Source of the DNA: Eledone cirrhosa
Taxonomy: Eukaryota
Assembly (NCBI GenBank): GCA_964016885.1
Contig: OZ024741.1
Coordinates: forward strand, 24,800,001-24,864,000
DNA length: 64,000 nucleotides
Reading direction: 5' to 3'
Shown: positions 1 through 64,000 of the stretch, in pieces
Position numbering within the stretch: the first letter of the stretch is position 1
Layout: the number at the start of each line of letters is the position of its first letter
Translations under genes and position numbers: made by a program
The notes under the pieces: generated by a model
Told to the model about the DNA's origin: nothing
Databases searched by the model: none
What the model saw: the letters and a program-made list of their open reading frames with translations, nothing else

Positions 1-146
1 GTCCTGAAAAGACTGCCCTAACACCGGCCAGAGTTATCTCCCTTGACCTACTGCAAAATCAATACATGTTTTTTTTACGAAGAATGAACTCTGACGTGAA
101 CTTATCTCTACAAACCCATTCCGAGTCATGTAAGGAACACTTTTTA

Positions 147-208
147 GTTATTTATGCTCTTGAGAAGCCCATTCAGGCGAAACGTACGTAGGTGCTATTT
201 TAAATAAA
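147..208 (+). ncRNA. Minimal type I hammerhead ribozyme motif (U3/A8 variant), probably from a Penelope-like element pLTR
   Basis: Core TTGAGAA (160-166), stem II GCC/GGC (167-169/176-178), GAAAC (179-183), palindromic ACGTACGT stem III (182-189), GUA cleavage triplet (188-190), imperfect stem I with distal TTATTTA/TAAATAA pairing, and AATAAA at 203-208. Confidence 0.6.
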
Positions 209-621
209 CATGTTTTAACGGTTTGTTCTCCTATATTTATTTCTCCACGTGCATTTATATATATATAAAATCCAAGTATCCGCTTCCGTGGTTTACCATT
301 CGATTAATTGTTGAAATATATTTCTTCAATGGAATATATACAGGGAAGATTAATCATATTATAAGGTATCTATTTTTGAAATTCTAGTCAACTTTATTTA
401 GTTACCTACCTAGCTATGTGTGGTTACACACTTGTAAAAATTATCTCCTGTGATTATTCATGTTTATTTATATGTTAATCAATTTCTAGTTATTATAAAA
501 TGCTCAGACCTACTTGTTAGAATCTTAGAGCTTATTTTGCGGGTGATATGGCGCATGTCTTTCTGCATGACACCCATAATTTTGATTTAGATTAAATTCA
601 TTTGATTTATCTTAATTTTGG

Positions 622-656
<35 letters not shown>

Positions 657-942
657 CAGTTCTCTCCTTGACTTGCTTAGTACCAGTGATATATGCAGGT
701 CTATAAAATAAGTACCAGTCATACACATTATAACAAAAGCGAATTTCCATTGCATTTTTTTTACAATCGGTGTCTTTGGATATTCTAGAAATAACAGTCA
801 AATCTCCCACAGAAAACACCATATCATTTAAAGAAAAAGAAGGACACAATTAATGATATAGTCCAAGATACATTATACCTAAATGAGGATAATGTTTGAT
901 TATAGTTCTATTAAATCAAGGCTGACTAACAGTTAAACAAAG

Positions 943-1148
943 GCAACTATAACATTGTCTATAAAACAAATACCAGCAATAAATATCTTGGAATCTAATC
1001 TAAAGATATCAAAGATATACTTTTGAAAGTAAATTCTCTGATGTTTCCTTATAACTACAACATTGTCTATAAAACAAATACCAGCAATATATATCTTGGT
1101 ACCTAATCTAAAGATATCAATTTGTACACTGTCTTGAAAGTAAATTCT
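943..1148. repeat. Two-copy ~110-bp tandem duplication just upstream of a peroxidase exon
   Basis: aacta(t/c)aacattgtctataaaacaaataccagcaata...ctaatctaaagatatcaa...ttgaaagtaaattctc occurs at ~944-1038 and again at ~1053-1149. Confidence 0.8.
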
Positions 1149-1175
1149 CCTTATTGTTCTTTATTTCTGTTACAG

Positions 1176-1421
1176 GAGATGAGAGAAGTAATAATAACAT
1201 TAATCTTCTTACTATCCGAACAATATTTCTCCGAGAACACAACAGGATAGCATGGAAACTTCACCTATTGAACCCTCATTGGAATAATGACCAGTTATTT
1301 TATACAACACGAGATATAATTGGTGCTGTACTTCAATATATAACATACAATGAATTATTACCAATTATCCTTGGTTCTAAAACAACAGCAACTTTAAAAC
1401 TTACCAGTCAATACAAATACA
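1176..1421 (+). CDS. Animal heme peroxidase-like protein, internal exon A
   Basis: Acceptor ttctgttacag|GA, donor A|gtaagt. Translates GDERSNNNINLLTIRTIFLREHNRIAWKLHLLNPHWNNDQLFYTTRDIIGAVLQYITYNELLPIILG, the GDxR / REHNR / NPxW / QxITYxExLP signature of peroxidase-cyclooxygenase family proteins. Confidence 0.92.
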
Positions 1422-2368
1422 GTAAGTTTTTCTTCACTTCTTTATTTGATATGTTGATTTAAATACAAATTTAAAACTCTTAAGTGTTAGAATATTGCTG
1501 TACTCACATAAAGATGATGTACTTCGATAGCTGTACTTCCATAGACAGATCTGTTTCTGAGAATCAGAGAAGATAGAATGTTCACCATCGATTACAGTAA
1601 TTACTATCAATTACCAATTATCGATTTTGGCAAACATCATTAAGACCATGATTCTCTTTGTGAGTATGTTTAGGTCTTAGCTAAAATATATCTCTTACAC
1701 TGTATATATATATAAATCACCATCATCATTATCATCAGCGTTTAACGTCCATTTTTCCATGCTAGCATGAAATATATATATATATATATATAACTTTAAT
1801 AATAACAATGTTGCTATTATTGGGTTTAAAGCTCAATGCAGTAGGGTTCATGCAGAGCTGATATATAAAGAATAAGAAACACCAAAGAATCTATATGTTA
1901 TCAAACTAACACATGTTTCAACTGATAGAGATTCATTCTGAGGATGTGAAATTATAAATTCAGAAATTTTAGAAATTTTTAGGAAGAAAGAATGTTTATC
2001 TAAAATTCCCTTATGATTTTCTACTTCGTCCATTGGGATTAGGCTTAAAATTAGTATCATCAGAGTTTATTCACATAGGATATCAGGTTACTTATAGATC
2101 AATAAATCAATGAATCAATAATAGAAGTGGTGACAACATCAATATACAGAAAGAGTTACAAATGAATTAACAGAAGTCCTAAAGTAACCAGGTTTACCTC
2201 ACCAGAAGACAAGAATACCAAACTAAAAGTGTGCTTTAACAGTCTAGAAAATATAAAGCCCCATCAAGTATTTGATATATATGCATTTGTTTTACTGTGT
2301 GGGCAAAATTGTTTTATATATATATATATACACACACAGAGATATCCACGGTAAGTTGTGGAGGCTAG

Positions 2369-3095
2369 ATAAAAAATCAAGTCATTAGAAATATACTTCA
2401 CTGCTTTACGCTCATTTCTAGGTGATGATAATACATCGTAACTATACTTCGTTATTGATCTATGTAAGGTTAGTTACAAAATAACAAATAAGGAGAATAT
2501 TTACTTACATGCATATCACCAGCTGAATATTTACTTACATGCTCATGGCTTAGGGTTAGAGCATTGGCCTTGCAATCGAAAGGTTGTGAGTTCAATTCTC
2601 AGATCAGGTGATGTGTTGTTTCCTTGAGCAAGACACTTTATTTCACATTGCTCCAGTTTACTCAGCTGTAGAAATGAGATGATAGGACTGGGGTCCTTAT
2701 CATTCCACTGCAAAGTGGTCGTGGAGGTGCCACGGCAAAAAAGCACCCAGCCCACACTGTAAAGTGGATGAGTAGGCGCCACAGAGAAAAAAAGGCACCC
2801 AGCACTCACTGTAAATGAGGTTGGTGTTAGGAAGGGCATCCAGCTGTAGAAATCAAGCCAGAATCAGTTCCTGTCCCACCCTTGCAAGCAGGGAAAAGCG
2901 GACGTAAAATGATGATGCATATCACCTGCTTTTGACAACAGCTGGTGATATGCATGTAAGTAAATATTCTCTTAATTTGATATTTTGTAACTAACCTTAC
3001 ATAGATCGATAACGAGGTATAGTTACGATGTATTATAATCACCTAGAAACGATCGTAAAGCAGTGAAGTATATTTCTAATGACTTGATTTTTTAT
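2369..3095. mobile_element. Foldback/MITE-like element with ~155-bp inverted arms, interrupted centrally by a SINE
   Basis: 2369-2525 is a near-exact reverse complement of 2939-3095. Confidence 0.75.
2545..2916 (+). mobile_element. tRNA-derived SINE (family 1) with RTE-like 3' tail
   Basis: tRNA-like head (ggttagagcattgg...gagttcaattc B-box-like), central ccttgagcaagacacttt block, tail ...ggaaaagcggacgtaaaatgatgatg. Further copies at ~7041-7198 (-) and ~7254-7510 (+). Confidence 0.8.
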
Positions 3096-3358
3096 TTAAT
3101 TGTTTTATATATATACCAACCCACATCAAACACTGAGTGTGTTTTACTATATATTTCTGACAATATTATAACAACATGACCCTCCCCAAATATAACAATA
3201 TATATACACACATATATATAGTATTAAATAGATTGAAGGCCATAATGCTCCAGCTTGTACCATTTAGTCATATTGTTGTGTGCTTTATTTTACCTGCATC
3301 ACAGCCGACTGACTAAAATTTGATTTACACATCCCTGGTCGGTTAGCCCCATATTATA

Positions 3359-3392
<34 letters not shown>

Positions 3393-3423
3393 TATTATTA
3401 TTACTATATAATGCAGCTATATA

Positions 3424-3870
3424 TCTTGTACATTCATATATTATACTGTACATCCATATATTACAGTTTACCTGTAATCCCACTACATCTCTTGTATATC
3501 CATATATTACAGTTTACCTGTAATCCCACTACATCTCTTGTACATCCATAGATTATACTGTTTATTGTAATCCCACTACATCTCTTGTACATCCATAGAT
3601 TATACTGTTTACCTGTAATCCCACTACATCTCTTGTACATCCATAGATTATACTGTTTAACTGTAATCCCACTACATCTCTTGTACATCCATATATTACA
3701 CTGTTCACCTGTAATCCCACTACATCTCTTGTACATCCATATATTATACTGTTTACCTGTAATCCCACTACATCTCTTGTACATCCATATATTGCACTGA
3801 TTGCATCTCATGAAATTTCTGCCCAGTTTTTCAACATACCCAGCAAGACCACTTCCCTTAAACTATCAAC
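3424..3870 (-). repeat. 48-bp minisatellite (~7 copies) amplified from a degenerate LINE (RTE-like) Cys/His-finger fragment
   Basis: Unit ctcttgtacatccatatattatactgtttacctgtaatcccactacat. The minus strand reads GKWSCWVC*K..GRNFMRCNQCNIWMYKRCSGITG, followed by repeats of YNIWMYKRCSGITGKQ. Confidence 0.75.
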
Positions 3871-4238
3871 TTCCTGTCCTCTTTTTTAAGTTTACTTTTA
3901 GGACTTTTGATTCAGTTTTTTTTCTAATTCTTGGAATTTTTCCAATTCCTATGAATGTGGCATAATATGTATTTGATGAACAATTTGAACATCTGTGTTA
4001 TAGATGTAAATGATTCTTTGACTGTTATTAAGAAAGCTACTGGAATTGTTAAGGTGTAGTGTGGTAAGGGTGAATGACAGGTCAAAATATTTTTCAACAT
4101 CAAGATGAAACATGAATGTAACAAACACACAAACATAATATTGTTTTTGTTATATACATTTACAATGTTAATATTCTATGTTAATTGCTTTTTATTTTAT
4201 ATTTTCAATTTTTTCAATTTTTTCTTTCATTTGTACAG

Positions 4239-4758
4239 ATTATGACCCCAAGCTAAATCCTTCCATCTTAAATTCTGTAGCCACTGCAGTTTTACGTTTT
4301 GGCTATTTCATGCAACAAGCAAATATTTTATCATACCGTGATAAAAAATATTCTCTAGTATGTAAACTGAAAGATCATTTCAGGCTCTTCATAAAACGCC
4401 CATCATTTTACTCTAAACAAAAGTACTACTTACCATTTAGCAGCATCACAAAAAATACAAAACCACTCTTTCAAACAATTACTGGAGCTGAAAACTTCGT
4501 CAGAGGTCAGTTAAACCAAAGAGCACAACAAGTTTCAGCTTACAGAATTGATGAGGAGTCGAGTTCCAGTCTTTTCAAAAATAATTTAGATCTGGGCAGT
4601 TCATACATACAAAGAGGAAGAGATCATGGTTTGCCTAGTTATACTCACTACAGGGTATTGTGTACTTCTTTTTACAACAAATATGTTGATGTGAAGAACT
4701 TCAAGGATTTGATCGACCATCCCTTGGCAGCCAGAAATGAACTGAGAAAGCTTTATAA
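4239..4758 (+). CDS. Animal heme peroxidase-like protein, internal exon B
   Basis: Acceptor tttgtacag|AT (phase 1, joins A to give AAT), donor AA|gtaaat. Contains YDPKLNPSILNSVATAVLRFGY and DLGSSYIQRGRDHGLPSY motifs. Confidence 0.92.
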
Positions 4759-4915
4759 GTAAATCCATTAATTTTCTATTTTATTTTATTTATTGCTTTT
4801 TCTCATATAAAAAAACTGCAGTCATTTATGTGATACAATCACTATTGAACTGTTGTCATTTATTGTCAAGCTATCACTTCATTGGGTAAGAGAAACTTTA
4901 TAAGGTATATATATA

Positions 4916-6495
4916 TGACTGAGAGAGTGTATATATACCTGACTGAGAGAGTATATATATCTGACTGAGAGAGTGTATATATACCTGACTGAGAGAGTAT
5001 ATATATCTGACTGAGAGAGTGTATATATACCTGACTGAGAGAGTATATATATCTGACTGAGAGAGTGTATATATACCTGACTGAGAGAGTATATATATAA
5101 CTGACTGAGAGAGTGTATATATACCTGACTGAGAGAGTATATATACCTGACTGAGAGAGTATATATACCTGACTGAGAGATTATATATACCTGACTGAGA
5201 GAGTATATATATCTGACTGAGAGAGTATATATACCTGACTGAGAGAGTGTATATATATATATATCTGACTGAGAGAGTATATATACCTGACTGAGAGAGT
5301 ATATATATCTGACTGAGAGATTATATATACCTGACTGAGAGAGTGTATATATATATATATCTGACTGAGAGAGTATATATATCTGACTGAGAGAGTGTAT
5401 ATATACCTGACTGAGAGAGTATATATATCTGACTGAGAGAGTGTATATATACCTGACTGAGAGATTATATATACCTGACTGAGAGAGTGTATATATATAT
5501 ATATCTGACTGAGAGAGTATATATATCTGACTGAGAGAGTGTATATATACCTGACTAAGAGAGTATATATATATATATATATATGACTGAGAGAGTATAT
5601 ATACCTGACTGAGAGAGTATATATATATATCTGACTGAGAGAGTATATATATACCTGACTGAGAGAGTATATATATATACCTGACTAAGAGAGTATATAT
5701 ATATATATATATGACTGAGAGAGTATATATATACCTGACTGAGAGAGTATATATCCCTGACTGAGAGAGTATATATCCCTGACTGAGAGAGTATATATAC
5801 CTGACTAAGAGAGTATATATATATATGGTGTGTATATATATATCTGACTGAGAGAGTATATATATACCTGACTGAGAGAGTATATATATATCTGACTGAG
5901 AGATTATATATACCTGACTGAGAGAGTATATATATCTGACTGAGAGAGTATATATACCTGACTGAGAGAGTGTATATATATATATATCTGACTGAGAGAG
6001 TATATATACCTGACTGAGAGAGTATATATATCTGACTGAGAGAGTATATATATCTGACTGACAGAGTGTATATATACCTGACTGAGAGATTATATATACC
6101 TGACTGAGAGAGTGTATATACCTGACTGAGAGAGTGTATATATATATATATCTGACTGAGAGAGTATATATATCTGACTGAGAGAGTGTATATATACCTG
6201 ACTGAGAGAGTATATATATATATATATATATGACTGAGAGAGTATATATACCTGACTGAGAGAGTATATATATCTGACTGAGAGAGTGTATATATACCTG
6301 ACTGAGAGAGTATATATATATATATATATATGACTGAGAGAGTATATATACCTGACTGAGAGAGTATATATATATATCTGACTGAGAGAGTATATATATA
6401 CCTGACTGAGAGAGTATATATACCTGACTGAGAGAGTATATATCCCTGACTGAGAGAGTATATATACCTGACTAAGAGAGTATATATATATATGG
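4916..6495. repeat. Intronic minisatellite CTGACTGAGAGAG(T/TG)(AT)n, units ~22-32 bp
   Basis: Dozens of tandem copies with a variable-length (AT)n spacer. Confidence 0.95.
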
Positions 6496-7040
6496 TGTGT
6501 ATATAAATAGACTTGGGATAATCCTATTGAGAATTGAAACTAAGATGGTGAAATTGAAGATTGTAAACTCTCGTTAACCTGAAACAATGGCCATATGATG
6601 TATGTTTATATAAACCAAACAAATGACATATATTGTGTTACAATAAACCATATACAAAATTACCAGGCTATAGATTGGTAGAATTTATAAAGTGTTGACA
6701 TACATAGTTGTTGTGGTATTTAGTTATAACTGTTGATGTTGTGAGTTCAAATCTTACCAAGATCAACTTTGTCTTATCTTTTTGTAGTAAATAAAATAAA
6801 GTACCAATCATGTACTATGATTGATTTAATATTCCTAACATCTTAGATGTGATTGGAATATTAATAGGAGATGGAAAATAAGAGAAACAGTGTAAAAACT
6901 GCTGTAAATCAATTTCTGATGATTATTTAACATTTTTTTAAACAATTTTATTTTCAATCAATTATTTTTTAAGATGACTTACATGCTAGTAACAAATAGT
7001 TTTTTTTCTCTCTCTCTCTCTCTATATATATATATAGTTA

Positions 7041-7198
7041 CATCATCAACATCATCATTTTACATCCGCTTTTCCCTGCTTGCAAGGGTGGGACGGGAAC
7101 TGATTCTGGCTTGATTTCTACAGCTGAGTAAACTGGAGCAATGTGACATAAAGCTTCTTGCTCACAACCTTTCGATTGTAAGGCCAATGCTCTAACCA
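7041..7198 (-). mobile_element. Internally deleted SINE family 1 copy
   Basis: Reverse complement of the head, centre and tail segments of the 2545-2916 SINE. Confidence 0.7.
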
Positions 7199-7253
7199 CA
7201 TGGATGATATTAACTTATATGTTACTAACCATAGTTATATATATAATTACAAG

Positions 7254-7510
7254 TCTTAGTGGTTAGAGCATTGGCCTTGCAATCGAAAGGTTGTGAGTTC
7301 AATTCACACAACCAGTTGATGTGTTGTTTCCTTGAGCAAGACACTTTATTCCACATTGCTCCAGTTTACTCAGCTGTAGAAATGAGATGATAGTACTGGG
7401 GTCCCTATCATTCCACTGCAAAGTGGTCGTGTAGGTGCCACGGCAAAAAAGCACCCAGCCCACACTGTAAAGTGGACGTGTAGGCGCCACGGCAAAAAAG
7501 CACCCAGCAC
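7254..7510 (+). mobile_element. SINE family 1 copy, 3'-truncated
   Basis: Highly similar to 2548-2805. Confidence 0.8.
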
Positions 7511-7669
7511 TCCTCTATTGAGGATTTTGTTATAAATTTTATTCTGTTATATTTTATTTTATTTTTATATTTTGTTATTGCCTCCTCCTTATTGAGGACA
7601 GCTTGTTTTGTAAACTTCCCCCATTGTACTTGTCCCACTTTTGATGCCCTGGTGGTAAATAAAAGAAAC
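7511..7669 (+). mobile_element. 5'-truncated 3'-UTR fragment of the Tx1/L1-like family
   Basis: tgtaaacttcccccattgtacttgtccc...tgccctggtggtaaataaaagaaa matches the 3' ends at ~13441-13500 and ~25482-25547. Confidence 0.75.
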
Positions 7670-7922
7670 ATATCTATGTTTATAGGTCTATAATCTAGCT
7701 GTCGTCTGTTCGACAGCGTAGACGTAATTCACTTCGCGCATAAGTTTTGTTCCAATTTATTGCGGAAATTTTGTAAGTTTAATTTTAATTTTGATACTAT
7801 TGTGTAGCTTGACCCCCCATCTGAACTGTCAGGCGGTGGGTCAGCTCATCTTCGCCCCTCCCAGGGGTGGAAAACCTGTTTTTAAAAGTTTTGTGGCATA
7901 AAATTTCAATCGTCTGGCAGAA

Positions 7923-9824
7923 ATGTTAAACGAAGCTAACGAAAATAGTGGTGGGGGGGGGGGGGGACAGCGGTAAGAGTTGTAAGCTCGCACGCTTTAG
8001 TCCCCTCTTCCTTCCCAACTAACATCATAGAGAAGGAAAGAAAAAATAAAATAAAAACAGACGAATGTGCGGAGAAAAATGACGAAAACACAAATCTGGA
8101 GATTGATTCCAACAACAACAAAAATTTGAAAGAATTGCATGACAATATTAATACCACAAACAAAGAAACAACAAACACAAAAATAACATTTGAAAACAAC
8201 ATCATAACAGAAAGCAAAACAGACGACAAAGTCAACACCAATAATATCTCATTTGCACAAACAACAAAAAATCTTTAACATATATACCTGAAAATATTTC
8301 AGATGTGGCACAAAGAATAAAAAACGCCAAACAATACATCACTCAAGGGGAAAATGGAACCTTATCGGTAAAAATGCCCCAAGAACTCACCAAAGATATT
8401 GAAAGTCGGACGGTCGTTTTCCGCACCATCAACAACATCTCAAAAAAAACCTCAACAACCAACACAAGCAGAAATTAAAGCAGTACTTAGAGAAGTACTT
8501 AATGAAGCCACTTTCATAAGAAGAGACAGGCTGTATGGAAGCCTAGCCATTATTATGAAGAACGAATCAGCGGCAAAAAAATATGCTTTGTCGCCGATTC
8601 GTTTGACAAATTTTACCTTTTATCCATCTTATATGGGTAAAAGAACTCAGCGCATATGGCTGGATGCGATGATGCCAGATATGGACTACTGCTGGCTCAT
8701 AGCTGGCTTCATCGATCCAGCGAATGACAACGTGATTTCCATTGGGAAAACCATAGGCAATGCGTTCAGTGGAACAGGTATAGAACTTGTAGTGCAAATG
8801 AAGCCTGAACGCATTGCCCAAATACCCGACAGAATCCTATTAGAGGGCCACGGGTATATAAACATTAGCGTGGAGGGGAGAAGGCCGTCCTGTCATATCT
8901 GTGCAGGCAGAGGACACCTGAAGGCGGCTTGTCCCCAACTCAACAAGAAGAAAACCCTGCTACCAACACCAGCTCCACCACCACCACAACAGATAAACAA
9001 ACAACAAAACTCAGTCCCACCCAACCCGTCCCTCAGTAAAACTACACCACCACCACAACACAAACAGACACAACACATTACCCAAAAACAAAACACAGTC
9101 CCACCCAACCCCTCACTCAATAAAACAACACAATCACCGCAGCCACAACGCAATACAATCTAACATAGTGACATCCATCTCCCCCACAAAGAAAACCAAC
9201 ACGGAAACATTACCAGCAAACATACTTCTTCCCTCCAACACTGAAGATAACCCAACGAATTCGGAGGAAGAAACGGAGTCCTTCAGACAAATTAAAAGGA
9301 AAAAAAAGAAAACATGTGCAAAACACACAAGGCCAAACAACCCCTACCCAAATGTCAACACAATCCAACAAAACACAAAACACCCCTCCAGCAACAAACA
9401 AAACCAAACCTGCCCCTCCCCTCTTCGAAACACTCACACCATCCGAAAAAAAGACATTACACTATACTTACATCAACAGAAACAATAATAAATTAAATGA
9501 ACTCATAAACAATAACCCTTCGGTACAAACCGAAGGGCTAAACTTTGTTTCTTCAGAAAACTACCCACATTTAAAATTAATAAAGATCCCAATGAACCTC
9601 TACCAAAAACTAAAAAAACGATTTTAAGGAGGACGTAGGACCACCCTCTGTCAAACCCATAAACCGCGTCCTCCTAAAAAGCTTTCCCCCTCCCCTTCAC
9701 AACTCCAAACACCCCAACCCCACCACACACTGACGACCCCACACCACTACAAGACACCCCTTCACCCAACACCCCCGACCCCATGGAAGTCGTGCGACCC
9801 AAACCCCGGGAAGAAGAAAGGTAG
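7923..9824 (+). pseudogene. ORF1 of LINE copy 1 (gag-like, zinc knuckle CHICAGRGHLKAAC), frameshifted
   Basis: Fragmented ORFs 8399-9163, 9168-9488 and 9316-9627 align with ORF1 of copy 2. Stop is TAG at 9822-9824. The start at 7923 is tentative. Confidence 0.75.
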
Positions 9825-9857
9825 GTCTCTACACTCTCCTTTGGCTTTGCCGCCCAC

Positions 9858-12800
9858 ATGGATGTGTTAAGAGTAGGATGTTTGAATGCACGTGGCCTGG
9901 GCTCAACTTGGAAGCAAGCAAAGCTTCTAAATGACCTCAGGTCACGTGGTATAAATGTAATGGTTATCTGTGAGACTCGGATCAGCGTCGTGCGGCAGCT
10001 GGCTCCTACCTTCGATGACTTTGAGGTGCATGCATCTCTCTGTCAACCTGGAGGTGGGGGTGGGGTTGTCGTACTGCTGGAAAAACACCTGGGTCTCGCC
10101 GTACAGGTTGTTCACTCGGACCCGGAAGGTCGTTTGTTGGTGCTAGACGTTGGCAGTAGTGGAGGTGCGGCCTTGAGACTGGTTGCCGTCTACTCCCCTT
10201 TCGGAGCTGAACGACCCGACTTCTTCCAGCGTCTGGAGACTTCTGGGAACGTCGCGTTCCCTGCTTCTAGCGGGGATTGGAATGACATCCTAGATGCACA
10301 TTGGGACTATGCAGGAGCATGTCCTAATAGAGGGGGGTGTAACAGCCTCAAGGGGTTACTCGACCGTTTTAACTTGGTCGATAGATATCGACTAGATTTT
10401 CCAACTGTGCCAACCTGGACTTGGACGAACCACAGTGGTCAATCTAGATTGAACTTAGATAGATTCTTAGTTAGAAGTAAGGATAGGGACATATTAAGCT
10501 GTCCAGAAATGCTCACGGTTGGCTATACAGATCACAAATTAGTGACCTGCGTAGTCAATCTCGAGAAAACACATAGACAGGGTCCCAGTTACTGGAAACT
10601 TAATTTGTCTTTACCGGCAAAAGAGGCTTACAGAAACCGGATTAGCAGATTAGTTAAGGAGAGGTTGACGGGTGCAATCGTCAACAACCGATGGTGGGCA
10701 TCTCTCAAAAGAGAGATTAGAACAGAATCAATAAGTTATAGCAAGATGTTAGCTGCCGATAGGAATAGGAACGAGAAAGAATTAACAGGTAAATTAGAAG
10801 AGGCAATCAAGAGCGAAGATGTGGCCAGAGTGCTGGCATCGAGGACGGCCTTGAGCCAGTTTTTCGATGCAAAGCACGAAAGCTGCGTCATCCGAAGTAA
10901 AATACGTGCTCTAGGTAATGAGGGGGCCAAAGCCGTTGGCTGGGTCCGCGTGACAAGCTAAGAGTGGAAATCGATCCACCATCCGGTCTTTGCAAGACGA
11001 GGATGGACAGGTGATCCGGGAGCCTAAGCAGATGTGCGAGGCCTTTCAAAGGCACTTTGCCCGATTGTTCGGGGGAGGCGAGGGTCCGGGCGGGGACGTG
11101 GATTTCGGTCCATACCTCGACGGCCTGCCGCGTCTCTCGAGCGTAGAGGCAGAGTCCTGCGAGGGACCAATCTCGGCTGATGAGATCGGGGATGCGCTGG
11201 GCCAATGCAGCAGACGCAAATCTCCAGGTCTCGATGGTATACCTTACGAACTTTATTTAGCAATGTCGGTCTTCTTCTCCGAACTCCTCGAAGCAGTCTA
11301 CTGCAATTGGCAGCAGAACGGGAGAATTCCTTGTTCTGTAGCCAAGGGCGTAGTCTCGCTAGTGAGGAAGGACGAGAACAAGGGGGATAGTATAAATAAT
11401 TTTCGGCCCATAACCCTGCTAAACACAGAGTTAAAGATTTTGGTCAAGGTGTTAGCAAAGAGGTTGGCGCTTGTCGTGGGTGGCCTGGTGGGAGATGCAC
11501 AGACATGTGCTATCCCATCCAGGTCCATTCACGACAACCTCCACCTCATGCGATACATCATAGAGAGGGTTGGCAACAAACCTGGCTTCGGTGGAGCCCT
11601 GATCAACTTGGATCAGTCTAAGGCGTTCGATAGGGTCGACCATGGTTACCTGGATGCGGTGCTAGCGGCGGCTGGGTTCGGTCCTGTTTTCAGAGGCTGG
11701 ATCACTGCCTTACATAGCAACCACATCTGTTCTAGGATCAAGGTGAACGGCTACCTTTCGAAGCCGTTCGAAATCACACGATCCATTCGACAGGGGTGCC
11801 CTCTCTCCTCCCTTCTGTACATATTGACTCTCGAGCCTTTACTGAGGAAGTTGGAGTTGTTGCAGGGTATCCCCCTGGAACCAGGATTGAGCAAAGCGGT
11901 GTCGGCCTATGCCGATGACGTAACAGTAATGGTATCGACCGACTCGGAGATCGAGGCAATCGGTACCTTACTGGAGGAATACGAAAGGTTGTCAGGAGCG
12001 AAACTGAACCGGGAAAAATCCATCGGGCTGCAACTTGGAACATGGAGAGGCAGACCGATGCCTCTCGACGGTGTCGTTGGACACTGGACGGAGGGCCCGG
12101 TGAAGTTGCTTGGGGTCTGGTTTGGACCGGACCTCCAGGTGGAAAAGAACTGGGGCGAGGTTACGAACAAGGTGTTTGCACTAACCCAGAAATGGGCCAA
12201 GTGTAAGCTGTCCCTAAAAGGTCGGGCGGAGGTGGCGAACATTTACATAGCGTCTGTCACTTACTACCGCCTGACTGTCGTGCCTTGCCCTAAGGAAACA
12301 CTCACCATCATGGAACGCATGCTCTTTCAATTTATTTGGAAGAAGCGCCCTCCTATGGTGAGAAGATCCATCTGCTGCCAACAACCTTCGAAAGGAGGGC
12401 TGGGGATGCCATGGTTGATGATGCGTAGGCACGCATTAAGGCTACGGCACCTACAGGTATTCCTCACTGGTCAACCAGTGTGGGCTCCGTTCGTGAAACG
12501 AGCCTTTCCGAGACTCGTCTCGCTCACCGAGCTGCAGTCCTGGATCAAGCAAAGATCCGGAAAACTGGCACACTGAGTGTGCCCAGGCACTCAGGGCTCT
12601 CTGGCAAGCGGACCCGGCCATCGGTGGAGAATCCACCTCGTCATTCTATAGAGGGCTGGTCGCTAGCAGGGGCGATGACACCCTTTGAGAGTCGCTGGAC
12701 ATGGAGGAGGACGAACTGGCCAGCCTGTTCGGTAGGACTTTCGGCCCGGGACCAATGGACAACTTCCAGAAGTCACTAGCCTGGCAGTGCTACCGGGGGT

Positions 12801-13282
12801 CTCTACCCGTTCGAGAAAAGCTCTACAGACACGGGCACCCGGGCAGGGATCCCTCGAAAAAGATTTGCCCTAGATGCGTGCGTCACGAAGAAACCGTTGC
12901 GCACGCATTGGTGCACTGTCCGGGCGTGGCTGATCTGTGGGGCTACGCCGAACGACTGCTGTCGCGGGTGGCGCCGATTCGATTGACCGCCGAGTCCGTG
13001 ATGACAATCAAACCGCCTCCCCTCTTCACAAAGGAAGCAAAGGCGGTTTTTCTGTGCGTAATAGCCATGTTGAAAGAGGTTGTTTGGTGGACACGATTGA
13101 AAGGTCTGAGGTCAGGCAACTTCCTCTCTGGCCATAGTCTGGTCTACTTCTTCCGATATCACTTCGGAAGAAGGATAAGAATGGAGAGAGAGGTGCTTGG
13201 CCACAGGCAGTTTTATGAAAGGTGGGTGATAGTGGCGAGAATGGCTCGTGTAAATGGGCCTTCTCTGTATACCATCCTGTAG
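9858..13282 (+). pseudogene. ORF2 of LINE copy 1 (APE endonuclease + reverse transcriptase), disrupted
   Basis: CLNARGL, GDWN, YTDH, PGLDG, FRPITLLN, QGCPLS, YADD and CPRC..ETVAHALVHC motifs. Relative to copy 2 there are compensating indels at ~10241-10257, a 2-bp loss at ~10956, an 8-bp deletion at ~12568 and a GGA>TGA change at ~12687. Confidence 0.9.
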
Positions 13283-13640
13283 GTAAAGAAGTGAAGGAGA
13301 GGGGAGCACCTTCTCCATGTGCTCCCTGGGCAAAGGATTGCACACTTTTTCGGGGGGGGGGGTGCAACCCCCATCACGTCCCCTCCTTTTTGAGGTTGTT
13401 TTTGATTATTTTCATTTTATACCCTTTTTACTCGGTTTTATGTAAACTCCCCCTTTGTATTTGTCCCTTCTTTTTATACCTTTAAGGTAAATAAAGAAAT
13501 ATATCTATGTTTATAGGTCTATATATATATATAATTACATAATGATATTGACTTATATGTTACTAAACATAGTTCTATATATAATTACATGGATGATATT
13601 AACCTATATATTACTAACACATGTTTTTCTATATGTATAG

Positions 13641-13798
13641 TTATGTAGAGGATATTGACTTGTTAACTGGTGGAATAACAGAGACACCAACAAATGGAGC
13701 TGTCTTTGGACCACTCTTTCAATGTTTATTGGGAACTCAAATGTCAACGTTAAAGTTTGGTGACAGGTTTTGGTACCAGAACAACAGATTCACTCCAG
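13641..13798 (+). CDS. Animal heme peroxidase-like protein, internal exon C
   Basis: Acceptor atgtatag|T (phase 2, joins AA to give AAT), donor CCAG|gtaaaa. Translates YVEDIDLLTGGITETPTNGAVFGPLFQCLLGTQMSTLKFGDRFWYQNNRFTP. Confidence 0.93.
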
Positions 13799-14347
13799 GT
13801 AAAACATTTATTTTATATAGTTTTTCTCTTTTAACTTTTTCTCTTTATTTCAGTTGTTGTTTTTGTTTTACTATAAATAAAGATAATAAACAGTTTCTAG
13901 CACTGTTATTGTGAGGGTATGGTGAACAGCTGTTGTTGTGTGTAGGATAGATCAGGCTATGGGCTGATCCTTCATGAAGATTATCTTATGCTACTTTGAC
14001 TAGGAAGAGCAGAAAGTTTTACTCAGGTAAACAAGATAAAATATTGTATGTTAGATAAAATTGAAATGGTTAACGGGGAAGACAACTCTTCTTTGAGCCC
14101 CTCATCTACTTTTTCATGTTCCACTTGTAGAGGAAGATGATCCTCTCCAGTAAACTTACTAAAAGGTAGATGATAGTGAAACCTTCACTGTACCTCATAC
14201 CTTGTATTGTCCTAACATGTGAAGCCCTTGTAGACAATGAAGAAAATATAATAATGATAATTGTTGTTATTGTTGCTGTTGTTATTTCAGTAGTTTTATT
14301 AATATGTCGAGCACAGTATGACTTGTTTTTCTTCTCTATTTTTCAAA

Positions 14348-14530
14348 TGTATTAAAAGTACTTTATATATATGTGCAGATGATGATGAGTGTTTAGTACT
14401 GTATTAAAAGTACTTTATATGATATGTGTGCAGTGTTTAGTATTGTATTAAAAGTACTTTATATGATATGTGTGCAGTGTTTAGTATTGTATTAAAAGTA
14501 CTTTATATAATATATGTATGCAGTATTTAG
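14348..14530. repeat. ~44-bp minisatellite, 3-4 copies
   Basis: gtgtttagtattgtattaaaagtactttatatgatatgtgtgca repeated. Confidence 0.8.
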
Positions 14531-14610
14531 TAACACTATTTCCTCTAGGTTGTAGTCCTCCCTTTGACTATTTCCTCATCATATTTACATGAAATAACAT
14601 TAAATAGAAT

Positions 14611-15695
14611 TCGATAATTATATCAACATCTTCTCTATTTTCAGATCAATTGAAATCAATAATTATATCAACATCTTTTCTATTTTCAGATCAATTGAAA
14701 TCAATAATTATATCAACATCTTCTCTATTTTCAGATCAATTGAAATCAATAATTATATCAACATCTTCTCTATTTTCAGATCAATTGAAATCAATAATTA
14801 TATCAACATCTTCTCTATTTTCAGATCAATTGAAATCAATAATTATATCAACATCTTCTCTATTTTCAGATCAATTGAAATCAATAATTATATCAACATC
14901 TTCTCTATTTTCAGATCAATTGAAATCAATAATTATATCAACATCTTCTCTATTTTCAGATCAATTGAAATCAATAATTATATCAACATCTTCTCTATTT
15001 TCAGATCAATTGAAATCAATAATTATATCAACATCTTCTCTATTTTCAGATCAATTGAAGTCAATAATTATATCAACATCTTCTCTATTTTCAGATCAAT
15101 TGAAATCAATAATTATATCAACATCTTCTCTATTTTCAGATCAATTGAAATCAATAATTATATCAACATCTTCTCTATTTTCAGATCAATTGAAATCAAT
15201 AATTATATCAACATCTTCTCTATTTTCAGATCAATTGAAATCAATAATTATATCAACATCTTCTCTATTTTCAGATCAATTGAAATCAATAATTATATCA
15301 ACATCTTCTCTATTTTCAGATCAATTGAAATCAATAATTATATCAACATCTTCTCTATTTTCAGATCAATTGAAATCAATAATTATATCAACATCTTCTC
15401 TATTTTCAGATCAATTGAAATCAATAATTATATCAACATCTTCTCTATTTTCAGATCAATTGAAATCAATAATTATATCAACATCTTCTCTATTTTCAGA
15501 TCAATTGAAATCAATAATTATATCAACATCTTCTCTATTTTCAGATCAATTGAAATCAATAATTATATCAACATCTTCTCTATTTTCAGATCAATTGAAA
15601 TCAATAATTATATCAACATCTTCTCTATTTTCAGATCAATTGAAATCAATAATTATATCAACATCTTCTCTATTTTCAGATCAATTGAAGTCAAT
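14611..15695 (+). repeat. 45-bp tandem array (24 copies) of the intron/exon-D junction
   Basis: Unit tcaataattatatcaacatcttctctattttcag|atcaattgaaa. Acceptor AGs run from 14643-14644 to 15678-15679 every 45 bp. Confidence 0.97.
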
Positions 15696-15779
15696 CCACT
15701 CAGTGAAGATGAGTAGAATCATCTTTGATAACACAAATATTAATGATATTCAAACAAACCCATTCCTTGTACCAAATAT
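15680..15779 (+). CDS. Animal heme peroxidase-like protein, exon D (shortest form; may start at any of 24 acceptors from 14645)
   Basis: G+AT gives D, then QLKSIHSVKMSRIIFDNTNINDIQTNPFLVPN, matching the family C-terminal QLxxIxxxxLxRIICDN motif. Donor AT|gtaagt at 15780. The following exon was not identified. Confidence 0.88.
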
Positions 15780-15799
15780 GTAAGTATTATTATTATTAT

Positions 15800-16013
15800 T
15801 AGGTTTGGTAGTATCGGTAGAGCATCGGATATCATACTTCATGGCATAGAGTTACAACCCTTTACATTCTGAGTTCAAATCCTGCCGAGGTTAGTTTTGC
15901 CTTTCATCCTCATGGGATTGATAAAATAAAGTACCAATAACGCACTGGGGTCAATTTTATCGACTTTCCCCTCCCCCAAAATTGTTGGCCTTGTGCCTAT
16001 ATAAGAAACCATT
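15800..16013 (+). mobile_element. tRNA-derived SINE (family 2)
   Basis: gagttcaaatcctgccgagg B-box-like head, gcctttcatcct..gggattgataaaataaagtacca core, ggccttgtgcc..agaaac tail. Confidence 0.75.
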
Positions 16014-16692
16014 ATTACCACCATCATCATCATCATCATCATCATCACTAGTCTTATTGTGTTATCACTTCATTACCAAGTACAACTCTGTACACATAGG
16101 ATATGTGCAGTGTGGTTTATGTATTGTGTTATCTAGTGTAGACTATGACTGAAAAAAGTCGTGGTGGTCAGCTTTGAATATATTTATGCTCAATCAAGTT
16201 TGATTTGGGGCTTAAAAGAAACAACAACTATATACAACATTGTATCCTAAAAACAAATTTTTTTTATATTTGATTAAAATAATTTTTTAATATTTGATTT
16301 AAAAAATTTTTAATATTTGATTAAAATATTTTTTTATATTTAATCAAGAGTTACGAAATTTAGTAGATAAATTATGTAATATTCATTCATTATTTCTTCA
16401 AAGTAGTCCAACTTATTTTACAAACAGGATAAAAAAATATATTCTGGATGCAGTCCCGCACTCCTTTCTTTATTATAGTTTAGATATATTATTAAATATG
16501 TATATTATCAAATATATATATTTAATAATATATCTATTATTAAATATATATGTTATTAAATATATATACTATTAAATATATATTTTCATATATTATTAAA
16601 TATATTTATTTAGTAATAATAATATATGTAGAAATAAACACAGTAAATTGTGTCTAAAATTTACTGCGTTTATTTCTACATATATTATTATA

Positions 16693-16873
16693 TAATTGTT
16701 TCTACTTTTGGCACAAGGCCAGCAATTAACCAGTACATTACTGGTACTTTATTTTATCGACCCCGTAAGGATGAAAGGCAAAGTTAACCTCGGCCGGATT
16801 TGAATTCAGACAGTAAAGGGACGTAACTATGCTGGAAAGCATGGCGTCCGACTCTCTACCGATACTGCGAATC
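16693..16873 (-). mobile_element. SINE family 2 copy
   Basis: Reverse complement of the 18362-18550 copy. Confidence 0.8.
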
Positions 16874-17396
16874 CATATTATATAATTGTTTCTATTTTTG
16901 GCACAATCCATATTATATAATGCTCACTATTTATACTTTGAGCTTGTTAATTACAGGGTATCAATATGAGTTAGTAAATTTGTATTTTATTTGTATATTT
17001 AATAATATATATTATTAAATATATTACTAAATATATACTATTATTAAATATATATTTTCATATATTATTAAATATATATAATATTAAATATATATATAAT
17101 ATTAAATATATATATTATTAAATATATATGTTATTAAATATATATACTATTTAATATATTATTAAATATATATACTATTTAATATATTATTAAATATATA
17201 TATTATTTAATATATTATTAAATATATATACTATTTAATATATTATTAAATGGTACTGTTTGTTGAAATGGCAAGAGCTCAGCTGTCAGGTCCCAACTCT
17301 TTATTATATAACCATACTCTACTATACCAAGTATCAAGTACTCTGTTCAGTAATGGTCTAACTATTTTCAAACTGGTTCTATCCTGAATTATATTA

Positions 17397-18349
17397 TCTA
17401 TATATATAAAACTGTGGTTGTCTGTCTGTCTATCGATTTTTGGCACACATCTCCTCTTAGAATCTCTCACGGAATTGCACCGAAATTGCTATACTTGTAC
17501 ATTGAGCCCTAGCGAAGACATCGGAAAAAAGAATATTTCAAATTGACCCACCCTATGTGACGAAATCGAATATAATGTATCGATTTTTGAGCGTAAGTTA
17601 TCAGTTATTTCCCTTTGTTCTGTTTACATTGAGTGTCTTACGTAAAAAATTACGCTGGCTTTAACAGTTGTCGAGCCAGCAAAATATTGACCTGCAAAAT
17701 TCATCAGTTCGAACACTAAGCTTCCGTTTTGCTTCATTTCCATTTAAAAGCATTTTAAAACAATATTTTTACTTGAAAACAAGTCTATTTAAAGACTACG
17801 TAAAACAAGCAAATATTTCGTCGTTAGGCGTGCAGACAGACAGTCGTGCAGACAGACAGTCGTGCAGAGAGGTGATATACGCGTGCAGACAGATAGTCGT
17901 GCAGAGAGGTGATATAGGCGTGCAGACAGACAGTCGTGCAGAGAGGTGATATAGGCGTGCAGACAGATAGTCGTGCAGAGAGGTGATATAGGCGTGCAGA
18001 CAGACAGTCGTGCAGAGAGGTGATATAGGCGTGCAGACAGACATAACTGATAATTTGGTTACGCTAATGTTTTTCTCTGCGTTGCAGTGTTTACATTTTC
18101 GATCTTTGTTAATAAATAACCAGTGCAGTTTCTATCCCCAGCATCCTCTTTTGTTATAACATTCGGGTTATCGTTATGTTTTCTTAACTTCCATAAGGCA
18201 TATTGTTGGTTGAGGGAATATTAATCAAAAACACCACATGCAAGTCTGCACAGTAGACACTACAGTTTTTAAGCCAAGAAAGAAACTTAACATTGTAACT
18301 TTAACACAGCTACTGAGCGACCCCGAGCAACGCCGGGCTTTACTGCTAG
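17397..18349 (+). mobile_element. Non-autonomous Helitron with internal 37-bp minisatellite
   Basis: A|TCTATATATATAAA 5' end, subterminal hairpin cccgagcaacgccggg, CTAG|T 3' end, no TSD. Internal repeat gcgtgcagacagacagtcgtgcagagaggtgatatag at ~17828-18042. Confidence 0.88.
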
Positions 18350-18361
18350 TTAAATATATAT

Positions 18362-18550
18362 AAGGTGGTGAATTGGTAGTATCGGTAGAGGGTTGCACGC
18401 CATGCTTTCTAGCATAGTTACGTCCCTTTACGGTCTGAGTTCAAATCCTGTCGAGGTTAACTTTACCTTTCATCTTTACGGGGTCGATAAAATAAAGTAC
18501 CAGTAATGTACTGGGTAATTGCTGGCCTTGTGCCAAAAGTAGAAACAATT
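18362..18550 (+). mobile_element. SINE family 2 copy
   Basis: Head ggtggtgaattggtagtatcggtagag...gagttcaaatcc, core ggggtcgataaaataaagtaccag. Confidence 0.8.
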
Positions 18551-18623
18551 ATTAAATATATTATTTTAAAAAATATATTATTATTAAATATATATATTTT
18601 CAAATATATTATTAAATGCACAT

Positions 18624-18800
18624 TCATCATCATCATCATCATCATCATCGTTTAACGTCCATCTTCCACGCTAGCATGGGATTGGACGGGAATTTTCCCA
18701 CTTGAGGCAAGATTGGTTGTCTTGCTCATATAGGACTGTCTGGCAGGTTTTCTACGGCTGGATGCCCTTCCTAACACCAACCACATTTACAGTGTGGGAC
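18624..18800 (-). mobile_element. 3' tail of an RTE-like LINE/SINE ending in (ATG)n
   Basis: (CAT)n-cgtttaacgtcc...gctagcatg and ggctggatgcccttcctaacacc match the family-1 SINE tail in reverse. A shorter tail fragment lies at ~1718-1769. Confidence 0.65.
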
Positions 18801-19085
18801 TGGGAGGTTTTTACCGTGTTACCTACACGGCCACATTACAGCATGGACTGTGTGTGTTTTTGTCGTGACACCTACACGACCTCATTTGTTTCGGACTGGT
18901 TGTTGTGGTACCAACATAACTTTACATTAGAATGGGTGGTGTGGATGGGGTGGAGGTAGTGGGGCGGGGTGTATTTTTGTTAGAGGTGCCTACTGACTGT
19001 AGGTTTCGCTTTGTACTTAGGCAAGGCCGGTCTTCTGCATTACACATTATTAAATATATATCATTATTAGATATATAAATGTACA

Positions 19086-19571
19086 TATTGTATATTTAAT
19101 AATATACTGTGTTTATTTTAAAACATTTTGAAGGTGTTTCGCTGTGAATTTAAGGTAGTGACTATAGTCACATACCTAGCTGCAGCAAAAACAAAGGGAA
19201 ATAACCGACGATCGTTACTCGCTGTTTAGCGGTTATCAATGTTATATATCCATCTCTGTTTTTGCTGTGAGATGTAGAAGTTTGTATTCTTATAGAATAC
19301 CAATTATGTTTATGAGCTGTTTAAACTCATTAACATACAGAGTGGTTGCCAGCCTAGCAACGATTAGAAATTTGTGTGGAGCTCTGAAATAGCGATGTAT
19401 ATATATGAATGTATGTATTGTATATTTAATAAACAACGAGAAACAATCATCGGTTATTTCCCTTTGTTTTAGCCGAAGCTAGGTATGTGACTATAGTCAC
19501 CACCTTAAATTTATAGCGAAATATCTTCAAAATGTTTTTAAATAAACACAGTATATTATTAAATATACAAT
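19086..19571. mobile_element. MITE-like element with ~140-bp terminal inverted repeats
   Basis: 19086-19228 is approximately the reverse complement of 19430-19571. Confidence 0.75.
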
Positions 19572-19601
19572 ACACACATTCATATATATATATCATTGCT
19601 T

Positions 19602-19748
19602 TGAAGCATAGAGTTACGTCCCTTTATGATCTGAGTTCAAATCCTGCCGAGGTTAACTTTGCCTTTCATCCTTACGGGGTCGATAAAATAAAGTACCAGT
19701 AATGTACTGGGTAATTGCTGGCCTTGTGCCTAAAATAGAAACAATTAT
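19602..19748 (+). mobile_element. SINE family 2 copy, 5'-truncated
   Basis: Closely matches 18410-18550. Confidence 0.8.
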
Positions 19749-19789
19749 TTCAGAGCTCCAATACAAAATATTTAATATATATATATATA

Positions 19790-20173
19790 CTAGCAGTAAA
19801 GCCCGGCGTTGCTCGGGGTCGCTCAGTAGCTGTGTTAAAGTTACAATGTTAAGTTTCTTTCTTGGCTTAAAAACTGTAGTGTCTACTGTGCAGACTTGCA
19901 TGTGGTGTTTTTGATTAATATTCCCTCAACCAACAATATGCCTTATGAAGTTAAGAAAACATAACGATAACCCGAATGTTATAACAAAAGAGGATGCTGG
20001 GGATAGAAACTGCACTGGTTATTTATTAACAAAGATCGAAAATGTAAACACTGCAACGCAGAGAAAAACATTAGCGTAACCAAATTATCAGTTATGTCTG
20101 TCTGCACGCCTATATCACCTCTCTGCACGACTGTCTGTCTGCACGCCTATATCACCTCTCTGCACGACTGTCT
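19790..20173 (-). mobile_element. Second copy of the 17397-18349 Helitron, inverted, cut by the assembly gap
   Basis: Near-exact reverse complement of ~17965-18349 (one G missing at ~19947), with different flanks. Confidence 0.9.
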
Positions 20174-20373
20174 NNNNNNNNNNNNNNNNNNNNNNNNNNN
20201 NNNNNNNNNNNNNNNNNNNNNNNNNNNNNNNNNNNNNNNNNNNNNNNNNNNNNNNNNNNNNNNNNNNNNNNNNNNNNNNNNNNNNNNNNNNNNNNNNNNN
20301 NNNNNNNNNNNNNNNNNNNNNNNNNNNNNNNNNNNNNNNNNNNNNNNNNNNNNNNNNNNNNNNNNNNNNNNNN
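20174..20373. other. Assembly gap (200 N)
   Basis: Round-number N run. True length and contiguity are unknown. Confidence 0.99.
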
Positions 20374-21863
20374 GAGCCACGGAATACAAAGCCATTGACA
20401 TCACGAACGCCAAGGAAAATTTGCTAGAGGCTAGAAAATACGTATCTTTTGGGGAGGTTCTTTTACGATCAACTCCCCAGAAGAAGTGCGTGAACAGATT
20501 TACAAGAATACCGTAAGCTACAGAACCATAACCAACGAAACGAGAAAGCCAGCGCAATTGACCGAAAGTCAAATCGAGCTGGTTCTGAAAGAAATTAAAA
20601 ATGACATACTCTTTATTCAAAGAGGAAAGCTGTATGCCAGCATTATGGTCCGAATGAAGGACGAAATGCTGGCTCAGAAATATTCGGTGGCACCTATAGT
20701 GTCACCACAATACACCTTCTTCCCCCACATATAAAGGAAGAAGAACACAAAGGATAAGAATGTGGAGCCCTACGCCAGAAATTAACATCTGGTCCGTCCT
20801 AACAGGATTTACCGACCTAGATAAGGACATACTAATTTCAGCAGGGGAGTCCACCAGTGGACTGTTCGGGGGGAAAAGTCTGGAGGTTCTCTTACAGATG
20901 ACACCTGAGAGAATCTCCGGAATACCCGACCGAGTGCTACTGGATGGGCGAACCTACATAAATATCACAGTGGAAGGCAGGAGACCCTCATGTTACCACT
21001 GCGCTGGCAGAGGTCACCTGAGGACGGCCTGCCCTCTACTAACAACTAAAAAACCACTGCTACAAACACCACAACAACAACAAAAACAACCAGCACCACC
21101 ATCACAAAAACAACAAAATACACTACCATCTCCACCAGAACAACAAAAACCAACAACACCACCACCACCACCACCACAACAACAACAACATCAACAACAG
21201 CTCAAGAAAACAACCCAAAACACGGTCCCACCCAGCCCCACCCCACAGAACACAAATACAAAAACAGTTCATACACAACCCGGAGATATACCCCTCCCCT
21301 CCAATACGGAAGAGGAGCTCATATCGTCGGAAGACGAGGGGGCTCCCTTCCAAAAAGTGAAAAGAAAAAAACGTACACACACCACAACAACAAAAATAAC
21401 CCCACCTGACAACACAACACAGACAATAAAACGCAAACTCACTCAACAACAACAAGCAAAAACAAACACAACAACACAAAAACTCTACACATACATAAAC
21501 AAAAACAATGAAAACCTAACTTTAAAAATAGAAACCAACCCTTCGATACAAACCGAAGGGCCGAATTTCGTAACGGCAATGGGGCTCCCTAACCTGAAAA
21601 TGGTGAAAATCCCACTTGACATTTTTAAAACTTTAAAAGACATGTACCCTGAGGACGTGGGCCCACCCTGCACCAGGCCACTCAACCGCGTCCTCCTGAA
21701 AGGTTTTCCCCTCCCCTCCTCAAACACCCACACAACTCCAAAGATCCCAACCCCTCCACACACCAATACCCCCACACCACCACAAACCACCACCCCACCC
21801 ATCAACCCCGCCACCAGCCCCATGGAAACTGAGCGACCCGAACCCCGGGACGCAGAGAGGTAA
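20374..21863 (+). CDS. ORF1 of LINE copy 2 (partial; CCHC knuckle CYHCAGRGHLRTAC, Pro/Gln/Thr-rich)
   Basis: ORF 20760-21863 plus upstream pieces. The two frame changes fall in homopolymers (~20447-20454, ~20722-20726), possibly consensus errors near the contig edge. Confidence 0.8.
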
Positions 21864-21886
21864 GTGCCTCTTTCTTTGCCACCAAC

Positions 21887-24800
21887 ATGGCTGTCTTAAG
21901 AGTGGGTTGTCTAAATGCGCGTGGCCTGGGCTCACCTTGGAAGCAAGCTAAACTTCTAAGTGACCTCAGGTCACAATGTGTAAATGTGATGGTTATTTGC
22001 GAGGCCCGGATCAGCAGCATGCGACAGCTAACCCCCACCTTTGATGACTTTGAGATGCACGCATCTCTCTGTCAGCCCGGAGGTGGGGGTGGGGTTGTCG
22101 TTCTGCTGCAAAAACATCTGGGTCTCGCTACACAGACAGTACACTTGGACCCGGAGGGTCGACTCGTGGTTCTGGACCTTGGCAATGGCGAAGGCGAAGC
22201 TTTTAGGCTTGTCGCCGTATACGCCCCTTTTGGGGCAATGCGGTCGGACTTCTTCCATCGTCTGGAGACTTTTCTAGGGACGTCCCGCTCCTTGCTTTTA
22301 GTGGGGGACTGGAATGGTATCCTAGATGCACGTTGGGACTATGTAGGGGCATGTCCCGATAGAGGGGGGTGTAACAGCCTTAAGGGGTTAATCGGCCGAT
22401 TCGACCTGGCCGATAGATACCGACTAGATTTTCCGACTGTACCAACCTGGACCTGGTCAAATAATAGTGGTCAATCTAGATCGTACCTAGATAGGTTCTT
22501 AGTTAGAATTAAGGATAGGGACTTTTTAAGTTGTCCAGAAATGCTCATGGTGGGCTATTCAGACCACAAGTTAGTGACCTGCGTAGTCCACCTTGATAGA
22601 ACGCATAGGCAGGGGCCCGGTTACTGGAAGCTCAACTTGTCCTTACCGGCAAGTAGAGCTTACAGGGACCGGATTAGAACCTTAGTTAAGGAGCAGTTGA
22701 CGGGCGCCATCGTCAACAACAGGTGGTGGGGCTCTCTAAAAAGAGAGATTAGAGTAGTTTCAATAGGAGTTAGTAAGGAGTTAGCCTCAGATAGAAATAG
22801 GAAGGAAAGGGAGTTGGTAGTTAATGTTGAAGAGGCAATGAGAAGCGGCAACGTGGCCAGAGTGCAAGCGTCGAGAACGGTCTTGAACCAGTTCTTCGAC
22901 GCGAAACACGAAGGCTGCGTTGTCCGAAGCAAAATACGTGCTCTGGGAAACGAGGGGACCAAAGCTGTTAGCTGGGCCCGCGTGACAGAAGCGAAAAGTG
23001 GGATTAAATCCACTATCCGGTCTTTGCGAGACCAGGATGGACGGCTGATCCTTGAACCTAAGCAAATGTGCGAGGCCTTTCAAAGGCACTTTGCCCAATT
23101 GTTCGGGAGGGGCGGGGAGCCGGTTGGAGATGTGGATTTCGGTCCATACCTCGACGGCCTGCCGCGTCTTTCGGACAGGGAGGCGAGGTCCTGCGACGGG
23201 CCGATCTCAGCTGCTGAAATAGGGGACGTGCTGAGCCTATGCGGCAAACGCAAATCTCCAGGACTCGATGGTCTGCCCTACGAACTATATATTAATATGC
23301 CGGACTTGTTCCCCGATCTCCTCGAGGCGGTCTACTGCAACTGGCAACAGAACGGGAGAATTCCCTGTTCTGTGACCAAGGGCGTAGTCTCGCTAGTGAG
23401 GAAGGACGAGAACAAGGGGGATGACATTAGTAATTTTAGGCCCATAACTCTGCTAAATGCAGAGTTAAAGATTTTGGCGAAGGTGTTAGCGAAGAGGTTG
23501 GCGCTTGTCGTGGGGGGCCTGGTGGGAGATGCGCAGACATGCGCTATCCCGTCCAGGTCCATCCACGACAACCTCCACCTCATGCGATACATCATAGAGA
23601 GGGTTGGGAACGAACCCGGCTTTGGTGGGGCCCTGATAAATTTAGATCAGTCTAAAGCGTTCGATAGGGTGGACCATGGTTACCTGGATGCGGTGCTAGC
23701 GGCGGCTGGGTTCGGACCCGTTTTCAGGGGCTGGATCACTGCCATGCACAGCAGCCGCATCTGCTCTAGAATCAAGGTGAACGGCTACCTTTCGGAGCCG
23801 TTCGAAATCACCCGCTCCATCCGACAGGGGTGCCCTCTCTCCTCCCTTCTGTATGTATTGACTCTCGAGCCATTACTGCGGAAGTTGGAGTTGTTGCAGG
23901 GCATCCCTTTGGAACCGGGATTGCGCAAAGCGGTGTCGGCCTACGCCGATGACGTAACAGTAATGGTGTCGACCGCCTCAGAAATCGAGGCAATCGGCAC
24001 CTTACTAGAGGAGTACGAAAGGTTGACAGGGGCTAAGCTGAACCGGGACAAGTCAGTCGCTTTGCAACTCGGCGAGTGGAGGGGCAAAGCGATGTCGTGC
24101 GACGGTATCGTCGGACGGTGGACGGAGGGCCCGGTGAAGTTGCTTGGGGTCTGGTTCGGACCGGACCTCCAGGTGGAGAAAAACTGGGGTGAGGTGACGA
24201 ATAGGGTGTTTGCACTGACCCAGAAGTGGGCCGAGTGCAAACTATCCCTAAAAGGTCGGGCGGAGGTGGCGAACGCTTACATAGCGTCCGTCATCTATTA
24301 CCGCTTGACTGTCGTGCCTTGCCCGGGTGAGATCCTCGCCAAAATGGAGCGCGCCCTCTTTTATTTCCTTTGGAAGAAGAGGTCTCCTCTAGTGAGGAGA
24401 TCCATCTGCTGTCAACACCCTTTGAAAGGAGGGCTGGGGATGCCGTGGCTAAAAATGCGTAAACACGCATTGAGGCTAAGGCACCTCCACGTATTCCTCA
24501 CCGGTCAACCGGTGTGGGCCCCGTTTGTGAGGCGAGCCTTCCCGAGGCTCGTCTCGCTCACCGAGCTGCAGTCTTGGGTGAAGCAAAGACCGAGAAAACT
24601 GGGCGACTGGCACACCGAGTGTGCCCAGGCGCTCACGGCTCTCTGGCAGGCGGACCCGGCTATCAACGGAGACTCCACCTCGTCATTCTATAGAGGGCTG
24701 GTGGTTAGCGGGTGCGACGACGCCCTCGGAGAAGCCCTAGGCATGGAGGAGGACGAACTGGCCAGTCTATTCAGTAGGACTTTCGGCCCGGGACCTATGG

Positions 24801-25324
24801 ACAACTTCCAGAAGTCCTTGGCCTGGCAGTGCTACCGAGGGGCTCTGCCCGTTCGGGATAAGCTCTACAGACACGGGCGCCCGGGTAGGGACCCCTCGAA
24901 AAAGATCTGTCCCAGATGCGTGCGCGACGAGGAAACCGTCGCGCACGCATTGGTGCACTGCCCGGGCGTTGCCGATCTGTGGGGCTATGTCGAACGACTG
25001 CTGTCACGGGTGGGACCAATTAGGTTGACCACCGAGTCCATTGTAACGATCAAGCCGCCTCCCCCCTTCAAAAATGAAGGAGAGGCGGTCTTCCTCTGTG
25101 TAATAGCCATGGTAAAAGAGGCTATATGGTGGACGCGTCTGAAAGGGCTGAGGTCGGACACCTTTCTCTCCGGCCAACAACTGGTCCTTTTCTTCCGATA
25201 CCATTTCGGAAGAAGGATCAGGATGGAGAGAGAGGTGCTCCACTCCAGCCAGTTTTATGAAAGGTGGGTGAAAGTTGCGAGAATGGCCCGTGTGAATGGG
25301 CCTTCTCTCTACCTCAGCCTGTAG
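21887..25324 (+). CDS. ORF2 of LINE copy 2: APE endonuclease, reverse transcriptase, C-terminal zinc finger (1145 aa)
   Basis: Uninterrupted ORF with CLNARGL, VYAP, GDWN, YLDRFL, YSDH, PGLDG, FRPITLLN, DQSKAFD, QGCPLS, YADD, LLGV and CPRC..ETVAHALVHC. Confidence 0.97.
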   Translation: MAVLRVGCLNARGLGSPWKQAKLLSDLRSQCVNVMVICEARISSMRQLTPTFDDFEMHASLCQPGGGGGVVVLLQKHLGLATQTVHLDPEGRLVVLDLGNGEGEAFRLVAVYAPFGAMRSDFFHRLETFLGTSRSLLLVGDWNGILDARWDYVGACPDRGGCNSLKGLIGRFDLADRYRLDFPTVPTWTWSNNSGQSRSYLDRFLVRIKDRDFLSCPEMLMVGYSDHKLVTCVVHLDRTHRQGPGYWKLNLSLPASRAYRDRIRTLVKEQLTGAIVNNRWWGSLKREIRVVSIGVSKELASDRNRKERELVVNVEEAMRSGNVARVQASRTVLNQFFDAKHEGCVVRSKIRALGNEGTKAVSWARVTEAKSGIKSTIRSLRDQDGRLILEPKQMCEAFQRHFAQLFGRGGEPVGDVDFGPYLDGLPRLSDREARSCDGPISAAEIGDVLSLCGKRKSPGLDGLPYELYINMPDLFPDLLEAVYCNWQQNGRIPCSVTKGVVSLVRKDENKGDDISNFRPITLLNAELKILAKVLAKRLALVVGGLVGDAQTCAIPSRSIHDNLHLMRYIIERVGNEPGFGGALINLDQSKAFDRVDHGYLDAVLAAAGFGPVFRGWITAMHSSRICSRIKVNGYLSEPFEITRSIRQGCPLSSLLYVLTLEPLLRKLELLQGIPLEPGLRKAVSAYADDVTVMVSTASEIEAIGTLLEEYERLTGAKLNRDKSVALQLGEWRGKAMSCDGIVGRWTEGPVKLLGVWFGPDLQVEKNWGEVTNRVFALTQKWAECKLSLKGRAEVANAYIASVIYYRLTVVPCPGEILAKMERALFYFLWKKRSPLVRRSICCQHPLKGGLGMPWLKMRKHALRLRHLHVFLTGQPVWAPFVRRAFPRLVSLTELQSWVKQRPRKLGDWHTECAQALTALWQADPAINGDSTSSFYRGLVVSGCDDALGEALGMEEDELASLFSRTFGPGPMDNFQKSLAWQCYRGALPVRDKLYRHGRPGRDPSKKICPRCVRDEETVAHALVHCPGVADLWGYVERLLSRVGPIRLTTESIVTIKPPPPFKNEGEAVFLCVIAMVKEAIWWTRLKGLRSDTFLSGQQLVLFFRYHFGRRIRMEREVLHSSQFYERWVKVARMARVNGPSLYLSL

Positions 25325-25549
25325 GTGGAACAAAAAGAAGGGACCACCCTCTCTTAGTGCTCCCGTGGAGAAGGGTCGCACACTTTTTTTCGGGGGTGTG
25401 TGTGACCCCAAAACGATCCCTCCCTATTGAGGACCTTCTTGTTATTATTTTGTTTGTTATATTTTTCTTACTCGATTTTTATGTAAACTCCCCCCACCCA
25501 TGTACATGTCCCTTTCTTTTGTGCCCTAGTGGCAAATAAACAGAAATTT

Positions 25550-25720
25550 GTCTGTTAGACTGACATACAGACAGACTGACTAACAGACAGTCAGTCTCTC
25601 TCACTATCTGTCAGTCTAACAGACATACTGACTGTCAGACAGACAGACTGACATACAGACAGACTGACATACAGACTGACAGATTGACAGTCAGTCAGTC
25701 TGTCTGTCTGTCTGCTGACA
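25550..25720. repeat. Degenerate (GACA/GACT)n microsatellite with mixed orientation
   Basis: Runs of agac/tgac/gtct/gtca. Confidence 0.8.
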
Positions 25721-28242
25721 TCTGAAAAATTGTTATTTAGCTATCTAGTATTAGAAATATGGTAATGAAAGGGTTAAACAACATAGACAGTGTCTTTTAT
25801 TAAAAATATGGTAATGAAAGGGTTAAACAACATAGACAGTGTCTTTTATTAGAAATATGGTAATGAAAGGGTTAAACAACGTAGACAGTGTGTTTTATTA
25901 GAAATATGGTAATGAAAGGGTTAAACAACATAGACAGTGTCTTTTATTAGAAATATGGTAATGAAAGGGTTAAACAACATAGACAGTGTCTTTTATTAGA
26001 AATATGGTAATGAAAGGGTTAAACAACATAGACAGTGTCTTTTATTAGAAATATGGTAATGAAAGGGTTAAACAACATAGACAGTGTCTTTTATTAGAAA
26101 TATGGTAATGAAAGGGTTAAACAACAGACAGTGTCTTTTATTAGAAATATGGTAATGAAAGGGTTAAACAACATAGACAGTGTCTTTTATTAGAAATATG
26201 GTAATGAAAGGGTTAAACAACATAGACAGTGTCTTTTATTAAAAATATGGTAATGAAAGGGTTAAACAACATAGACAGTGTCTTTTATTAGAAATATGGT
26301 AATGAAAGGGTTAAACAACATAGACAGTGTCTTTTATTAGAAATATGGTAATGAAAGGGTTAAACAACATAGACAGTGTCTTTTATTAGAAATATGGTAA
26401 TGAAAGGGTTAAACAACATAGACAGTGTGTTTTATTAGAAATATGGTAATGAAAGGGTTAAACAACATAAACAGTGTCTTTTATTAGAAATATGGTAATG
26501 AAAGGGTTAAACAACATAGACAGTGTCTTTTATTAGAAATATGGTAATGAAAGGGTTAAACAACATAGACAGTGTCTTTTATTAGAAATATGGTAATGAA
26601 AGAGTTAAACAACATAGACAGTGTCTTTTATTAGAAATATGGTAATGAAAGGGTTAAACAACAGACAGTGTCTTTTATTAGAAATATGGTAATGAAAGGG
26701 TTAAACAACATAGACAGTGTCTTTTATTAAAAATATGGTAATGAAAGGGTTAAACAACATAGACAGTGTCTTTTATTAGAAATATGGTAATGAAAGGGTT
26801 AAACAACATAGACAGTGTCTTTTATTAGAAATATGGTAATGAAAGAGTTAAACAACATAGACAGTGTCTTTTATTAGAAATATGGTAATGAAAGGGTTAA
26901 ACAACATAGTGTCTTTTATTAGAAATATGGTAATGAAAGGGTTAAACAACATAGACAGTGTCTTTTATTAGAAATATGGTAATGAAAGGGTTAAACAACA
27001 TAGACAGTGTCTTTTATTAGAAATATGGTAATGAAAGGGTTAAACAACATAGACAGTGTCTTTTATTAGAAATATGGTAATGAAAGGGTTAAACAACATA
27101 GACAGTGTGTTTTATTAGAAATATGGTAATGAAAGGGTTAAACAACATAGACAGTGTCTTTTATTAGAAATATGGTAATGAAAGGGTTAAACAACATAGA
27201 CAGTGTCTTTTATTAGAAATATGGTAATGAAAGGGTTAAACAACATAGTGTCTTTTATTAGAAATATGGTAATGAAAGGGTTAAACAACATAGACAGTGT
27301 CTTTTATTAGAGATATTGTAATGAAAGGGTTAAACAACATAGATAGTGGCTTTTATTAGAAATATGGTAATGAAAGGGTTAAACAACATAGACAGTGTCT
27401 TTTATCAGAAATATGGTAATGAAAGGGTTAAACAACATAGACAGTGTCTTTTATTAGAAATATGCTAATGAAAGGGTTAAACAACATAGACAGTGTCTTT
27501 TATTAGATATATGGTAATGAAAGGGTTAAACAACATAGGCAGTGTCTTTTATTAGATATAGGGTAATGAAAGGGTTAAACAACATAGACAGTGTCTTTTA
27601 TTAGAAATATGGTAATGAAAGAGTTAAACAACATAGACAGTGTCTTTTATTAGAAATATGGTAATGAAAGGGTTAAACAACATAGACAGTGTCTTTTATT
27701 AGAAATATGGTAATGAAAGGGTTAAACAACATAGACAGTGTCTTTTATTAGAAATATGGTAATGAAAGGGTTAAACAACATAGATAGTGTCTTTTATTAG
27801 AAATATGGTAATGAAAGGGTTAAACAACATAGATAGTGTCTTTTATTAGAAATATGGTAATGAAAGGGTTAAACAACATAGACAGTGTCTTTTATTAGAG
27901 ATATTGTAATGAAAGGGTTAAACAACATAGATAGTGTCTTTTATTAGAAATATGGTAATGAAAGGGTTAAACAACATAGACAGTGTCTTTTATTAGAAAT
28001 ATGGTAATGAAAGGGTTAAACAACATAGATAGTGTCTTTTATTAGAAATATGGTAATGAAAGGGTTAAACAACATAGACAGTGTCTTTTATCAGAAATAT
28101 GGTAATGAAAGGGTTAAACAACATAGACAGTGTCTTTTATTAGAAATATGGTAATGAAAGGGTTAAACAACATAGACAGTGTCTTTTATTAGAAATATGG
28201 TAATGAAAGGGTTAAACAACATAGATAGTGTCTTATTAGAAA

Positions 28243-30757
28243 CTAGCAGAAGTACCCGGCGTTGCCCGGGTGTAAGTCGACCTTTGGTCTGTTAGAATGT
28301 GTGAAAGTTACTTCCCGTGCATCACAGGTTCAAAACTTCGAACTTCAATGGAAAAAAATAGGTTAGTAGACACAGGTGTGTAATTTATTAATTGTAGTTA
28401 CACAGTGTATCGTTGAAATTGTTCTCTGCATGACTGACGGAAGTCAAAATCGCTTGATATTGAATGTTCAGTTAATTTAAAGCAGGGTGAAAATGTCGAT
28501 TACTTTCAGGGTTTTTTTTTTTTACAATTTTAGCACTCACATGTGCAGAAGAAGAATTAAAAGGGCCTTTATCTTAACCGCGGCATAATGGCGAGTCTTT
28601 TGTGACAGTTTTCATGAATATAGGACGTTCCTGTAAAAAGTTTTCCCATGTGTAACTTTGCCTTGTTTTTTTGCGCAAAGTCGAGCCCCGCTTCAGTTTT
28701 ATTGATTTTTTACATCAATGCGTGATCTCTGAAGTAGATTTGAGTAGCTAAAAACCTGTCCCGGTAAATTTGCTATAGGTGAAAAAAAGTTGATCAAAAT
28801 TGTATCTAGGGTTATTGCCCTTTGCCACAGCCTCAAGCCTCGTCTGATGGGATGTTGGTGATTCCTCCGTCAGCGCTTGTTGGCGACGAAGGCGAACATC
28901 AGCAAGCCTTGTCGTACGTGATGTTGGTGACTCAACCAGCTGGGAAAGACGTCTATCAGCGAGTCGAGATTCGCGCTCAGCAGGTGTTTCCTAGAGAAAA
29001 TTAATTAATTCTACTGGTTAGCGAAGCCAATGGCAGTGTCAATAGTAAATGAGAAAAGTCTAACATGAACAAAAGGGAATCAAGGTAAGACAATAAATTT
29101 AATATAACTACGATTAGAATGTTGTAGTTGCTTAAAAGTGGTGACAGTTAGGATAAACGCAGTACTTGCTAACATTAAGGGAGAATATTGCATAAAGGAT
29201 TAATCAATTGTGAATGAACTCATACCTGAGAACGCCTAATTCGTTGTCTCAAAGCAATAGCTGTACCTTTTTTGGAGGCAAGTCTTGAACGTTTCCGTGT
29301 GGGCATAACGACGTGTAACAAAGCTGTTAGGCTAGAGGGAGGTGATTAAATACAGAGAGAGATGACTCCAGATTCGTTAGCGTGGTTACTGGTGAATGGG
29401 AAGGTTTGGAAATATGATTACAATAACTTACCGAATTTTCCCGTCTATATATTGCACTTAAAATAATTAAATTTAATCAAAAAACAGCTCTGCGCTTTAT
29501 ACTCCGGTGAGCCTTATGTATAAATAATACAATGGTAATCAATCACGGCTCTAACAGAAGTAATAGATCTAGACTAAAAGTAAAGAAGATAGCATTTTCT
29601 GGTTGGCCTTACACGCCGTTGCGCAGACCTGATTTTAAATGATACGCCTTATATCCTGGTGAGCCTTATAGAGCGGAAAATATCTATTGGAAAAGAATAC
29701 GAATTCATGACCAAGGTGTGACAAAATAGGCGTCTATACAGCGCCTGAAACAAACTTGTCCAAAACCCTAGGATTTTTCTCGTTAAGTATCCACCCAAAA
29801 GGAACCGTGTTTTAGTTACAAAACATAACCAAAGTGTATAGTAGCTATATTTCTGACATATCATGCCAAAAAGAACAATATATTCAAAAAATGTTCTAAA
29901 GTACATTCAATCTCTCTTTTTGAACGATATCTTAATAAGCAAGTTATCGATTTTTTATTGGCTGTCAGTGTCTATCTGCATGCAGGTGTGCACGTGTGCG
30001 CAATTAATTGCAAATACGCTCATAACATTTAGTCGTAAGCAGAACAAAAAATGCCATTAGAGGTGGGCTAATAATGAAGACACAAACCCTGGTGAACTTA
30101 CGTTTAAACACCCGAAAAGTTACTCACTTCCTGTGCAAAAGACTGTATTATAAATTAAGTAATTTTTTAGAATCTTTTGTTTAAAAAAGGAAAACATTGG
30201 TACAACGTAAATTTTTTTACTTGTATTGTATGTGTACAACACAACTTGGTTAACGTATAATTTAGTAATTTTTTTTTCAAAAAGCATGATTATTTAAGAC
30301 TGTTTGAAAATTTACTCACAGCTTTTAGGTTCACAAAAGACACCATTAAATTTGGTTCCCTTTTCAGATAGGGATAATACTGTATTTCCACTTGAATAAG
30401 GTGGAATATGAAAAGAATCTCTTTAATAGTCGGTCGTTTACTGAGACAGCTGGGAAGACCTGCAGCTGGCCGTCCAATCAATAACGCATGTCCTTATATG
30501 GGCATATGAAATTTATTTTAATTGCGCTAGATGAAAATTAAGAGTTCTTGTGTTCGAATTCACATAAAATTTCATTGGAATCGAAAAACATTCTGTCATA
30601 GGGTCCGATTATCGACTTTTCGAAAATTTCAAGTAGCCTATTCCACTCTACGCGTTGAGTTTTATATATGTGTGAGGTTTCATGAAAATTGGATGAACGG
30701 TGTAGCAGGCAAGTTCGGTACACTAAACAATGTCCATCTTCCCTTTATATATATAGA
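28243..30757 (-). mobile_element. Non-autonomous Helitron (2515 bp) inserted in the satellite
   Basis: Minus strand A|TCTATATATATAAA ... hairpin CCCGGGCAACGCCGGG ... CTAG|T. Removing it restores tattagaaa|tatggtaatg exactly, with no TSD. Confidence 0.95.
28748..29306 (-). CDS. Predicted two-exon 107-aa ORF: basic N-terminus plus STPR-like repeats (Helitron transposase N-terminal remnant)
   Basis: Exon 1 29306-29226 MPTRKRSRLASKKGTAIALRQRIRRSQ; phase-0 intron 29225-28991 (CAG|gtatga ... ttttctctag|GAA); exon 2 28990-28748 ETPAERESRLADRRLSQLVESPTSRTTRLADVRLRRQQALTEESPTSHQTRLEAVAK...GF*. Confidence 0.7.
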
Positions 30758-33700
30758 TATGGTAATGAAAGGGTTAAACAACATAGATAGTGTCCTTTAT
30801 TAGAAATATGGTAATGAAAGGGTTAAACAACATAGATAGTGTCTTTTATTAGAAATATGGTAATGAAAGGGTTAAACAACATAGATAGTGTCTTTTATTA
30901 GAAATATGGAAATGAAAGGGTTAAACAACATGGATAGTGTCTTTTATTAGAAATAGGGTAATGAAAGGGTTAAACAACATAGACAGTGTCTTTTATTGGA
31001 AATATGGTAATGAAAGGGTTAAACAACATAGTGTCTTTTATTAGAAATATGATAATGAAAGGGTTAAACAACATAGACAGTGTCTTTTATTAGAAATATG
31101 GTAATGAAAGGGTTAAACAACATAGATAGTGTCTTTTATTAGAAATATGATAATGAAAGGGTTAAACAACATAGACAGTGTCTTTTATTAGAAATATGGT
31201 AATGAAAGGGTTAAACAACATAGACAGTGTCTTTTATTAGAAATATGGTAATGAAAGGGTTAAACAACATAGACAGTGTTTTTTATTAGAAATATGGTAA
31301 TGAAAGGGTTAAACAAAATAGACAGTGTCTTTTATTAGATATAGGGTAATGAAAGTGTTAAACAACATAGACAGTGTCTTTTATTAGAAATATGATAATG
31401 AAAGGGTTAAACAACATAGACAGTGTCTTTTATTAGATATATGGTAATGAAAGGGTTAAACAACATAGACAGTGTCTTTTATTAGAAATATGGTAATGAA
31501 AGGGTTAAACAACATAGACAGTGTCTTTTATTAGAAATATGGTAATGAAAGAGTTAAACAACATAGACAGTGTCTTTTATTAGATATATGGTAATGAAAG
31601 GGTTAAACAACATAGACAGTGTCTTTTATTAGAAATATGGTAATGAAAGGGTTAAACAACATAGACAGTGTCTTTTATTAGAAATATGGTAATGAAAGGG
31701 TTAAACAACATAGACAGTGTCCTTTATTAGAAATATGGTAATGAAAGGGTTAAACAACATAGACAGTGTCTTTTATTAGATATAGGGTAATGAAAGTGTT
31801 AAACAACATACACAGTGTCTTTTATTAGAAATATGGTAATGATAGGGTTAAACAACATAGACAGTGTCTTTTATTAGAAATATGGTAATGAAAGTGTTAA
31901 ACAACATACACAGTGTCTTTTATTAGAAATATGGTAATGATAGGGTTAAACAACATAGACAGTGTCTTTTATTAGAAATATGGTAATGAAAGAGTTAAAC
32001 AACATAGACAGTGTGTTTTATTAGAAATATGATAATGAAAGTGTTAACCAACATAGACTGTGTCTTTTATTAGAAATATGGTAATGAAAGGGTTAAACAA
32101 CATAGTCAGTGTCTTTTATTAGAAATAGGGTAATGAAAGGGTTAAACAACATAGTCAGTGTCTTTTATTAGAAATAGGGTAATGAAAGGTTTAAACAACA
32201 TAGACAGTGTGTTTTATTAGAAATATGGTAATGAAAGGGTTAAACAACATAGACAGTGTCTTTTATTAGAAATATGGTAATGAAAGGGTTAACCAACATA
32301 GACAGTGTCTTTTATTAGAAATATGATAATGAAAGGGTTAAACAACATAGACAGTGTCTTTTATTAGAAATATGGTAATGAAAGGGTTAAACAACATAGA
32401 CAGTGTCTTTTATTAGAAATATGGTACTGAAAGGGTTAAACAACATAGATAGTGTCTTTTATTAGAAATATGGTAATGAAAGGGTTAAACAACATAGACA
32501 GTGTCTTTTATTAGATATAGGGTAATGAAAGTGTTAAACAACATAGACAGTGTCTTTTATTAGAAATATGGTAATGAAAGGGTTAAACAACATAGACAGT
32601 GTCTTTTATTCGAAATATGATAATGAAAGGGTTAAACAACATAGACAGTGTCTTTTATTAGAAATATGGTAATGAAAGGGTTAAACAACATAGACAGTGT
32701 CTTTTATTAGAAATATGGTAATGAAAGGGTTAAACAACATAGACAGTGTCTTCTATTAGAAATATGATAATGAAAGGGTTAAACAACATAGACAGTGTCT
32801 TTTATTAGATATAGGGTAATGAATGTGTTAAACAACATAGACAGTCTCTTTTATTAGAAATATGGTAATGAAAGGATTAAACAACATAGACAGTGTCTTT
32901 TATTAGAAATATGGTAATGAAAGGGTTAAACAACATAGACAGTGTCTTTTATTAGAAATATGGTAATGAAAGGGTTAGACAACATAGACAGTGTCTTTTA
33001 TTAGAAATATGGTAATGAAAGGGTTACACAACATAGACAGTGTCTTTTATTAGAAATATGGTAATGAAATGGTTAAACAACATAGACAGTGTCTTTTATT
33101 AGAAATATGGTAATGAAAGGGTTAAACAACATAGACAGTGTCTTTTATTAGAAATATGGTAATGAAAGGGTTAAACAACATAGACAGTGTCTTTTATTAG
33201 ATATATGGTAATGAAAGGGTTAAACAACATAGACAGTGTCTTTTATTAGAGATATGGTAATGAAAGGTTTAAACAACATAGACAGTGTCTTTTATTAGAA
33301 ATATGGTAATGAAAGGGTTAAACAACATAGACAGTGTCTTTTATTAGAAATATGGTAATGAAAGGGTTAAACAACATAGACAGTGTCTTTTATTAGAAAT
33401 ATGGTAATGAAAGGGTTAAACAACATAGACAGTGTCTTTTATTAAATATAGGGTAATGAAAGTGTTAAAAAACATAGACGGTGTCTTTTATTAGAAATAT
33501 AATAATGAAAGGGTTAAACAACAGAAATATGGTAATGTTAGGGTTAAACAACATAGACAGTGTCTTTTATTAGAAATATGGTAATGAAGGGGTTAAATAA
33601 CATAGAGAATGTCTATTATTAGATATAGGGTAATGAAAGGGTTAAACAACATAGACAGTGTCTTTTATTAGAAATATGGTAATGAAAGGGTTAAACAACA

Positions 33701-36700
33701 TAGACAGTGTCTTTTATTAGAAATATGGTAATGAAAGGTTTAAACAACATAGACAGTGTCTTTTATTAAATATAGGGTAATGAAAGTGTTAAAAAACATA
33801 GACGGTGTCTTTTATTAGAAATATAATAATGAAAGGGTTAAACAACAGAAATATGGTAATGTTAGGGTTAAACAACATAGACAGTGTCTTTTATTAGAAA
33901 TATGGTAATGAAAGGGTTAAACAACATATACTGTGTCTTTTATTAGAAATATGGTACTGAAAGTGTTAAACAACATAGACAGTGTCTTTTATTAGAAATA
34001 TGGTAATGAAAGGGTTAAACAACATAGACAGTGTCTTTTATTAGAAATATGGTACTGAAAGGGTTAAACAACATAGATAGTGTCTTTTATTAGAAATATG
34101 GTAATGAAAGGGTTAAACAACATAGACAGTATCTTTTAGTAGATATAGGGTAATGAAAGTGTTAAACAACATAGACAGTGTCTTTTATTAGAAATATGGT
34201 AATGAAAGGGTTAAACAACATAGACAGTGTCTTTTATTGGAAATATGATAATGAAAGGGTTAAACAACATAGACAGTGTCTTTTATTAGAAATATGGTAA
34301 TGAAAGGGTTAAACAACATAGACAGTGTCTTTTATTAGAAATATGGTAATGAAAGGGTTAAACAACATAGACAGTGTCTTCTATTAGAAATATGATAATG
34401 AAAGGGTTAAACAACATAGACAGTGTCTTTTATTAGATATAGGGTAATGAATGTGTTAAACAACATAGACAGTGTCTTTTATTAGAAATATGGTAATGAA
34501 AGGGTTAAACAACATAGACAGTGTCTTTTATTAGAAATATGGTAATGAAAGGGTTAAACAACATAGACAGTGTCTTTTATTAGAAATATGGTAATGAAAG
34601 GGTTAAACAACATAGACAGTGTCTTTTATTAAATATAGGGTAATGAAAGTGTTAAAAAACATAGACAGTGTCTTTTATTAGAAATATAATAATGAAAGGG
34701 TTAAACAACAGAAATATGGTAATGATAGGGTTAAACAACATAGACAGTGTCTTTTATTAGAAATATGGTACTGAAAGGGTTAAACAACATAGACAGTGTC
34801 TTTTATTAGAAATATGGTAATGAAAGGGTTAAACAACATAGACAGTGTCTTTTATTAGAAATATGGTAATTAAAGGGTTAAACAACATTGACAGTGTCTT
34901 TTATTAGAAATATGGTAATGAAAGGGTTAAACAACATACACGGTGTCTTTTATTAGAAATATGGTAATGATAGGGTTAAACAACATAGAGAGTGTCTTTT
35001 ATTAGAAATATGGTAATGAAAGAGTTAAACAACATAGACGGTGTCTTTTATTAGAAATATGGTAATGAAAGAGTTAAACAACATAGACAGTGTGTTTTAT
35101 TAGAAATATGATAATGAAAGTGTTAACCAACATAGACTGTGTCTTTTATTAGAAATATGGTAATGAAAGGGTTAAACAACATAGTCAGTGTCTTTTATTA
35201 GAAATAGGGTAATGAAAGGGTTAAACAACATAGTCAGTGTCTTTTATTAGAAATAGGGTAATGAAAGGTTTAAACAACATAGACAGTGTGTTTTATTAGA
35301 AATATGGTAATGAAAGGGTTAAACAACATAGACAGTGTCTTTTATTAGAAATATGGTAATGAAAGGGTTAACCAACATAGACAGTGTCTTTTATTAGAAA
35401 TATGATAATGAAAGGGTTAAACAACATAGACAGTGTCTTTTATTAGAAATATGGTAATGAAAGGGTTAAACAACATAGACAGTGTCTTTTATTAGAAATA
35501 TGGTACTGAAAGGGTTAAACAACATAGATAGTGTCTTTTATTAGAAATATGGTAATGAAAGGGTTAAACAACATAGACAGTGTCTTTTATTAGATATAGG
35601 GTAATGAAAGTGTTAAACAACATAGACAGTGTCTTTTATTAGAAATATGGTAATGAAAGGGTTAAACAACATAGACAGTGTCTTTTATTCGAAATATGAT
35701 AATGAAAGGGTTAAACAACATAGACAGTGTCTTTTATTAGAAATATGGTAATGAAAGGGTTAAACAACATAGACAGTGTCTTTTATTAGAAATATGGTAA
35801 TGAAAGGGTTAAACAACATAGACAGTGTCTTTTATTAGAAATATGGTACTGAAAGGGTTAAACAACATAGATAGTGTCTTTTATTAGAAATATGGTAATG
35901 AAAGGGTTAAACAACATAGACAGTATCTTTTAGTAGATATAGGGTAATGAAAGTGTTAAACAACATAGACAGTGTCTTTTATTAGAAATATGGTAATGAA
36001 AGGGTTAAACAACATAGACAGTGTCTTTTATTGGAAATATGATAATGAAAGGGTTAAACAACATAGACAGTGTCTTTTATTAGAAATATGGTAATGAAAG
36101 GGTTAAACAACATAGACAGTGTCTTTTATTAGAAATATGGTAATGAAAGGGTTAAACAACATAGACAGTGTCTTCTATTAGAAATATGATAATGAAAGGG
36201 TTAAACAACATAGACAGTGTCTTTTATTAGATATAGGGTAATGAATGTGTTAAACAACATAGACAGTGTCTTTTATTAGAAATATGGTAATGAAAGGGTT
36301 AAACAACATAGACAGTGTCTTTTATTAGAAATATGGTAATGAAAGGGTTAAACAACATAGACAGTGTCTTTTATTAGAAATATGGTAATGAAAGGGTTAA
36401 ACAACATAGACAGTGTCTTTTATTAAATATAGGGTAATGAAAGTGTTAAAAAACATAGACAGTGTCTTTTATTAGAAATATAATAATGAAAGGGTTAAAC
36501 AACAGAAATATGGTAATGATAGGGTTAAACAACATAGACAGTGTCTTTTATTAGAAATATGGTACTGAAAGGGTTAAACAACATAGACAGTGTCTTTTAT
36601 TAGAAATATGGTAATGAAAGGGTTAAACAACATAGACAGTGTCTTTTATTAGAAATATGGTAATTAAAGGGTTAAACAACATTGACAGTGTCTTTTATTA

Positions 36701-39700
36701 GAAATATGGTAATGAAAGGGTTAAACAACATACACGGTGTCTTTTATTAGAAATATGGTAATGATAGGGTTAAACAACATAGAGAGTGTCTTTTATTAGA
36801 AATATGGTAATGAAAGAGTTAAACAACATAGACGGTGTCTTTTATTAGAAATATGGTAATGAAAGAGTTAAACAACATAGACAGTGTGTTTTATTAGAAA
36901 TATGATAATGAAAGTGTTAACCAACATAGACTGTGTCTTTTATTAGAAATATGGTAATGAAAGGGTTAAACAACATAGTCAGTGTCTTTTATTAGAAATA
37001 GGGTAATGAAAGGGTTAAACAACATAGTCAGTGTCTTTTATTAGAAATAGGGTAATGAAAGGTTTAAACAACATAGACAGTGTGTTTTATTAGAAATATG
37101 GTAATGAAAGGGTTAAACAACATAGACAGTGTCTTTTATTAGAAATATGGTAATGAAAGGGTTAACCAACATAGACAGTGTCTTTTATTAGAAATATGAT
37201 AATGAAAGGGTTAAACAACATAGACAGTGTCTTTTATTAGAAATATGGTAATGAAAGGGTTAAACAACATAGACAGTGTCTTTTATTAGAAATATGGTAC
37301 TGAAAGGGTTAAACAACATAGATAGTGTCTTTTATTAGAAATATGGTAATGAAAGGGTTAAACAACATAGACAGTGTCTTTTATTAGATATAGGGTAATG
37401 AAAGTGTTAAACAACATAGACAGTGTCTTTTATTAGAAATATGGTAATGAAAGGGTTAAACAACATAGACAGTGTCTTTTATTCGAAATATGATAATGAA
37501 AGGGTTAAACAACATAGACAGTGTCTTTTATTAGAAATATGGTAATGAAAGGGTTAAACAACATAGACAGTGTCTTTTATTAGAAATATGGTAATGAAAG
37601 GGTTAAACAACATAGACAGTGTCTTCTATTAGAAATATGATAATGAAAGGGTTAAACAACATAGACAGTGTCTTTTATTAGATATAGGGTAATGAATGTG
37701 TTAAACAACATAGACAGTCTCTTTTATTAGAAATATGGTAATGAAAGGATTAAACAACATAGACAGTGTCTTTTATTAAAAATATGGTAATGAAAGGGTT
37801 AAACAACATAGACAGTGTCTTTTATTAGAAATATGGTAATGAAAGGGTTAGACAACATAGACAGTGTCTTTTATTAGAAATATGGTAATGAAAGGGTTAC
37901 ACAACATAGACAGTGTCTTTTATTAGAAATATGGTAATGAAATGGTTAAACAACATAGACAGTGTCTTTTATTAGAAATATGGTAATGAAAGGGTTAAAC
38001 AACATAGACAGTGTCTTTTATTAGAGATATGGTAATGAAAGGTTTAAACAACATAGACAGTATCTTTTAGTAGATATAGGGTAATGAAAGTGTTAAACAA
38101 CATAGACAGTGTCTTTTATTAGAAATATGGTAATGAAAGGGTTAAACAACATAGACAGTGTCTTTTATTGGAAATATGATAATGAAAGGGTTAAACAACA
38201 GAAATATGGTAATGTTAGGGTTAAACAACATAGACAGTGTCTTTTATTAGAAATATGGTAATGAAAGGGTTAAACAACATATACTGTGTCTTTTATTAGA
38301 AATATGGTACTGAAAGTGTTAAACAACATAGACAGTGTCTTTTATTAGAAATATGGTAATGAAAGGGTTAAACAACATAGACAGTGTCTTTTATTAGAAA
38401 TATGGTACTGAAAGGGTTAAACAACATAGATAGTGTCTTTTATTAGAAATATGGTAATGAAAGGGTTAAACAACATAGACAGTATCTTTTAGTAGATATA
38501 GGGTAATGAAAGTGTCAAACAACATAGACAGTGTCTTTTATTAGAAATATGGTAATGAAAGGGTTAAACAACATAGACAGTGTCTTTTATTGGAAATATG
38601 ATAATGAAAGGGTTAAACAACATAGACAGTGTCTTTTATTAGAAATATGGTAATGAAAGGGTTAAACAACATAGACAGTGTCTTTTATTAGAAATATGGT
38701 AATGAAAGGGTTAAACAACATAGACAGTGTCTTCTATTAGAAATATGATAATGAAAGGGTTAAACAACATAGACAGTGTCTTTTATTAGATATAGGGTAA
38801 TGAATGTGTTAAACAACATAGACAGTGTCTTTTATTAGAAATATGGTAATGAAAGGGTTAAACAACATAGACAGTGTCTTTTATTAGAAATATGGTAATG
38901 AAAGGGTTAAACAACATAGACAGTGTCTTTTATTAGAAATATGGTAATGAAAGGGTTAAACAACATAGACAGTGTCTTTTATTAAATATAGGGTAATGAA
39001 AGTGTTAAAAAACATAGACAGTGTCTTTTATTAGAAATATAATAATGACAGGGTTAAACAACAGAAATATGGTAATGATAGGGTTAAACAACATAGACAG
39101 TGTCTTTTATTAGAAATATGGTACTGAAAGGGTTAAACAACATAGACAGTGTCTTTTATTAGAAATATGGTAATGAAAGGGTTAAACAACATAGACAGTG
39201 TCTTTTATTAGAAATATGGTAATTAAAGGGTTAAACAACATTGACAGTGTCTTTTATTAGAAATATGGTAATGAAAGGGTTAAACAACATACACGGTGTC
39301 TTTTATTAGAAATATGGTAATGATAGGGTTAAACAACATAGAGAGTGTCTTTTATTAGAAATATGGTAATGAAAGAGTTAAACAACATAGACGGTGTCTT
39401 TTATTAGAAATATGGTAATGCAAGGGTTAAACAACATAGACAGTGTGTTTTATTAGAAATATGGTAATGAAAGGGTTAAACAACATAGACAGTGTCTTTT
39501 ATTAGAAATATGGTAATGAAAGGGTTAAACAACATAGACAGTGTCTTTTATTGGAAATATGATAATGAAAGGGTTAAACTTCATAGACAGTGTCTTTTAT
39601 TAGAAATATGGTAATGAAAGGGTTAAACAACATGGACAGTGTCTTTTATTAGAAATATGGTAATGAAAGAGTTAAACAACATAGACAGTGTGTTTTATTA

Positions 39701-42700
39701 GAAATATGATAATGAAAGTGTTAACCAACATAGACAGTGTATTTTATTAGAAATATGGTAATGAAAGGGTTAAACAACATAGTCAGTGTCTTTTATTAGA
39801 AATAGGGTAATGAAAGGGTTAAACAACATAGTCAGTGTCTTTTATTAGAAATAGGGTAATGAAAGGGTTAAACAACATAGACAGTGTGTTTTATTAGAAA
39901 TATGGTAATGAAAGGGTTAAACAACATAGACAGTGTCTTTTATTAGAAATATGGTAATGAAAGGGTTAACCAACATAGACAGTGTCTTTTATTAGAAATA
40001 TGGTAATGAAAGGGTTAAACAACATAGACAGTGTCTTTTATTAGAAATATGGTAATGAAAGGGTTAAACAACATAGACAGTGTCTTTTATTAGAAATATG
40101 GTAATGAAAGGGTTAACCAACATAGACAGTGTCTTTCATTAGAAATATGATAATGAAAGGGTTAAACAACATAGACAGTGTCTTTTATTAGAAATATGGT
40201 AATGAAAGGGTTAAACAACATAGACAGTGTCTTTTATTAGATATAGGGTAATTAAAGTGTTAAACAACATAGACAGTGTCTTTTATTAGAAATATGGTAA
40301 TGAAAGGGTTAAACAACATAGGCAGTGTCTTTTATTGGAAACATGATAATGAAAGGGTTAAACAACATAGACAGTGTCTTTTATTAGAAATATGGTAATG
40401 AAAGGGTTAAACAACATAGACAGTGTCTTTTATTAGAAATATGGTAATGAAAGGGTTAAACAACATAGACAGTGTCTTCTATTAGAAATATGATAATGAA
40501 AGGGTTAAACAACATAGACAGTGTCTTTTATTAGATATAGGGTAATGAATGTGTTAAACAACATAGACAGTCTCTTTTATTAGAAATATGGTAATGAAAG
40601 GGTTAAACAACATAGACAGTGTCTTTTATTAGAAATATGGTAATGAAAGGGTTAAACAACATAGACAGTGTCTTTTATTAGAAATATGGTAATGAAAGGG
40701 TTAGACAACATAGACAGTGTCTTTTATTAGAAATATGGTAATGAAAGGGTTACACAACATAGTGTCTTTTATTAGAAATATGGTAATGAAAGGGTTAAAC
40801 AACATAGACAGTGTCTTTTATTAGAAATATGGTAATGAAAGGGTTAAACAACATAGACAGTGTCTTTTATTAGAAATATGGTAATGAAAGGGTTAAACAA
40901 CATACACAGTGTCTTTTATTAGATATAGGGTAATGAAAGTGTTAAACAACATAGACAGTGTCTTTTATTAGAAATATGATAATGAAAGGGTTAAACAACA
41001 TAGACAGTGTCTTTTATTAGATATATGGTAATGAAAGGGTTAAACAACATAGACAGTGTCTTTTATTAGAAATATGGTAATGAAAGGTTTAAACAACATA
41101 GACAGTGTCTTTTATTAGAAATATGGTAATGAAAGGGTTAAACAACATAGACAGTGTCTTTTATTAGAAATATGGTAATGAAAGGGTTAAACAACATAGA
41201 CAGTGTCTTTTATTAGAAATATGGTAATGAAAGGGTTAAACAACATAGACAGTGTCTTTTATTAGAAATATGGTAATGAAAGTGTTAAAAAACATAGACG
41301 GTGTCTTTTATTAGAAATATAATAATGAAAGGGTTAAACAACAGAAATATGGTAATGTTAGGGTTAAACAACATAGACAGTGTCTTTTATTAGAAATATG
41401 GTAATGAAGGGGTTAAATAACATAGAGAATGTCTATTATTAGATATAGGGTAATGAAAGGGTTAAACAACATAGACAGTGTCTTTTATTAGAAATATGGT
41501 AATGAAAGGGTTAAACAACATAGACAGTGTCTTTTATTAAATATAGGGTAATGAAAGTGTTAAAAAACATAGACGGTGTCTTTTATTAGAAATATAATAA
41601 TGAAAGGGTTAAACAACAGAAATATGGTAATGTTAGGGTTAAACAACATAGACAGTGTCTTTTATTAGAAATATGGTAATGAAGGGGTTAAATAACATAG
41701 AGAATGTCTATTATTAGATATAGGGTAATGAAAGGGTTAAACAACATAGACAGTGTCTTTTATTAGAAATATGGTAATGAAAGGGTTAAACAACATAGAC
41801 AGTGTCTTTTATTAGAAATATGGTAATGAAAGGTTTAAACAACATAGACAGTGTCTTTTATTAAATATAGGGTAATGAAAGTGTTAAAAAACATAGACGG
41901 TGTCTTTTATTAGAAATATAATAATGAAAGGGTTAAACAACAGAAATATGGTAATGTTAGGGTTAAACAACATAGACAGTGTCTTTTATTAGAAATATGG
42001 TAATGAAAGGGTTAAACAACATATACTGTGTCTTTTATTAGAAATATGGTACTGAAAGTGTTAAACAACATAGACAGTGTCTTTTATTAGAAATATGGTA
42101 ATGAAAGGGTTAAACAACATAGACAGTGTCTTTTATTAGAAATATGGTACTGAAAGGGTTAAACAACATAGATAGTGTCTTTTATTAGAAATATGGTAAT
42201 GAAAGGGTTAAACAACATAGACAGTATCTTTTAGTAGATATAGGGTAATGAAAGTGTTAAACAACATAGACAGTGTCTTTTATTAGAAATATGGTAATGA
42301 AAGGGTTAAACAACATAGACAGTGTCTTTTATTGGAAATATGATAATGAAAGGGTTAAACAACATAGACAGAGTCTTTTATTAGAAATATGGTAATGAAA
42401 GGGTTAAACAACATAGACAGTGTCTTTTATTAGAAATATGGTAATGAAAGGGTTAAACAACATAGACAGTGTCTTCTATTAGAAATATGATAATGAAAGG
42501 GTTAAACAACATAGACAGTGTCTTTTATTAGATATAGGGTAATGAATGTGTTAAACAACATAGACAGTGTCTTTTATTAGAAATATGGTAATGAAAGGGT
42601 TAAACAACATAGACAGTGTCTTTTATTAGAAATATGGTAATGAAAGGGTTAAACAACATAGACAGTGTCTTTTATTAGAAATATGGTAATGAAAGGGTTA

Positions 42701-45700
42701 AACAACATAGACAGTGTCTTTTATTAAATATAGGGTAATGAAAGTGTTAAAAAACATAGACAGTGTCTTTTATTAGAAATATAATAATGAAAGGGTTAAA
42801 CAACAGAAATATGGTAATGATAGGGTTAAACAACATAGACAGTGTCTTTTATTAGAAATATGGTACTGAAAGGGTTAAACAACATAGACAGTGTCTTTTA
42901 TTAGAAATATGGTAATGAAAGGGTTAAACAACATAGACAGTGTCTTTTATTAGAAATATGGTAATTAAAGGGTTAAACAACATTGACAGTGTCTTTTATT
43001 AGAAATATGGTAATGAAAGGGTTAAACAACATACACGGTGTCTTTTATTAGAAATATGGTAATGATAGGGTTAAACAACATAGAGAGTGTCTTTTATTAG
43101 AAATATGGTAATGAAAGAGTTAAACAACATAGACGGTGTCTTTTATTAGAAATATGGTAATGAAAGAGTTAAACAACATAGACAGTGTGTTTTATTAGAA
43201 ATATGATAATGAAAGTGTTAACCAACATAGACTGTGTCTTTTATTAGAAATATGGTAATGAAAGGGTTAAACAACATAGTCAGTGTCTTTTATTAGAAAT
43301 AGGGTAATAAAAGGGTTAAACAACATAGTCAGTGTCTTTTATTAGAAATAGGGTAATGAAAGGTTTAAACAACATAGACAGTGTGTTTTATTAGAAATAT
43401 GGAAATGAAAGGGTTAAACAACATAGACAGTGTCTTTTATTAGAAATATGGTAATGAAAGGGTTAACCAACATAGACAGTGTCTTTTATTAGAAATATGA
43501 TAATGAAAGGGTTAAACAACATAGACAGTGTCTTTTATTAGAAATATGGTAATGAAAGGGTTAAACAACATAGACAGTGTCTTTTATTAGAAATATGGTA
43601 CTGAAAGGGTTAAACAACATAGATAGTGTCTTTTATTAGAAATATGGTAATGAAAGGGTTAAACAACATAGACAGTGTCTTTTATTAGATATAGGGTAAT
43701 GAAAGTGTTAAACAACATAGACAGTGTCTTTTATTAGAAATATGGTAATGAAAGGGTTAAACAACATAGACAGTGTCTTTTATTCGAAATATGATAATGA
43801 AAGGGTTAAACAACATAGACAGTGTCTTTTATTAGAAATATGGTAATGAAAGGGTTAAACAACATAGACAGTGTCTTTTATTAGAAATATGGTAATGAAA
43901 GGGTTAAACAACATAGACAGTGTCTTTTATTAGAAATATGGTACTGAAAGGGTTAAACAACATAGATAGTGTCTTTTATTAGAAATATGGTAATGAAAGG
44001 GTTAAACAACATAGACAGTATCTTTTAGTAGATATAGGGTAATGAAAGTGTTAAACAACATAGACAGTGTCTTTTATTAGAAATATGGTAATGAAAGGGT
44101 TAAACAACATAGACAGTGTCTTTTATTGGAAATATGATAATGAAAGGGTTAAACAACATAGACAGTGTCTTTTATTAGAAATATGGTAATGAAAGGGTTA
44201 AACAACATAGACAGTGTCTTTTATTAGAAATATGGTAATGAAAGGGTTAAACAACATAGACAGTGTCTTCTATTAGAAATATGATAATGAAAGGGTTAAA
44301 CAACATAGACAGTGTCTTTTATTAGATATAGGGTAATGAATGTGTTAAACAACATAGACAGTGTCTTTTATTAGAAATATGGTAATGAAAGGGTTAAACA
44401 ACATAGACAGTGTCTTTTATTAGAAATATGGTAATGAAAGGGTTAAACAACATAGACAGTGTCTTTTATTAGAAATATGGTAATGAAAGGGTTAAACAAC
44501 ATAGACAGTGTCTTTTATTAAATATAGGGTAATGAAAGTGTTAAAAAACATAGACAGTGTCTTTTATTAGAAATATAATAATGAAAGGGTTAAACAACAG
44601 AAATATGGTAATGATAGGGTTAAACAACATAGACAGTGTCTTTTATTAGAAATATGGTACTGAAAGGGTTAAACAACATAGACAGTGTCTTTTATTAGAA
44701 ATATGGTAATGAAAGGGTTAAACAACATAGACAGTGTCTTTTATTAGAAATATGGTAATTAAAGGGTTAAACAACATTGACAGTGTCTTTTATTAGAAAT
44801 ATGGTAATGAAAGGGTTAAACAACATACACGGTGTCTTTTATTAGAAATATGGTAATGATAGGGTTAAACAACATAGAGAGTGTCTTTTATTAGAAATAT
44901 GGTAATGAAAGAGTTAAACAACATAGACGGTGTCTTTTATTAGAAATATGGTAATGAAAGAGTTAAACAACATAGACAGTGTGTTTTATTAGAAATATGA
45001 TAATGAAAGTGTTAACCAACATAGACTGTGTCTTTTATTAGAAATATGGTAATGAAAGGGTTAAACAACATAGTCAGTGTCTTTTATTAGAAATAGGGTA
45101 ATGAAAGGGTTAAACAACATAGTCAGTGTCTTTTATTAGAAATAGGGTAATGAAAGGTTTAAACAACATAGACAGTGTGTTTTATTAGAAATATGGTAAT
45201 GAAAGGGTTAAACAACATAGACAGTGTCTTTTATTAGAAATATGGTAATGAAAGGGTTAACCAACATAGACAGTGTCTTTTATTAGAAATATGATAATGA
45301 AAGGGTTAAACAACATAGACAGTGTCTTTTATTAGAAATATGGTAATGAAAGGGTTAAACAACATAGACAGTGTCTTTTATTAGAAATATGGTACTGAAA
45401 GGGTTAAACAACATAGATAGTGTCTTTTATTAGAAATATGGTAATGAAAGGGTTAAACAACATAGACAGTGTCTTTTATTAGATATAGGGTAATGAAAGT
45501 GTTAAACAACATAGACAGTGTCTTTTATTAGAAATATGGTAATGAAAGGGTTAAACAACATAGACAGTGTCTTTTATTCGAAATATGATAATGAAAGGGT
45601 TAAACAACATAGACAGTGTCTTTTATTAGAAATATGGTAATGAAAGGGTTAAACAACATAGACAGTGTCTTTTATTAGAAATATGGTAATGAAAGGGTTA

Positions 45701-48700
45701 AACAACATAGACAGTGTCTTCTATTAGAAATATGATAATGAAAGGGTTAAACAACATAGACAGTGTCTTTTATTAGATATAGGGTAATGAATGTGTTAAA
45801 CAACATAGACAGTCTCTTTTATTAGAAATATGGTAATGAAAGGATTAAACAACATAGACAGTGTCTTTTATTAAAAATATGGTAATGAAAGGGTTAAACA
45901 ACATAGACAGTGTCTTTTATTAGAAATATGGTAATGAAAGGGTTAGACAACATAGACAGTGTCTTTTATTAGAAATATGGTAATGAAAGGGTTACACAAC
46001 ATAGACAGTGTCTTTTATTAGAAATATGGTAATGAAATGGTTAAACAACATAGACAGTGTCTTTTATTAGAAATATGGTAATGAAAGGGTTAAACAACAT
46101 AGACAGTGTCTTTTATTAGAGATATGGTAATGAAAGGTTTAAACAACATAGACAGTATCTTTTAGTAGATATAGGGTAATGAAAGTGTTAAACAACATAG
46201 ACAGTGTCTTTTATTAGAAATATGGTAATGAAAGGGTTAAACAACATAGACAGTGTCTTTTATTGGAAATATGATAATGAAAGGGTTAAACAACAGAAAT
46301 ATGGTAATGTTAGGGTTAAACAACATAGACAGTGTCTTTTATTAGAAATATGGTAATGAAAGGGTTAAACAACATATACTGTGTCTTTTATTAGAAATAT
46401 GGTACTGAAAGTGTTAAACAACATAGACAGTGTCTTTTATTAGAAATATGGTAATGAAAGGGTTAAACAACATAGACAGTGTCTTTTATTAGAAATATGG
46501 TACTGAAAGGGTTAAACAACATAGATAGTGTCTTTTATTAGAAATATGGTAATGAAAGGGTTAAACAACATAGACAGTATCTTTTAGTAGATATAGGGTA
46601 ATGAAAGTGTTAAACAACATAGACAGTGTCTTTTATTAGAAATATGGTAATGAAAGGGTTAAACAACATAGACAGTGTCTTTTATTGGAAATATGATAAT
46701 GAAAGGGTTAAACAACATAGACAGTGTCTTTTATTAGAAATATGGTAATGAAAGGGTTAAACAACATAGACAGTGTCTTTTATTAGAAATATGGTAATGA
46801 AAGGGTTAAACAACATAGACAGTGTCTTCTATTAGAAATATGATAATGAAAGGGTTAAACAACATAGACAGTGTCTTTTATTAGATATAGGGTAATGAAT
46901 GTGTTAAACAACATAGACAGTGTCTTTTATTAGAAATATGGTAATGAAAGGGTTAAACAACATAGACAGTGTCTTTTATTAGAAATATGGTAATGAAAGG
47001 GTTAAACAACATAGACAGTGTCTTTTATTAGAAATATGGTAATGAAAGGGTTAAACAACATAGACAGTGTCTTTTATTAAATATAGGGTAATGAAAGTGT
47101 TAAAAAACATAGACAGTGTCTTTTATTAGAAATATAATAATGACAGGGTTAAACAACAGAAATATGGTAATGATAGGGTTAAACAACATAGACAGTGTCT
47201 TTTATTAGAAATATGGTACTGAAAGGGTTAAACAACATAGACAGTGTCTTTTATTAGAAATATGGTAATGAAAGGGTTAAACAACATAGACAGTGTCTTT
47301 TATTAGAAATATGGTAATTAAAGGGTTAAACAACATTGACAGTGTCTTTTATTAGAAATATGGTAATGAAAGGGTTAAACAACATACACGGTGTCTTTTA
47401 TTAGAAATATGGTAATGATAGGGTTAAACAACATAGAGAGTGTCTTTTATTAGAAATATGGTAATGAAAGAGTTAAACAACATAGACGGTGTCTTTTATT
47501 AGAAATATGGTAATGCAAGGGTTAAACAACATAGACAGTGTGTTTTATTAGAAATATGGTAATGAAAGGGTTAAACAACATAGACAGTGTCTTTTATTAG
47601 AAATATGGTAATGAAAGGGTTAAACAACATAGACAGTGTCTTTTATTGGAAATATGATAATGAAAGGGTTAAACTTCATAGACAGTGTCTTTTATTAGAA
47701 ATATGGTAATGAAAGGGTTAAACAACATGGACAGTGTCTTTTATTAGAAATATGGTAATGAAAGAGTTAAACAACATAGACAGTGTGTTTTATTAGAAAT
47801 ATGATAATGAAAGTGTTAACCAACATAGACAGTGTATTTTATTAGAAATATGGTAATGAAAGGGTTAAACAACATAGTCAGTGTCTTTTATTAGAAATAG
47901 GGTAATGAAAGGGTTAAACAACATAGTCAGTGTCTTTTATTAGAAATAGGGTAATGAAAGGGTTAAACAACATAGACAGTGTGTTTTATTAGAAATATGG
48001 TAATGAAAGGGTTAAACAACATAGACAGTGTCTTTTATTAGAAATATGGTAATGAAAGGGTTAACCAACATAGACAGTGTCTTTTATTAGAAATATGGTA
48101 ATGAAAGGGTTAAACAACATAGACAGTGTCTTTTATTAGAAATATGGTAATGAAAGGGTTAAACAACATAGACAGTGTCTTTTATTAGAAATATGGTAAT
48201 GAAAGGGTTAACCAACATAGACAGTGTCTTTCATTAGAAATATGATAATGAAAGGGTTAAACAACATAGACAGTGTCTTTTATTAGAAATATGGTAATGA
48301 AAGGGTTAAACAACATAGACAGTGTCTTTTATTAGATATAGGGTAATTAAAGTGTTAAACAACATAGACAGTGTCTTTTATTAGAAATATGGTAATGAAA
48401 GGGTTAAACAACATAGACAGTGTCTTTTATTGGAAACATGATAATGAAAGGGTTAAACAACATAGACAGTGTCTTTTATTAGAAATATGGTAATGAAAGG
48501 GTTAAACAACATAGACAGTGTCTTTTATTAGAAATATGGTAATGAAAGGGTTAAACAACATAGACAGTGTCTTCTATTAGAAATATGATAATGAAAGGGT
48601 TAAACAACATAGACAGTGTCTTTTATTAGATATAGGGTAATGAATGTGTTAAACAACATAGACAGTCTCTTTTATTAGAAATATGGTAATGAAAGGGTTA

Positions 48701-51700
48701 AACAACATAGACAGTGTCTTTTATTAGAAATATGGTAATGAAAGGGTTAAACAACATAGACAGTGTCTTTTATTAGAAATATGGTAATGAAAGGGTTAGA
48801 CAACATAGACAGTGTCTTTTATTAGAAATATGGTAATGAAAGGGTTACACAACATAGTGTCTTTTATTAGAAATATGGTAATGAAAGGGTTAAACAACAT
48901 AGACAGTGTCTTTTATTAGAAATATGGTAATGAAAGGGTTAAACAACATAGACAGTGTCTTTTATTAGAAATATGGTAATGAAAGGGTTAAACAACATAC
49001 ACAGTGTCTTTTATTAGATATAGGGTAATGAAAGTGTTAAACAACATAGACAGTGTCTTTTATTAGAAATATGATAATGAAAGGGTTAAACAACATAGAC
49101 AGTGTCTTTTATTAGATATATGGTAATGAAAGGGTTAAACAACATAGACAGTGTCTTTTATTAGAAATATGGTAATGAAAGGTTTAAACAACATAGACAG
49201 TGTCTTTTATTAGAAATATGGTAATGAAAGGGTTAAACAACATAGACAGTGTCTTTTATTAGAAATATGGTAATGAAAGGGTTAAACAACATAGACAGTG
49301 TCTTTTATTAGAAATATGGTAATGAAAGGGTTAAACAACATAGACAGTGTCTTTTATTAGAAATATGGTAATGAAAGTGTTAAAAAACATAGACGGTGTC
49401 TTTTATTAGAAATATAATAATGAAAGGGTTAAACAACAGAAATATGGTAATGTTAGGGTTAAACAACATAGACAGTGTCTTTTATTAGAAATATGGTAAT
49501 GAAGGGGTTAAATAACATAGAGAATGTCTATTATTAGATATAGGGTAATGAAAGGGTTAAACAACATAGACAGTGTCTTTTATTAGAAATATGGTAATGA
49601 AAGGGTTAAACAACATAGACAGTGTCTTTTATTAGAAATATGGTAATGAAAGGTTTAAACAACATAGACAGTGTCTTTTATTAGAAATATGATAATGAAA
49701 GGGTTAAACAACATAGACAGTGTCTTTTATTAGAAATATGGTAATGAAAGGGTTAAACAACATAGACAGTGTCTTTTATTAGAAATATGGTAATGAAAGG
49801 GTTAAACAACATAGACAGTGTCTTTTATTAAATATAGGGTAATGAAAGTGTTAAAAAACATAGACGGTGTCCTTTATTAGAAATATAATAATGAAAGGGT
49901 TAAACAACAGAAATATGGTAATGTTAGGGTTAAACAACATAGACAGTGTCTTTAATTAGAAATATGGTAATGAAAGGGTTAAACAACATATACTGTGTCT
50001 TTTATTACAAATATGGTACTGAAAGGGTTAAACAACATAGACAGTGTCTTTTATTTGAAATATGGTAATGAAAGAGTTAAACAACATAGACAGTGTCTTT
50101 TATTAGAAATATGGTACTGAAAGGGTTAAACAACATAGATAGTGTCTTTTATTAGAAATATGGTAATGAAAGGGTTAAACAACATAGACAGTGTCTTTTA
50201 GTAGATATAGGGTAATGAAAGGGTTAAACAACATAGACAGTGTCTTTTATTAGAAATATGGTAATGAAAGGGTTAAACAACATAGACAGTGTCTTCTATT
50301 AGAAATATGATAATGAAAGGGTTAAACAACATAGACAGTGTCTTTTATTAGAAATATGGTAATGAAAGGGTTAAACAACATAGACAGTGTCTTTTATTAA
50401 ATATAGGGTAATGAAAGTGTTAAAAAACATAGACAGTGTCTTTTATTAGAAATATAATAATGAAAGGGTTAAACAACAGAAATATGGTAATGATAGGGTT
50501 AAACAACATAGACAGTGTCTTTTATTAGAAATATGGTAATGAAAGGGTTAAACAACATATACTGTGTCTTTTATTAGAAATATGGTACTGAAAGGTTTAA
50601 ACAACATAGACAGTGTCTTTTATTAGAAATATGATAATGAAAGGGTTAAACAACATAGACAGTGTCTTTTATTAGAAATATGATAATGAAAGGGTTAAAC
50701 AACATAGACAGTGTCTTTTATTAGAAATATGGTAATGAAAGGGTTAAACAACATAGACAGTGTCTTTTATTAGAAATATGGTAATGAAAGGGTTAAACAA
50801 CATAGACAGTGTCTTTTATTAAATATAGGGTAATGAAAGTGTTAAAAAACATAGACGGTGTCCTTTATTAGAAATATAATAATGAAAGGGTTAAACAACA
50901 GAAATATGGTAATGTTAGGGTTAAACAACATAGACAGTGTCTTTTATTAGAAATATGGTAATGAAAGGGTTAAACAACATATACTGTGTCTTTTATTAGA
51001 AATATGGTACTGAAAGGGTTAAACAACATAGACAGTGTCTTTTATTTGAAATATGGTAATGAAAGAGTTAAACAACATAGACAGTGTCTTTTATTAGAAA
51101 TATGGTACTGAAAGGGTTAAACAACATAGATAGTGTCTTTTATTAGAAATATGGTAATGAAAGGGTTAAACAACATAGACAGTGTCTTTTAGTAGATATA
51201 GGGTAATGAAAGGGTTAAACAACATAGACAGTGTCTTTTATTAGAAATATGGTAATGAAAGGGTTAAACAACATAGACAGTGTCTTCTATTAGAAATATG
51301 ATAATGAAAGGGTTAAACAACATAGACAGTGTCTTTTATTAGAAATATGGTAATGAAAGGGCTAAACAACATAGACAGTGTCTTTTATTAAATATAGGGT
51401 AATGAAAGTGTTAAAAAACATAGACAGTGTCTTTTATTAGAAATATAATAATGAAAGGGTTAAACAACAGAAATATGGTAATGATAGGGTTAAACAACAT
51501 AGACAGTGTCTTTTATTAGAAATATGGTACTGAAAGGGTTAAACAACATAGACAGTGTCTTTTATTAGAAATATGGTAATGAAAGTGTTAAACAACATAG
51601 ACAGTGTCTTTTATTAGAAATATGGTAATTAAAGGGTTAAACAACATTGACAGTGTCTTTTATTAGAAATATGGTAATGCAAGGGTTAAACAACATAGAC

Positions 51701-54700
51701 AGTGTGTTTTATTAGAAATATGGTAATGAAAGGGTTAAACAACATAGACAGTGTCTTTTATTACAAATATGGTAATGAAAGGGTTAAACAACATAGACAG
51801 TGTCTTTTATTGGAAATATGATAATGAAAGGGTTAAACAACATAGACAGTGTCTTTTATTAGAAATATGGTAATGAAAGGGTTAAACAACATAGACAGTG
51901 TCTTTTATTAGAAATATGGTAATGAAAGGGTTAAACAACATAGACAGTGTCTTTTATTAGAAATATGATAATGAAAGGGTTAAACAACAGAGACAGTGTC
52001 TTTTATTAGATATAGGGTAATGAATGTGTTAAACAACATAGACAGTGTCTTTTATGAGAAATATGGTAATGAAAGGGTTAAACAACATAGACAGTGTCTT
52101 TTATTTGAAATATGGTAATGAAAGGGTTAAACAACATAGACAGTGTCTTTTATTAGAAATATGGTAATGAAAGGGTTACACAACATAGACAGTGTCTTTT
52201 ATTAGAAATATGGTAATGAAAGGGTTAAACAACATAGACAGTGTCTTTTATTAGAAATATGGTAATGAAAGGGTTAAACAACATAGACAGTGTCTTTTAT
52301 TAGAAATATGGTAATGAAAGGGTTAAACAACATAGACAGTGTCTTTTATTAGATATAGGGTAATGAAAGGGTTAAACAACATAGACAGTGTCTTTTATTA
52401 GAAATATGGTAATGAAAGGGTTAAACAACATAGACAGTGTCTTTTATTAGAAATATGGTAATGAAAGGGTTAAACAACATAGACAGTGTCTTTTATTAGA
52501 AATATGGTAATGAAAGGGTTACACAACATAGACAGTGTCTTTTATTAGAAATATGGTAATGAAAGGGTTAAACAACATAGACAGTGTCTTTTATTAGAAA
52601 TATGGTAATGAAAGAGTTAAACAACATAGACAGTGTCTTTTATTAGAAATATGGTAATGAAAGGGTTAAACAACATAGACAGTGTGTTTTATTAGAAATA
52701 TGGTAATGAAAGGGTTAAACAACATAGACAGTGTCTTTTATTAGAAATATGGTAATGAAAGGGTTAAACAACATAGACAGTGTCTTTTATTAGAAATACA
52801 ACATAGACAGTGTGTTTTATTAGAAATATGGTAATGAAAGGGTTAAACAACATAGACAGTGTCTTTTATTAGAAATATGATAATGAAAGGGTTAAAAAAC
52901 ATAGACAGTGTCTTGTATTAGAAATATGGTAATGAAAGGGTTAAACAACATAGACAGTGTCTTTTATTAGAAATATGATAATGAAAGGATTAAACAACAT
53001 AGAGAGTGTCTTTTATTAGATATAGGGTAATGAATGTGTTAAACAACATAGACAGTGTCTTTTATTAGAAATACAACATAGACAGTGTGTTTTATTAGAA
53101 ATATGGTAATGAAAGGGTTAAACAACATAGACAGTGTCTTTTATTAGAAATATGATAATGAAAGGGTTAAAAAACATAGACAGTGTCTTTTATTAGAAAT
53201 ATGGTAATGAAAGGTTTAAACAACATAGACAGTGTGTTTTATTAGAAATATGATAATGCAAGGGTTAAACAACATAGACAGTGTGTTTTATTAAAAATAT
53301 GATAATGAAAGGGTTAAAAAACATAGACAGTGTCTTGTATTAGAAATATGGTAATGAAAGGGTTAAACAACATAGACAGTGTCTTTTATTAGAAATATGG
53401 TAATGAAAGGGTTAAACAACATAGACAGTGTCTTTTATTAGAAATATGGTAATGAAAGGTTTAAACAACATAGACAGTGTCATTTATTAGAAATATGGTA
53501 ATGAAAGGTTTAAACAACATAGACAGTGTCTTTTATTGGAAATATGATAATGAAAGGGTTAAACAACATAGACAGTGTCTTTTATTAGAAATATGGTAAT
53601 GAAAGGGTTAAACAACATGGACAGTGTCTTTTATTAGAAATATGGTAATGAAAGGGTTAAACAACATAGACAGTGTCTTTTATTACAAATATGGTAATGA
53701 AAGAGTTAAACAACATAGACAGTGTCTTTTATTAGAAATATGGTAATGGAAGGGTTAAACAACATAGACAGTGTCTTTTATTAGAAATACAACATAGACA
53801 GTGTGTTTTATTAGAAATATGGTAATGAAAGGGTTAAACAACATAGACAGTGTCTTTTATTAGAAATATGATAATGAAAGGGTTAAAAAACATAGACAGT
53901 GTCTTGTATTAGAAATATGGTAATGAAAGGGTTAAACAACATAGACAGTGTCTTTTATTAGAAATATGGTAATGCAAGGGTTAAACAACATAGACAGTGT
54001 CTTTTATTAGAAATATGATAATGAAAGGATTAAACAACATAGAGAGTGTCTTTTATTAGATATAGGGTAATGAATGTGTTAAACAACATAGACAGTGTCT
54101 TTTATTAGAAATATGGTAATGAAAGGTTTAAACAACATAGACAGTGTGTTTTATTAGAAATATGGTAATGCAAGGGTTAAACAACATAGACAGTGTGTTT
54201 TATTAGAAATATGATAATGAAAGGGTTAAAAAACATAGACAGTGTCTTGTATTAGAAATATGGTAATGAAAGGGTTAAACAACATAGACAGTGTCTTTTA
54301 TTAGAAATATGGTAATGAAAGGGTTAAACAACATAGACAGTGTCTTTTATTAGAAATATGGTAATGAAAGGTTTAAACAACATAGACAGTGTCTTTTATT
54401 AGAAATATGGTAACGAAAGGGTTAAACAACATAGACAGTGTCTTTTATTAGAAATATGGTAATGAAAGAGTTAAACAACATAGACAGTGTCTTTTATTAG
54501 AAATATGGTAATGAAAGGGTTAAACAACATAGACAGTGTGTTTTATTAGACATATGGTAATGAAAGGGTTAAACAACATAGACAGTGTCTTTTATTAGAT
54601 ATAGGGTAATGAAAGTGTTAAACAACATAGACAGTGTCTTTTATTAGAAATATGGTAATGAAAGGGTTAAACAACATAGACAGTGTCTTTTATTAGAAAT

Positions 54701-57700
54701 ATGGTAATGAAAGGGTTAAACAACATAGACAGTGTCTTTTATTAGAAATATCGTAATGAAAGGGTTAAACAACATAGACAGTGTCTTTTATTAGAAATAT
54801 GGTAATGAAAGGGTTAAACAACGTAGACAGTGTCTTTTATTAGAAATATGGTAATGAAAGGTTTAAACAACATAGACAGTGTCTTTTATTAGAAATATGG
54901 TAACGAAAGGGTTAAACAACATAGACAGTGTCTTTTATTAGAAATATGGTAATGAAAGATTTAAACAACATAGACAGTGTCTTTTATTAGAAATATGATA
55001 ATGAAAGGGTTAAACAACATAGACAGTGTCTTTTATTAGATATAGGGTAATGAAAGGGTTAAACAACATAGACAGTGTCTTTTATTAGATATAGGGTAAT
55101 GAATGTGTTAAACAACATAGACAGTGTCTTTTATTAGAAATATGGTAATGAAAGGGTTAAACAACATAGACAGTGTCTTTTATTAGAAATATGGTAATGA
55201 AAGGGTTAAACAACATAGACAGTGTCTTTTATTAGATATAGGGTAATGAAAGGGTTAAACAACATAGACAGTGTCTTTTATTAGAAATATGGTAATGAAA
55301 GGGTTAAACAACATAGACAGTGTCTTTTATTAGAAATATGATAATGAAAGGGTTAAACAACATAGACAGTGTCTTTTATTAGATATAGGGTAATGAAAGG
55401 GTTAAACAACATAGACAGTGTCTTTTATTAGATATAGGGTAATGAATGTGTTAAACAACATAGACAGTGTCTTTTATTAGAAATATGGTAATGAAAGGGT
55501 TAAACAACATAGACAGTGTCTTTTATTAGAAATATGGTAATGAAAGGGTTAAACAACATAGACAGTGTCTTTTATTAGATATAGGGTAATGAAAGGGTTA
55601 AACAACATAGACAGTGTCTTTTATTAGAAATATGATAATGAAAGGGTTAAACAACATAGACAGTGTCTTTTATTAGATATAGGGTAATGAAAGGGTTAAA
55701 CAACATAGACAGTGTCTTTTATTAGATATAGGGTAATGAATGTGTTAAACAACATAGACAGTGTCTTTTATTAGAAATATGGTAATGAAAGGGTTAAACA
55801 ACATAGACAGTGTCTTTTATTAGAAATATGGTAATGAAAGGGTTAAACAACATAGACAGTGTCTTTTTTTAGATATAGGGTAATGAAAGGGTTAAACAAC
55901 ATAGACAGTGTCTTTTATTAGAAATATGATAATGAAAGGGTTAAACAACATAGACAGTGTCTTTTATTAGATATAGGGTAATGAAAGGGTTAAACAACAT
56001 AGACAGTGTCTTTTATTAGATATAGGGTAATGAATGTGTTAAACAACATAGACAGTGTCTTTTATTAGAAATATGGTAATGAAAGGGTTAAACAACATAG
56101 ACAGTGTCTTTTATTAGAAATATGGTAATGAAAGGGTTAAACAACATAGACAGTGTCTTTTATTAGATATAGGGTAATGAAAGGGTTAAACAACATAGAC
56201 AGTGTCTTTTATTAGAAATATGGTAATGAAAGGGTTAAACAACATAGTCAGTGTCTTTTATTAGATATAGGGTAATGAAAGGGTTAAACAACATAGACAG
56301 TGTCTTTTATTCGAAATATGATAATGAAAGGGTTAAACAACATAGAGAGTGTCTTTTATTAGATATAGGGTAATGAATGTGTTAAACAACATAGACAGTG
56401 TCTTTTATTAGAAATATGGTAATGAAAGGGTTAAACAACATAGACAGTGTCTTTTATTAGAAATATGGTAATGAAAGGGTTAAACAACATAGACAGTGTC
56501 TTTTATTAGATATAGGGTAATGAAAGGGTTAAACAACATAGACAGTGTCTTTTATTAGAAATATGGTAATGAAAGGGTTAAACAACATAGACAGTGTCTT
56601 TTATTAGAAATATGGTAATGAAAGGGTTAAACAACATAGACAGTGTGTTTTATTAGAAATATGGTAATGCAAGGGTTAAACAACATAGACAGTGTCTTTT
56701 ATTAGAAATATGGTAATGAAAGGTTTAAACAACATAGACAGTGTGTTTTATTAGAAATATGGTTATGAAAGGGTTAAACAACATAGACAGTGTCTTTTAT
56801 TACAAATATGGTAATGAAAGGGTTAAACAACATAGACAGTGTCTTTTATTGGAAATATGATAATGAAAGGGTTAAACAACATAGACAGTGTCTTTTATTA
56901 GAAATATGGTAATGAAAGGGTTAAACAACATAGACAGTGTCTTTTATTAGATATAGGGTAATGAAAGGGTTAAACAACATAGACAGTGTCTTTTATTAGA
57001 AATATGGTAATGAAAGGGTTAAACAACATAGACAGTGTCTTTTATTAGAAATATGGTAATTAAAGGGTTAAACAACATTGACAGTGTCTTTTATTAGAAA
57101 TATGGTAATGCAAGGGTTAAACAACATAGACAGTGTCTTTTATTAGAAATATGGTAATGAAAGGTTTAAACAACATAGACAGTGTGTTTTATTAGAAATA
57201 TGGTAATGAAAGGGTTAAACAACATAGACAGTGTCTTTTATTAGATATAGGGTAATGAAAGGGTTAAACAACATAGACAGTGTCTTTTATTCGAAATATG
57301 ATAATGAAAGGGTTAAACAACATAGAGAGTGTCTTTTATTAGATATAGGGTAATGAATGTGTTAAACAACATAGACAGTGTCTTTTATTAGAAATATGGT
57401 AATGAAAGGGTTAAACAACATAGACAGTGTCTTTTATTAGAAATATGGTAATGAAAGGGTTAAACAACATAGACAGTGTCTTTTATTAGATATAGGGTAA
57501 TGAAAGGGTTAAACAACATAGACAGTGTCTTTTATTAGAAATATGGTAATGAAAGGGTTAAACAACATAGACAGTGTCTTTTATTAGAAATATGGTAATG
57601 AAAGGGTTAAACAACATAGACAGTGTGTTTTATTAGAAATATGGTAATGCAAGGGTTAAACAACATAGACAGTGTCTTTTATTAGAAATATGGTAATGAA

Positions 57701-60700
57701 AGGTTTAAACAACATAGACAGTGTGTTTTATTAGAAATATGGTAATGAAAGGGTTAAACAACATAGACAGTGTCTTTTATTACAAATAGGGTAATGAAAG
57801 GGTTAAACAACATAGACAGTGTCTTTTATTGGAAATATGATAATGAAAGGGTTAAACAACATAGACAGTGTCTTTTATTAGAAATATGGTAATGAAAGGG
57901 TTAAACAACATAGACAGTGTCTTTTATTAGATATAGGGTAATGAAAGGGTTAAACAACATAGACAGTGTCTTTTATTAGAAATATGGTAATGAAAGGGTT
58001 AAACAACATAGACAGTGTCTTTTATTAGAAATATGGTAATTAAAGGGTTAAACAACATTGACAGTGTCTTTTATTAGAAATATGGTAATGCAAGGGTTAA
58101 ACAACATAGACAGTGTCTTTTATTAGAAATATGGTAATGAAAGGTTTAAACAACATAGACAGTGTGTTTTATTAGAAATATGGTAATGAAAGGGTTAAAC
58201 AACATAGACAGTGTCTTTTATTAGATATAGGGTAATGAAAGGGTTAAACAACATAGACAGTGTCTTTTATTCGAAATATGATAATGAAAGGGTTAAACAA
58301 TATAGAGAGTGTCTTTTATTAGATATAGGGTAATGAATGTGTTAAACAACATAGACAGTGTCTTTTATTAGAAATATGGTAATGAAAGGGTTAAACAACA
58401 TAGACAGTGTCTTTTATTAGAAATATGGTAATGAAAGGGTTAAACAACATAGACAGTGTCTTTTATTAGATATAGGGTAATGAAAGGGTTAAACAACATA
58501 GACAGTGTCTTTTATTAGAAATATGGTAATGAAAGGGTTAAACAACATAGACAGTGTCTTTTATTAGAAATATGGTAATGAAAGGGTTAAACAACATAGA
58601 CAGTGTGTTTTATTAGAAATATGGTAATGCAAGGGTTAAACAACATAGACAGTGTCTTTTATTAGAAATATGGTAATGAAAGGTTTAAACAACATAGACA
58701 GTGTGTTTTATTAGAAATATGGTAATGAAAGGGTTAAACAACATAGACAGTGTCTTTTATTACAAATATGGTAATGAAAGGGTTAAACAACATAGACAGT
58801 GTCTTTTATTGGAAATATGATAATGAAAGGGTTAAACAACATAGACAGTGTCTTTTATTAGAAATATGGTAATGAAAGGGTTAAACAACATAGACAGTGT
58901 CTTTTATTAGATATAGGGTAATGAAAGGGTTAAACAACATAGACAGTGTCTTTTATTAGAAATATGGTAATGAAAGGGTTAAACAACATAGACAGTGTCT
59001 TTTATTAGAAATATGGTAATTAAAGGGTTAAACAACATTGACAGTGTCTTTTATTAGAAATATGGTAATGCAAGGGTTAAACAACATAGACAGTGTCTTT
59101 TATTAGAAATATGGTAATGAAAGGTTTAAACAACATAGACAGTGTGTTTTATTAGAAATATGGTAATGAAAGGGTTAAACAACATAGACAGTGTCTTTTA
59201 TTACAAATATGGTAATGAAAGGGTTAAACAACATAGACAGTGTCTTTTATTGGAAATATGATAATGAAAGGGTTAAACAACATAGACAGTGTCTTTTATT
59301 AGAAATATGGTAATGAAAGGGTTAAACAACATAGACAGTGTCTTTTATTAGAAATATGGTAATGAAAGGGTTAAACAACATAGACAGTGTCTTTTATTAG
59401 AAATATGATAATGAAAGGGTTAAACAACATAGACAGTGTCTTTTATTAGATATAGGGTAATGAATGTGTTAAACAACATAGACAGTGTCTTTTATGAGAA
59501 ATATGGTAATGAAAGGGTTAAACAACATAGACAGTGTCTTTTATTTGAAATATGGTAATGAAAGGGTTAAACAACATAGACAGTGTCTTTTATTAGAAAT
59601 ATGGTAATGAAAGGGTTAGACAACATAGACAGTGTCTTTTATTAGAAATATGGTAATGAAAGGGTTACACAACATAGACAGTGTCTTTTATTAGAAATAT
59701 GGTAATGAAAGGGTTAAACAACATAGACAGTGTCTTTTATTAGAAATATGGTAATGAAAGGGTTAAACAACATAGACAGTGTCTTTTATTAGAAATATGG
59801 TAATGAAAGGGTTAAACAACATAGACAGTGTCTTTTATTAGAAATATGGTAATGAAAGGGTTAAACAACATAGACAGTGTCTTTTATTAGATATAGGGTA
59901 ATGAAAGGGTTAAACAACATAGACAGTGTCTTTTATTAGAAATATGGTAATGAAAGGGTTAAACAACATAGACAGTGTCTTTTATTAGAAATATGGTAAT
60001 GAAAGGGTTAAACAACATAGACAGTGTCTTTTATTAGAAATATGGTAATGAAAGGGTTACACAACATAGACAGTGTCTATTATTAGAAATATGGTAATGA
60101 AAGGGTTAAACAACATAGACAGTGTCTTTTATTAGAAATATGGTAATGAAAGAGTTAAACAACATAGACAGTGTCTTTTATTAGAAATATGATAATGAAA
60201 GGGTTAAACAACATAGACAGTGTGTTTTGTTAGACATATGGTAATGAAAGGGTTAAACAACATAGACAGTGTCTTTTATTAGATATAGGGTAATGAAAGT
60301 GTTAAACAACATAGACAGTGTCTTTTATTAGAAATATGGTAATGAAAGGGTTAAACAACATAGACAGTGTGTTTTATTAGAAATATGGTAATGAAAGGGT
60401 TAAACAACATAGACAGTGTCTTTTATTAGGAATATGGTAATGAAAGGGTTAAACAACATAGACAGTGTCTTTTATTAAATATAGGGTAATGAAAGTGTTA
60501 AAAAACATAGACAGTGTCTTTTATTAGAAATATAATAATGAAAGGGTTAAACAACAGAAATATGGTAATGATAGGGTTAAACAACATAGACAGTGTCTTT
60601 TATTAGAAATATGATAATGAAAGGGTTAAAAAACATAGACAGTGTCTTGTATTAGAAATATGGTAATGAAAGGGTTAAACAACATAGACAGTGTCTTTTA

Positions 60701-63700
60701 TTAGAAATATGGTAATGAAAGGGTTAAACAACATAGACAGTGTCTTTTATTAGAAATATGGTAATGAAAGGGTTAAACAACATAGACAGTGTCTTTTATT
60801 AGAAATACAACATAGACAGTGTGTTTTATTAGAAATATGGTAATGAAAGGGTTAAACAACATAGACAGTGTCTTTTATTAGAAATATGATAATGAAAGGG
60901 TTAAAAAACATAGACAGTGTCTTGTATTAGAAATATGGTAATGAAAGGGTTAAACAACATAGACAGTGTCTTTTATTAGAAATATGATAATGAAAGAATT
61001 AAACAACATAGAGAGTGTCTTTTATTAGATATAGGGTAATGAATGTGTTAAACAACATAGACAGTGTCTTTTATTAGAAATATGGTAATGAAAGGTTTAA
61101 ACAACATAGACAGTGTGTTTTATTAGAAATATGGTAATGCAAGGGTTAAACAACATAGACAGTGTGTTTTATTAAAAATATGATAATGAAAGGGTTAAAA
61201 AACATAGACAGTGTCTTGTATTAGAAATATGGTAATGAAAGGGTTAAACAACATAGACAGTGTCTTTTATTAGAAATATGGTAATGAAAGGATTAAACAA
61301 CATAGACAGTGTCTTTTATTAGAAATATGGTAATGAAAGGTTTAAACAACATAGACAGTGTCTTTTATTAGAAATATGGTAATGAAAGGTTTAAACAACA
61401 TAGACAGTGTCTTTTATTAGAAATATGGTAATGAAAGGTTTAAACAACATAGACAGTGTCTTTTATTGGAAATATGATAATGAAAGGGTTAAACAACATA
61501 GACAGTGTCTTTTATTAGAAATATGGTAATGAAAGGGTTAAACAACATGGACAGTGTCTTTTATTAGAAATATGGTAATGAAAGGGTTAAACAACATAGA
61601 CTGTCTTTTATTACAAATATGGTAATGAAAGGGTTAAACAAGATAGACAGTGTCTTTTATTAGAAATATGGTAATGAAAGAGTTAAACAACATAGACAGT
61701 GTCTTTTATTAGAAATACAACATAGACAGTGTGTTTTATTAGAAATATGGTAATGAAAGGGTTAAACAACATAGACAGTGTCTTTTATTAGAAATATGAT
61801 AATGAAAGGGTTAAAAAACATAGACAGTGTCTTGTATTAGAAATATGGTAATGAAAGGGTTAAACAACATAGACAGTGTCTTTTATTAGAAATATGGTAA
61901 TGCAAGGGTTAAACAACATAGACAGTGTCTTTTATTAGAAATATGATAATGAAAGGATTAAACAACATAGAGAGTGTCTTTTATTAGATATAGGGTAATG
62001 AATGTGTTAAACAACATAGACAGTGTCTTTTATTAGAAATATGGTAATGAAAGGTTTAAACAACATAGACAGTGTGTTTTATTAGAAATATGGTAATGCA
62101 AGGGTTAAACAACATAGACAGTGTGTTTTATTAGAAATATGATAATGAAAGGGTTAAAAAACATAGACAGTGTCTTGTATTAGAAATATGGTAATGAAAG
62201 GGTTAAACAACATAGACAGTGTCTTTTATTAGAAATATGGTAATGAAAGGGTTAAACAACATAGACAGTGTCTTTTATTAGAAATATGGTAATGAAAGGT
62301 TTAAACAACATAGACAGTGTCTTTTATTAGAAATATGGTAACGAAAGGGTTAAACAACATAGACAGTGTCTTTTATTAGAAATATGGTAATGAAAGAGTT
62401 AAACAACATAGACAGTGTCTTTTATTAGAAATATGGTAATGAAAGGGTTAAACAACATAGACAGTGTGTTTTATTAGACATATGGTAATGAAAGGGTTAA
62501 ACAACATAGACAGTGTCTTTTATTAGATATAGGGTAATGAAAGTGTTAAACAACATAGACAGTGTCTTTTATTAGAAATATGGTAATGAAAGGGTTAAAC
62601 AACATAGACAGTGTCTTTTATTAGAAATATGGTAATGAAAGGGTTAAACAACATAGACAGTGTCTTTTATTAGAAATATGGTAATGAAAGGGTTAAACAA
62701 CATAGACAGTGTCTTTTATTAGAAATATGGTAATGAAAGGGTTAAACAACGTAGACAGTGTCTTTTATTAGAAATATGGTAATGAAAGGTTTAAACAACA
62801 TAGACAGTGTGTTTTATTAGAAATATGGTAATGAAAGGGTTAAACAACATAGACAGTGTCTTTTATTAGAAATATGGTAATGAAAGGGTTAAACAACATA
62901 GACAGTGTCTTTTATTAGAAATATGATAATGAAAGGGTTAAACAATATAGACAGTGTCTTTTATTAGATATAGGGTAATGAATGTGTTAAACAACATAGA
63001 CAGTGTCTTTTATTAGAAATATGGTAATGAAAGGGTTAAACAACATAGACAGTGTCTTTTATTAGAAATATGGTAATGAAAGGGTTAAACAACATAGACA
63101 GTGTCTTTTATTAGATATAGGGTAATGAAAGGGTTAAACAACATAGAGAGTGTCTTTTATTAGATATAGTGTAATGAATGTGTTAAACAACATAGACAGT
63201 GTCTTTTATTCGAAATATGATAATGAAAGGGTTAAACAACATAGAGATTGTCTTTTATTAGATATAGGGTAATGAATGTGTTAAACAACATAGACAGTGT
63301 CTTTTATTAGAAATATGGTAATGAAAGGGTTAAACAACATAGACAGTGTCTTTTATTAGAAATATGGTAATGAAAGGGTTAAACAACATACACAGTGTCT
63401 TTTATTAGATATAGGGTAATGAAAGGGTTAAAAAACATAGACAGTGTCTTGTATTAGAAATATGGTAATGAAAGGGTTAAACAACATAGATAGTGTCTTT
63501 TATTAGAAATATGGTAATGAAAGGGTTAAACAACATAGACAGTGTCTTTTATTAGAAATATGATAATGAAAGGATTAAACAACATAGAGAGTGTCTTTTA
63601 TTAGATATAGGGTAATGAATGTGTTAAACAACATAGACAGTGTCTTTTATTAGAAATATGGTAATGAAAGGTTTAAACAACATAGACAGTGTGTTTTATT

Positions 63701-64000
63701 AGAAATATGGTAATGCAAGGGTTAAACAACATAGACAGTGTGTTTTATTAGAAATATGATAATGAAAGGGTTAAAAAACATAGACAGTGTCTTGTATTAG
63801 AAATATGGTAATGAACGGGTTAAACAACATAGACAGTGTCTTTTATTAGAAATATGGTAATGAAAGGGTTAAACAACATAGACAGTGTCTTTTATTAGAA
63901 ATATGGTAATGAAAGGTTTAAACAACATAGACAGTGTCTTTTATTAGAAATATGGTAACGAAAGGGTTAAACAACATAGACAGTGTCTTTTATTTGAAAT

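Follow-up and report, generated by a model that had tools for sequence, protein, structure and literature searches.

The acceptor of exon D in a peroxidase-like gene of Eledone cirrhosa is repeated 24 times, always in frame, within a homogeneous 45-bp minisatellite that is a real feature of the DNA, and comparison with an inverted sister copy of the gene and with described boundary-spanning repeats suggests that the last acceptor is probably the one mainly used, the extra units leaving with the intron. Within the window, the 64,000-nt stretch analysed here (contig OZ024741.1 (G000:C2), 24800001-24864000; plain positions refer to the window, plus strand), the 24 TTTTCAG acceptors are spaced by exactly 45 nt in 23 of 23 intervals, placing the first exon base of each at 14645 + 45n up to the last at 15680 (Table 1). 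This confirms the first-pass annotation of the sequence, which had described 24 stop-free acceptors that keep the frame and add up to 345 aa; its claim that exon C ends in phase 1 was also correct, as the exon leaves one base. The reading frame stays open through exon D whether exon C is joined to the first acceptor, which adds 23 x 15 = 345 aa, or to the last, which adds 0, and the 45-bp unit is open in two of the three plus-strand frames. When all 24 units were compared to unit 3, differences appeared only at 14613, 14678, 15060 and 15690. The AAG variant that the first reading had seen in both unit 10 and the terminal unit was recovered by this comparison, while the unit-2 variant at 14678, which changes Ser to Phe in the first repeat, had gone unremarked.

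Each acceptor possesses its own pyrimidine tract and an AG-free zone of ~43 nt, and the intron-side contexts are equal. The exon-side contexts differ: real exon sequence follows only the last acceptor, 100 nt from the GTAAGT donor, and several of the upstream acceptors would yield plausible exons of 145-505 nt. Two other known arrangements were considered and rejected. NAGNAG-type tandem acceptors are ruled out by the 45-nt spacing, the separate tracts and the AG-free zone of ~43 nt, and recursive splicing by the absence of a GT after the exon-side AG of the unit, which provides no new donor.

To be refuted, the first-pass annotation had stated, the array would have to appear as a single unit in raw reads, which would make it an assembly artefact. 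In unassembled sequencing data the unit is multi-copy. A 75-bp contig (45 + 30, the collapsed loop expected at k = 31) was present in three runs of one sample at depths of 56.7, 64.6 and 190.4, whereas the copy-specific intron next to it reached 4.8, 2.8 and 10.7 in the same runs. The summed loop-to-flank ratio is 17 (range 12-23) and the assembly predicts ~22; since read depth is not copy number and the assembly may have been built from this very sample, the agreement is to be read as many copies in the reads and not as an independent count of 24. The array is thus real, and a single-unit reality is excluded by a loop 12-23x deeper than its flank.

Table 1. Features of the array and its host gene (window positions)
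Feature	Position	Strand	Remarks
Exon A (PF03098 214-293)	1176..1421	+	Profile match; more exons upstream of the window
Exon B, proximal-His motif reads RFGY	4239..4758	+	520 nt; PF03098 match
Exon C (PF03098 446-498)	13641..13798	+	Phase-1 donor at 13799; matches myeloperoxidase heavy chain 361-405
Acceptor tract copied exactly over 13 bp, no AG after it	14330..14342	+	Left junction of the probable deletion in the inverted copy
Intron segment absent from the inverted copy	14346..14629	+	Of 31 genomic matches, 1 full-length
45-bp minisatellite	14603..15695	+	TRF; 24.3 copies, 99% identity
Repeat unit, from the junction			34 nt of intron end (pyrimidine tract + AG) + 11 nt of exon start
Intron-side microhomology	14603..14615	+	10 of 13 bases match the exon start at 15683-15695
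First acceptor	14630..14644	+	Intron 846 nt, exon D then 1,135 nt
Unit-10 variant AAG	15060..15060	+	Common to the terminal unit (15690) and the inverted copy
Last acceptor, then the true exon	15665..15679	+	Intron 1,881 nt, exon D 100 nt
Exon D, same as the inverted copy's exon D	15680..15779	+	Donor GTAAGT at 15780
End of sister homology (~17400), repeat pair, assembly gap	17398..20373	.	No exon E found

Exons A, B and C all match the animal haem peroxidase family (3 of 3; 61.7-94.2 bits against a PF03098 cut-off of 25). All junctions are GT-AG, exons A-D run for 340 codons without a stop, and three additional exon pieces were found upstream of the window. Reading through exon D past the 15780 donor leads to a stop after one codon. 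Both gene copies read SQAISNDL where the homologues P0002 and P0003 read GQFLDHDI, and RFGY where the homologues P0001-P0003 read RFGH or RMGH. We take the replaced positions, from myeloperoxidase chemistry, to be the distal and proximal histidines; presumably, then, the distal His has become Asn and the proximal His Tyr in both copies, which sets the gene apart from the active members of the family. Since both presumed catalytic histidines are replaced, a change that the first-pass annotation had missed, the product is probably a non-catalytic peroxidase pseudoenzyme. The replacement sites lie near window position 4300 and near contig position 24792060, with mirror positions in the inverted copy, and the frame across them is open. 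The homologue search with exon B returned only three distant proteins, two molluscan and one crustacean, at 26-30%, and among them no annotated orthologue or mRNA model.

A second copy of the gene lies on the minus strand 50–160 kb upstream (exon A at contig position 24754427, exon D at 24654640) and carries one acceptor before an identical exon D, a fact absent from the first-pass annotation. It continues into a terminal exon E, 1,231 nt beyond exon D, with an open A-E frame of 370 codons. Together the copies form a head-to-head inverted duplication of the whole gene (contig 24653680-24817407; window part 1-17407). Substitutions between the arms rise from 0.4-0.6% around the centre to 1.6-9% at greater distance, and two rows at 16% over the LINE are read as different insertions in the arms. 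Exons A-D differ at 3 of ~1,024 bases (99.7% identical) against 1.6-9% in the nearby introns, so that selection or conversion, and not decay, may still be acting on the array-bearing copy. The exon C variants at 13647 and 13666 tell the two copies apart.

That the two copies are haplotypes of one locus folded back by the assembly, with the array as an allelic polymorphism, or that the copy number was misassembled, we consider very improbable. Around the centre the arms share about 99% identity, one of them ends 2.7 kb before a contig gap, a single exon E was assembled, and the depth ratios would fit two alleles or two paralogs alike. A folded haplotype is nevertheless hard to reconcile with the palindrome centre, a unique 1.4-kb spacer (contig ~24782010-24783453), with the lack of any N over 190 kb between the copies, with the many insertion differences between the arms, and with distal substitution of up to 5-9%; a single-unit reality is excluded by the loop depth reported above.

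The sister's intron ends at the junction of the 13-bp tract copy with the acceptor itself. The intron segment that it lacks is partly homologous in a relative, and the last bases of this segment form part of the repeat unit. Because it occurs once at full length in the genome and in part in the relative, the segment is likely ancestral and the sister most likely deleted it; an array already present might have been lost with it. A transposon insertion with target-site duplication, suggested by the flanking direct repeat, was rejected on the single full-length match and on the partial presence of the segment in the relative.

Reads of this relative (organism B) gave one contig across exon C and the following intron (13623-14098), at ~90% and a depth of 15.8. 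A second covers 14581-14660 with 10 differences at a depth of 14.4 and then continues for 217 letters foreign to the window; the AAA/AAG position, 14655, lies six letters from its aligned end. Since this contig leaves the array where a single-acceptor gene would, at single-copy depth, we infer from the part of the table of pieces covered that the relative apparently has no array and a single acceptor. The comparison with related species that the first-pass annotation had proposed is thereby made for one relative only, with apparently one acceptor. Unit counts stand at 24 here, 1 in the sister and apparently 1 in the relative, with the array itself seen in one sample only. Among eight other peroxidase loci, six have an exon-D homologue within 1.5 kb and share the C/D exon split, and two have no exon D in range; a tandem repeat over the exon-D acceptor was found at none of these six. 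Exon C differs from the relative in 7 of 52 codons, with 4 non-synonymous changes against 3 synonymous ones; small as this sample is, it suggests loose constraint on the gene.

As to origin, the first duplication was probably seeded by microhomology between 14603-14615 and 15683-15695, and the array then probably grew by slippage or unequal exchange, a history to which the junction and the unit-10 variant point. The first-pass annotation had proposed a microhomology-driven origin; microhomology is present and the reading of the origin holds, but its extent had been understated, since 10 of 13 bases match. The AAG variant common to units 10 and 24 likewise still reads as a trace of unequal exchange. 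The array could have been tolerated given that a complete single-acceptor copy exists and that the gene seems weakly constrained. Repeat turnover in the region is high. In the 264 kb analysed, arrays with a period of 20-100 and at least 5 copies number 21 after merging, per 107,382 bases outside arrays; this gives a chance of roughly 0.8% that one splice boundary is straddled by a 40-bp seed, a rough figure that ignores selection. A duplication across this acceptor can arise in 3,440 ways, of which 1,147 are in frame and 596 (17%) are in frame and also stop-free; frame and openness are therefore weak evidence of function. A preserved frame could also mean that the array survived because its leakage does no harm.

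By its structural features, the array can be placed among the mirages, which are described as minisatellite-like duplications of an intron 3' end together with the 5' part of the exon, in units of 10-160 bp (PMC3087553). Its unit combines 34 nt of intron with 11 nt of exon, the boundary being fixed by the single-acceptor sister, and its 45-bp units are homogenised to 99%, with TTTTCAG in 24 of 24. Mirages are known in amphioxus Adh3, the globins BflGb6 and BflGb9, troponin C and PGBD5 (PMC3087553, PMC3902484), the last two having been added by PMC3902484; they are described as unstable in length and, in many cases, as retaining AG/GT signals, with regular splicing undisturbed by RT-PCR (PMC3087553). 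The Eledone array resembles them, as described there, in its boundary-spanning unit, a unit size inside the 10-160 bp range, the retained AG and the traces of unequal exchange. It differs in scale and uniformity, with 24 units at 99%, all with AG, in frame and stop-free, whereas the BflGb6 mirage is reported with 3-6 units at 81-100%. Furthermore, the host is not a cephalochordate, a single-acceptor paralog adjoins, and the array is known from DNA alone. No mollusc or cephalopod mirage, nor any closer parallel, was found among the literature matches listed.

Two human systems offer partial parallels. In the 37-bp VNTR of F7 IVS7, as reported in PMC1557585, identical repeated donors are silent and the exon-adjacent site is used; the likeness lies in a boundary-spanning repeat that creates identical pseudo-sites, but F7 repeats the donor, for which its authors propose 5'-to-3' scanning, whereas the Eledone array repeats the acceptor, so that the exon-adjacent site is the last transcribed. 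Paralogs from human segmental duplications (PMC2812944) are alike as recent gene copies that differ by a boundary minisatellite. The cases described there came to light through transcripts, and new introns inside the repeats are often involved; the Eledone unit has no donor and is known from DNA only. Use of the last site would be a described outcome for such arrays (mirages and F7 IVS7) and would not call for an unknown mechanism.

The first-pass annotation had offered three readings of the array: a ladder of length isoforms, a long insert forced by the first AG, or a mechanism selecting the last of the equal sites. Its interpretation as a whole is partly supported. Last-acceptor use is the best supported of the three; for the ladder and forced-insert readings we found no positive evidence. 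Predominant use of the last acceptor is favoured because the sister has an identical exon D with one acceptor and an open frame, because local repeat turnover is high, because a preserved frame without stops is expected in 17% of duplications, and because the relative's contig leaves the array at single-copy depth (14.4 vs 15.8). Mechanistically, exon definition would pair the 15780 donor with the acceptor closest to it, yielding a 100-nt exon from the sole acceptor that precedes real exon sequence. An exon-centric proximity rule has been described for long introns; for 3' splice sites in the long-intron context, the same account gives the upstream preference as 'significantly reduced' and shows no reversal (PMC9225289). 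Several other points also count against last-acceptor use. With a 520-nt exon B tolerated, the limit on exon size is soft and more than one acceptor is plausible; the units, each with an AG-free zone of its own, are all almost perfect, unlike those reported for BflGb6 (81-100%); human boundary repeats often have a transcript that retains the repeat (66%, see below); and the near-identity of exons A-D between the copies allows for selection or conversion on the array-bearing one.

In a rival reading, several acceptors would be used to differing degrees, the last few most of all, giving an in-frame isoform ladder of 0 to n extra 15-aa units that would escape nonsense-mediated decay. We regard this as unlikely. 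Although the 24 acceptors hardly differ in their local sequence and all keep a stop-free frame, frame and openness together amount to the 17% chance event noted above; the sister is without the array, and so, apparently, is the relative. Published comparisons point in both directions: alternative transcripts are often seen for boundary repeats in human paralogs, the repeat-retaining transcript being reported as well in 66% of such cases in duplicated genes (PMC2812944), and human data often prefer upstream 3' sites (PMC9225289), while mirages are reported to give no aberrant mRNA (PMC3087553, PMC3902484). Moreover, an insert of 15-aa units would fall within the C-terminal region of the PF03098 fold. 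In a bolder version, rather unlikely on present evidence, the array would act as a splice-encoded length dial, with 0 to 23 Ser/Ile-rich 15-aa units produced here and the plain form from the inverted twin; if true, minisatellite length would tune a protein family from one non-catalytic peroxidase-like gene.

The remaining reading turns on the 3' end of the gene, where a further feature had escaped the first-pass annotation: the terminal exon of the array-bearing copy is missing. No exon E was detected by motif or alignment in the 78 kb downstream, and genome-wide the only match is the sister's. Homology to the sister ends where a repeat element has gone into a TA run; the element and its inverted twin (17965-18362 and 19776-20173, 99%) lie within 17408-20373, and the twin is cut by an assembly gap (20174-20373), so that the copy either is 3'-truncated or has its exon E within that gap. 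The first acceptor might win, as an intron-centric proximity rule (PMC9225289) would have it, and create a 345-aa low-complexity insert, the array being a lesion of a dying, 3'-truncated duplicate, or the copy might be silent; the lack of exon E in the assembly and the stop of homology near 17400 at the repeat element both fit. Nonetheless, flanking introns of more than 800 nt on both sides favour exon definition, no stop interrupts the exons, which match the sister's at 99.7%, and exon E may sit in the gap. Overall, we judge this reading distinctly improbable.

The locus is informative in several respects. The array extends mirages to a probable mollusc, and it offers a clean natural experiment on how a 3' splice site is chosen, with 24 near-identical acceptors and every product in frame; because every product is in frame, decay cannot hide the use of upstream acceptors. 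The single-acceptor twin with the same exon D is an internal control, separable by the two exon-C variants, and the locus could tell, in an invertebrate, whether proximity acts from the exon side or from the intron side.

The surroundings are rich in repeats, which look octopus-like. An intronic 22-bp repeat occupies 1.6 kb here (4905-6490) and forms a 76.5-kb satellite in the sister (contig 24670134-24746651, ~3,294 units), where intron B-C reaches 93.7 kb. Two related LINE-like retrotransposons lie on the plus strand at ~7700-13500 and ~20374-25530; the first sits in intron B-C and has stops, and a third relative, about 83% identical, sits in the sister copy's intron. An imperfect inverted repeat at 19068-19590 (74% over about 550 bp) is MITE-like. 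Finally, a 49-bp satellite extends for >65 kb, from 25749 to 64000 in the window and on to at least contig position 24894000, and its TRF rows recur at an offset of 8,095 bp (e.g., 33395 and 41490), which suggests a higher-order repeat.
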